The position numbers and the translations under genes were made by a program. From Scyliorhinus canicula (Eukaryota), in the NCBI RefSeq assembly GCF_902713615.1, contig NW_024055815.1, forward strand, positions 186,001 through 250,000: DNA of 64,000 nucleotides. Reading direction: 5' to 3'. Below the pieces are notes generated by a model. That model saw only the letters and a list, made by a program, of their open reading frames with translations. It had not been told where the DNA came from and ran no database searches. How positions within the stretch are numbered: position 1 is the first letter of the stretch; the number at the start of each line of letters is the position of its first letter. This document shows, piece by piece, positions 1 through 64,000 of this stretch.

Positions 1-970
1 TGGTGATAAGCCTGGATAGAATATTACATGTACTCAGCAGTGTGACCTCCCACCAGTAGGTGGCATCAGGCATCAGTCAGGTGACATCCGGCTACCAGCA
101 GAAGGTCGTTAGGCATACACGAGGCCAGTCGCACATAAGCGTAATTCCAAGAGAGTCCAATGTAACTCTGTGATAACTTAGTCTGTACAGCATTCTGATC
201 GTTACCTTACCGTGTGTACAAATGATACACTAACTGAATTAGAGGAAATGTTAGAGATTTAACTGAACCACATTTTTGAAAGATTTGGCCTTCATGGTGG
301 AGAAACAGGAAAAGCCACTCAGGGAGATGAGGAAATCCAGGCTCAGTGCGGATTTGCTGTCACCCCTCCTTTCTTATACATGAACGGTATTTAAGCTGCA
401 AAACGTTTCACACCAAAACACAGAGGGGTCAAATATAAGCATCACATAATTCTCAATTCACTTCCATTTAACTATATTTGACTTTGTTTGAAAGCTGTCT
501 GTGGTCAAACTGAACAAAGATTCATGGGATTTGTGTTACCCAGTGAAAAGGTTTCTTTTCTTGGTCAGTCATGTTTGCAATTCAATGGTATATATTTCAG
601 AGTTACTCAGGGTGAAGACTCTAGAGCTATTCAATTCAAAATTAAGTCATATATAACAAGTAAATATACAGATGTTCAACATTAAATAAACAAATGTTGA
701 GTAAAATTGGTGGAAATTTTCTGTAGGAAGATAAGAATGATGCATTAATGATTGAACAGAGAGCATTGTTCTGTTAGATATTTACTGAACAAATGCTAAA
801 GTTCAATATAAGTTCTATATCTTATGGTCTTACAAATTGAGACATCTGTTTTAAAGGAACAGCTGTCTTCATGTAATAAGTGACCTGGCCTCCCAGCCGA
901 ACCATTGAAAGCTGCAGCAAGACTGTGCAGTTGAACGTTGCACAGGCCCATTGGTACTGTGCTTCCAGCT

Positions 971-1042
971 GTTTCTGTAGCATGGAGGTTATCACATTCA
1001 CCTAACGCGCAAAAGGTGTCTGGTTCAAAACTAGCAGAAGCA
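971..1042 (+). pseudogene. Degenerate tRNA-Val(AAC) copy
   Basis: GTTTCTGTAGCATGGAGGTTATCACATTCACCTAACGCGCAAAAGGTGTCTGGTTCAAAACTAGCAGAAGCA aligns to the vertebrate tRNA-Val consensus with many stem and box mismatches. Confidence 0.8.
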
Positions 1043-1061
1043 TTAAATACTTCTCATTTAT

Positions 1062-1942
1062 GATGTGGAGATACTGGCGTTGGACTGAGGTGGGCACAGT
1101 AAGAAGTCTTACAACATCAGGTTAAAGTCCAACAGGTTTGTTTAGAATCACTAGCTTTCAGAGTGCAGCTCCTTCCTCAGGTGAATGAAGATGTGGGTTC
1201 CACAAACAAATATGTAGAAAAATTCAATGATGCAAATTGGTACTTTGAATGCGGGTCTTTGCAGGTAATTGTCTTTACAGGTCCATACGGTGCGACTAGA
1301 GAGAGGGATAATCACAGGTTAAAGAGGTGTGAATTGTCTCAAGCCAGGACAGTTGGCAGGATTTCACAAGCACATGTAATGTGACACGAATCCAGGGTCC
1401 CAGTTTAGGCCGTACTCATGTGTACGGAACTTGGCTATCAGTTTCTGCTCAGCCATTCTGCGTTCTCACACGTCCTGAAGGCCAAACGCTTACCCGAAGA
1501 TCAGAGGCTGAATGCCTTCGACTGCTGAAGTGTTTGCTGACTGGAAGGGAACATTCCTGCCTGGCGATTGTTGCGCGATGTCCGTTCGTCCGTTGTCGCA
1601 GTATCTGTTTGGCCTCGCCAATGTACTGCTCCTCTGAACATCCTTTGCTGCAGAGTATGAAGTATATAATTTTGGCCGAGTCGCACCATTACACGTGTTC
1701 TCACGTGTAATGGTGGTACCCATGTTAATGATCTGGCACGTCTTGCAGAGGTTGCCATGGCAGGGTTGTGTGGTGTCAAGATCGCTGTTCTCCTGAATGC
1801 TGGGTAGTTTGCTGCAATCAATGGTCTGAGGTTGTGCGGTTGTTTGGAGGCAAGCAGTGTTGATGGTCTTGGCAAGATGTTTGTCTTCATCGATGATGTG
1901 TTGAAGGCTGCAAAGAAGATGTCATAGTTTCTCCGCTCCAGC
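1062..1942 (-). mobile_element. Penelope-like element 3' part (GIY-YIG endonuclease remnant plus terminal repeat)
   Basis: Frameshifted minus-strand peptides (TTITRENT; HTLQQRMFRG region) resemble the PLE GIY-YIG C-terminus; 1062-1190 is the terminal repeat seen again at 7855, 42424 and 55995. Confidence 0.8.
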
Positions 1943-2054
1943 GAATTCATCAGGCGAATGAGGCACCGGGAGTTTTTCCACAGACCCCAAGAGGCCTACA
2001 GCGAACCCAATGAGACAACCAATGAACCGGAACAGCGGACTGAGCGATCTGTGG
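1943..2054 (+). mobile_element. Inverted Penelope ORF fragment
   Basis: Reads EFIRRMRHREFFHRPQEAYSEPNETTNEPEQ, resembling the N-terminal part of PLE ORFs; abuts the minus-strand PLE piece. Confidence 0.6.
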
Positions 2055-3169
2055 GACTGGAAGATCCAGCCAGCAGCAAGGATTTGGAAACCCCACCCAT
2101 TGAAACAATCCGATCAGCTGATTCTACAGCTCCTCTTCCACTAAACCACTCAAGAACTGCCTCAAGGACTTTCTTGTCCAAATTCTGAACTCACATCTTT
2201 CCCCTCTTTACCTGTTGTTTCCCATCATGCTCTCTCAGTGCTCATCTTGTCTGTGAGACTTACCCGTTGCTCCTTTGAGCCAATTCTCATGAAACTATTT
2301 AACATCCAACTTCCACAATCATATAATTTACAGTGCAGAACAGGCCATTCGGCACATCGAGTCTGCACTGGCCCTTGAACAGAGCACCCTTCTCAAGTAC
2401 ACACCTCCACCCTATCAGTATGGGACAGAAATTCTGAACAGTTAATTCCAGTTTTAGCGGAATATTTTAGTCTCTCTTCTTTCCCCAAAGGTATAAATCC
2501 CTGTCCCACACACTCTCCCTCCTCCCTGGGCTGAAATCCAAATAAAGTATTAGACCATTATTTCTGTATCCTTTTACCAAAGTTATATAATTAGAGGTAA
2601 GAATATTCTTCATAAGTCACTTCATTCATGAGTTGTGACAGACATTAATCTGAATCACCCTGACTGAGCCGACAGAATAACAGAGGTGAACCTTGTGTCC
2701 AGAACTGACCATGTGGAGATTTGATGAGCAATCGCGAAGGTCGTTTCTCCAAATCTTCCAGGGTTTCCTTTGTTCTTCCTCGCCCACTCGAACTAAGTTA
2801 TACCGGATATCAGACTCAGGGTCCATTCTGGTTCGCTTCCTACTGACTAAATAACTTCAATCAAATATGGAGAAGACGGAATCCACTGTTCGGTCCCTGC
2901 TCCAAACTCCATTCCTGACGTACCAACTCTATCCCTCTCCCTGGCACAGTCTGAGACTTAGCCAGACTCTTTGTAAATTTGGTTTCATACTTGATCCAAT
3001 ATGAGCTTCTGACCTCATAGAATTTACAGTGCAGGAGGACATTCGGCCCATCTAATCAGCACTGTCTCTTGGAAAGAGAACCCAAACTAAGCCCACGCCT
3101 CCACCTATCCCCGTAACCCCCCCCCCTAACCTTTTAGATAATACGGCAATTTACCATCGTAACCTCCCG

Positions 3170-3700
3170 ATTCGACAATTCCATTATACACCTGGCTGCT
3201 CTCCCACATTCTACCTCTGTAAACTTAAAGCCATCCAAAAGTCTGCTACCCATGTCTTAATTCACAGCAAGTTCCTTTCCCCTGTGATCCCTGTGCTCCG
3301 AGACTTGCATTCGCTCCCAGTCAATTCTCACCCTTGTTTTCAAATCCCTCTGTGGACTTGTCTCTTCCTGTGTCTGTCATCTCCTCCAGCCCTACAACCC
3401 CCTGAGATATCTGCACAGCTCTGATCCTGGACTCTTGCACACCCCCGATTCTAATTACTCCGCCATGGTTTTAAGTTCCCTCGGCCCCAAGCACTGAATT
3501 CCCTCCCTGAACCGCCCTGTCTCCACCTCACTTACCTCCTTTCAGACTCTTTAAAACTCACCTCTTTGACCAAGTTTTGGTCACCTGTCCTAATATCTCC
3601 TTTTGTGTCTGGGTGTCTCACTTTGTTTTATGATGTTCCTGTGAAGTTGACTGGGATGATTTATGATGTTAAAGGTGTTATGTAAATAGATGTTGTTGTT
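3170..3700 (+). mobile_element. L2 LINE 3' end
   Basis: Degenerate RT C-terminal sequence and L2-type tail (ctttaaaactcacctctttgaccaagttttggtcacctg ... atgtaaatagatgttgttgttg). Confidence 0.7.
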
Positions 3701-3904
3701 GACTGTAACCCTGACCTCCTGTTTTACAATATCCCATTGGTTTCACAACAAACTCTATCTCTGATGTTTTGCCCCCTGCGGGTTTGCAGCGTCTATAAAG
3801 TTGGTGGCCGTTAACTCAGGTCTGTCACCGGGAGAAGGCCACTGATGCAAACCCGGGCCCGGAAACTTCTTATTGGGGTTTGGAGCCTCCACCGGGTTTC
3901 AGTG

Positions 3905-4400
3905 AAACCTGCCACTTCGCGGCTCTGCCAGAGACCTGCTCCTTTTGCGGTCTGGTGGAGACCGTGGAGCACGTTTATGTTGTATGTCCCAGGCTGCACC
4001 CCCTCTTTGATTTCTTGACGTTGTTGTTGAGGTTTTGTTTGCACTTCAACCCCACGCTCCTGATCTATGGACATCCGGTGCGGCGAGGGGCAGGGAAGGC
4101 GGAGGACTTCCTTGTGAACCTGCTCCTGGGCCGGGCCAAACTAGCCATTTATCGGTCCAGGCAGCGGGCGAGCGAGGGGGTCGTCCAGCCCTACTGTCTG
4201 CCCCTCTTCCGCGGCCTCGTTCGTGGCCGGCTGTCCCTGGAGAGGGAGCATGTGGTGTCCATGGGCACACTGGAAGATTTCCGTGCTCGGTGGGCACCGC
4301 AGGGGTTGGATTGCCTTATCTACCCTGATTTTCACACTCTAATTTGACGGGTTTTAGATAAGTTTCTGTTCCCTTTCTTGTTCCATTTGGGTTGTGCTCC
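3905..4400 (+). mobile_element. 5'-truncated Tx1 (L1-clade) retrotransposon, ORF2 C-terminus
   Basis: ORF 3880-4347 contains CSFC-x3-ETVEH-x4-C zinc knuckle and LLLGRAKLAIYRSR motif, followed by a T-rich 3' tail. Confidence 0.8.
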
Positions 4401-4599
4401 ACTCGTTGTTTTAGCAGCACCTCCTTCTTTTGTTTTATCCATTATTTACTTTATGTTCTTTTGCTTAGTTCTTTTCACACCCAGCATCATGCTAAGGCAG
4501 ATGCTGGCTTAATCCTGCATATAAACATAAATGTGCAGGTCTCAAAACTCACAAAATAAATTTTACAAAAAACGAACATCAACATCAGACATAAACTAA

Positions 4600-5150
4600 A
4601 GTAGTGAAGCCACCCGGCCGAGTCCAGCATCGGCACTGCGCATGCCCCAGCTCACAATGCCCTGGGAATGATTGACGGCAGCTCTGATCCAATAGGAAGA
4701 GAAGGATGGGCCTGGAGGACCGAGTGGTTGTAGCGGGTCCTCCAAGCAATCGGAGTGAATGAGGGGCGGGGTCTGAGCCCCGTCTCCCACGTGAGGTGGA
4801 GCATGCGCTGTGCCGAGTGCAGTTCAGGATTCAGACGGTGGGCTGGAGATTCCTGGTCAGATCCCGCTCGGTGAGTCCTGAGGGAGGGATGGAGCCGGCC
4901 CGGCGGATGGGTCGGGAGGCTTCATAAACACTCCGTGTCACCCAGAATACGAATCTCGGATATGGCAGTTGAACCAGCGAAAGGTGCTCGGGCTTTTCTC
5001 TGAGACAGGCCCGGGTGGCCGAGAGAACGCGTACGGAGCGAGTGTCCCGGCTTTGCTCCGCCTCCCATTCATTCTGATTGGCTGGAGGACCAGCTGCTCC
5101 CGGTTAGTCCTCCAGCACCGCCCCCTGAGTTGGAACAAAACCTTCCGCTT
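4600..5150. promoter_or_regulatory. CpG-rich, probably bidirectional promoter (ZNF-type)
   Basis: NRF1-like GCGCATGC, CCAAT/ATTGG boxes, GC box GGGGCGGGG, E-box CACGTG, splice donor CTCG|GTGAGT at 4871; a second, oppositely oriented module at about 5050-5130. Confidence 0.6.
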
Positions 5151-5159
5151 CATCCAACA

Positions 5160-6246
5160 GATAGAACAGAGAAACATACAGCACAGAATAGGCCCTTCGG
5201 CTCACGATGCTGTGCCCAATATTTGTCCTAGATTAATTCTAGATTATCAGAATCTACAGTGCAGAAGGAGGCCATTCGGCCCATCGAGTCTGCACCGGGT
5301 CTTGGAAAGAGCACCCTCCCCGAGGTCAACACCTCCACCCTATCCTCATAACCCAGTAACCACACCCAACACTAAGGGCAATTTATCATGGCCAATCCAC
5401 CGAACCTGCACATTTTGGACTGTGGGAGGAAACCGGAGCACCTGGAGGAAACCCACGCACACACGGGGAGGATGTGCAGCACTCCACATAGACATTGACC
5501 CAAGCCAGAAATCGAATCTGGGACCCTAGAGCTGTGAAGCCATTGTGCTATCAACAATGCTACCGTGCTGCCCTCAAGAACAAATTAATCTACACTTCAT
5601 TATTCTACCATAATCCATGTACCTATCCAATAGCCGCTTGAAGGTCCCTAATGTTTCCGACTCAACTACTTCCACAGGCAGTGCATTCCATGCCCCCACT
5701 ACTCTCTGGGTAAAGAACCTACCTCTGACATCCCCCTATATCTTCCACCATTCACCTTAAATTTATGTCCCCTTGTAATGGTTTGTTCCACCCGGAGAAA
5801 AAGTCTCTGACTGTCTTCTCTATCTCTTCCCCTGATCATCTTATAAACCTCTATCAAGTCATCCCTCATCCTTCTCCATTCTAATGAGAAAAACCCTAGC
5901 ACCCTCAACCTTTCCTCATAAGATTTACTCTCCATTCCAGGCAACATCCTGGTAAATCTCCTTTGCACCTTTTCCAAAGCTTCCACATCCGTCGTAAAAT
6001 GAGGTGACCAGAACTGCACACAGCACTCCAAATGTGGCCTTACCAAGGTTTTGTACAGCTACATCATCACCTAACGGCTCTTAAATTCAATCCCACTGCT
6101 AATGAATGCTAGCACACCATAGGCCTTCTTCACAGCTCCATCCACTTGAGTGGCAACTTTCAAAGATCTATGAACATCGACCCCAAGATCTCTCTGCTCC
6201 TCCACAATGCCAAGAACCCTTCCGTTAACCCTGTATTCCGCATTCC
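5160..6246 (-). mobile_element. CR1 LINE 3' portion (interrupted by a SINE)
   Basis: ORFs 5699-6046 and 6071-6313 give CR1 RT C-terminus (VRPHLECCVQFWSPH, QRDLGVDVHRSLK). Confidence 0.9.
5241..5573 (-). mobile_element. HE1-like tRNA-derived SINE
   Basis: Minus strand GGGCAGCACGGTAGC head, GGTCCCAGATTCGATTTC B-box, GCGTGGGTTTCCTCC core and CR1-like tail. Confidence 0.85.
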
Positions 6247-7808
6247 ATAAGACCATAAGACATAGGAGTGGAAGTAAGGCCATTCGGCCCATCGAGTCCA
6301 CTCCGCCATTCAATCATGGCTGATGGGCATTTCAACTCCACCTACCAGCATTCTCCCCGTCGCCCTTAATTCCTCGCGACATCAAGAATTTATCTATCTC
6401 TGCCTTGAAGCCATTTAGCGTCCCGGCCTCCACTGCACTCCGCGGCAATGAATTCCACAGGCCCACCACTCTCTGGCTGAAGAAATGTCTCCGCATTTTT
6501 GTTCTGAATTTACCCCCTCTAATTCTAAGGCTGTGCCCACGGGTCCTCGTCTCCTCACCTAACGGAAACAGTTTCTTTGCGTCCACCCTTTCTAAGCCAT
6601 GTATTATCTTGTAAGTTTCTATTAGATCTCCCCTTAACCTTCTAAACTCCAATGAATACAATCCCAGGATCCTCAGCCATTCATCATATGTTAGACCCGC
6701 CATTCCAGGGATCATCCGTGTGAATCTCCGCTGGACATGCTCCAGTGCCAGTATGTCCTTCCTGAGATGTGGGGCCCAAAACTGGACACAGTACTCCAAA
6801 TGGGGCCTAACCAGAGCCTTATAAAGGCTCAGTAGCACATCGCTGCTTTTATATTCCAACCCTCTTGAGATAAATGACAACATTGCATTCGCTTTCTTAA
6901 TCGCAGATTCAACCTGCATGTTTACCTTTAGGGAATCCTCGACTAGCACTCCCAGATCCCTTTGTACTTTGGCTTTATGAATTTTCTCACCGTTTAGAAA
7001 GTAGTCTATGCTTGGATTCTTTTTTCCAAAGTGCAAGACCTCACATTTTCTCACGTTGAATTGCATCAGCCATTTCCTGCACCACTCTCCCAAACTGTCT
7101 AGATCCTTCTGCAGCCTCCCCACTTCCACAGCACTAACTGCCAGACCACCTAACTTCGTATCATCGGCAAACTTCGCTAGAATGCCCCCAGTCCCTTCAT
7201 CCAGATCATTAATATATATGGTGAACAGCTGCGGCCCCAATACTGAACCCTGTGGGACACCGCTGGTCACCGGCTGCCATCCCAACTCTCTGCCTTCTGT
7301 CAGACAGCCAATCCTCAACCCATGCCAGTAGCTCACCTCGAACACCATGGGCCCTCACCTTACTCAGCAGCCTCCTGTGTGGCACCTTATCAAAGGCCTT
7401 TTGGAAATCCCGATAGACCACATCCACTGGGTTTCCCTGGTCTAACCTACTTGTCACCTCCTCAAAGAATTCTAACAGGTTCGTCAGGCACGACCTCCCC
7501 TTACTAAATCCATGTTGACTTGTTCTAATCCGACCCTACTCTTCCAAGAATTTAGAAATCTCATCCTTAACGATCGATTCTAGAATTTTACCAACGACCG
7601 AGGTTAGGCTAATTGGCGATTAATTTTCCATCTTTTGTCTTGATCCTTTCTTGAACAAGGGGGTTACAACAGCGATCTTCCAATCGTCCGGGACTTTCCC
7701 TGACTCCAGTGATTTATGAAAGATCTCAACAAACGCTTCCGCTATTTCTTCAGCCACCTCCCTCAGAACTCTAGGATGTAGCCCATCGGGGCCAGGAGAT
7801 TTGTCAAT
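6247..7808 (-). mobile_element. CR1 LINE, 5'-truncated, frameshifted RT
   Basis: ORFs 6332-7348 and 7209-7457 (DFQKAFDKVPH, GVPQGSVLGP, KFADDTK); short tandem 3' tail. Confidence 0.95.
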
Positions 7809-7854
7809 TCATATTTGTCCTTCCAAAATGGACAACCTCACACTTGTCAGGATA

Positions 7855-8035
7855 GGAGTCTTACAACACCACGTTAAAGTCCAACAGGTTTGTTTCAAAC
7901 ACGAGCTTTCAGAGCACTGCTCCTCCCTCAGGTGAATGAAGAGGTATGTTCTAGAAACATATATATAGTCAAAGATGCAAAACAATGCTTTGAATGCGAG
8001 CATTTGCAGGTAATTAAGTCTTACAGAGACAGGGG
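7855..8035 (-). mobile_element. Penelope terminal repeat fragment
   Basis: Same sequence family as 1062-1190 and 42424-42510. Confidence 0.75.
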
Positions 8036-8567
8036 TATATCCTAGTTTGCGGGCTACTTGAATAAATGTACATTTCTATAAAACCTTGCACTGCCACTGG
8101 ACCTTCCGAAGTATTTTAAAGCCAATGAAGTACTTTTGAAACATATTCACTGATGTAATGTAAGAAGCTGTAATTACGCATGTGTAATCACATTTAGTTT
8201 TAAAATTGTTATTTTCATAGTGTATTCACTGTTATTGGTAACAAGGTCAAGGAAGCCCTTTTATACCTCTAACACGTGGCTTTCTGCAGCCATTTCCCCT
8301 TCTGTACCTTTTCTATATTAACCATGTATTGATTTCATACCACAAAACAATAATTACATTTATGATTATTCAGTGGTGAACATTAATTATCATTAGTGAA
8401 TTGGTGTATTTGGTAATCATATTGCAACGGCTAGATCTTTATTTTTAAAAAATAACACCTTCAACCAAAATGTTTCCAGAAACTGCAGAGCTATCAGAAT
8501 TTGATTGAAAAAATAAATTACTTTGTAATTTTGTGAAGTTACAAGACATCATACTCTGCCAAGACTG

Positions 8568-8920
8568 TGGGCCAGGCAGTAGAGTAATGGTATTGTTACT
8601 GGGCTAGTAATCCAGAGACCCAGGTTAATGCTCTGGGGATCTGGGATCAAATCTGCCTATGACAGATATTGAAATTGAATAAAAGTCTCAAAGTATAAGT
8701 CTAACGGTGACTTTGTCGATTGTTGTAAAAACCCGTCGGGTCCTTCAGGAAATCTGCTCTCCTTACGTGGCCTGGCTGACACATTACTCCAGATCCACAG
8801 GAATGTTGTGGTTGATTTGAACGTGCCCTCTGAAATAGCCTCACAAGACACGCAGTTCAAGGGCAATTGGAATGAGCAGTAAATGCTGGTCCAGCCAGTG
8901 ACCCCCACCTCCCATGATTG
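8568..8920 (+). mobile_element. Deu-domain SINE (SacSINE1-like)
   Basis: tRNA-like head, then ggaaatctgc...actccagatccacag...tgccctctgaaatagcc...gggcaattgg..aaatgctgg body. Confidence 0.75.
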
Positions 8921-9061
8921 AAGAATTTTGAAGAAGGCTCAGTGAGGTACAGTGAAAAGTATTTTTTCCATATAAATTTAGAGTACTGCTCCAATAAAGC
9001 TCAAAGGAAACTTGAGAAACAGAACCTCATCCTTGATCAGGCAATTTATCTTTTATTTGTA

Positions 9062-9279
9062 TAAATTTAGAGTACCTGATTATTTTTTTTCCAAATTAAG
9101 GGGCAATTTAACATGGCCAATCCACCTAACGTGCACAATTTTGTGTTGTGGGGTTGAAATCCACGCAGACATGGGGAAAATGTGCAAACTCCGCACGGAC
9201 AGTGATCCAGGGCCGGGATTCGAACCTGAGTCCACGGTGCCGCAGTCCCAGTGCTAACCACTGCGCCATATGGTGCCCC
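9062..9279 (-). mobile_element. HE1-like SINE
   Basis: Minus-strand GGGGCACCATATGGCGCAGTGGTTAGCAC head and GGTTCGAATCCC B-box. Confidence 0.85.
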
Positions 9280-9377
9280 GTATTCATTAAAAATTACTGT
9301 ATTCATTAGCTAAAAGTCTGCAACAGATGATTAAATAAGTGGTGATCATTAATTGAGTTACAATTAGTGAAACAATT

Positions 9378-9698
9378 TTTTTAATGCATTGGACATGGGC
9401 GTCGCAGGCTGTGCCAGCATTTATTACCCATCCCTAATTGCCCTTGAGGGCTGGTAAGAGTCAACCACATTGATATGGGTCTGGAGTCACATGTAGGCCA
9501 GACTGGGTAAGGACGGCAGATTTCCCTCCCGAAAATGCATTAGTGAACCAGCTGGTTTAATAGACTTTTAATTCCAGAAATGTTATTGAGTTTAAATTCC
9601 ATCAGCTGTGGTAGTAGGATTCAAACCCGGGTCCCCAGATCATTATCCTGGGTTTATGGATGACTAGTCCAGCCACAATACCACTACACCACTGCCTC
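9378..9698 (-). mobile_element. Deu-domain SINE (SacSINE1-like)
   Basis: Reverse copy of the 8568-8920 family. Confidence 0.75.
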
Positions 9699-9699
9699 C

Positions 9700-10050
9700 T
9701 CACTGTGTAACTGGTTAAAGCTCTTTCCACAGTCAGTTCACTGGAACACTCTCACTCGGGCGTGTGTTGTGTGGGTCTCGGTGCTTTTCCAGTTACACTG
9801 ATGTTTCCACAGTCAGTTCACTGGAACTCTCTCACTCGGGTGTGTGTTGTGTGAGTCTCGGGCTTTTCCAGTCACACTGATGTTTGAAATCTTTTCTCAT
9901 TGAGAACAGAGAAACATTTCTCCTTCCACATTCGAATGATGATATTCAGGGTCTGATGAATCAACTGACTTCTGTCCGACCTTGATGCAATATTTAGTCT
10001 CAATTTACCGAATACAAACCTTCTATTGTCCCGTAAAAGAGTTTACAAAA
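9700..10050 (-). pseudogene. Decayed ZNF-gene exon start
   Basis: Reverse strand resembles the start of the 14000 exon and gives VFQ-x-TDCGKSFNQLH-like finger remnants with an internal duplication. Confidence 0.6.
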
Positions 10051-10139
10051 CTACGGTACTGAGGACCCGAGTTTGAAACAAGGCCCTGGGTCAATGTCCG
10101 TATGGAGGTTCTGCTCCTCGAGTTTCCTTTGAGCTTTAT

Positions 10140-10385
10140 TGGAGCAGTGCAGGAGGCTGTGGACAGAGTGGGAGTGGGGTAGGGAATTAAAATGTTAAAA
10201 TGATCAGAAGCTCAGGATTATGTTTGCAGACTGAATGGTGATGCTCCACAGTCACCCAATCCAGATTTAATCTCCTCAGTGTAGGGGAGACCAAATCGTG
10301 AGCAGTGAATACACAACACTGGATGGCAAGAAGTACAAATAAATCACGGTCACCTGGAAAGTGTGTTTGGAATCCTGGAATATGG
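10140..10385 (-). mobile_element. Old Penelope-like GIY-YIG fragment
   Basis: Degenerate reverse-strand match to the YCIHCSR..LYIGET..RL..RF region of PLEs. Confidence 0.5.
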
Positions 10386-11449
10386 GAAGGAAGGCGATGA
10401 ACTGGTGTTTGTTCCATCTGTTGTATCTGCATGGAAATGGTTTACAGTGATGTTCATAAAAACACATGAAATGGAAGCGGGGGGAGCCTATATGGATCCT
10501 CGAGCCACTGCATTTCTTGCTGGCTGTAACCTGCCCGTTCAGGCGTCATTCTGATATACTTTCCCGTATCGTCCCCAGTCCTTCCAGATCCATTTTATGA
10601 TATGGATACATTAGCTCAACAATCCTGTGAACTAATTTAGTCAGGCCCAGTGTCACCGAGCTGAAATCCAGTCTTTCTCTGACACATTATTCTTAATGCC
10701 ACAGCTGACAGGTTAAGAGTTTAGCAGTGAGTGGAAGAGGCAAGTTTGTAGATGCTCTGCAGAGTTACAGACTGGCTCGTTGGATCTTGTTCTGTCCCAT
10801 CTTACATTCAGCTAACAGTAAAATGACTAAAATGCTGCAACACACAGGCATTTGGTGCAACGGTGAATTTGCTGCTCAGATTAGTTAAAGTCTCCATATT
10901 GTAAAATGGATCTCGAAGGACTGGAGAAGATGCAGGAAAAGATATTTGAATTATGCCTGAACTGGCAGGTTATACCCAGCAAGAAAGATTGGACAGGGCA
11001 TCACCTTTTCTTTGGAAAAGGGAATGAAGGATGGCCTGATCCTGCAAGATTATGAAAAGGTTTGATATGATAGACAAGTGGAAGATGTTTACATTGGATA
11101 AGAATAAATATGAGTTAGTCATTAATTAATCTAATGTGCAGTTCAGAGGGAGATCACCCACACACTTCATGTGTGCAAAGAAATGGAGCCGGTGGGTAGC
11201 CGGGAAGCAATAGAAGCTGCGGAGTGACTTGGGGAGGCTTCAGAAAAACCCTGAGGAGGCTTCAACTCCCGAGTAAAATGTTAACGGTGCGGTCTTAACG
11301 GGCACCGAATAGAGTGAGAGCTGAGCGGTGACAGGCCCGGGTTACCAGCTGCCATCTTTACAGAGGACAAGGTGCCGCAGGGCGCATGTGCTGCGAGCCT
11401 GGACCGGTTGCCAACTTTCCCAGATTGACTGACTGGAGTCTCCAGGATT

Positions 11450-11910
11450 TGATTTTATTCATTTGTGGGAGTCACTGGCTGGGCCAACATTTATTGCCCA
11501 TCCCTAATTTCCCTCAAACCGAGTGGCTGGCTCGGCCATCTCGGAGGACATTTAAAGAATCAACCACATTGCTGTGGTTTGGAACCGTGTCGGCCAGACC
11601 AGGTAAGGATGGCAGATTTTTTTTTCTGTTCATTCCCGGGATGTGGGTGTCGCTGGCTGGGCCAGCATTCACTGCCCATCCCTAATTGCCCTTGAACTGA
11701 GTGCATCTCAGAGCATTTTAAGAGTCAACCAGCTGACTGTGGATCTGGAATCACATGTAGGCCAGACCAGGTAAGGATAGAAGATTTCCTTCACTGAAGG
11801 ACAGGAGTGAACCTGATGGGTCTTTGCAACAATCGACAATGGTTCCATTGTCATCAGTAAACTTTGAATGAAATCAAATTTTACCTTCTGCCTTGGTGAG
11901 ATTCATACCT
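11450..11910 (-). mobile_element. Two nested or tandem Deu-domain SINE copies
   Basis: Repeated ggctgggcca.catt..ttgcccatccctaatt tail and ggtaaggatggcagattt core. Confidence 0.7.
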
Positions 11911-12199
11911 GGGTGTCGAGAAAATCATTGGGACAGTAAAGAAGATTTTTGAATATTTCTCTTCAGATATTGAAAATGGGATAAAGGTTGATTGGCTGAC
12001 AGTCAATCACTGTCCTGTAAGGTAATGAGTCCTGTTCCCATTTGGCCGAGGAAGGCAGTGTGTCACAAGGATGGATGTGTCGACCGATTAATGGCTGGAG
12101 GATGGGGGCAGGTCATGTGATCAAACCTCCAGGAATACATTTAATCAAAGTTGGCGAGGAGAGAATGTTGTGAATTTCTATCCTAAACTGACAGTGAGG

Positions 12200-12415
12200 T
12201 TTCTGTAAATTTACAGGATACTGGAAGAGGAGGTTTAACAGACGGGAAACGCAAACCAAACGTCACATCGTGATCTGACAGAGTCACTCGATTCATTAGA
12301 AACTGAATTTCAGCAGCATCTGGGTGTGGAAGGTAAAAGGTTTGTCTGTTCTGTCTGTGAGGGAAGATTTCAGGTCTCAGTGTGACTGGAAAAGCCCCGA
12401 GATTCACAAACCCTG
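12200..12415 (+). pseudogene. Decayed ZNF-gene exon start
   Basis: Acceptor tttacAG at about 12216, then sequence paralogous to 14000-14110 (caaaccaa.c.tcacatc.gatctgacagag) and FVCSVC remnant, followed by a stop. Confidence 0.6.
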
Positions 12416-12559
12416 GTTAGGCCAAACCTGGAGAACTGTGTTCAGTTCCAGGCAACAAACCTGAGGAAGGATAGAATGGCCTCGGAGGGAGTGTAGCACA
12501 GATTTACCTGAGTGATATCTGAACCCTCCGAGGTTAAATTACAAAACTAGATTACACAA

Positions 12560-13372
12560 AACAGTCAGAGACATGATGGCACAGAGAATGGCATTCGGCC
12601 CATTGAATCCATGCTAGCTCTCTGCAGCAATCCAGTCAGTGCCATTCTCCAGCTCCATCCCTGTATCCTCGCAGGTTTATTTCCCTCAGATGTCTGTCCA
12701 ATTTCCTTTTGAAATTAAATGATTCATTGTGTCTATTTTCAAACTCCCTGATCGGCAGCAAGTTTCAGGTTATTGCCGCTCGCTGTGCAAAAACATATTT
12801 CATATCTCCTCATATCTCCTGTACCTTTTACATACAAACTAGGATCAGGCCACTCGGTCCCTTGAGCCTGCTCAGCATTCAATTAGACTGCGGCTGATCT
12901 CATTCTCACCTCAACTCCACATTCCTGCCTACCCTTGATGACCTTTCACCCCCCTTGCCCATCAAGAATCTATCCAGCTCTGCTTTAAAAATATTCAAGG
13001 ACTCTGCTTCCACTGCCTTTTGAGGACGTGATTTCCAAAGTTTTACAACCCTCTAGAATAAAAAATCCTCATCTCCACCTGAAATGGGTGACTCCATACT
13101 TTGCAACAGTGATACCCTCGTTCTTGAATCTTGTATAGATCAATCCAGGTTTTACCCAAAACTTTAAATCTGTCTACCTAGTGCTTGTACGATCAATGAA
13201 TGGAAACAGAGTTTCTTTGTCCACCCGATGGAAATGTGGCATAATCTTGTGTCCCTGAATCAAATCTTTTTTGAACCTCCTTTGCTGGATCCATTCTGGT
13301 AAATCTGCTCTGCACCTTCTCCAAGAACCTTCACAGCCTTCCTGAAGAGTGGTGACCAGAGCTTTATAAAGA
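12560..13372 (-). mobile_element. CR1 3' fragments
   Basis: Reverse CR1 3' motifs (ggcattcggcccattgaatcc; atcaggccactcggtcccttgagcctgct) and RT tail remnants. Confidence 0.65.
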
Positions 13373-13376
13373 TTCA

Positions 13377-13724
13377 TTGAATAGAATTAGAACCATAGAA
13401 TTCCTACAGTGCAGAAGGAGGCCATTCAGCCCATCGAGTCTACACCGACTCTCTGGACGGGCAGCCTGTCTAGACCCACACCACTACCCTGTCCCTGTAA
13501 CCCCACAGCCCCACCTAACCTGCACATCCCTGGACACTAAGGGACAATTTATCAAGGTCAATCCACCTAACTTGGCCTTCTTTAGACTGTGGGAGGAAAC
13601 CTGAGCACCGGGTGGAAACCCACGCACACACGGGGAGAAAGTGCAAACTCCACACAGTCACCAAGGCCGGAATTGAACCCGGGTCCCTGGCGTTGTGAGG
13701 CAGCAGTGCTAATCACTGTGCCAT
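13377..13724 (-). mobile_element. HE1-like SINE
   Basis: Same family as 5241-5573. Confidence 0.85.
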
Positions 13725-14107
13725 CAGAAGCATAGTTTCAGTATCAATATTACTGTTTATGAAGCTCAAGATCGTGGTTGCTTTGCCAACTACTCTCTTA
13801 ATATGGCTTCACCTCTTTCTCTCTCCTCCCAAAGAGGCCAGTTGGGTTTTTATGACAATCCAGCAGTTTTCATGGTCACTTTGTCCGAGAGCCGACCCCA
13901 CAAGTGACCAGATTCATTCAGCTCAATTTCACAACCTGCCTTTGTGGTTTGTGGATTCTCTCTCACTCCCTATTTTCTGTTTTTACACCAGTTTCACAGG
14001 GTGTTCGAAGGGGAGGATTCAAAGTCAGGAAACTCAAACCAAGCATCACATCAGGATCTGACAGAGACTTCAATTTATCATATCCTGAATATTATCGTAC
14101 TTTAAAC

Positions 14108-14725
14108 ATGGAAGGAAAAAACATTGTTCACAGTGGGGAGAAACCGTACACATGTTGTGTGTGTGGACAAGGATTCAGTCAATCATCAGTCCTCACAAGC
14201 CACAAATGCAGTCACACTGAGGAGAAACCGTGGAAATGTGCGGACTGTGGGAAAGGATTCACTTCCCCATCCCATCTGGAAACTCATCGACGCAGTCACA
14301 CTGGGGAGAGACCATTCACCTGCTCCAAGTGTGGGAAGGGATTCACTCAGTCATCCCACCTGCTGAGTCACCAGCGGGTTCACACTGGGGAGAGACCATT
14401 TCAATGTCCAGACTGCAGGAAGTGCTATAAAAGTTCTGGGGAACTGATACATCATCAACGTGTCCACACTGATGAGAGACCATTTAGGTGCACTTACTGC
14501 GGGACTGGCTTCAGACAATCATCTAACCTCACTGTACATCAGCGAAGTCACACTGGGGAGAGGCCATTCTCCTGCTCAAAGTGTGGGAAGAGATTCATCA
14601 CTTCATCCCACCTGCAGACACACCAGCGAGTTCACATGGGAGAGAGACCATTCACCTGCTCCCAGTGTGGGAAGGGATTCACCACTTCATCCCTCCTGTT
14701 GAGACACCAACGAGGTCACAAGTAA
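14108..14725 (+). CDS. C2H2 zinc-finger protein, 7 tandem fingers (205 aa from [13 protein letters not shown])
   Basis: Seven CxxC-x12-HxxxH fingers, most joined by TGERP/EEKP-type linkers; exon acceptor tttcacAG at 13999; no KRAB seen. Confidence 0.9.
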
Positions 14726-14811
14726 CCACAGTGGTTGGATTTTGCTGTTAACTCACATTCAGGACTGAAACATATTCATTTGGGGTCCCTTTCTGTTGAT
14801 CAACTCCAGCC

Positions 14812-14986
14812 CATTTACCAATCCACCTAACCTGCACATCTTTGGACATGGGAGGAAACCCATGCAGACACAGCGAGAACGTGCATAGGACACAGGAGGA
14901 CTCCGTATATACAGTCACCCAAGCAGGAATCAAATCTTGGACCCTGGTGCTGTGAATCAACAGTGCTAACCAATGTGCTACTGTCC
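14812..14986 (-). mobile_element. HE1-like SINE (partial)
   Basis: ccaatccacctaacctgcacatctttggac core and tRNA-like head. Confidence 0.75.
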
Positions 14987-15136
14987 AACCCAGAAATTTT
15001 GTTTGTACAATGCGTCACTCCAACTAAAGGAACAGCTCAACAACACAACAGGCCTGCAGCGATACCCAGTCTGCAGGACACAGGGCTAATTAGCTGGCTT
15101 TTAAAGCAGACCAGGGCAGGCCAGCAGCGTAAGTTC

Positions 15137-16037
15137 TGTTGCTCGTTCTGGGTGAGTGTGCTTTACACTCAATTGGCTCTGTTTTATTCCTTAGCTCTAG
15201 AGTCACCAGGTATCTTTATGATGCTGCCACGACGTTCAAGTTCAGATCAATGACTCAATACACCAGTTAGTAAGGTTCAATCAAACACGTTTATTATTTA
15301 CACAGTAAATCGATACTCATGCAACTAATACTAGCGGACTAATCTATTCCTACCACTATAAGCCAATACTTATCTTTGATAAGGGAACCCACTGGATAAG
15401 GGAACAATGGCCTCTTGTTCTGTCCTCAGACTGCAGGCTTCCCAGTTGGTATGGGCTAAGGGGTCAGGAGTGTCTATTCTCGTAGTGAGCGTTGGTTGGA
15501 CACTTACTTGTCGGTGTAGCTGTTGGCCAGGCCTCTCCTTCTCATGTTCAAGTTCTTAGAGAGCTGCAGCAAAGGTGTTCTGCTGGGAGGGCCGGCTAAG
15601 AGAGTGAGCTGGACTTGGGACCTGACTTTTATAGGTCCCAGGGGCTTTGCGCCCTTTTGGGCGGACCCCTAACTCACTGGCAATCGATTGGGTCTCATCT
15701 CAATCGATTGGTACGAATCCCCCAATACTGAGGCTGCCCCTTGATCGCGTGGCGGTCCTTCCTAACTGGTTTGTTTCCTTTTGTTTCAGACCCCGTTGGC
15801 GCCGGGAAGTCTGACCTGCCATAGAATGTCCCAATTGTAGCTAATCGTTGTATCCATTGTTCCCGGGGATCGCTTCATTAATATGCAAACTGCTGGTTTC
15901 CGTGCTGTCTGCTTTCTTTGCAGCCAGAATACACATGAACTTCCGCAAACTGCTTCTCTTTATAATTGTCCAGTTTTCCCTGCAACCTTTGTAAATCACC
16001 ATTTTGGGTCAGGAAGTGGCCAACTTCGGTGGCTACA
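15137..16037 (-). mobile_element. 3' LTR (901 bp) of an LTR retroelement
   Basis: Minus strand starts TGTAGCCAC directly after the PPT AAGGAGGGAG (16038-16047) and ends GAGCAACA; TATAAAA at 15627-15633, AATAAA at 15290-15295; inserted into a SINE head (15079-15136). Confidence 0.85.
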
Positions 16038-17885
16038 CTCCCTCCTTGTGATCCTAACGCAAAAGCGTGAAGGATCACATAACTACTGTGTCTTCGTTCC
16101 TGACCTCAGCGTGTTCCATGGCCTCTGCACTTTCCTCAACTATGCAGAAACATTTTACCTTACAATCTCTATTTGGCGCCATGTCATAAGGGGACATGCA
16201 CTACAAAACAACAAACTGGAACCTCTAACTATCTGAAATAAACTACACTCACTGAAAACATACAAGCATATAAACTTCCTAACAATATAAATAATAGTAA
16301 CATTCACATTTCACCTTCCCTGACTCGGCAGTCGACATCTTTACACAAATACACATATCTTTATTGACAAAGTGACACGGAAAATTCTTTATTGCATTTC
16401 AAGTGGTTCGGGGGACTGGTGGAAGCCGAAGATAGGGGATCTCATCCTATATACCGCCAAGGTACGAGAGCGGTAGGCTCTCCTTCGTCATTTCCTCATC
16501 CGAAGGGTCTGCACTATGATGCAGATTACTGCTATCGCCAAAAGTGAGTCCACTACGTATGACAAGGAGTACCAAGCCAGAAATTTGGTACACCAGGGGT
16601 ACTGCTACTTGTTACTGGGCTTTGAGTGGTCTATGGAAGTGAAACATTAACGGCCGGTGGAGTGGGGGTAAGGGGGTTCGCGCGCAAAAATATACATAAG
16701 ATAACGAAAAATACAGTTGGTGCCGTCATCTTCCTGCTCTGTTCTCTTCACTGATCTCTTTTCCTGCTGTGATCTTGCTCTGATCCTGCTTTGGTCCCTC
16801 CTCGGAACGTCTGAAAGCTATGGGATCAAGCATAGTGTCTGTTAGTGTTCCGCTTAATATCTTGAATTTTAGTATGTGTGTCCTCTTGAGCCAAGTTTCC
16901 CTTTATGATTGGCCACTCTCTGTGACTCATGTTTATCAGGGCTACCTAAAATAAAACAAACAAAACCAAACTTTTAGAACCAAGACTAGCTAAATGAGTT
17001 GCGTATGGGCCGCGACGGGTAAGATTTGGGTGGAATCCCCGGGTAGGGCGTGCTGTGCCATACCCGAGCTTAGCTGACCAGAGGGGGGTCCTCAGACAGG
17101 GCGGGTCCTCAATGCCGTTACTCCACTGCCTGAGTGACCTGAAACGAACGGGCAAGAATGTAGTCATCATGGGGGTTGCCTCTTCCATCCTTCAAACAGA
17201 AGAGCAGTTACGAAACTGGAACTAGCAAGCTCTCAGAGGTTTCGGCCGAGATGCCTGCTGGCTGGGCTTCAGACATTTTCGCTGATAAGGCGTCTGTCAA
17301 ATTCTCCTAGGTTTCTGCGGACAAACTTGGTGTCTGGCTGCAGAGCTGCTGTTCAAGAAAAAAAACAAACACAAACAAACAAACATGCAACACAAACACA
17401 AAAAGGTTCCATCAGAAAAGGACACCGTTAATCTCTCAAGCGGTTCCTCTTTTTACATCATCTGGACACCTCAATCATCATCTTCTGCGAACAGGGTCGC
17501 AAAGGGGTTGCCGTGTCAGGAGTCAGACTTAAAGTCATCCTCGTCTCCCGGATCCCATACCCTTGTATGGATCAGGCTTGCTATGGTTGCATTGTGTGAT
17601 CGTGGGTCCCTCTTGTCATTCCGGACGGGTCTACATGAGTTGTCTCGGTGCCAAATCGTGGTATCTAAGTCGGTATGAACGTTGTCGGGGTCGTCATAGT
17701 TGGGCGGTGGGTCTGGGTGTGGGTTTGGTGTTTTAATGTAGGTGATCTCCAAGGGATCACTGGAGTCGGGGTCGTAGTCGCTGTGTGTGTGGTCAGCGGT
17801 TTCGGAGCGGTAGAGAGGAGTGCTGTGGCTGTCTTCAGAGTCCCAGTTGCTGTCTCTGCTGTGGCAGCTTGTTGTCGGGGCGGAA
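16038..17885 (-). mobile_element. 3' internal region of the LTR retroelement (ERV or Gypsy class undetermined)
   Basis: Contiguous with PPT and LTR; stop-free D/S/T/P-rich frame 17516-17884, splice acceptors and short ORFs; cut off by a CR1 fragment and the gap. Confidence 0.75.
16389..16729 (-). pseudogene. Decayed small type-I membrane protein ORF of the LTR element (about 113 aa)
   Basis: Reconstructed MTAPTVFFVILCIFLRANPLTPTPPAVNVSLP*TTQSPVTSSSTPWCTKFLAWYSLSYVVDSLLAIAVICIIVQTLRMRK*RRRAYRSRTLAVYRMRSPIFGFHQSPEPLEMQ; needs two stops read through and 1 nt restored in a C run. Confidence 0.55.
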
Positions 17886-17934
17886 GCGAAGGTTTACCAG
17901 GCTGATTCCAGGGATGGCAGGACTGTCATATGAG

Positions 17935-18034
17935 NNNNNNNNNNNNNNNNNNNNNNNNNNNNNNNNNNNNNNNNNNNNNNNNNNNNNNNNNNNNNNNNNN
18001 NNNNNNNNNNNNNNNNNNNNNNNNNNNNNNNNNN
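17935..18034. other. Assembly gap (100 N)
   Basis: N run. Confidence 1.
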
Positions 18035-19710
18035 GTACTTGTAATGTATTGTCTTGAGTGATCTAGACAGTAATATCAAGCTGTCCATTCAATTGAAAAG
18101 GCAAATAAATCTTTCAAATTACTTACATATCGGTTCACCTCGCTTTCTCTGTCTCAGGCTGCACCTAAATCAGTTGTTCCCGCTTCTCTCTCTCACACTT
18201 AACTCACTTACAAAGACACACACCAGCGGGTCAGGCACCTCGTGTTTAAATCTTTTTTCTTGAAGGCACTTCATGTCTAAAACAATTAAGCACTAAAACG
18301 TCAGCAGAGGAAAATTCTGTGCCAAAAAGGCACCAGCTCATTCACTTAACCGCTCCCTCCCTCTCTCTCTCTCTCCCTCTCAGACATCAAGTGACTTCAA
18401 ATTTTTCTACTTTAGTATAACCTCGGTTAACAGATTGTTGTTTTAATTTCCCTTCTTCTCTCCAGATTATTATTTGTACTGTGACCAGTGAAGATCATCT
18501 GTGCATCTCCCGATCGGTTATTGCGTTTTTAAACACATAATCTAACTTTTTAAAGTGAATGAGAATGGAGGTGAATGTAATGCTGAGGCCGGAAGCAATC
18601 TGTGTGGGTGTTCTTGATGCTGTCAGAGTGAGTTCACCCTCACAGGCAGGAAGACTGTTCAGGGTGATAACATGAAACTGACGCCTGCTGTTTTCATTCT
18701 CAGGTAACACAACTTCCTGTTTCTCTGCTGCCGGTTCCAAACCACACATCTCACTTCTGAGCAGAAAATAAATCCAGAGACCCCAATCTGGTGAGAACAT
18801 CTGTTAATGCGGTTTATATCTGTCCACAGAGTCAGGGGCAGAGTCCCACAGATCACATTGCGGTGACATTTACAAATGAACCTGTTGTGATCTGTTCAAA
18901 GCTTCCATTCCAGGACATAACTGGATGGTCAGTGGATCAGTGACTGAGTTTCCCCGGTTCTCTGAAGCCAGGAAATTATATCTTGTTGCATTTCACTATT
19001 TTATCATTCTCCCTCTCTGTGTGTAATTTGTTTTTACTGTTTCTCAGTTTTTATCTCTCAACCCCGCGTCTCTCTTTCTCATTTCTTCGCTCAGTTTCAC
19101 TCTCTCTCTCTCTCTCTCTGTGTCTTTCTCCATCTTTATGTGTGTCTATTTAATTAAATTGCTAAAAAAAATCAAGGTTTGAATAGAGTAATTAGAGAGA
19201 GACTATTACAACTGGCAGGAGGGTCTGTACCCAGAGGACACAGATTTACTGTATTGAACAGGAGGATTGTTTTTACACAGCCAGTTGTTATAAACTGGAA
19301 CACACAAGGGGAAATTATGATGGAATCAGATTTAACAGTAACTTTGGAAAATGATGGATAAATATTTGAAGGTATTAAGGTCTGAAGGATGAGAGGGAAT
19401 GGGACCAGTTGAGTGGTTCATCTATAATCATTGTCCCAGCACCTTTTCTGTATCTACCTCTGTCCTTCATTGAGACCGAATAAAAAGCAATCATTACACA
19501 GCTTTCCTTTTATGCTGATCCTGTCTTTTAGCAGAACCTGGGTGTGTGTAGAAAATTGCCACGAATTTTTCAGAGGCTCGTTGCTGTTTGCAATCCACTA
19601 CTTTGGACAAAGTAACAGTGAACAGCACTTGTTTCGACAAAGAGCAATTATCGTTAACATTTGTGGCACTGGATTCTTCCTGTGATGAGACGTTGGCTTT
19701 TAGTCTTTGA

Positions 19711-19852
19711 AAATGAAAATCGCTTATTGTCACGAGTAGGCTTCTATGAACTTACTGTGAAAAGCCCCCAGTCGCCACATTCCGGCACCTGTTCGGGGAG
19801 GCTGGTACGAGAATCGAACCATGCTGCTGGCCTGCTTTAAAAGCCAGTCTGA
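19711..19852 (-). mobile_element. Short tRNA-derived SINE (CATTT-tail family)
   Basis: aaatgaaaatcgcttattgtcacgagtaggcttc...gaatcgaacc; same family at 41700, 43015, 55615, 57360, 59765. Confidence 0.8.
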
Positions 19853-20034
19853 CCCGGGAGCGGCAGTCTCTGTTATTGATACACTGGAGCCGGTCTCTGT
19901 GATTATTATTTTCCCTGACCGGCAGTCTGACCCCGGTGCCCCGGCAGTTGGAAATCCCTTGTCAAATCCAATGAGATTGAAGTTGCTTGTTTTTTTCGAT
20001 GTTGGCAGGAACGTAAACTTTAATGATGTTCCAG

Positions 20035-20630
20035 GAGAGCGTCACGGAGGTGCGCTGGTTAGCACTACTGCCTCGCCGCGTTGAGGACCCGGGTTCGATC
20101 CCGTCCCCGGGTCATGTCTGTGTGGCGTTTGCACATTCTGCCCGAGTCTCACTCCACAACCCAAAGACATGAAGGATGGTGGATTGGCCAGGCCAAATGC
20201 CCCTAATTGGAAAGAAATTAATTAAAGAATGATGTCCCAGGAACCCGTCTTTCGCTGGATCGAGAGATTGTTCAGAGTTGTTCTGTCCTTCACCCTTTAG
20301 ATTCTGAGGCGGGTAGACGGGGTATATCGAGCGAGCATGTTTCCACTCATGGGATAGTGTAGGCCCAGAGGGCAGGGACACAGAATAAGCCGGATTTGAG
20401 GAAGGTTTTGTTCTCTGAAAGAGTGATGAATCTTGTGAATTCGTTACCCCAGGAAGCTGTGGAGACCGAGTCCTTGACCATTTGCACGGCTGAGATCGAA
20501 AGGTTTTAACTAGTCAGGAATAAAGGTTCATGGAATTTATGCTGGAATGCGGATTTAGTGAGTGTTCGATTAGCCATTAATGGGAACCTATTAAATGGTG
20601 AAGCGGGAACGAAGGCCTGAATGGCCGACT
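20035..20630 (+). mobile_element. HE1-like SINE followed by CR1 3' end
   Basis: tRNA head ggtgcgctggttagcactactgcc..gggttcgatccc, then CR1 tail ending ttcttatggtc. Confidence 0.7.
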
Positions 20631-22064
20631 TTTGTCCCCATTTCTTCTGGTCTTATGGTCCCCTCAATGCAGTTGAGTCGAAGAAAATAATGGATACAAA
20701 AAACAGAAGTATTTTCATCCAAACTATCACCGTGAGAATTGAGAGTTTTGGGTGAGAGTGTCACTAACGAATTAATGGCCACAAAACCTCTTTGCATTTC
20801 CCATTACATTAGTACAAAGGTAACACACCACACATACTAGAAATCTAAAATAAACACACAAAGTGCTGGAAAGTCTCAGCAGATCAGAAAGGGGATGGAA
20901 ATCCGTTTGTTTTTCATACATTCATATTATTTCCGCTCTCACAATAAGGTGTAGAGAGGGTGAAGGATTTTGGAGGCTGTTCAATAACCCATTTCAGTTG
21001 CACGAACACTCCTTCCATGGTCACCAAACACTTGAACCCACGTCAAACAGCTCCGCAACAGAAGTTCGGCAAAATGTGCTGCTCTGGCGGGTCGTATTTT
21101 CAGAGAGAAATACAGTTAGTTTCAGGTGGATGAATCTGGTGCTGATATTCTGTCAGTGGCATGGAACATGAACTCTGTTTCTCTCCTCACATTCTGACTG
21201 ACATGCAGCGAAATTCCAGCAATGTCGGTTTTTTTTTGCCATTACACTAACTTCATCCAGTCCATATTGAAATGGTGCTTGATTCTGTAATTAAGCATTT
21301 GGGGAAAAACTGATATATCAATAGGCGCTGAAACATTGGCGACAATGCAATGGGCGCTGCCTGTCTCTCTCTCTCACACATACACATGGTTATTTTATAC
21401 ATAACTTTGATTGGCTGTACTTTATCATCAGACCGGGGCCAATGATGTGTTCAATAATGCACTGCAGGTTGTAACTTTTTAAATTGCATAAATCTCTGTA
21501 TTATTTGCATTTAAAATAAGTGTACAATATGGGTGGACACAAAGACACTATGTGATGGTTAAAGTAATAGCATATCTGCCATTCAGGTTTTAATGCTTTG
21601 ATTCTCTATTTTTAGCCCCATTATTATTAACGTCCCCGAAGACGTGTTTGTTAGGGGAATTGGACATTCTGAATTCTCCCTCAGTGTGCCCGAACAGGCG
21701 CCCGTGTGTGGCGACTAGGGGATTTTCACAGTAAATTAATTGCAGTGTTAATGTAAGCCTACTTTTGACCATAATAAAGGTTATTATTATTATTTCTGGG
21801 AACTCTGTCCCTGTCGGTTCTAAGAGGCTGTTTCCTGTATTGCTATTTTGACCTATTCCAATTATTATTGTACAAAGTATTTTTCCGATTATGACCACAC
21901 AAATACACGCTTATTCCAATGCTAGATCGGGTGCTGACTTTCTTATGCCTACGTAATGCATATATCAATAAATGTTATTGCTCTCATGACAAGTTCGTGT
22001 GATCACTACTTTAGCATATATATCTGTCTATAGTGGACCAGATCCTGTATCTGCGCTGTATTGT

Positions 22065-23010
22065 TTAATTCATTGATGGGATGGGAGCGTAGCTGGTTAG
22101 GTCAACATTGCTTTTCGATCTCTTGTTGTCCTTCAGAAGGTGGTGGTGAGTTGCCTCTTAAATCATCGCTGCAGTTCCTAACGTATAGGTACAGCCAGAG
22201 AGCTGTCAGGGAGGGAATTCCAGCCTATTGACCCAGCAAAAGTGACGTAACGGCAATATATTTCCAAGTCAGGATGGTGAGTGGCTTGAAGGTGATCCCA
22301 GGTATCTGCTGCATTTGTCCTTCCAGGTGGCAGTGGTCATGGGTTTGGAAGGTGCTGCTGGAGGAACCTTGTTGAGTTGCTCTAGTGCATCTTTTAGGTG
22401 GGACAGAAAGCTGCCATTATTCCTCGGTTGGCGGGACATAACGTTTTTGGAAGGGTTAGCAATCAAGCGGGCTCTTTTCTACCGGATGGTGTCTTGCTTC
22501 TCGAATGCTGTCGGAGCTGCACTCATCCAGACACGTGGAGAGTATTCCATTACATTCCTGACTTGTGCCCTGGTGATGGTGGACAGGCTTTGGGGACAGG
22601 AAGTGAGTTACTCGCGGCAGCATTCCTCGCCTTTAACCTGTTCATGTCGCAACAGTATTTATATGGCGAGTCCAGTTCAGTTTCCGGGCAACAGCAGCCC
22701 CCTGGAGGCTGATAATGGGGATTCTGCGATGGTAATGCCACTGAATGTCAAGGGGAGATGGTTAGATCTTCTCGTGTTCGAACGGGACATTACCTGTACT
22801 TGCCGCTTTTTAGCCCAAGCCTGAACATAGTCCAGATCTTGTTGTATTCTGACATGGATTGCATCTAATGAGTCGCAAAAGGTGTTGAACATTGTGCAGT
22901 CAAAGGCAAACATGCTCACTTTTGTCCTGTGATGGACGATAGGCCATTCATGAAGCAGCTGGATATGGTTGGGCCCAGACCACTACCCTGAGGAACGTGG
23001 CAGCTTCCGG
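22065..23010 (-). mobile_element. CR1-clade LINE RT fragment whose 3' end resembles the Deu-SINE tail
   Basis: ORF 22677-22919 (MFAFDCTMF..QQDLDYVQAWA) resembles RT after the YADD motif. Confidence 0.7.
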
Positions 23011-23109
23011 TAAAGCAATAACTGAACCAGTTCCTCAGGTAATACAAACAGTAACATGTTCTGGTTTTGTATCCGTGGAGATTGAATCTAGTGAAGTAAC
23101 ATTTGAGAC

Positions 23110-23400
23110 ATGGACTATTACAGTGGTTAGCACTATTCCTTCACAGCGTCAGGGCCCCAGGTTTGATTCACAGCTTGGGTCACTGTCTGCGTGGAGTCTG
23201 CACGTCACTGTCTGCGTGGGTTTCCACCGGGTGCTCCGGTTTCCTCCCACATGTCCTGAAAGACGTGCTGTTAGATGAATTGGGTATTCTGAATTCTCCC
23301 CCTGTGTACCCGAACAGCTGCCGGAGTGTTGCGACGAGGGGCTTTTCACAGTAACTTCATTGCAGTGTTAATGTGAATCTACTTGTGACATTAAAGGTTA
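23110..23400 (+). mobile_element. HE1-like SINE
   Basis: cagtggttagcact head, gcgtgggtttccaccgggtgctccggtttcctccca core. Confidence 0.85.
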
Positions 23401-23859
23401 TAATTTGTAATAATAACTGAGATATGGTCCCATGCTGTACTAACTTCCTGGGTACTTAGTGCAATATAAAGCGGCTTTTGGTTCAGCATATTAACAGCTG
23501 AGATTGAGCCGAGTACAGGTAACAACTGAGACCTGCTGTCATAAAATCAGAAAGCTGACCTAACGTAATAGAATCAGAGACGGTGTCTGGTTAGATATGA
23601 ATAGGGAGAGGGTCCTTGGCAGTAACTATGGAGACAATCTCTGCTTCATGTAATGTCAGCAATCACGGTGTCACTGCCATCAACTGGCCAAACGTTGCTA
23701 CTGCAGTTGTTGATTTGTAAAATATATGTAATGAGATGTGGCCTCATTGGCGAGGCCCACATTTGTTGGCGATTACTAATCTCACGAACTGCTGAGTTAC
23801 AGGGCCTCTATTTGCATTTTTAAAGCACACTATCAGCTGTAGCAGGATTGACATCTCAA

Positions 23860-24450
23860 TTACTGACCCAGTGACATTACAGTTAACCCACTGCCATAGT
23901 CAGGGGAGTCTTCAGTGCAGAAGTAGGCTGTTTGGACAAATATGTATGTGTTGACCGTCTATAGGTGCGATTTGCTGAATACCATTCTTTTCCCGCAGTC
24001 TAGCATTGTTTTTCCCTTTGAGATAATAATCTAATTCCGCTTTGAAAGCATCAAGTGACCCTGCCACCGCGACACAAACAAAGAGTCCAGTCCATCCTAA
24101 CAACTCACTGGGTGAAAATGTTTCTCCTTATGTCTCCATGCTTATTTTCCTAATTCCTTCAATCAGGCACTCGGCCCTCCTGCCAGTGGGATAGGTTCCT
24201 CCATATCTACTCTGGAGGGAACCCGCATGATTTTGAATATCTTCGTCAGATCACGTCGTAACCTGCTCGTCAAGGGACATAGTCGCAACTTGTCCAATCT
24301 ATCTTCCGAGATGAAGTTGCTCATCTCTGGAGCTATTCCCGTGAGCATTTTCTGCACCCACCCTAATGACTCACATTGTCCCGTAAGTGTGATACCCACA
24401 ATGCTTCAGTTCTGTCGGTTCAGGATTTAATACAAGTTTAACATAACGTC
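23860..24450 (-). mobile_element. Old CR1 fragment
   Basis: ORF 24163-24399 (RLRRDLTKIFKIMR) and CR1 3' motifs. Confidence 0.65.
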
Positions 24451-25829
24451 CATTCCTCTGTATTTTATATACCCATTGATAATGTCCTTTAATACTTGTT
24501 TTAATGACCGCGCTCTCAACTGTCCTATCCCCGTCAGTAATTTATCTACATATAAACAGGCCCCTCTGGTAAAAGCAAATTACTGCGAATGCTGGAATCT
24601 GAAACCAAAAGAGAAAATGCTGGAAAATCTCAGCAGGTCTGGCAGCATCTGTAAGGAGAGAAAAGAGCTGACGTTTTGAGTCCAGATGACCCTTTGTAAA
24701 AGCTCCCTCTGATCCTGCATTGCCTTTTGAATTATTCCCTTTATTTTCTTTTGTCTTTCTGCGGTCTGCAAGACATATGAATTACTTCAAACTTTACTGC
24801 ACTAACTTTAATCTGCCAATTTCCCACCCATTCCTGTGTTTGCTGTTTTGAAGTTGTACATTATCCTACGGATGGTTCGCAACACCGTCACATTGTGTAT
24901 CATTCGCAGATGTTAAAAATCTCCCCTATCAAACAAGGTCCAGGTCATTAATGTGTCATATATAAGGCCGCAATATAGATCCCCGGAAAATTCACCACAA
25001 CGTCCCTTCACTCCGAGAAACAGCTGATCCCTACAGCTAGTTGTTTCCTGGAAATTTCGTGTCCACCTTGCTACTGTCCATTTTACCTCAGGAGCTCCAT
25101 TATTGCTCACAAGGTGGCGCTGCAGCACGTTATCTAATGGCATTTGGAAGTTCATCAACAGCAATACTCAGATCAACCATCTTTGCTATTCAGCAGAAAA
25201 TTCAAGCAACTTAATTAAACATTATTTTCCCTTAATAAATCCTCGCACGGCTTAATGTATTACCAAAGCATTTCCACTGATGTACCAGGTCATAGCCTTC
25301 GCTGGTGGTCCCAAAATTTAAATTGTAGATTAATATGAGTTAAGGTCAGCGAAATTGCAAAGTGCCTCAATTGCTGTTAATTTATTTTTTTGATTATCTT
25401 ATTTGAAAGGAGGAATGTGATGCCATGGGAACCACACGTTGCAATGTGATGATTTGTGCAACTGAGTGGCCCTAACAATCTAAACCTGACGTGAGATTAA
25501 TCAAACTTACAATGCTGATTAATTATTCCACATGCTGAAAAGGAAATGAACATTTACTGCTCTGCAACGTGTTTCACATTCATTTCCGATCCACAATATC
25601 CAATCTTAACGCTTGAGCTTCCTTTCCTCCCAACGCCTTCCAACCTCATAGAATCATCGGATCTTTATAATGCAGAAGGCCATTCAGTCCATCGAATCAT
25701 CACCGACTCTCTGCTAAAGCAGTAAAATAAATCCTTGGGTGACATCTGGTGCAGGAATAATAGAGAAATTGCTGAACATAAAATAAAATGTGTGGTGTTC
25801 CTGCGTAATATAAGAAAACCAGAATCTTA

Positions 25830-26480
25830 GAAATATATAAAGTATGAGCCGGAATCGGATATTCGTTCCTTCGAGCCTGCTTCGTCATTCAAAAGTGTAT
25901 CGGGTGGTCCTCTATCTCGATTCCAGGCTCCAGCTCTGTCCCATACCCCTTGTCGGCTTTAGAGACGAGAACTTTATTCATTTCCTTCAGAAATATATTT
26001 GGTAATTTGCCCTCTGCAGCCACCTGTCGTAGATAATTCAGCATATTCAAAACCTTTGAGTGAAACCTTTCTCCTCATCTCTGTCCTAAATGGCTCACCC
26101 TGAGACCGTGACCTCTTGTTGGCCACTCCCTGAGAAAACATCTTCCCTGCATCCAGTCTGTCCAACCCTATCAGAATTTTATACTTCAACGAGATCGCCT
26201 CTCATTCTGCTAAACTCCAGGGAAATCAGGCCTGGTTCATCCAATCTGTCCTCACACGATAATCGTGCCATCCCAGGCATCATTCTGATGAACAGTCACT
26301 GCACTGCTTCCATGGAAAGCAGTTCCATTCTGAGGTAAGGAGTCTAAATCTGCTCCCAATATTCCAGGTGACGCCCAGCAATACCCTGTATATCTGCTGT
26401 AAGATAGCCTTGCTCCTGTTCGCAAGTCCTCTTGCAATTAAGGGCAACATACCACTTGCCCGCCAAACTGTTTGATGCAC
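25830..26480 (-). mobile_element. Old CR1 fragment
   Basis: ORFs 25974-26189, 26252-26437 and 26280-26486 carry CR1 RT tail motifs (KILIGLDRLDAGKMF). Confidence 0.75.
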
Positions 26481-26696
26481 CTGCATTCTTGTTTTCAGTG
26501 ATAGATTCCGCCAAAGATCACGTTAATTTAAAACATTCTGCAACTTTTGTCTGCAGGATTGCTCATAACAGTGAGCTAAGTTTCTGAACGAAGAAGCTGT
26601 GAGACGACGTTCATTGTTACGTCTGAATTGTACCAGTTGTTACATTGAGAACGCGTCAGTCAGTATTGGTTGTTGCAACGTGACAGGCGGTGGGAT

Positions 26697-26710
26697 GCGC
26701 CACCTGGTGG
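26697..26710 (-). promoter_or_regulatory. CTCF core motif
   Basis: Minus strand CCACCAGGTGGCGC matches the CTCF consensus; motif only, binding not shown. Confidence 0.45.
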
Positions 26711-28034
26711 CAGGTTTGAACGAATCTCTCTTCAAATTACGTCACAGACAGGGTAGTGGTCCCAGTTGTCCCGGGGCCTTGGTGTGTTGACCTCAGCAGA
26801 CAGCGCTGTCAGTCAGCTGCAGCCTATTCAATGTGAAAATTGTGATATTCTTTGGCGTATTCAGAAGAAAAGGAAACGAATGTTAACCTCTTTCGTTCCA
26901 TAGAAATGTATATGAAGTACGAACGTGGAAGCATTGTTCTGGGTCTGACAATAAAAGTAGAACAGAAAAGTTCACATTTGGAGGTTGAACAGATACAATA
27001 TAAACTCAGCGGATTGAGCTTCTGTTACTCACTGTCCGACCCGATCTCCAGGAACCACTCCTATTTGTGGTTAACCCACACAGCAGACTGAAAAATTAAT
27101 AGAAAGTTGATGGTTGCGTCGATATATTAGATTGATATATCAATCGATTGCTCGATAGATAGATACGTAGATAGACAGACAGATGGAATGAATATTAAAG
27201 CTGATAGCATTTTATCTTTTTCAAGAACCCGTCGGACGGGCGGACTAATGGAGAGACTGGGTGAACCAACCCGAACTTAATACAACTTATAACGTAATAC
27301 AAAGGATAGTCGCTTTTATAAATCGATCCTCACGGTTGATAGGAAACAAGTTCCGGGATGTTCATGCTGCTAACATGTGCAGTTTGATCGCTATGAATAT
27401 CCAACATGATATTACCGCACTGACACAACCTCAGGGATTTCCATCCCAGAAAGCTCGCTCTGACAAGTCCAAGGTTTTTGAAAGTGTCTCTGATGGAATT
27501 TTTCCTTTGTGTTTCTATGGCTGTGTTAATCTGGCTGCTTATTTACTTTAATGGTTGTCTGTGTGTCTGTTTGAGAGATCAGTTTGTGGGTCGATCACTG
27601 TGTTTACCTGTCTCCGTGTCTATGTTTGTGCTGATTCTGTGCTGTAAACGAGGCGGCTGGGAGATGGACATATTCACTTACTTTCACCATTAGCAACTCA
27701 GACTAATATGCACTCAAAAATCATGTCAACGAATGTTGGAATTTATTGCAGTGTCTGTGCATGTCTGGATGATGTTTTCGTACATGTCGTTGCACGTGGC
27801 CGTGTGTGTTTCCAATAGGCGGTTGTGCTGTCCCCAGGAGGGCGCTCTCTGATCACGTATCAAACATCACCGACCCGTTCCAGAGGAAGCGGCCGCTTTA
27901 AGACGTGTAGGTGGGAGGAGCGAAGAAATCGGATTCGAACTCATAACATCTCGCTAATTGTTTCATCTCCGCCAATTACAGGGCTGGTCCAGTCAGTGAT
28001 ACCTGTCTCTGTATCTGGAGTTCAGATTCGAACC

Positions 28035-28506
28035 ATGGGGCTGATACTCTACCTGTCTCTGGTTATTGTCCTGATGACAGGTTGGTTATATTGAACCTCT
28101 GTACTGAATCCTCCAATTCCCAAATGTGTTCTTATTTCCATCTTCGGGTGCTCATCCGCTTCACATTTCTCCTTCTAACCAGCTTTTCCTTTTCAGGGAT
28201 GAGTAAGGGAGACTCGGTGTCTCAGGAAGAACAACGAGTCGACGCAGAAGAGGGTGAAGATTCAGCCATACCCTGCAGTTATTCGGTATCGAGTTCAGCT
28301 GCAGGCTATTACTTCTTCTGGTATCGCCAGTATCCACACCGAGCTCCTCAGTATCTGCTCAGAGCCGATAGTTATGGGTTCAACGAGACGGCTCCCGGCT
28401 TTGAACGCTTCAGCGGGAAACTCAACCCGACACAAAGCACTTTTCACTTGTCCCTGACAGATTTGAAGATGACAGACAGCGCCGTGTATTATTGCGCACT
28501 GAGACC
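28035..28506 (+). CDS. TRAV: TCR alpha/delta V segment 1, intact (leader 28035-28080, V exon 28197-28506)
   Basis: MGLILYLSLVIVLMTG leader; C23, WYRQ, DSAVYYCALR; RSS CACAGTG-23-ACATAAACT at 28507-28545. Confidence 0.93.
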
Positions 28507-29258
28507 CACAGTGAATGAGGGCCCGGCGGGGCTCATACATAAACTGGCGCAATTTCCGTATCAAGTAAGCACAAGGAGTTGCATTGGTACAGATAATAAA
28601 CGGGACAATCCAGCTCCATCTGAATGGGTTTCCCTCAATGAGGTCAATGGTTCTCACTGTTGGGCCATTGGACATTTGACGGTCATTATACCCCAGAATC
28701 AAATTCCATAATTTCCCGATCCAATTTATATAAACCTGCCGATCCCGGAGGATCATTTCATCAATCTGTATTTGTGAAACTTCTTGATCAGGTGGTAATC
28801 TACCATGCAGCACTTTTTAAAAGTGTTCAAATTCAGAGTTGTCACTGTTTATATTTCCTGGGGTACAAGTGATGACTGACTGAAATCAGTACTTTACCGG
28901 TACAAGAGACCCCCAGTGGAAGCGCATCTTGGTGTAGAGTTGGATGACTATTTATCCCGGGTACCTTTAAAACAGTAATTATTAATTATGTTCGTGCACT
29001 GAATGGCCTCGTTAATATCTGTGTGTGAGACTGATATTAAAATATTTATTTTATCTTTCACATTTTTGGGGAGGAATATCTACCTCAGGAAAGATGTGAA
29101 AGTTGAGGTCGAAGGAAAACGATTTCAACCGAGCAAGTGACAGAATGACGGCAATGTGAGGAAGGGAGCGAGAAAGACAAACACACAGCCAGGGATGGAA
29201 TGTGATTGGAGAGAACCCGCATTAATAAACGCTCACCTGACAGTGATTGGCCCTCAGC

Positions 29259-29266
29259 TGACGTCA
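29259..29266. promoter_or_regulatory. CRE site in V2 promoter
   Basis: TGACGTCA about 170 bp upstream of the V2 ATG, flanked by CCAAT boxes; CRE elements are known in TCR V promoters. Confidence 0.55.
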
Positions 29267-29431
29267 GAGCTGAGAGACCAGCCAATCGTAGTACTGACAA
29301 ACGTCCCTCAGTTTCCCAAGAATTGATCTGCGTTTACTCTTTGCCACTGGTCTGGGTTTGCACTTTGATATGAGACTACAAGCAGCAACATATTTGAAAC
29401 AGTGTCGCTTTTTACTGTTCAATCAGGAACC

Positions 29432-29869
29432 ATGTGCTCCCTGTGTGATTTACTGATAATAATGGTCTTGCTGCCCGGTGAGTCTGAGCTCAAATCCTCC
29501 TCCTGTGTTTCATGGGTTATATTTACTCACAGATTTCTGACACATTCTATATGTTGTTGCAGGAACCAGCGGCCAAGATTCGGTTTCCCAGGATCCGCCT
29601 GAATTAACGGTTCAGGAAGGACAGACAGCAATATTGAACTGCAGTTACAAAGCAAAATATACTGGCGAGACTCTCTTCTGGTACATCCAGTATCCAGGGG
29701 AAGCTCCGAGATATCTACTGAAGAAATATAGTGCGGGGAAGGGAGAAAGGTCTTCAGATTTCCCTGACCGGTTTTCTGCTGATTTAGACAAGGATAAGAA
29801 AACGATTCCTTTAAATATCACCGGGGTCCGTGTCTCTGACTCTGCCGTGTATCTCTGTGCTCTGAGCCC
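29432..29869 (+). CDS. TRAV: TCR alpha/delta V segment 2, intact (leader 29432-29477, V exon 29563-29869)
   Basis: LNCSY, WYIQ, DSAVYLCALS; RSS CACACTG-23-ACAAAAACC at 29870-29908. Confidence 0.93.
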
Positions 29870-30651
29870 CACACTGTTACAGAGGGACTCTCAACCCGTA
29901 CAAAAACCGGTAAAGCACTCTCACCTCAATTCACTGAATTAGATCTTTCACCTGGATTGTGAACTGTTTATGTAAACAAAGCAATATTATAAAGAGCAGC
30001 TAGCCCTAATTATTTCTTTCTGTAGTGCTGAACGTGTATCATTGTCTGCTAAATCCCTTTTTATAGTAGTTTCTGTGCTTTGCGAGCAGCTCTCCAAATG
30101 CCACCGTCATGACAACACTAAATAGCATCCATCTGTGCCCTGTCTCAAAGATACGCTCAATAATAGGACCAACATTCGCTTTCACGCCCTTTCTGTGTCA
30201 CAGAGAGCGACAGTTGTTCGTCGTTTAGTTGTTTCGAGACCTATGTTGGATTTGGCGATATTCGGGGAAATAAGGGAGATGAGGGTGGTGCAGGAAATTA
30301 GATTCCAGGTCGAACAACTATGATCTGTACAATTGCAGAGCACCCCCATGTGAAGGGGCAAATCGTCCACTGCAGATCCTGCTCCTCATCATCTGATGTT
30401 CTTGTGTTCAGTTCATTGTTCTGAAAACAGGTGCAAGTGGTTCCGGGCTCCTCGCTCTGACGTAACAAAGAAACGGATCTAATTGGATGAAATGTCGGAC
30501 ACAGGAGCTTTGAGCTGATTGGGTGTCTCCTGCTGACTCTGTCGGGAATGAACCAATCGGTAGTGAGGCCGGATATTACTCACATCTTCTGAACTCTGGA
30601 CTGCAACAATTCAGCTGCAACTCACAGTTCAAACCACTACCATCTCTGAAC

Positions 30652-31190
30652 ATGTTGAGATGCCTGTTACATTTTCATCAGAGCTGCAACTCACTTAACT
30701 GGTAAGTTCCCAAGGGGCACAATTTCCAGACAGCTCGCGATACTTACATTGTGATCCACCCTTAACTGTAATATATACAATTCCATGATTTCATGATTTC
30801 TAACAAAGTAATACAAAGTTTAAGCTCGGATTTCTATTTTTCGCAGGTACTATCGGTGCAGATATGGTTTCACAGGAACCTGTTACAGCGACAAAGTTTG
30901 AAGGAGAATTGATTACTATTGATTTCAGCTATTCGACCACAGCTGGTACATATTATTTGCAATTGTACCGTCAGGACCGGGACGAAGCCCCCATATTCTT
31001 GATCTACATTCCTAATTACGGAGATGTTTCCAGAGCAGTGGGCGTGGGGAGTCGATTTTCTGCATCTTTGGACAGTTCGAGGAGTGAGGGTAATTTCAAC
31101 ATCCGGGAACTGTTGCTGTCTGACAGCGCGGTGTAGTACTGCGGACTGAGAGACAGTGACAGCAACCAGAGGGAGTCTGGTACAAAATCA
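30652..31190 (+). pseudogene. TCR V segment 3 pseudogene
   Basis: Leader frameshift; V exon from 30847 with C23F, W41L and a TAG in YYC; RSS GACAGTG-23-ACAAAATCA at 31152-31190. Confidence 0.88.
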
Positions 31191-32464
31191 CTGTCGCAGT
31201 GTGACACTGTGAATGGAACTGGGTACAGATTGGGAGATAAACCTGCAGATTTTTCTCATTTGAAAATATTGAAATAAGTATAAAGCCGAAAGTAATAGTG
31301 CTGCATTGGGAAAGTTCTGTTCCATTCCATTCACATTAAATACATTCTAGACAGAATGAAAAGAAATATTTGGAGCATTTGTATCATTTTGTAATTGAAC
31401 AATGTCGCGAAAGAAATGTTGAAAACAATACTTAACGATGTGATGTAGCGGTTACAGGAAGTAACACAACAAGTAAATGCAGCCGCAATAGCAGGCATAC
31501 AAGCTGGATTCAAAAACAGCTTCTTCCCCGCTGTTACCAGACTTCTGAATGACCCTCTTATGAACTGAACTGTCCTTGTGTGGCGACATGGAGATTTTCA
31601 CAGTAACTCCATTGCATTGTTAATGTAAGCCTACTTGTGACACTAATAAAGATTATTAATATTATTATTATACTACACTGCGTATGCTCACCCGATGTCT
31701 GTGCCTATAGATTTATATTGTGCATCTATCGTATATCCTGTTTTTCATTAATGCAACAATCTGACTGGACTGTACGCAGAACAATATTTTTCATTCTACC
31801 TCGGCACTTGTGACACTAAAATCCAAATCCAAAGCTGCAGAACATGTAGTGAAGAAAATGTTCTGGTTATTCTTCCATTAACCCGTTTTTCCGACCATTC
31901 GGTGACCATTCCGCTACCGAAAACGTACAACGCCTGACCTCACAGTTTACTATATTATTTTCATTGGCTTCTAATCATGTCCTGAAAATACCGCTTTATA
32001 ACTGTTCATGTGACTGTTCATTCTTAGTTTTAATATTCGTTAGTGTATTTAACATTGAGAGGAATTTTATCAGCCTATTCTATTAATTGGGAGTTTCCTC
32101 ACCATGCTGGATTCGGTTTACATTACAGCCTGATGTCACAAACAGAAAAGTCTTTGCTCTCACTCGGAGTTTTTTTTCCTCATCAGAGGTGCACGGATAT
32201 CAATAGTTCCAGACCCACGGGTGGCAGTACTCGCAATGGTGGTAGCGATTCTCCGAGACTCGAAATGAACAGCAGCAAGTTCCTCCCTCTCACAGTTAAA
32301 GCAACAATCAGACTGAATCAGTATTCAATGCGAACCATTTTAGGCGGCGTTGCTATGGATTGTGCTGTAGTTTATGTGCACGAGAATCTATTAACTTGTC
32401 AGTAGCCGATCTGCTGTTTAAAAACTCTTCAACAGACAGCAGCTGTGACCCAGAAACTTGCGGC

Positions 32465-32980
32465 AGTTTTTGCTCGAGACTTTCACTCGCTCCCATCACT
32501 GCGACACTCTGTGCACAGTAACAGACCGCGGTGTCAGACAGCCGCAGCTCCGAGATTGTCAAGGGGTACAACTTGTCCGACTGTTGCACTAAATCGAAAA
32601 ATAATTTCGGCGCGAAATCCGCCTTAAGTGAATCCCTGCCGTCTCGTGCCTCCTGGCAGCAACCCCAGGCTGTCTGTCAGGGAACTGACGGTGACGGAAT
32701 AAGTAAAATGCATCGTCGGTATAAGTGCAGGTTAAAGTGACATCTTCCCCTGTGTCTGTGCGAGTTAGGATTCCCGCTGAGTCACAGAATCTCCATTGCT
32801 AAGAGCTGGAGCACACGGTTATAGAAAGCGGAAATCATTGCTTAAAAATTCAACTGAACTGACAGTAAAAACTCGCAGACTGTTCTATAAAATGAAATGG
32901 AATTTATACTCCTGAAAAGAACATCTGACTCAGTACCGAGATGCTCACACTTTCTACCAATATCCTCTAACCAGCTTCAT
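32465..32980 (-). pseudogene. TCR V segment 4 pseudogene
   Basis: V exon 32504-32805 (DSVTQRES*, VTLTCTY, LTISELRLSDTAVCYCAQ) with stops and frameshifts; RSS CGCAGTG-23-GCAAAAACT; leader placement uncertain. Confidence 0.85.
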
Positions 32981-33329
32981 CCAACTCGAAGATAGCCTTC
33001 CAAACCCTCCTGCCTCCTTGGCCCCTTAAATGCATCAATTCGCCTCTGTCACTACCTGTGATGGACATTTCCATATTCTAACCTCTACTAGGTGAAGACA
33101 TTTCTCGGGAATTCCCGGATCTGCAATTCATCCGAGAGGCAGTTTGATTTCTAATTGAGTGTCTCAGAGTTCCGGTGAGTATATTTTGCCTGATGCGTCT
33201 GCTCCCTCCTTCCTGGAACACATTGTTTGGTGAAGTTGTTGACATGGCAGACTGGGAGAAAATGAATGTTCCACATTCTGCACTTTCCTCTGTTTTAATA
33301 AATTTAAAGTACACAATTCATTTTGATTT

Positions 33330-33515
33330 CAATCCAGGGGCAATTTAGCGTGGCCAATCCACTTACCCTGCACATCTTTGTATTCGTGGGGGTGAGATCC
33401 ACACAGACACAGGGAGACCGCTGAAACTGAACATGGACAGTGACCCGAGACCGAGGATCAAACGCGGCTCCTCAGCACCGTGAGGTAGCAGTGCTAACCA
33501 CTGCGCCACCGTGAC
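33330..33515 (-). mobile_element. HE1-like SINE
   Basis: cacggtggcgcagtggttagcactgctacc head on the minus strand. Confidence 0.8.
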
Positions 33516-33914
33516 GCTCCCATTCTGCGCTTTCCTGACACGGGGGAGAAGGAGAGAGAGGTTCCGAGACACAGAGGAAAGAGATTGGCACACAGACATA
33601 CTTAACGATTGAAAGAGCCAGACAAACATCGAGAAGAACAAAGGACGCAGAAAAAGACACAGTGCAATCTAGAGAAAGAGTTAGTCACTGAGCTGACACT
33701 AATACTGAGTGTTAGCCAATTGCTGACAGGGAGCACATGTGTTCACTTGCGTGATCAGCAGCAATGAGAAGCCAGCCAATCCTACCATTGGGCCACGCCC
33801 CTTAGTTGCCCAATAAATGAAATCTGCCTTTGAATTTCCTTTTTCATGTCAGACTATAAGAGTTAACATGTTTTAACAATTCTGTGACTTCTGTGAAATT
33901 CTAAAGCAGCAACC

Positions 33915-34338
33915 ATGTTCTCTCGATGTTCTTTTCTAATACTGTTGTTCTTGATGCCCGGTGAGTCTATGTTCAAATGGTCACTGTCTGTTTCCAGCGT
34001 TCGTTCCCAGGTATTAAATAGATTCTGTAATTTGTTGCAGGAACAAATGGCAAAGATGAAGTGTTCCAGGATCCCCCTGAATTAACAGTTCTGGAAGGAC
34101 GGGCAATAACACTGGGCTGCAGCTACTCGACAATTGGTGCTCCAACTCTGTTCTGGTACATCCAGTCTCCCGGAGAAGCTCCGAAATATGTATTCAAGAT
34201 ATATAGCTCAGGAGCTACGTCTCAAGATTTGCCAGCCAGGTTCTCGGCTATTTTAAACAAAGAAAACAAAACGGTTCCTTTAAATATCGCCGCGGCGCTT
34301 CTCTCCGACACCGCCGTGTATTTCTGTGCCTTGCAGCC
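33915..34338 (+). CDS. TRAV: TCR alpha/delta V segment 5, intact, same family as V2 (leader 33915-33960, V exon 34041-34338)
   Basis: LGCSY, WYIQ, DTAVYFCALQ; RSS CACACTG-24-ACAAAAACC at 34339-34378. Confidence 0.92.
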
Positions 34339-35537
34339 CACACTGATGCAGAGAAATAGTGGAGCCTGTACAAAAACCCCAGCGTGAGAGTTCCAGTTAT
34401 TGTCAGCAGTTGCGCTCGCACTGAAAACATTAACCAAAACTGAACCTGCGAGGGTCATTATTAAGATTTGAGAACAAAAAACAACACCCAACAATAACGT
34501 AAGCAGCAGCTGAGGAATGTTATTAGTTAGTTTTTTAACTTGCAGCTATACTGTAAATTAATTTCACAAACCAATTTATGGTGCGTTCACCCACTTTCTG
34601 CCTTTTTGTGATCTTGTCCTGTCTTTCGGAATCAATGTGAAATCCATTCTCCATTCACGCTCTCTTTCTGGGTCTCTTCGACCACAGCCGGCACATAGTG
34701 CCTATTTGGCTAGAGTATTTTGCTGGTAACAAGCCAAAAGCTCAGAATTACCTCAATGTTTATTTACAAATGTTTATTTGAATGTTTTCTGACACAATTC
34801 ACAGCCTAATTCTTCCGCCTGACAATAACCAGATGACCGGGGCCATTCCTACCCCGTGCCTAACGGTGAAACCTGTATTCTTATAAAAATACTGACTAGA
34901 TCTCTGTTATGGTTGTTTAGATTCACTGACAGCCTGTTCCCCAAGTCCAGATGCTAAAGCACCATTGGGCCACGGTGGAACAGCGGTTAGCTCTGCAAAA
35001 AGCAGCTGAGACGGACCTACAGTTTGTAACACAGTCGCTGGAAAACGTCCCTTAGTCGCCAGATAAGTGAAATCTGTTTCTGATCTGCGTTTAATAACAA
35101 GGATTCTTTTTCTGCTGAAGTCTACATTAGACACCGTGTTCTCTCCAGGGCCGTTTCTGATAATGGCCATGCTGCTTGGTAAGACTATGTTCAAAGGGAC
35201 ATTGTTTATTCCATGTGTTAGTATCCATCCCAGACTCTGACACAGCCTGTGTTCTTTTGCCGCAACAAGTAACACAGACTCACTACTCCTGGGTCGCCTA
35301 CTACTGTTGGAACATCAATATTCAGGGTAGGCTCCGAAATAATTGCTGTGGTGATATAACTCGGATCATGGAGATAAGTCTCAGGGTTTCCGAGACCGGC
35401 TTTCTGTTCAGGTGGACAAGGATAAAGACATCAATGCAAATGTGTCTTACATAAACATGTCAGTTTTGTTCACTGCGAGCACGGAAATAGACTTTCGCAG
35501 TTAGAGGCATCAAAAACATTCAGCCGAGAAGAAAGGA

Positions 35538-36105
35538 GGTCTTTGTACGACTTCTTGTCTTGTATCAGACACTGTGCCTCACTGAACAGTAATAAACCGC
35601 TCCGTCTCCACATTCAGGGCGCTTATGTTCAGGTAACCAGACTTTGTAGACTAATCATCAGTCGCCAGATATCGTCCTGAGATTTTATCTTTCTTCAGTA
35701 CTGCTACAGTACTTTGTAAATTATGCAAATTGGAGGATGTGCCTGTTTCTGCCGATACCACTGCATGGTGTTTATACCCTGATCTGTATACTCGCAAATT
35801 AACTGCGCCGAACGCTCTTCTAACACAGTTAATGTCACTGGAGACTGAGTCAATGCACATAATCCGCCTGTGAAAGTCGATGAACAAAAGAGCCCGAGAT
35901 TAAATAGAGTCAAGCGAAACGTGTGTCTATCGAGACGTAAGTGTGTAAACTCTCATTTGCCAAGCTACACATAACATGTATATATCTTATCGTTAACGAT
36001 ATTAATGTTGAGTGCAAACTCTTTGCAATCAATATGCTAAACTGTCACGATGAACCTAATCGTATACTGACCGTCCCAGAGCGTCGCCAGTATTATTAGA
36101 AACAT
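35538..36105 (-). pseudogene. TCR V segment 6 pseudogene
   Basis: Leader 36072-36105, V exon 35577-35867 (LICEY, WYRQ, GAVYYCSV) with two frameshifts and a TAG; RSS CACAGTG-23-ACAAAGACC. Confidence 0.88.
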
Positions 36106-36568
36106 GTCTGATTAAATTTCTCAGTGAATGGGAATGAAATGAGTCAGAGAATGAGAAAGAGAGAGGGATCCCAGGCTCTGTTCAACACTGTTCCAGCCAC
36201 AGGGGGTCAGGCCTATTGTGACATCACTCAGGATACCATCATGTTTGGACTTTAACCAGGTTGTTGTCAGACTTCTTACTGCTCGCCCAGGGCGACGCCA
36301 GCATCTCCACGTCCCTATTGGCTTTGGCATTGATCTGTCGTGACTTTCTAATCAGCATACTGCTGCCTGCCTCCCTCTGCTGACGGATTCTCTTCAATCC
36401 AATGTATAACTACTGAGTGGGTTTATTGAAATACACATCAAAACAGAAATGTTAAATATTGTCTCTCAAAAACCTAAATAGATGACGAAACGCAATCTTC
36501 ATTTTTCTGCACAAAGAATCAGCTGTCCCACCCACTGAGTTAAAGCGCACGCAAAAGCTCTGAATTCA

Positions 36569-36632
36569 TAGCCAGCCAGGAGTGGAACCTGGAATATGTT
36601 GTCAGAAGCGATATCCATTGTGCCACTGGGCC
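36569..36632 (-). pseudogene. tRNA-Arg (ACG-family) pseudogene with deletion
   Basis: GGCCCAGTGGCACAATGGATATCGCTTCTGAC...ATTCCAGGTTCCACTCCTGGCTGGCT; anticodon-arm 3' side and variable loop missing. Confidence 0.75.
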
Positions 36633-36726
36633 ACAGCGATGCGCGCCATTGGCTATTCCTCGTTGATTGAGACCAATTACGAGATTGAGGTAATATTCAG
36701 CAAAACACAAACTTGGAAGCACGAGG

Positions 36727-36799
36727 TGTTTCTGCCTGGTTTTGAAAAGGGGACCTTTCGCGTGTGAGGCGAATGTGATAAGCACTACACTACAGAAAC
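36727..36799 (-). pseudogene. tRNA-Val(CAC) pseudogene
   Basis: Full length, but B box GGTTCG is changed to TTTTCA. Confidence 0.85.
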
Positions 36800-37087
36800 A
36801 GCTGGCAGGCAATGGACGTGTACAATGTACAACGTCACTGTGTTGCTGCAGATTGTAATAGTGAGGCTGAGAGGCCACGTCACTTATTCCAAGACGACAG
36901 CTGTTTCTTTAAAAAAAACAGATGTTTCAACATATAAAACCATGAGGTGTAGAAATTATATCGAAATTAACATAAGTTATATTTTGCTTAATGTCGGTCT
37001 TAAATTTGTGCTCTTTGGTCTCGAGGTCTGGTTCTCGTTTAGGGATTTTTAATCAATGCCTATGGGAGTGGTCGTGGGTTTAAATCC

Positions 37088-38991
37088 CACCTATTGCTAG
37101 CCGTCTATCGAGGCCCAATACAGCACTCCACCACCCCCACCACCCCACCCACAATCGTCTGAATCTCCAATTCCAGTTCTCCAGCTTTGACAAAGAGTCC
37201 ACTTGACTGGAAACGACAGCTGCCATTTCGCTGCCCAGAGGCTGTCAGACCTGCCGAGATTATCCAGTATTTTCTGTTTTTGTTTCCGTTTGAAGCATCC
37301 GCAGTAAGTTGCATTTGTCATACATTTAGACATGTTTGAGATGGTGATTAAATATGTTCATTTGTAAATCGCTGAAATTCTGTTGTGGATGAACTAGCTG
37401 CTAATATCCGAGCTGTGCCAAGATAAGAAAATTCTTCACCTCTCATTGCCTGCCGAAAATTCAGTGCTTGGGCCTTAATGTTCAATTCAGTTTAGTGGCT
37501 CATGTGAGACGAAATCTCATAGTCCTGGAACACACGAGGTTCCGGCAACATTCAGGAAACAGAATTATTTTGTGCCCAATAATTGTGCAAACTTTTCTCA
37601 CACGAAATGCTAAATGTTGGATGTTATTGTCCGGTTTTGAACCGGGGACTTTTCGCGTGTGAGGCGAATGTGATAACCACTACAGAAACCGCTGGCAATT
37701 AATGGACGTGCGGAATGTACAACCTCACTGTGTTGCTGCAGATTCTGATGGTCTGTTTGAGAGGCCAGGTCCCTTGTTGCAAGCGACTGCTGTTTCTGAA
37801 ATTAACAGATGTCTCAACATATAAAGCCGTGAGATGTAGAAATTATATCGAAATTAACATAAGTTATATTTTGCTTAATGTCGGTCTTAAATTTGTGCTC
37901 TTTGGTCTCGAGGTCTAGTTCTCGTTGAGGGATTTTCAATCAATGCCTATGGGAGTGGTCGTGGGTTTAAATCCAACACAGGCTCTTTACTCCAGGTCAG
38001 AGATTATGAATTGTTTGCGATGCTGACGGCGGGGTTGATTTACATTGGCCCTCTCAGAAAAAGATTTCTCAGGACTCGGAATGTTTACGTCGTTTCTCTC
38101 CCCATAGATGATGCTCGAGAGAGAGAGAGAGAGAGAGACAGTGTCTGAGCTGGAGTGTGTTTGGATAAAATTGATGCTCCAGATCTGTGTTAACCACAGG
38201 GACGTGACCCATCTAATCCACAGCCAAAGTGGAGAATTAAACTGACTGGAGAGCTGGGTCTTAACGCTGACCTCCCGGACCTCGGCGTCGTTGAATGTTC
38301 CAAAGAAGCTCAACAGACACTCGAGGAACAGCAGCGCATCTTTCCACTGGGCTCAATACAGCTTTCACACTCAGAGTGTGTTCAGCAGTTTCACACTGTA
38401 AATGCTGCACCCATTTTGTGTGTCCTTACATCGCAGATTTGGGTTTCAATCTTGTTTCCACTTGTTCTTTGTGTCCCTGCGGTAGTTGTTCATCAATCTG
38501 CCATCGATAGCTCCTCCAGACATACCTTTTGTTTCTTTGTTTCTTCCATTCCGCTAACAGAGAGCTGGCACAGACCCGGCGGACGGAATGGCCTCATACT
38601 GTGGTGTCATTATTCTCTGGTTTGATGCTAACCTAACTCTGTGGCCAGGTCCCAAGGCCTCTTCTCGTTTAATCTCTCCTGACTTGCCCCCTATTAGAGC
38701 CCTTTCCTGTTGTTCTGTTTCCTCCCTCTGAGAGTTCAATTGGTTAAGACGTACTACATTTCTAACCTGTCCCGGTTTTAATGAAAGGTGACGGTGAAAG
38801 ACGAACATTGTTGTCCTGTCGACAAATGTCGCCTGACTATCTGAGATGGTGCAGTACTTTTGGCGTTCTCCGCAGATGTTAGATTGATTTTCGATGGCAA
38901 TGACAGTATGCTTTGGCTCTTTTCGCGGGACGCGTTGGTCTAGGGGTATGATTCTTGCTTTGGGTGTCTCGCTGTCGGAATTTGCGAGAGG
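37088..38991. repeat. Copy of the tRNA-array unit (duplicate of about 44846-46752)
   Basis: Colinear near-identity from cccacctattgctagcc to the tRNA-Pro. Confidence 0.85.
37622..37689 (-). pseudogene. tRNA-Val(CAC) pseudogene
   Basis: 5-nt deletion in the 5' and D region plus substitutions. Confidence 0.8.
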
Positions 38992-38992
38992 T
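38929..38992 (+). pseudogene. Truncated intron-containing tRNA-Pro(TGG)
   Basis: Same 18-nt insert as the 46690 copy; T arm and 3' acceptor missing. Confidence 0.75.
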
Positions 38993-39269
38993 TCAGCAGG
39001 CCGTATCCTTCAATGGTGCGGCGATCCCAATACTGCAGCCGGCTCACGGTACTTGTTATCACAACATTATCACATCTTGCTTTATTGCAGCAGAGAAATG
39101 CATTCCTCTGATTGCCAGTGACACGCCAGTGAAAGACAAGGCCAGTAAAATTGGGCAGCCAATACCTGGACATAAATATGTACGTAGAAATCCTGGAAGT
39201 TTGTCACTCGCGGAATTATTATAGTGCCAGGAATGTTAAAGCACTCAGAATCACAGATGCACAGAACCA

Positions 39270-40150
39270 AGCAATTCAGATGAGGCCTTCCGGTCAATCG
39301 AGTCTGCACCAACATGTGAAAAATACAGGACTAACTACAGGACCTCATTTGTCAGCACGTGTTCCATAGCCTTGAATGTGAAGACGTGGAATGTGTTCAG
39401 CCAGGTACTATTTAATGGATGTGAAGCACACTGCCTCTCCCACCCTCCCACGTAGGTTACTCCAGACAGTCACCATCCTCTGAATAAATAAGATTTCCCT
39501 CAAATCCCCATAACCTCCTGCCCCTCACCTTGAACTTGTGTCCCCCCGTAACTGATCCTTCAACTAAGGGGAACTGCTCTCTATCCACCCTGCCATGCCC
39601 CTCATAATCCTGTACACCCAAAACTATGCAACGTCTCTTCATAACATAAATGGCGAAGTATGTCCCTGATCTGCGTGGGAATCGAACAGAAGACATGTCG
39701 TGTCAACAGAAATTTCAGGTATTTTCGATCGAAAAATTGATTTCTATTAAAGTCTAAACCTGGCACCATGTGCTTCCCATGTCCCAACTGATAGTAATTC
39801 TCATGTTGCTCGGTGGTTATTATACATTAAGCGTACATTGTCGTAATAATAATCTTCACTAGTGTCATAAGTAGGCTTACATTCACACTGCAATGAAGTT
39901 ACTGTGAAAATTCCCGAGTCACCACACTCCGGCCCCTGTTCAGGTACACAGAGGGAGAATTCAGAATGTCCAATTCACCTAACAGCACGTCTTTTCGGGA
40001 CTTGAGTGAGGAAACCGGAGCACCCGGATGAAACCCACGTAGACACGGGGAGGACGTGCAGACTCCGCACAGATAGAGAACCAAGCCGGGAATCGAACGC
40101 GGGTCCTATGAGCATGAGGCAGCAGAGCAACCCACTGAGCCACAGTGCCG
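39270..40150 (-). mobile_element. CR1 3' fragment (about 39270-39620) and HE1-like SINE (about 39880-40150)
   Basis: Reverse CR1 tail motifs and SINE core. Confidence 0.65.
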
Positions 40151-40609
40151 CCCATTAAGTACCTTGTACATTTTGTACCGCAGCACGTATTGATCCATTC
40201 TGCTTTGCGTTAAAAGAACAGGTAACGAGGAGTCTTAGTCCTTGGACTTTCTGCAAGAGCAGGCCATGATTTTCGTCCATCTCCTCAGTTGAGTGCCACC
40301 CTCTGCCGGTAGGTAGATATTCTGGTTTTAAAGTTACAATACAATTTGCGGTATGATAGACCATAATAAGACCATAAGACTATTAGACATAGGAGCAGAA
40401 TTAGGTCACTTGGCCCATCGAGTCCGCTCTGCCATTCAATCATGGCTGATATTTTCAACCATAGCTCTCAAGATTTCCCAAACTATTCCTCTCTTGATCT
40501 ACACAAGGACAGAGACATGTCTGGTAAATAGACATGATCGCTTGCCTGAGCTTGGGATCAATTCCTTCTCGGAAAGGAGCTCAACAGATATTTCAGTACA
40601 TGGAAGAAG

Positions 40610-42415
40610 AGGGAATTAAACAAAATTCAACAAAATACAAGAAAATACATGGGACTACGTAATAGGGCAACACAAGATATACAATGTAACTACATATGCA
40701 TTGGCATCGGTTGAAGCACACAGGGTGTAGTGTTAATGAGGTCAGTCAATAAGAGAGTCATTTAGGAGTCTGGTGACAGTCGGGAAGAAGCTGTTTTTGA
40801 GTCTGTTCGTGCGTGTTCTCAAACTTCTGTATCTCCTGCCCGATGGAAGAAGTTGGAAAAGTGAGTAAGGCGGGTGGGAGGGATCCTTGATTATGCTGCC
40901 CTCTTTCCCCCGCAGCGGGAGGTGTAGATGGAGTCCATGGATGGGAGGCAGGTTCGTGTGATGGACTGGGCGATATTCACAACTCTCTGAAGTTCCTTGC
41001 GGTCCTGGGCCGAGCAGTTGCCATACCAGGCTGTGATGCAGCCCGATAGGATGCTTTCTGTAGTGCACGTGTAAAAGTTGGTAAGGGTTAATGTGGACAT
41101 GCCGAATTTCCTTAGTTTCCTGAGGAAGTGTAGGCGCTGTTGTGCTTTCTTGGTGATAGCGTCGACGTGAGTGGACCAGGACAGAGTTTTGGTGATGTGC
41201 ACCCCTAGGAATTTGAAACTGCTAACCATCTCCACCTCGTCCACGTTGATGCTGACAGGGGTGTGTACAGTACTTTGCTTCCTGAAGTCGATGACCAGCT
41301 CTTTAGTTTTGCTGGCATTGAGGGAGAGATTGTTGTCGTTACACCACTCCACTAGGTTCTCTATCTCCCTCCTGTATTCGGACTCGTCGTTATTCAAGAT
41401 CCGGCCCACTCTGGTCGTATAGTCAGCCAACTTGTAGATGGAGTTGGAACCAAGTTTTGCCACGCAGTCGTATGTGTACAGGGAGTAGAGTAGGGGGCTA
41501 AGTACCCAGCCTTGCGGGGCACCGGTATTGAGGACTATTGTGGAGGAGGTGTTGGTGTTCATTCTTACTGATTGTGGTCTGTTGGTCAGAAAGTCAAGGA
41601 TCCAGTTGCAGAGTGGAGAGCCAAGTCCTAGGTTTTGGAGCTTTGATATGAGCTTGGCTGGGATTATGGTGTTGAAGTCGGAGCTGTAGTCAATAAATAA
41701 ATGAATGAAAAATGAAAATCCCTTATTGTCACGAGTAGGCTTCAATGAAGTTACTGTGAAAAGCCCCGAGTCACCACATTCCGGCACCTGGTACAGGAAT
41801 CGAACCGTGCTGTTGGCCTGCTTGGTCTGCTTTAAAAGCCAGCGATTTAGCCTGGTGAGCTTCACCAGCCCTTGGAGTCTGATGTAGGAGTCCTTGTTTT
41901 CGAGATGCTCTAGAGATGAGTGTAGGGCCAGGGAAATGGCGTCTGATGTGGACCGGTTGCGACGGTATGCGAATTGAAGTGGGTCAAGGCGTTCTAGGAG
42001 TATGGAGGTGATGCGCTTCATGATCAGCCTCTCGAAGCACTTCATTACAACTGACGTCAGGGCCGCCGGAGGGTAGTCATTGAGGCATGTTGCCTCGTTC
42101 TTCTTTGGTATCGGTATGATGGTGGTCTTCTTGAAGCAGGTGGGGACCTCGGTGTGGAGTAGGGATAGGTTAAAGATGTCTGTGAATACCTCTGCCAGCT
42201 GGTATGCGCAGGCTCTGAGTGCATGACCAGGGATCCCGTCCGGGCCCGTCGCCTTCCGTGGGTTCACTTTCAGGAAGGCCGATCTGACTTCGGAAACTTG
42301 ATGGTGGGTATGGGTGAATTAAGAGCTGCTGGGACACTCGACAGCGGATTGTTTGTTACCTGCTCAAACCGAGCATAGAATGCATTAAATTCGTCGGGAA
42401 GGGATGCGCTGCTGC
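40610..42415 (-). mobile_element. Rex1/Babar-type LINE, 5'-truncated
   Basis: ORF 40891-42267: [52 protein letters not shown]. Confidence 0.9.
41700..41873 (-). mobile_element. Short SINE inserted in the Rex1 RT
   Basis: 174-nt insert splitting the SYIRL/LFIDYSS motif. Confidence 0.9.
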
Positions 42416-42423
42416 CAGAGATA

Positions 42424-42595
42424 CAGTAAGAAGTCTTACAACACCAGGTTAAAGTCCAACAGGTTTGTTTCAAACACGAGCTTTCGGAGCGCAGCTCCTT
42501 CCTCAGGTGAATCACAAAACAGAACCATTTAACCTGGTGTTGTAAGACTTCTTACTGTGCTCACCGCAGTCCAACGCCGGCATCTCTACATCATG
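42424..42595. mobile_element. Inverted pair of Penelope terminal repeats
   Basis: 30-bp perfect inverted repeat 42424-42453 / 42528-42557 enclosing a hammerhead-like motif. Confidence 0.8.
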
Positions 42596-43014
42596 GCCAG
42601 AGATACTGCTCGACCCGGTCCGGTTATGTAGATCTTTGGGCTTTTTTTCTGAGGGATTCTTCTCCACAGACCGCTGAGATAGGCCCATTGAAGATTTTAA
42701 GACAGATGTGGTTGGATTCTCAACTGAAAAGGTAATCAAAGGTTATCCGGGTCGGTGAAATGTGAATCTGAGGTCATGGTCGCATCTGTCACGAACTTAT
42801 TGAATGTTGGAGAAGGCTCAAGGGGATGAATAGCCAACTCCTGCTCAACATTCGTCTGTTGGCAGGTCCGTGAGGAGGTGTCACAATCTCCTGAGTTATC
42901 GAGGGAGACACAGCATCGTTGAGCTATTCCCCAGCTCGGCGCCATGAAGGATATTACAGCGATAGAGGCAACTCCATGCCGCAGCCGGTGCACGGTACGT
43001 GTTATCAGAACAGG

Positions 43015-43183
43015 AAAATCGCTTATTGTCACGAGTCCGCTTCAAATGAAATTACTCTGAAAATCCCCTAGTCGTCACATTCCGGCGCCTGTTCGGGGAA
43101 GCTGTTACGGGAATCGAACCGTGCTGCTGGCCTGCTTGGTCTGCTTTCAAAGCCAGCGAGTTAGCCCTGTCCTAAACAGCCCC
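43015..43183 (-). mobile_element. Short SINE
   Basis: Same family as 19711. Confidence 0.8.
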
Positions 43184-43217
43184 TAAAAACATATCATCCA
43201 GGAGTGGAACAACAATT

Positions 43218-43234
43218 CGTCTCTGGGTGGGATC

Positions 43235-43291
<57 letters not shown>
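43218..43291 (-). tRNA. trnN-GTT: tRNA-Asn(GTT)
   Basis: GTCTCCGTGGCGCAATCGGTTAGCGCGTTCGGCTGTTAACCGAAAGGTTGGTGGTTCGATCCCACCCAGAGACG, 74 nt, one acceptor-stem mismatch; T5 terminator at 43185-43189. Confidence 0.9.
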
Positions 43292-43929
43292 GACAACAGG
43301 ATCACAACTCTGTGCATTTCAACAGTGACGGCCAATCCTCTGATTGCCAGGGTCCGAATGAGAATGCTGGTAATATTGGTCCCCTGAGGCAGTGCGGAAA
43401 ATATCTGGAAGGAGCGTACACATGGTCCCGCGGGCATGGACATTTGTGAGACGTGGAATCATCACAGGCCCGTGGATTTTACAGAACTCACTTGGACAGC
43501 ACCACACTTTCTTTGAAACACGTCCCTTATCTGGGAACCTCCATAACAGAAAGCAGGAAGTGTCAACATAGATTTGATGTATTTTCGATCAGAAAGTCGA
43601 TGTTCCGCTGAAGACTACTAGGGGCTCAGACTCATTGGCATAAGGTCGACCTAAGTTAACGGTCCTGGAAGATTTTATTATCCCCACATCTGAGAACTTT
43701 CATTACTGCTGCTCGGAAGTGGATATTCCAAGCTTAAATTTACTGTGCATCGCGACATGCTGATTAATCTCGCGAATCCGAAACGGCTCCTCTATTGACC
43801 AATACAAGGACAGAGACGGCAATGCAATTGTGGAGAAATAGACCTGAGTATTTTCCTGAATCCTGATCAAACCATCCTCCAGTACAAGGGCAGGAACGCA
43901 AATTTACTGGAATTGAAAATATTCTCTGA

Positions 43930-44210
43930 GGCTTTCGTACGTGGTTGTAGCTGGTTTGTGACACTGTGCTCATTGCACAGTAATAGACCGCCCCGTCCTC
44001 CACACTGAGCGCGTTTATATTGAGGTAACCATTCTTTTTAGACTTGTTGGCAGCCGCCAGATATCGTCCTGAGATCGCCTCTTTCTTCATCGTCAATATG
44101 TTAATGATGACCATTCTCGGCGGCTGTGCCGGTTTTTGCTGATACCATGGCATGTGGTACATGGTCCGGTCTGTATATTGGCAATCTACCTGCACTGAAC
44201 CCCCTTCTGA
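43930..44210 (-). pseudogene. TCR V segment 7, 5'-truncated (V6 family)
   Basis: Open frame EGGSVQVDCQY..WYQQ..EDGAVYYCAMS; RSS CACAGTG-23-ACGAAAGCC at 43930-43968; no leader. Confidence 0.88.
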
Positions 44211-44382
44211 TTTCTAACCTGTCCCGGTTTTAATGAAAGGTGACGGTGAAAGACGAATTTTGTTGTCATGCCGACAAATGCCGCCTGACTACCTGAGATG
44301 TTGCAGTACTTTTGGCGTTCTCCGCATTTGTTAGATTGATTTTCGATGGCAATGACAGTATACTTTAGTTTTTTTTTAGCGC

Positions 44383-44472
44383 GGCTCGTTGGTCTAGGGG
44401 TATGAATGTCGCTTTGGGTGTGTTGCTGTCGGAATTTGCGAGAGGCCCCGGGTTCAAATCCCAGATGAGCCC
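44383..44472 (+). pseudogene. Intron-containing tRNA-Pro(TGG), probably defective
   Basis: 90 nt = 72 + 18-nt intron; mismatches in D, anticodon (G27:G43) and T stems. Confidence 0.75.
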
Positions 44473-45388
44473 TTCGATGAGGTTTTCCGTTGGTCAAATT
44501 GATTAATTCTGGTGGACTCAGACAGCTCTCTGTCCCTTTCTTTTTATCAGTTCAACAACTTCAGACTGTAAACTCTCACTTCCCCTCCACCACCTGTTTA
44601 TTTCCTTCAACTTATCATCCCTTCCGTTGATATGTTTTACCCTCAGCATTGCCCACCTCCCCCGCAGCCCATACCATCCTACTTCAGCAATCTGATCCCT
44701 GTTTGTAATTGTTCTCTGACACACTGCTTACCTTTGTTCTGCCATTAACACATTCTGACCGCTTGATGCGCCATCAGCACCTTTCATAGCCTTGATTAGC
44801 CTCATTTACATTCCCTTTTTCTTTCTGTCCGACATTTTCGTCATTTCCCACCTATTGCTAGCCCTCTATCGAGGCCCAATACAGCACTCCACCACCCCCA
44901 CCCCCAACACCCACCCACAATCGTCTGAATCTCCAATTCCAGTTCTCCAGCTTTGACAAAGAGTCCACTTGACTGGAAACGACAGCTGCCATTTCGCTCC
45001 CCAGAGGCTGTCAGACCTGCTGAGATTGTCCAGTATTTTCTGTTTTTGTTTCCGTTTGAAGCATCCGCAGTAAGTTGCATTTGTCACACATTTAGACATG
45101 TTTGAGATGGTGATTAAATATGTTCATTTGGCAATCGCTGAAACTCTGTTGTGGATGAACTAGCTGCTAATATCCGAGCTGTGCCAAGATATGAAAATTC
45201 TTCACCTCTCATTGCCTGCCGAAAATTCATTCCTTCGGCCTTAATGTTCAAATTCAGTGCAGTGGCTCATGTGAGACGAAATTTCATCGTCCTGGAACAC
45301 ACGAGATTCCGGCAACATTCAGGAAACAGAATTATTTTGTGCCCAATAATTGTACAAACTTTTCACACACGAAATGCTAAATGTTCGA

Positions 45389-45461
45389 TGTTTCTGCCCG
45401 GTTTCGAATCGGGGATCTTTCGCGTGTGAGGCAAATGTGATAACCTCTACACTACAGAAAC
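45389..45461 (-). tRNA. trnV-CAC: tRNA-Val(CAC), full length, possibly pseudogene
   Basis: 73 nt; G53A mismatch in the T stem plus a few other substitutions. Confidence 0.6.
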
Positions 45462-46689
45462 CGCTGGCAATCAATCGACGTGCGGAATGTGCAACCTCAC
45501 TGTGTTGCTGCAGATTCTGATGGTCTGTTTGAAAGGTCAGGTCCCTTGGTGCAAGCGACAGCTGTGTCTGAAATTAACAGATGTCTCAACATATAAAGCC
45601 GTGAGATGTAGAAATTATATCAAATTAACATAAGTTATATTTTGCTGAATGTCGGTCTTAAATTTGTGCTCTTTGGTCTCGAGGTCTGGTTCTCGTTCAA
45701 GGCTTTTCAATCAATGCCTATGGGAGTGGTCGTGGGTTTAAATCCAGGACAGGCTCGTTACTCCAGGTCAGAGATTACGAATTGTTTGCGATGCTGACGG
45801 CAGGGTTGATTTGCATTGGCCCACTCTGAAAAGATTTCTCAGGACTCGGAATGTTTACGTCGTTTCTCTCCCCACAGATGATGCTCGAGAGAGAGAGACA
45901 GTGTCTGAGCCGGAGTGCGTTTGGATCAAATTGATGCTCCAGATCTGTGTTAACCACAGGGACGTGACCCATCTAATCCACAGCCAAAGTGGAGAATTGA
46001 ACTGACTGGGGAGCTGGATCTTAACGCTGACCTTCCGGACCTCGGCGTCGTGAATGTTTCCAAAGAAGCTCAACAGACACTCGAGGAGCAGCAGCGCATC
46101 TTTCCACTGGCCTCAATACAGCTTTCACACTCAGTGTGTGTTCAGCAGTTTCACACTGTAAATGCGGCACCCATTTTGTGTGTCCTTCCATCGCAGATTT
46201 GGGTTTCAATCTTGTTTCCACTTGTTCTGTGTGCCCGGGCGGTAGTTGTTGATCAATCTGCCATCGATAGCTCCTCCAGACATATCTTTTGTTTCTTTGT
46301 TTCTTCCATTCCGCTAACAGAGAGCTGGCACAGACACGACGGCCGGAATGGCCTCATACTGTGGTGTCATTATTCTCTGATTTTATGCTAACCTAACTCT
46401 GTGGCCAGGGTCCCAAGGCCTCTTCTCATTTAATGTCTCCTGACTTGCCCCCTATTAGATCCCTTTCCTGTTGTTCTGTTTCCTCCCTCCGGTAATTCAC
46501 TTGGTTAAGACGTACTACATTTCTAACCTGTCCCGGTTTTAATGAAAGGTGATGGTGAAAGAATAACTTTGTTGTCCTGTCGACAAATGCCGCCTGACTA
46601 CCTGAGATGTTGCAGTACTTTTGGCGTTCTCCGCAGATGTTAGATTGATTTTCGATGGCAATGACAGTATGCTTTGGCTCTTTTCGCGG

Positions 46690-46779
46690 GGCTCGTTGGT
46701 CTAGGGGTATGATTCTCGCTTCGGGTGTGTCGCTGTCGGAATTTGCGAGAGGTCCCGGGTTCAAATCCTGGACGAGCCC
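46690..46779 (+). tRNA. trnP-CGG: tRNA-Pro(CGG) with 18-nt intron (46726-46743)
   Basis: Removing the insert after G37 gives the canonical vertebrate tRNA-Pro(CGG) with one G-T wobble; T5 terminator at 46789-46793. Confidence 0.88.
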
Positions 46780-47448
46780 TTCGATGTGTTTTTCCGTTGG
46801 TCAAGCCGCATGTTTTCTTCATTTCTTTGCGGCGGAGACGGCGGGATTCATTCACATTGGGTTTGCTTTGAGAAGCTGAGCTCGAACTGCATGGAACCAA
46901 TACGTTCCCGAGAAGCTTGTCTATGTGTGGGCATTCACATTTCTATTGACTAATTCTGGTGGACTCAGACAGCTCTTTGTCCCTTTCATTTTATCAGTTC
47001 AACAACTTCAGACTGTGAACTCTCACTTCCCCCTCCACCACATGTTTTCTCCATCAACTTATCATCCCTTCCATTGATATGTTTTACCCACAGCATTGCC
47101 CACCTCTCCCCAGCACATACCATCCTACTTGATCAATCTGATCCCTGTTTGTAATTGTTCTCTGACACACTGCTTACCTTTGTTCTGCCATTAACACATG
47201 CTGACTGCTTTATGCGCCATCAGCACCTTTCATAGCCTTGATTAGCCTAATTTACATTCCCTTTTTCTTTCTGTCCGAGACTTTTTCGTCATTTCCCACC
47301 TATTGCTAACCCTCTATCGAGGCCCAATACAGCACTCCACCACCCCCCCCCCCCCACCCACAATCGTCTGAATCTCCAGTTCCAATTCTCCAGCTTTGAC
47401 AAAGAGTCCACTTGACTGGAAACGACAGCTGCCATTTCGCTCCGCAGA

Positions 47449-49039
47449 CAGCGTGTAGGTTCGTTATTTACAGAGGTCTCTGGATAGTATATCCTTATTT
47501 AGAGTGGTCCCTGGCCAGTATATCATTATTTCCAGTGGTCCCTGGTAAAATGTCATTCTTTTCACTGGCCCCTGTATAGTACATCATTATTTACAACGGT
47601 CCCAGCGTGTAATTTCATTATTTACAGTTGTCCCTGGGTAGTATATCATTATTTACAGTGGTCCCTGTGTTGTATATCATTAGTTACAGTGGTCCCTGGG
47701 TAGTGTATCATTATTTACAGTGGTCCCTGACTACTATTCTATTATTTCAGTGGTCCCTGGGCAGTATATCATTATTTACAGTGGTCCCTGGGTAGGATAT
47801 CATTATTTACAGTGTCCCTGGTTACTATTCTATTATTTAAGTGGCCCCTGGGCAGTATATAATTATTTACTGTGGTCCTTGGGTAGTATATCATTACTTA
47901 CAGCGGTCCCTGGGTAGGATATCATTATTGACAGTGGTCCCTGTGTAGTATATCATTATTTACAGTGCTCCCTGTGTAGTTTATCATAATTTACAGTGGT
48001 CCCTGGGTAGGATATCATTATTTACAGTGGTCCCTGTGTAGTATATCATTATTTACATGGTCCCTGTGTAGTGTATCATTATTTACAGTGGTCCCTGGCT
48101 ACTATTCTACCATATCAGTTGTCCCAGGGCAGTATGCCATTATTTACAGCGGCCCAGTTGTAGTACATCATTATTTGCAACGATCCGAGCGTGTGATTTC
48201 ATTATTTACAGGCGGCCCTGGATACTATATCATTATTTACAATGGTTCCTGGGTAGTATATCATTATTTACAATGGACCGTGGGTGGCATGTCATTATAT
48301 ACAGTGGTCCCTGGACAGTATATCATTATTTACAGTGGTCCCTGGATAGTATATCATTATTTACAGTGGCCCCTGGGCAGTATATCATTATATACAGTGG
48401 TCCCGTGTCATATATCTTGATTTAATTTCGTTTAATTTCGTTTGATTTAGTTATTTGCTGGGGCCCTAGATAGGATATTTTATTTAAAGTCGTCACTGTG
48501 TAGTACGTCATTATATACAGCGGCCCAGCGTGTAGGTTCGTTATTTACAGAGATCTCTGGATAGTATATCCTTATTTAGAATGGTCCCTGGCCAGTATAT
48601 CATTATTTCCAGTGGTCCCTGGTAAAATGTCATTCTTTCCACTGGCCCCTGTATAGTACATCATTACTTACAACGGTCCCAGCGTGTAATTTCATTATTT
48701 ACAGTGGTCCCTGTGTAGTATATCATTAGTTACAGTGGTCCCTGGGTAGTGTATCATTATTTACAGTGGTCCCTGTGTAGTATATCATTATTTACAGAGG
48801 ACCCTGGATAGTATATCATTATTTACAGTGGCCCCTGGGTAGTATATCATTATTTACAGTGGTCCCTGTGTAGTATATCATTAGTTACAGTGGTCCCTGG
48901 GTAGTGTATCATTATTTAAAGTGGTCCCTGACTACTATTCTATTATTTCAGTGGTCCCTGGGCAGTATATCATTATTTACAGTGGTCCATGGGTAGGATA
49001 TCATTATTTACAGTGTCCCTGGTTACTATTCTATTATTT
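47449..49039. repeat. 31-bp satellite/minisatellite, left part
   Basis: Monomer GTAGTATATCATTATTTACAGTGGTCCCTGG; higher-order repeat (47449 vs 48526). Confidence 0.95.
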
Positions 49040-49389
49040 TTTTTTTTTAAATAATTTTTATTGAAAGAGTTTTTCCATACAGACATTTACCCCTACTAAT
49101 TTTTAAATTATTTACAACACAATCCCTCTAGGCAAATATCCCTCCCTCGCCCGCCCTCTCGCGCGCACCAGTCCTCCCCCTCCCCCCCCCCCCCCCCCAA
49201 GCAACAACTTAACAAACAAGGCAGCCTACAGTTTCAGACATGAGCAGCGAGCAGACTTGCCCACGTTACAGTCGTGCATGTCCCCCCACGACCATTGCTG
49301 CCCCCCCCTTCCCCTCCCCTCCCCCCCCCTCCCCCCCCCCCCCTCCCCCCCCCCCCCCCCCCGGTTGCTGCTGCCACGACCCCGTACAC

Positions 49390-52300
49390 CTATCTCTGAT
49401 CTAAAAAGTCAAGGAAAGGTTGCCACCGCCTGGAGAATCCCTGTACCGACCCTCTCAGGGCAAATTTGATCCTTTCTAGCTGAATATAGCTAGCCATATC
49501 GTTAATCCAAGTTTCAACGCTTGGAGGCCTCGCGTCCTTCCATTGAATTAATATCCTTCGTCGAGCCACTAGGGACGCAAAGGCCAGTATTCCGGCCTCC
49601 CTGGCCTCCTGTACCCCCGGTTCTACCCCGACCCCAAAGATCGCAAGCCCCCATCCTGGTATGACCCTGGACCCCACCACCTTCGACACCGTCCTTGCCA
49701 CCCCCTTCCAGAACCCTTCCAGCACCGGACATGCCCAGAACATATGCACATGGTTCGCTGGGCTTCCCAGACATCTGACACACCTGTCCTCACCCCCAAA
49801 GAACCGGCTCATCCTTGTCCCCGTCATGTGAGCTCTATGCAGCACCTTAAATTGAATGAGGCTCAGCCTCGCACACGAGGAGGAAGAATTGACCTTCTCC
49901 AGTGCATCCGCCCACGTCCCGTCTTCTATCTGCTCTCCCAGCTCCCCTTCCCACTTGGCTTTCAGCTCCTCCCCTGATGCTTCTTCCGCCTCCTGCATTA
50001 TCTTGTAGATGTCTGATATCTTCCCCCCTCCGACCCAGACCCCCGAGAGCACCCTATCACTCGCCCCCTTACTGGGGAGCAGGGGGAACCCCTCCACCTG
50101 CCGCCTAGCAAATGCCTTCACTTGTAAATATCTGAACATGTTTCCCGGGGGGAGCTCAAACTTCTCCTCCAGCCCTCCCAGGCTCGCAAACCTCCCCTCT
50201 ATAAACAGGTCCTTCAGCTGCCGTATGCCCACCCTGTACCAGCTCTGAAATCCCCCGTCGATGTTCCCCGGGATGAATCTATGGTTCCCTCTTATTGGCG
50301 CCGCCAACAGACCTCCCATTTCCCCCCTGTGTCGCCTCCACTGCCCCCATATCTTGAGGGTGGCCGCCACCACCGGGCTCGTGGTGTATCTCGTGAGGGG
50401 GAGCGGCCATGGTGCCGTTACTAGGGCCGCCAGGCTTGTGTTGCCACAGGACGCCCTCTCCATTCGTTTCCAAGCTGCCCCCTCCCCTTCCATCATCCAC
50501 TTGCGCACCATTGACACATTTGCCGCCCAGTATTACCCCGAGAGATTGGGTAGTGCCAGCCCTCCACTGTCCCTACTCCGCTCCAAAAAGACCCTTCTCA
50601 CCCTTGGGGTGCCATGCGCCCACACGTAACTCATGATGCTACTCGTCACCTTTTTGAAGAAGGCCCTAGGGAGGAAGATGGGCAAGCACTGAAATAAAAA
50701 CAAGAACCTTGGGAGGACCGTCATTTTGATTGACTGCACCCTCCCCGCCAGCGACAACGGTACCATGTCCCACCTCTTAAATTCCTCCTCCATCTGTTCC
50801 ACCAGCCTGGAAAAGTTCAACTTGTGGAGGGTCCCCCAGTTCCTTGCCACCTGCACCCCTAAGTACCTAAAGCTCTTTCCTGCTCGCTTGAAGGGGAGTC
50901 TCCCAATACCCTCTCCCTGATCCCCCGGGTGTATCACAAAAACCTCGCTTTTGCCCAAATTTAGTTTGTACCCCGAAAAGTCCCCAAACTCTGCTAATAG
51001 TTCCATTATCTCCGGCATTCCCCCTTCTGGGTCTGCCACGTACAGCAGTAGATCATCCGCATACAGCGATACTCGATGTTCCTCCCCTCCCCTAGTCAGT
51101 CCTCTCCACCCCCCTGAACCCCTCAGTGCCATCGCCAATGGTTCAATCGCCAGTGCGAAAAGTAGGGGGGATAGGGGACATCCCTGCCTGGTCCCTCGGT
51201 GGAGCCCGAAATACTCCGACCTCCTCCCGTTTGTCACTACACTCGCCGTCGGGGCCGAGTAGAGCAACTTCACCCACTTAATAAACCCTTCCCCAAACCC
51301 AAACCGTTCCAACGTCTCCCACAGGTACTCCCACTCCACCCTATCGAATGCCTTCTCCGCGTCCAGCGCTACCACTATCTCAGCCTCCCCCTCCACTGCC
51401 GGCATCATAATTACATTCAGCAATCTCCGCACGTTCGTGTTGAGCTGCCGCCCCTTCACGAACCCTGTCTGGTCCTCATGGATTACCCCGGCACACAATC
51501 CTCTATTCTAGCTGCCAGGATCTTTGCCAGCAACTTGGCATCCACGTTCAGAAGCGAGATAGGCCTGTAGGACCCGCACTGCACGGGGTCTTTATCCCGC
51601 TTCAATATCAGGGAGATCAGAGCCTGCGACATTGTCGGGGGCAGAACCCCCCCCTCTCGCGCCTCATTAAAGGCTCGTACCAGTACCGGTCCCACCAAGT
51701 CCACATTTTTCTTGTAGAATTCCACCGGGAACCCATCTGGCCCCGACGCCTTCCCCGCTTGCATCTGACCTATTCCCTTGACTAGCTCCTCTAGCCCTAT
51801 TGGCGCCCCCAGCCCTTCTACCAGCCCCTCCTGGACCCTTGGGAACCTCAATTTGTTTAGGAAGTCCTCCATTCCCCCTCTCCTCGTCGGCGGCTCAGAC
51901 CGATACAACTCCTTGTAAAAATCCCTGAAGACCCCATTCACTTCTTGCCCCTTCTGCACTACCTTCCCGCCCCTCTCCTTCACTCCCCCAATCTCCCTAG
52001 CCGCATCTCGTTTGCGAAGCTGGTGTGCCAGCATCCTGCTCGCCTTTTCCCCATACTCATAGACCGCGCCCTGTGCCCTTCTCCACTGCGTCTCTGCCTT
52101 CCTGGTGGTCAGCAGGTCGAACTTGACCTGCAGGCTGCGCCGTTCTCCCAGCAGCCCCTCCTCTGGTGCCTCCGCATATCTCCTATCCACTTCCAATAGC
52201 TCCCCCACCAGCCTCTCCCTCTCCTGCCTCTCCTTTCTTTCTCTGTGCGCCCTTATGGAGATCAGCTCTCCCCTGATCACTGCCTTCAGGGCCTCCCAGA

Positions 52301-53183
52301 CCATCCCCACCTGCACCTCACCCGTGTCATTGAAGTCCAGATAGCTCTCAATGCTCTTCCGGACCCTTTTACACACCTCGTCGTCCGCTAACAGCCCCAC
52401 ATCCAGCCGCCAAAGCGGGCGCTGGTCCCGCGCCTCTCCCATTTCCACATCCACCCAATGTGGTGCATGATCAGAGATCGCAATGGCCGAGTACTCAGCT
52501 TCCCGTACCCTCGGGATCAGCCCCCTGCTCAACACGAAGAAATCGATTCTGGAGTACACTCTATGGACGTGGGAGAAAAAGGAATACTCCCTCGCCCTCG
52601 GCCTACCAAACCTCCATGGGTCTACTCCTCCCATCTGCTCCATGTACCCCCTCAGCACTTCTGCCGCTGCCGGCCTCCTATTGGTCCTTGAGCCCGATCT
52701 GTCTAGCCCGGGGTCCAGCACTGTGTTAAAGTTCCCCCCCATGATCAAGCCCCCTGCCTCCAGTCCCGGAATGAGGCCCAATAGGCGCCTCATAAAACCC
52801 GCGTCATCCCAGTTCGGGGCATATACGTTGACCATCACCACTTTCTCCCCCTGCAGCTTACCCTTCACCATCACATACCTACCCTCCTTATCCGCCACCA
52901 CCTCCTCCGCCACGAACGACACCCTCTTTCCCACCAGAATCGCCACCCCCCGGTTCTTTGCATCCAATCCAGAGTGGAACACCTGTCCCACCCACCCCCT
53001 TCTCAGGCGAACCTGGTCCACTACCTTCAAATGGGTCTCCTGTAACATTGCTACATCAGCCTTCAGTCCCTTCAGGTGTGAGAATACCCTTGATCTCTTG
53101 ACCGGCCCATTCAGCCCCCTCACGTTCCAAGTGATCAGCCGGGTCGCGGGACGACCCGCCCCCTTCCCCTGCCGATTAGCCAT
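49390..53183 (-). pseudogene. L1 ORF2 (APE endonuclease-RT-Cys domain) with one frameshift and one nonsense codon
   Basis: TWNVRGLN, MLQETH, SDHAP, YRPISLLNVDAK, LDAEKAFD, GTRQGCPLSP, YADD; 1-nt loss in a G run near 51487; TAA at 50533-50535. Confidence 0.92.
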
Positions 53184-53954
53184 GTCCTGTTCCCTGCTCG
53201 CCCCGGGTCGACCCTCCCCTTTTGACCCGCTCCCCATGGCGATGTCCCCCTCCCCCCACCTCTCCAGTCCTCCACTTCCCGTTTCTGGTCTTTTCAGCAG
53301 CAACCCGGTGTCCCTCCCTAACCCCCCCCCCCCCCCCCCCCCAGGCTAGGACCCCTCCTAGCCGCGATGTACCCTCCATCGTACTCCCGTAAGTCAGCTG
53401 GTTCACGCTGACCCGGCTGCTCCTGCCACACTCCGACTCCCCCCGGCTCGGGGGGGGGGCCTCCCCCCCCTTGCCACTCCTCCCTGGCCCCGCTCCAGCG
53501 CGGGAAAGGTCGCCATTGCTAGCCACGCCCCGCACTCCTCCCCTCCCCCCCTCCTCTGCCCCGCGCGCGGGAAAACAGAGGAAAGCCCGCGCTTTCGCCC
53601 TGCCACACCCCACCCCGCCATCTTCAGTTCTACCCCCGTCCCCGTCCATGCCTGTAAAGAACCCCCCCTAGGAGCCCATATCCCCGATCTGCTCTCCCCC
53701 CCGTCCCGCCTCCCCAACTTAACATTATAAATAACAGATAGATAACAAATAACAATGTACTTAACAGTCGCCCTCTACCAAACAGCATAAATAACCATAA
53801 ATAACCATGAATAACCACAATAACAATAACTATGGGAAGTTGGCAAAGGGGGGAAAAAACATCAGAAGAAAAACCACAGCAAGAGTTCAAAATCCAAACA
53901 AAGAATTCAGCTGAAAGTACCCGAGCGGCTACGGCCGCCAAGTATCCCCTGGGT

Positions 53955-54725
53955 CTAATTCGAGTCCAGTTTCTCTTCCTGTACAAAGGCCCACGCCTCC
54001 TCTGGGGACTCAAAATAGTGGTGTTGGTTCCTGTAGGTGACCCACAAGCGCGCTGGCTGCAACATTCCGAACCTGATCCGTTTTGCATGTAGCACCGCCT
54101 TCGTCCGGTTGTACCGGGCCCGCCGCTTTGCCACCTCCGCACTCCAGTCCTGGTAGACCCTCACCGTCGAATTCTCCCACTTGCTGCTCCTTTCCCTCTT
54201 GGCCCACTCCAGCACTCTCTCACGGTCGCTGAGTCGCTGGAACCGCACCAGCACCGCCCTCGGGGGCTCATTTGCTCTTGGCCTCCTAGCCATGACCCTG
54301 TAGGCCTCTTCCAGCTCCAGGGGCGAAGGGACGGCCCCTGCCCCCATCAGGGAGCTCAGCATTTCTGCTACATATCCCGGGAGGTCTGACCCCTCCAGGC
54401 CTTCTGCCAGGCCCAAGATCCTCAGGTTCTTCCACCTCATTCGGGTATCCAGCTCCTCAAAACGGCTCTGCCATTTCAGGTGGAGTGCCTCGTGCACCTC
54501 TACCTTTCCCACGAGGACCGTGGCCTCCTCCTCCCTCGCAGTCATCTCCTGCTGCAGCTCCCGAATCGACGCCTCTTGGGTCGCCTGGGCTCCCATCAGC
54601 CTGGTGGTCGTCGCATTCATTGACTCCAAGAGCTCCATTTTCAGCTCCGTAAAGAAGCGCAGGAGAGCGGCCTGCTGCTCCTCCGCCCATTTCCTCCATT
54701 CCTCGGGTGCGCCACCGGCCGCCAT
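53955..54725 (-). CDS. L1 ORF1p (coiled coil, RRM, CTD)
   Basis: Open from ATG 54725 (frame open to 54911); RWKNLRILGLAEG, PPRAVLVRF, VRVYQDWSAEV. Confidence 0.88.
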   Translation of the reverse strand: MAAGGAPEEWRKWAEEQQAALLRFFTELKMELLESMNATTTRLMGAQATQEASIRELQQEMTAREEEATVLVGKVEVHEALHLKWQSRFEELDTRMRWKNLRILGLAEGLEGSDLPGYVAEMLSSLMGAGAVPSPLELEEAYRVMARRPRANEPPRAVLVRFQRLSDRERVLEWAKRERSSKWENSTVRVYQDWSAEVAKRRARYNRTKAVLHAKRIRFGMLQPARLWVTYRNQHHYFESPEEAWAFVQEEKLDSN

Positions 54726-54949
54726 TTTGATCTTCTTCGTCCGCTTTTTTTTGGGAGCTGCTGTTGCTTTCTTTACCACCCCACTCCGGGTACCGACCAT
54801 AAAGTTGGTCTGTTTCTCTTCAGGGAGCCTTCCCCCACCGGGATTTGTCCTTACAGCGCCGTTGGGGCCCTCCAATCGGCCCGAAAACACCTTTGTAGCA
54901 GGAGCAGCCAAACGTGCGACTTAGCTGGTCATAGCCGCAACCGGAAGTC

Positions 54950-55865
54950 ACTATTCTATTATTTAAGTGGCCCCTTGGCAGTATATAATTATTTACTGTG
55001 GTCCTTGGGTAGTATATCATTATTTACAGTGGTCCCTGGGTAGGATATCATTATTTACAGTGGTCCCTGTGTAGTATATCATTATTTACAGTGGTCCCTG
55101 GGTAGTGTATCATTATTTACAGTGTTCCCTGGCTACTATTCTACTATATCAGTTGTCCCAGGGCAGTATGCCATTATTTACAGCGGTCCAGTTGTAGTAC
55201 ATCATTATTTACAACGGTCCGAGCGTGTGAATCCGTTATTTATAGTGGTCCTGGATATTACATCATTATTTCTAGTGGTCCCTGGGTAGTATATCATTAT
55301 TTACAGAGGTCCCTGGGTAGTATATCATTATTTACAGAGGTCCCTGGGTAGTATATCATTATTTGCCGTGGTATCTTGGCAATATATCATTATTTACAGA
55401 TGTCCTCTGAAGTTCATCATTATTTACCAAGGTCCTAGGGTGGAATTTCATTATTAACAGTGCTCCCTGGAAACTATATTATCATTTACAGTGGTCACCG
55501 GGTGATATATCTTTATTTACAGTGTTGCCTGTGTAGTATGCCATTATTTACAGTGGCCCTCGGTAGTATATCATTAGTACAGTGGTCCCTGGGTAGAATA
55601 TCATTATTTTAGGGGCTGGCTTAGCTCACAAGGCTAAATCGCTGGCTTTTAAAGCAGACCAAGCAGGCCAGCAGCACGGTTCGATTCCCGTACCAGCCTC
55701 CCCGGACATGCGCCGGAATGTGGAGACTAGGGGTTTTTCACAGTAACTTCATTGAAGCCTACTCGTGACAATAAGCGATTTTCATTTCATATCATTATTT
55801 ACTGTGGGCCATGGTCAGTACGTCATTATTTGTAGTGCGTCGCACATCACTATTTACAGCGGTTC
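54950..55865. repeat. 31-bp satellite, right part (contains a SINE at about 55612-55790)
   Basis: Same monomer continues after the TSD. Confidence 0.93.
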
Positions 55866-55869
55866 CTCT

Positions 55870-56120
55870 TTCACCTGTGATTATCCCTCTCTCTGGATCT
55901 GTAATGATTTGATTACCTGCAAATGCTCGCATTCCAAGCATTGTCCGGCATCTCTGACTTTGTCTATATAAATGTTTCTGGAACATACCTTGCCATTCAC
56001 CTGAGGAAGGAGCTGCGCTCCGAAAGCTCGGATTTGAAACAAACCTGTTGGACTTTAACCTAGTTTTGTAAGACTTCTTACTGTGCTCACCTCAGTCCAA
56101 CGACCGTCATCTCCACATCA
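55870..56120 (+). mobile_element. Penelope 3' end and terminal repeat
   Basis: cattcacctgaggaaggagctgcgctccgaaagctc...gtaagacttcttactgtg. Confidence 0.8.
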
Positions 56121-56609
56121 CAATATGATAGAGTTTACCCTGCAGTTTGAGAGGGAGAAGCTGGAGTCAGGTGTAACTTTTGCTGACTCATTCCTTCACA
56201 GCATCAACTTCATTGTAAGTTCCAATCTGTCTGACCCTGGGCGCTGCCTGTGCTTTTCATGTTGAAAACATCTCTGTTCCACCCAATAAAAACAGACGCA
56301 CATTTCATAATCAGAGGGAAGTCTATCTTTTTGAGGTTGCATTGCAATTATTGTTAAAAGCGGCTGTGCCACGTGTTTGCTTTCTGGCCTCTCACTGGGG
56401 AAAGACAAGTTCTATTCCAGCTCTGCACAATAACTGACCTATCACACTGTCAATTATTCACAACTTCAATTGTGGAATACTGCATGAAGGATATTTACTT
56501 TATCCAGTATCTGATTTTATAATTTAGGATCAAATTTGTTTACTCAGCAAATTTATTAATCCGTATTGTGTTTTCCACATGATTCCCAGTTCCCCATATC
56601 TCCAAGCAC

Positions 56610-57085
56610 ACTCCCTCACACTCTATCTCTCCATCTCTCACATATTCTCCCTCTTCACACTCTCTCACTCGCTCACACTCTCTCTCCCACTTCTTCCCTC
56701 TCTCGCACTCTCAGCCTCTCTCGCACCCTCCATCTATCACACTCCCTCCCTCTCTCGCACTCTCTATCTATCACACTCCCTTCCTCCCTCGCACTCCCTC
56801 TCGCACTCCAACCTTCTTTCCCTCTCTCGCACTCTCTCCCCCTTTCGCACTCTCTCTCTCTTGTGCTCTCTCCCTCTCTCTCCTTCTGACATGTTCTTGA
56901 CCTCACTCAGCCTCTCTCGCACCCTCCATCTATCACACTCCCTCCCTCTCTTCCACTCTCACACACTCACCCTCCCTCTGTCTCTCCCTGCATGCCTCGC
57001 TCCCTCACACACTCTTTCCCTCTCTCACACACCTCTCCAACTTTCTCTCACATTCTTTCCCTCTCCCACTCCCTCAGTCACTCAG
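56610..57085. repeat. CT-rich low-complexity tract
   Basis: Degenerate ctctctcgca/cactc repeats. Confidence 0.85.
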
Positions 57086-57359
57086 TCGCTCTCTTATGTC
57101 TGATATAATGTTAGTATTTTATACACCATCCTTCTCACACAATCTGCCTCCCTCATCCATTCACCCACTCGGCTCCATTCTCTGCTTCCCTTTCTCTCAG
57201 ACAATCTACCTCCTTCTCTCGTTTTATTCTTTATTTCTCCCACCCTCTTTCTCTCCCATTCTATCTCCTCCCACCCTCTCACCCTGTCTTCTTGCAGCGC
57301 ATCGCACAGGCCCGTTCTCTCTTCCTCCACATCTCACCCCGCCTCTCTCCCAGTTTAAG

Positions 57360-57725
57360 TGAATGAAATTAATGAAATTTGTTTATTGTCACAAGCAGGC
57401 TTCAGTGAAGTAACTGTGAAAAGCCACTACTCGCCACATTCCAGCGCCTGTTCAGGGAGGTTGGTTCGGGAATCGAACCGTGCTGCTGGCCTGTCTTGGT
57501 CTGCTTTAAAAGCCAGCGATTTAGCACTGTGTGCTAAACCAGCCCCTAATGAAATGAAAATCGCTTATTGTCACAAGTAGGCTTCAATGAAGTTACTGTG
57601 AAAAGCCCCTAGTCGCCACATTCCGGCGCCTGTCCGGGGAGGCTGGTACGGGAATGGAACCGTGCTGTTTGCCTGCTTGGTCTGCTTTCAAAGCCAGCAA
57701 TTTAGCCCAGTGAGCTAAACCAGCA
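57360..57725 (-). mobile_element. Two tandem short SINEs
   Basis: Two successive copies of the 19711 family. Confidence 0.8.
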
Positions 57726-58009
57726 GTCTGGCCGGTCTGTGTATCAGATGGTCGGCCGATATCAATTAGAGACGGGGTATTAGTTTTCACAGCTGCATAT
57801 GTTTTAATGCTGCTCTCTGAGGTGTTGAGTTTGAATGTGCTGCAGCCTCTGAGTTTTCTGAGGTTCCAATGGTTCTAAAGATTTTCTTAGTTTGAGGGTC
57901 TGAATTAGATTTAGATATGGGATCACATACTTTGCGCTTAAAACAGTTCCAGATTTTGGAGACATTGAAATTTGCTACTTAGGCTCAGACAGAACGTACT
58001 GAAATCAAA

Positions 58010-58632
58010 TCAAGGAATGGTCACAGATAGAGGCAGCTACATCCCAGAGTGCAGTGGAACCACCCATACAAACACACTGACAATTGCAACTGAATCACTG
58101 AATGGTCACAGTAACAGAGACAGCTACACCCCAGAGTGCAGTGGACCCACCCAGAGAAACACGCTGACAATTGGAACTGAATCACTGAATGGTCACAGGT
58201 ACAGAGGCAGCTACATCCCAGAGTGCAGTGGACCCACCCAGAGAACCACACTGACAATTGGAACTGAATCACTGAATGGTCACAGTTATAGAGACAGCGA
58301 CACCCCAGAGTGCAGTGGACCCACCCAGAGAAGCACACTGACAATTGGAACTGAATCACTGAATGGTCACAGTTACAGAGACAGTTACACCCCAGAGTGC
58401 AGTGGACCCACCCAGAGAAACACACTGACAATTGCAACTGAATCACTGAATGGTCACAGATAGAGGCAGCTACACCCCAGAGTGCAGTGGAACCACCCAG
58501 AGAAACACACTGACAATTGGAACTGAAAAACTGAATGGTCAGAGTTACAGAGGCAGCTACACCCCAGAGTGCAGTGGAACCACCCAGAGAAACACACTGA
58601 CAATTGGAACTGAATCACTGAATGGTCACAGT
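58010..58632. repeat. 87-bp tandem repeat, about 7 copies
   Basis: ccagagtgcagtgg recurs at 58044, 58131, 58218, 58305 and 58392, then after one 85-nt unit. Confidence 0.95.
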
Positions 58633-58978
58633 GGTGTGAGGGTTATCACTGTAACAATCTGAGATCTAGAGATGGGACTGATGTTGTCTGAGTGGACAGC
58701 ATCATTTCTGTTAATGTTAGCTGAACAATGTGATCAACACAGTTCAGTGTTTGGAAAGTGGTTACTCACTCAAAAGAGAATATTTTATTTCACTGAACAC
58801 AATATCGTAATCTGTTTGTTCATATATTTCTAATAATAACGTGTACGATTTCACAACCTCAATATCCCTGAGGTGGTTCCCCAGGGTATAAATTAAATGC
58901 TTTGGGAACATATAACCGCAGAGTTTCAGACACAGAGACTGACACCAGCACGAAAGGACACATCACTTCATACTGAAA

Positions 58979-61900
58979 ATGCATGATCCAATTGATATTG
59001 CTGAGAAAATATTCTACCCAATCGTTGCTATTGTCGGTGTTCCTGGTAAGTGAATACAGTATCACCATTGAACTTGTGTAAATCTGTGTGTGAGCGGCTC
59101 TCTGATTTGAAACTTTGAGTGAAAATGTTTAACCCTGATCTCGAGCTCACTGTTATACAGACACACGATCAACTATATAATTGTCAAATGTCTTTAAGCA
59201 TGTCAATGGTTTGAATCCCTTCCATCAAATCACAATAAACCTCTGTTTGTTACTCACTGGATCTCTGACCGGTGAAGTTATGATATTGAGTGGCATCTTG
59301 TATAATGTTAGATTGGATCTCAGTGATGGCAATGTCTCTGATGGGAGGTTTAGGAGGAGAAAGAATTAAAGCAGACTGCGTGTGGGTAACTCACCAGAGT
59401 GGAATATCTGACAGCGGTGAGGAAGTGTTACTGGAAGTATCTCAGTGTAGAATTGGAATGAGTGTGTGTCTCTCACCAGAGTGGAATATCTGACAGTGGT
59501 GAGGAAGTGTTACTGGAAGTATCTGACAGTGTAGAATTGTACTGAGTGTGGGTCTCTAACCAGAGTGGAATATCTGATCTAATTATCTCTTGATTACTGG
59601 GGCTATCTGTCCATGTGTAATTGTATTGTGTGTGGGTCAGTAACTGGACTGCCATGAGTAAGTTCTATTTTGAAATGATGTATTTTATTGGTGAGTTGTT
59701 GCTTCATTCTGTGGAGTTCTCTATGTGAGTTTTAACTTTGGAATAGGTTGAAAAGAGGAAGAGTTTGAAAATGAAATGAAAATGAAAATCGCTTATTGTC
59801 ACGAGTAGGCTTCAATGAAGTCACTGTGAAAAGCCCCTACTCGCCACATCCCGGCGCCTGTCTGGAGAGGCTGGTACGGGAATCGAACCGTGCTGCTTGG
59901 CCTGCTTTAAAAGCCAGCCCAGTGAGCTAAACCAGCCCTTAGTGAGCTAAACCAGCCCCTGTTTGGTTGGATTTTGAAGATGTTTGATATTTATTGTATG
60001 GAGTGAAATGTCCCTATCTCTGTTTTCTATTGACCTACTCCAACAGGAACAAACATGATCCACACTTCAATATTTCATAAAACCCACAACAGTGCAGTAT
60101 TCCAATAGGTTTTGTGATATTTTCTCATTTCTATTCATTCTGAAATGAACTCACATGTTTGATCAATTGTTATGGATGTTTTTAAACTGTGTTTCTGCTT
60201 CACACGATTTGTGAATCTAATCACCTGAACCCAGAAATCCCTCCAGTCCATTCACACACTTGTTTTCCATGGAGTGATTGGGGGACTTATTGTTCTGATC
60301 AAAATGCAGCAGCAGACACTGATATGTCGGGAAATTAATTTCCCGTTGAAATACCCACTTTGCAAATTCATAATTACTGATAATGTGTTCTTGCAATTAG
60401 TTGTATTCTTCCTCTGTATTCGCTATCACTCTCAATTTGATTTTGTCTGTAAATTGTTCAATTATCGTTCTCCTTCCCGATTCCATAATGATGATGGGAA
60501 TGGGGAAGGAGAGTGATCCCAATGCTGACCCTTGTGGAACATCACTTCCCACCTTCCACCAATCAGCCTAAATCCCTTTGCCTCCTCTCCCTGTGTGTGT
60601 ATCGCCAGCATGTGTCCATTCTGCTGCTGTGTCCCCTAACTCCACTGGCTCTGAGATTACCCATCAGTCTGTTATGTTGGATCTTACTGACGGCCTTTAG
60701 AAAGTAAAATTGTTTAACATCTATTATACTACTCAGATCTATTATTTCTGATAGTTATTACAATAATTGGATGAAATGTGTCAGGAATAATGTTGACTTT
60801 GGAATATGTGCCGACTATTTAGTAGACTCTGTGTTACTGGATTTCTTTAACTCAGACTTCTAATGCCATTTTTCCAACTGTTGACATTGTAACTGGAAGA
60901 TTTTATTATATTCTGTTGTAAATTCAAGAATAACAGAGACCGACTTCTGCTTTTCAATTCTTTGGTAATTATTCTGATGGTGATCACTGAGTAGATAATA
61001 TTGTCTCGGCTGTTTCTCACTGTCTATTTTTATGAATATTTGCTGCTGAAATCCATCTGCCTCCAGTAATCTCCCTCTACCTGGACCCCACCCTCTGGCC
61101 TCCTATCAGCTCTTGATCTTTTCATTGAGATCTGTCAGTGCAAAATCGACAGTCTCAATTTCTCTGAGCCTCTCACCAACTCTATCCTGACTCACTCGAA
61201 ACTTGCTCCAAACCTCTCTCTAATATCCAACCCTGACCTGGTGACCTGAGCTACCAACAAGGGTGGTGCCATTATTGTCTGGTGTACTGACTTCTTCCTC
61301 ACAGAGACTGACCGTCAACTCTCAGGCCCATCCTGCTACCTCCTCCTGGACCAGCAGCACACCACCAAACATCATGATATTGTTCCCAGGACACTCACTG
61401 ACCTCATTGGCTCTGGACATCCTCTGTCCACAGCCTCGGACATCATCGTCCGACAACCCCACACATCCTGCATCAACCTCCCGCTTCTACCTCCTTCCCA
61501 AAATCCACAAACAGGAAAGTCCCCGTAGACCCATTATTTCGGCCTGTTCCAGCCCCAGCAAGATCATTTCTTCCTCTCTTAATTCCATCCGCTTTATCCT
61601 GTTCTGTCCCTTCCCAATGACATTGGTGGCACAGTAACGCAGTGGTTGGCACTGCTGCCTCACAGCACCAGGGTCCCCGAATCAATTCCTACCTTTGGTG
61701 ACTGTGTGGAGACTGCAGTTCTCCCCGTGTCTGCGTGGGTTTCCTCCGGGTGCTCCGGTTTCCTCCCACAGTCCAAAGATGTGCAGGTTAGGTGGATTGG
61801 CCATGATAAATTGTGTTTACTTTCCAAACAATTTAGATGGGGTCACTGGGTTATGGGGATGGGGTGGTCTTAACTGGTGTTTACTTTCCAAGGGCCGGTG

Positions 61901-63732
61901 CAGATTCGATGGGCTGAATGGCCTCCTTTTGCACTATACATTTGATGTTTCTATTCCTCCCATGATTATGAAGTGGGAAGGTCCTGCGTTTGTTTTGTTT
62001 TTCCATTGATCATGGAGGATTCAAATAAAGCAGGAGTGGAGTCCAACCCCATCAGAAACCCAGTCCAGGGGGGAACGGTCCAATCCGGGGTGTGGTCCAA
62101 TAATTGAGCAGGGATGACAATCTCTGGTATGTTTGTATCTAGTTTGGGAACATAGAACCTAGAACAGTACAGCACAGAACAGACCCTTCGGCCCTCGATG
62201 TTGTGCCGAGCAATGATCACCCTACTCAAACCCACGTATCCACCCTGTACCCGTAACCCAACAATGCCCCCCCCCCTTAACCTTACTTTTTTAGGACACT
62301 ACGGGCAATTTAGCATGGCCAATCCACCTAACCCGCACATCTTTGGACTGTGGGAGGAAACTGGAGCACCCGGAGGAAACCCACGCACACACGGGGAGGA
62401 TGTGCAGACTCCGCACAGACAGTGACCCAGCCGGGAATCGAACTTGGGACCCTGGAGCTGTGAAGCATTTATGCTAACCACCATTCTACCCTGCTGCCCC
62501 AAACGTGGCCGGCCTGAGTGAATCCTGGAAATCAGACTGAATGAGAAATGTAACCTCTCCCAAAGGTACCTGAATTATAAACATTTTCCTACCACTGCCA
62601 TCAAACTGACAGGGCTGCAATTCACACTTTTCCCCCCATTCCCCATCTTTAACACTGGAGTTACATTTGCTACTTCCCTCTCTGCAATGTTAATCTCTGT
62701 GTCCACTCCTCTCTCCTCTCCCAACACCCCCACCCACCCACTGTCCATTATATTGATGCTGAGATTATGTTCAGACAGGGAGATTGATTATCCCGTAATT
62801 TCCCGCGTCTCTCCTTTCTCTCTCTGACAGTTAATTTACTGGGAATTGTAATTCTGTGTCGGGGGAAGTGTGGTCTCTCTACCTGCACCACTCGCTACCT
62901 GGTGGCCATGGCAACGGTGGATCTGCTATTTATTATCACTAAACCCATACTGAACATGATCGATGATTATTATTTCCACTGGAATTTCCTGTCCCTCACC
63001 CCTGTGTGCCGTGTTAACTTTGTCCTGATGTCTGCAGCCAGGGACTGTTCTGTCTGGTTCACCCTCACTTTCTCCTTTGATCGATTTGTGGCCATTCGCT
63101 GCCAGAAACTGAAAACTAAATATTGCGCCGGGAAAACTGCGGCTGTGGTTCTGTCAACAACCGGCCTCCTGCTCTGTGTGAAAAACATCCCCCAGTACTT
63201 TATATATGAACCTGTGACGATAATCAACAATATCCAGTGGTTCTGTCAGATAAAGAGCAGCTATTGGACTGACCCGGGATGGGTTGGATATTCCTGCTTT
63301 GATCAGGTTTTAACCCCATTGATCCCATTCTTCTCAATCCTGTTGACCAACGCTCTGACAGTCAGACACATTTTACTCACCAGTCGGGTCCGGAAGACAC
63401 TGAGGGCTCAGTGTCAGGGAGACAATCGCACAGACCTAGAGATGGAGAGCAGAAGGAAGTCAATGATTTTACTCTTCAGCATCTCCGGAGCTTTCATTCT
63501 CCTCTGGACCGTGTACGTTATTAAATTTTTCTATTTGGATTTGTCAGATGTTGATTACCTCACCGATCCTCAATATAATTTACAACAAGTCGGATTTATG
63601 CTGCAGGATTTAAATTGCTGCACAAATACATTTATTTATGTGGTGACTCAGTCCAGGTTCAGGGAGCAGATCAAGATCGCGGTGAAATATCCAGTTACAT
63701 CAATTGCTAGGTTAATGAGTAAATCAACCTGA
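58979..63732 (+). CDS. GPR139/GPR142-like class A GPCR, two exons (58979-59045, 62831-63732), 322 aa
   Basis: Exon 1 MHDPIDIAEKIFYPIVAIVGVP G|GTAAG; acceptor tgacAG at 62830, in phase; seven hydrophobic helices, YLVAMA-x-x-DLL, FSFDRFVAI, LNCCTNTFIY. Confidence 0.88.
59380..59650. repeat. About 83-bp imperfect tandem repeat in the GPCR intron
   Basis: ccagagtggaatatctga recurs three times. Confidence 0.7.
61060..61620 (+). mobile_element. Penelope-like RT fragment
   Basis: RFYLLPKIHK..RPIISACSSP motif in ORF 61263-61637. Confidence 0.75.
61622..61960 (+). mobile_element. HE1-like SINE
   Basis: tRNA head and gcgtgggtttcctccgggtgctccgg core. Confidence 0.85.
62150..62500 (-). mobile_element. 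HE1-like SINE
   Basis: Full reverse copy with CR1-like tail. Confidence 0.88.
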
Positions 63733-63824
63733 CTGACAGCCTCTCAGCCAATCAGCAACTCCAGCCGCTGACTGTCAGCCAATCAGCAGCTCCAGCCGCT
63801 GACTGACAGCCTCTCAGCCAATCA

Positions 63825-64000
63825 GCTGTGGGGGGTACTGGCAGTGCTGGCTGTGGGGGTGCACTGGCAGTGCTGGCTGTGGTAGAGCAATGGCAGTGCT
63901 GGCTGTGGGAGGGACTGGCAGTGCTGGCTGTGGGGGGGGCACTGGCAGTGCTGGCTGTGGGAGGGGCACTGGCAGTGCTGGCTGTGGGAGGGGCACTGGC
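63825..64000. repeat. About 24-26-bp GC-rich minisatellite
   Basis: Repeats of ggcagtgctggctgtggg(a)ggg(c)act running off the window end. Confidence 0.9.

Follow-up and report, generated by a model that had tools for sequence, protein, structure and literature searches.

A small membrane-protein gene under purifying selection in the env position of an env-less catshark endogenous retrovirus family

Introduction

The loss of env is usually taken to turn an endogenous retrovirus (ERV) into a retrotransposon confined to its cell. A locus of the catshark Scyliorhinus canicula raises the question of what a small gene might do in the place that env has vacated. The stretch of DNA analysed here, called the window, covers 64,000 nt (contig NW_024055815.1, positions 186,001 to 250,000). 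The original prediction, made on its letters, had proposed that a short minus-strand ORF close to a 3' LTR encodes a membrane protein laid out like the FAST cell-cell fusogens of reoviruses, in a vertebrate LTR lineage devoid of env. Whether this ORF is a gene, whether the lineage is devoid of env and what kind of protein is encoded are considered in turn below.

The provirus of the window

In the window lies a broken copy, truncated at its 5' end, of a large catshark ERV family (Table 1). The minus-strand ATG at 16729, in the context AAGATGA, starts a small ORF with a hydrophobic N-terminus, and the remaining elements predicted for it, namely a stalk with an NVS sequon, a WC-x5-WY segment, a transmembrane (TM) helix and a polybasic stretch, were all found where they had been placed. 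Three lesions interrupt this ORF: codon 33 is a stop (16633-16631), the frame changes at about 16600-16595, and a further stop falls within the basic stretch (16490-16488). Both stops had been recognized from the start; the frame change had not been named, although the 341-nt span given for the ORF implies it. The ORF lies 340 nt upstream of the polypurine tract and about 740 nt downstream of the integrase stop. The integrase tail contains one early stop (17518-17516), and about 130 nt of the spacer are deleted. The point at which homology to full-length copies begins is common to the window copy and to the four duplicates examined (4/4), and the same broken insertion is found on at least seven scaffolds, within a segmental duplication. 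A C2H2 zinc-finger gene at 13856-14725 (plus strand) shares this duplicated block with the broken provirus on other scaffolds.

Table 1. Features of the provirus in the window (minus strand, listed in the order of transcription)
Feature	Position	Strand	Remarks
3' end of pol (integrase tail)	17471..17884	-	Copy 5'-truncated; homology to full-length copies begins at about 17884
Spacer between pol and small ORF	16819..17470	-	18 window-frame dN/dS values, 0.79-1.42
Splice acceptor AG ending at 16818, preceded by branch-point-like CTAAC (16845-16841)	16818..16845	-	Next ATG is the small ORF start
Small ORF: start codon and predicted signal peptide	16679..16729	-	Hydropathy
Small ORF: Ser/Thr/Pro-rich stalk with N-glycosylation sequon (N-V-S)	16596..16678	-	Broken in window copy
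Small ORF: Trp/Cys-containing membrane-proximal helix (WCxxFxxWY; window: WC-x5-WY)	16569..16595	-	Motif in 73/81 intact ORFs
Small ORF: predicted single transmembrane helix with conserved Glu/Asp and Cys	16512..16568	-	19-residue hydrophobic stretch
Small ORF: polybasic juxtamembrane stretch and conserved cytoplasmic tail	16389..16511	-	ORF stop at 16391-16389
Polypurine tract	16038..16047	-	Directly before LTR
3' LTR, 899 nt, TG...CA	15139..16037	-	TATA box at 15633; AATAAA at 15295 and 15188

The rest of the window contains, on the plus strand, a cluster of V segments (27900-44200) in which several Ig V frames end in YYC/YFC motifs; judged by these motifs, the segments are presumably T-cell-receptor-like. 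A LINE-type element, almost complete and with frames resembling ORF1 and ORF2, occupies 49390-54920 (minus strand), 31-nt tandem arrays are present at 47400-49000 and 54850-55600, and a 314-aa single-exon frame at 62788-63732 (plus strand) resembles a seven-transmembrane receptor.

Structure and affinities of the family

Full-length copies of about 9.3-9.7 kb carry gag with a CCHC knuckle that exceeds the Pfam cut-off, protease, reverse transcriptase (RT), a tether with a second RNase H, and integrase. Retroviridae features are completed by the LTRs, the primer site, the polypurine tract and a short target duplication, which measures 4 bp in the four, out of nine copies examined, whose outer ends are resolved. 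The primer site is complementary to a host tRNA-Arg(TCT) gene, and the primer of SnRV is likewise a tRNA-Arg. Gag starts without a myristoylation Gly in all 16 sequences considered (16/16). Among solved structures, those of foamy virus are the closest to both RT and integrase. When the RT was compared by eye with a printed alignment (supplement of PMC7947760), it proved identical to the SnRV row, without any gap, at about 80 of 138 positions (around 58% by this count), and among the rows inspected the family is clearly closer to SnRV than to Loki, WDSV, ZFERV-2 or HERV-L. In the eight young copies considered (8/8), gag and pol share one frame with UGA-CGG between them. This sequence belongs to the type II read-through contexts (PMC13517186) and is known in alphaviruses and coltiviruses; for retroviruses, the same review gives other contexts. 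On these sequences a Retroviridae-type element placed in the SnRV clade is likely, and the description of the element can be refined from a generic LTR retrotransposon to a true retrovirus relative.

Two other memberships were rejected. The RT motifs are, by eye, unlike the Loki rows, and a search for PF00523, run at reduced sensitivity, was empty, which speaks against a Lokiretrovirus. Foamy-like ERVs, as characterized in PMC5210030, combine a Gag without Cys-His box, GGGTG at the border of polypurine tract and LTR, and a separate pol, whereas the present family has the CCHC knuckle and an in-frame gag-pol with UGA.

Further details were observed in individual copies. A spacer of 5 nt separates the LTR from the primer site, and in some proviruses this site holds the entire 3' half of tRNA-Arg(TCT), about 44 nt in spliced form and with CCA, rather than about 18 nt, as though reverse transcription had extended far into the primer. 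In the N-terminal third of Gag, a short unmyristoylated domain is followed by a long coiled-coil-like stretch.

The protein searches returned 5,170-5,893 first-look candidates each, the best 150 of which were scored. The family is probably thousands of copies strong, and about 250 loci out of these several thousand were examined. The mismatch between LTRs amounts to 0-1.1% in 11 young copies and to 2.1-5.8% in 14 older ones, and gag and pol are open in the young copies: the family has been recently active and is still copying without env. Gene models of Scyliorhinus torazame carry homologues of at least two subfamilies, one of them 76-82% identical to S. canicula copies. Across copies, the same types of signal peptide are paired with different types of stalk, a mixing that suggests recombination between subfamilies.

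Content of the env position

To avoid any bias toward the small ORF, 60 of the 131 best integrase matches were chosen without regard to it, and the 6 kb downstream were examined. The small ORF follows in 58 of these 60 copies, mostly 800-960 nt past the integrase end, and the other two break off. An env-sized frame is present in none of the 60, the longest other sense frame before the LTR being at most 245 aa; a lone frame of 608 aa proved to be the gag of a nested copy. Of six longer gaps that were inspected, five match interspersed repeats, and the sixth is a 1-kb insert with neither a match nor a frame of 200 aa. Likewise, env was found in none of 40 long loci picked by the small ORF and in none of 12 young copies, and the best 150 matches of each of three protein searches include no open frame above 322 aa. 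In a further subfamily, the integrase end lies within 1.5 kb upstream of the small ORF in 21 of 25 copies. Genome searches for an F-like env (PF00523) and for an Ig-headed env (using the Ig-like piece of a Xenopus relative), both insensitive, were empty, and no env-bearing sister of the family was found among all these copies and searches. In this sample, the SnRV-related family is env-less and holds the small gene in the env slot, and the absence of a conventional env from full-length copies, on which the original prediction depended, is thus borne out.

Selection on the small gene

The broken state of the window copy is not a property of the family. The frame is intact from ATG to stop in 88 of 150 distinct genomic loci, in 31 of 58 copies of the unbiased integrase-picked set and in 9 of the 12 young copies with near-identical LTRs, and it is kept across subfamilies and in two species. 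Together with the missing env, this leaves none of the three outcomes that were to count against the original prediction. After exclusion of seven of the 88 with altered ends, 81 intact ORFs were analysed. Values of dN/dS were obtained by pairwise codon counts on natural copies, where pairs share phylogeny and the intervals bootstrap codons only; in the unbiased 60, they reach 0.31 for the core (95% interval 0.24-0.39), 0.45 for the whole ORF and 0.12 for integrase. The controls gave 1.1 and 2.1 in shifted frames and 0.8-1.4 in the spacer and 3' flank. A row for the integrase tail, probably read in the wrong frame, was left out. Among the 81 intact ORFs, the mature part has 0.26-0.33, the TM block 0.15-0.19, the stalk 0.42-0.53 and the signal 0.55-0.77; constraint is tightest on the TM and tail. 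These values are conservative because mutations acquired after insertion push them toward 1. The small ORF is therefore a real gene under purifying selection, with a dN/dS of 0.2-0.3 in its core, and lies far beyond chance. To this extent the original prediction is supported: in a vertebrate LTR lineage without env, the vacant slot is taken by a small membrane-protein gene that selection maintains. For env genes of fish ERVs, dN/dS values of 0.12-0.23 are reported in PMC5210030, and selection on the small gene is comparable in strength. Whatever its function is, a retrovirus copying in the germline needs it.

A second frame of 74-80 codons, recurrent in the spacer of many copies, was rejected as a gene since it is under no coding selection. 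The spacer also contains a block (about 17170-16990 of the window, minus strand) that is conserved at the nucleotide level without coding signal. This block is likely a cis-acting RNA element, with RNA export or packaging as candidate functions.

Splicing and expression

A branch-point-like motif and an acceptor are located 40-90 nt upstream of the small ORF start. The acceptor motif could be matched at 97 of 150 loci; in 51 of the 57 intact copies that have it, the small ORF start is the first ATG downstream. According to RefSeq annotations, six of nine gene models containing the small ORF enter the element at this acceptor and are joined to host exons; one model joins exons 185 kb apart, and another departs from its sibling isoform exactly at the acceptor. 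The leader of several young copies contains a candidate splice donor. Contigs of four presumed-RNA runs cover all 30 bins of a young copy (30/30), and none of the 15 joints listed connects the leader donor to the acceptor; both results weigh on neither side. The sequence arrangement makes it likely that the small ORF is expressed from a spliced RNA of env type.

Host gene models of two catsharks, among them those for the EP3 receptor, a HEPACAM2-like protein, SUGCT and CFAP36, splice into this strong acceptor and gain a TM-encoding exon.

The predicted protein and the search for homologues

The encoded protein, of 113-121 aa, is predicted to be a type I surface glycoprotein with a cleaved signal peptide, a glycan and a surface location. 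It has one 19-residue TM and, with a topology taken from hydropathy and charge, a mature ectodomain of about 38 residues. The N-termini are very different between subfamilies, yet hydrophobic in 74 of 81 intact ORFs, and an A-x-A-type site closes them. Ser/Thr/Pro make up 55% of the stalk, which differs in sequence and length between copies and has no evident fusion peptide, while the N-glycosylation sequon is kept in 81/81. The Trp-rich helix is moderately amphipathic (mean hydrophobic moment 0.34, a value given without a control set). An invariant acidic residue is found within the TM, and the 15 residues after it contain at least five K/R in every one of the 81 sequences, the test threshold having been three or more. 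A conserved tail motif is present in 69 of the 81 and a late-domain motif is absent in 80, and the myristoylation motif MGxxxS/T occurs in none (0/81). A TM followed by a basic tail is in itself a generic layout. The AlphaFold model (pTM 0.33) shows a helical signal, a stalk without ordered structure and a single long helix, and is uninformative on the fold.

No homologue outside Scyliorhinus was detectable by sequence or fold in the searches run. A word-index search at near length gave no match, and HMMER over 1.84 billion representatives returned five catshark proteins and one chance bacterial match. A profile search of longer proteins retrieved nine catshark gene models and no env. The PDB and viral contigs contained no homologue, and metagenome contigs with integrase gave a single match of 18 residues. 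Atlas look-alikes all scored below 0.9, Foldseek (viral) had no match under E 1.5, and Pfam produced weak, sub-threshold TMEM156 matches in 30 of 32 sequences. Neither the small ORF nor the family was found described in the open-access literature.

Possible roles of the small protein

The reading that we prefer, at a probability of roughly 0.4, is that of a surface protein which replaces env and helps transfer from cell to cell, by analogy with sORF2 of Drosophila. In the env-less MDG1 elements of this insect, the small TM protein sORF2 is reported to let the element pass from follicle cells to the oocyte (10.1101/2025.03.14.642691). In the catshark, the spliced RNA of env type would yield the type I surface glycoprotein, and the signal peptide together with the polybasic stretch would direct it to the plasma membrane. 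There its variable stalk, with the glycan, would point outward and serve adhesion or immune contact, while the constant Trp-rich helix, TM and tail may act on membranes, by deforming or bridging them, and attract the cores of unmyristoylated Gag. By gathering viral cores at cell contacts, the protein could permit their passage into a neighbouring, possibly germ, cell. An element whose copying stayed within germ cells would have no obvious use for a glycosylated protein at the surface; that selection nevertheless maintains one after the loss of env favours a surface role. Against transfer, the predicted signal peptide and glycosylated stalk and the lack of a myristate are unlike every known small fusogen; env-less ERVs, moreover, amplify without any such protein. 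As to origin, a signal, a Trp-rich stem, a TM and a tail downstream of an env-type acceptor would agree with an env that had lost everything but its ends.

The same features can be turned to other ends. A minimal envelope stub might merely give the unmyristoylated Gag a membrane for assembly, inward budding and maturation within one cell, which we regard as unlikely though well worth keeping in mind. The missing N-terminal Gly of Gag, a constraint that is greatest on TM and tail and least on the stalk, and the env-type position and acceptor are all consistent with such an assembly aid, and the stem of VSV G is known to promote budding. The sequon kept in all 81 ORFs analysed and the many distinct stalks suggest, on the other hand, an exposed and contacted surface, and other env-less ERVs assemble without a gene of this kind. 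An accessory protein of the Vpu/Nef type, inherited from a complex SnRV-type ancestor and removing or masking a restriction or immune surface protein of the host in the copy-producing cell, appears improbable. It would suit a constant TM engaged in host interaction beside a variable stalk, and PMC12193657 describes in SnRV four accessory ORFs, 52-205 codons long, that are carried by spliced RNAs; but the sequence searches found no homologue, the stalk dN/dS of 0.4-0.56 does not exceed 1, and an intracellular germline copier profits little from blocking release or surface immunity. There is a slim chance that the protein is a viroporin, an oligomeric ion channel of the class IA layout that PMC4334499 gives for the alpha1-like proteins of rhabdoviruses, with aromatic residues in the N-terminal part, a TM at the centre and a basic C-terminus. 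The invariant acidic residue within the TM would be in keeping with a channel, as would influenza M2 among the weak Atlas look-alikes (0.85, to be taken as a lead only), against which stand a signal peptide and glycosylated stalk foreign to the class IA description and a generic layout that no sequence or fold match supports.

Two further explanations were considered. These genomes might be defective and borrow the envelope of a rare env-bearing helper, the small ORF then serving as a common accessory gene or as a co-factor of env. In other hosts, relatives from the SnRV clade do carry env (PMC4422223) and the sampling of the family is partial, at about 250 loci, but the integrase-picked, long and young copies (0/60, 0/40 and 0/12) are all without it, and the open gag and pol of young copies are those of autonomous elements; a helper is accordingly very improbable. 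A functionless remnant of a deleted env, or a chance frame carried along by copying, is hardly credible. The broken window copy, and the resemblance of signal peptide, Trp-rich stem, TM and tail to an internally deleted env, had made it conceivable; it is largely refuted by the low dN/dS, which is confined to the small-ORF frame, by N-termini that are diverse but always hydrophobic, by in-frame length changes and by conservation in two species. These observations tell against a lack of function, not against an origin from a shrunken env.

The preferred reading, cell-to-cell transfer, can be carried further, into territory that we consider doubtful: a lineage that dropped its envelope may have continued, over millions of years, to invade the shark germline through a miniature, signal-peptide-bearing, glycosylated fusogen passing cores from somatic to germ cells. 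This would be a third independent FAST-like route and the first in Retroviridae. The many intact natural variants make the function of the protein directly testable.

Comparison with known systems

Only one catshark ERV, ERV-Spuma.0-Sca, has been described (PMC10699275). It shares the host species and a similar length (9.2 kb) with the present family; it is annotated there with a 1.3-kb env, however, and its printed LTR start is by eye unlike that of the family, so that it is a different element. SnRV and the SnRV-like ERVs (clade Huo; PMC12193657, PMC6001957, PMC4977317, PMC4422223) resemble the family in their RT, at the by-eye identity given above, and in a gag and pol set in one frame with a read-through stop. 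The context of this stop is UAG-GGC in SnRV (PMC13517186) versus UGA-CGG in the shark family, and SnRV is described with a full env, with a tail of 136 residues, in addition to its accessory ORFs, whereas the shark family has no env and a single selected small ORF. The class IA viroporin-like proteins of rhabdoviruses (PMC4334499) have in common with the shark protein the aromatic residues before a central TM and a basic C-terminal part; they differ from its predicted signal peptide, glycosylated stalk and retroviral context, and no homology links them.

The small fusogens are the closest in design. The FAST proteins p10 to p22 of reoviruses, in the account of PMC3952855, resemble the shark protein in size (113-121 aa, within 95-198), in an ectodomain of about 38 residues, in one TM and in a membrane-proximal polybasic motif. 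In that account, however, their TM is a reverse signal anchor and they have neither signal peptide nor glycosylation, whereas the shark protein has a predicted signal peptide and a sequon that is always kept. The sORF2 of the MDG1 group (10.1101/2025.03.14.642691) likewise belongs to an env-less LTR element; it is small, crosses the membrane once, has a short ectodomain and carries a polybasic patch behind its TM. Its element is one of the Metaviridae, unlike the Retroviridae-type shark family, and the screen described for sORF2 demands an MGxxxS/T myristoylation motif and no signal peptide, while the motif is absent from all 81 intact shark ORFs analysed. The function of sORF2 has been demonstrated, whereas that of the shark protein is proposed, and no sequence link was found between them. 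With its topology taken from hydropathy and charge, the shark protein fits the FAST/sORF2 size class (60-210 aa, single TM, N outside, ectodomain of 10-50 aa). Its predicted signal peptide, its sequon and the missing myristoylation motif place it outside that class, to which it had originally been likened; at most it would work like its members. If passage from cell to cell is true, screens that demand env or a myristoylation motif overlook elements of this kind, and the route taken by sORF2 in Drosophila reaches the vertebrate retroviruses by means of a different protein design.
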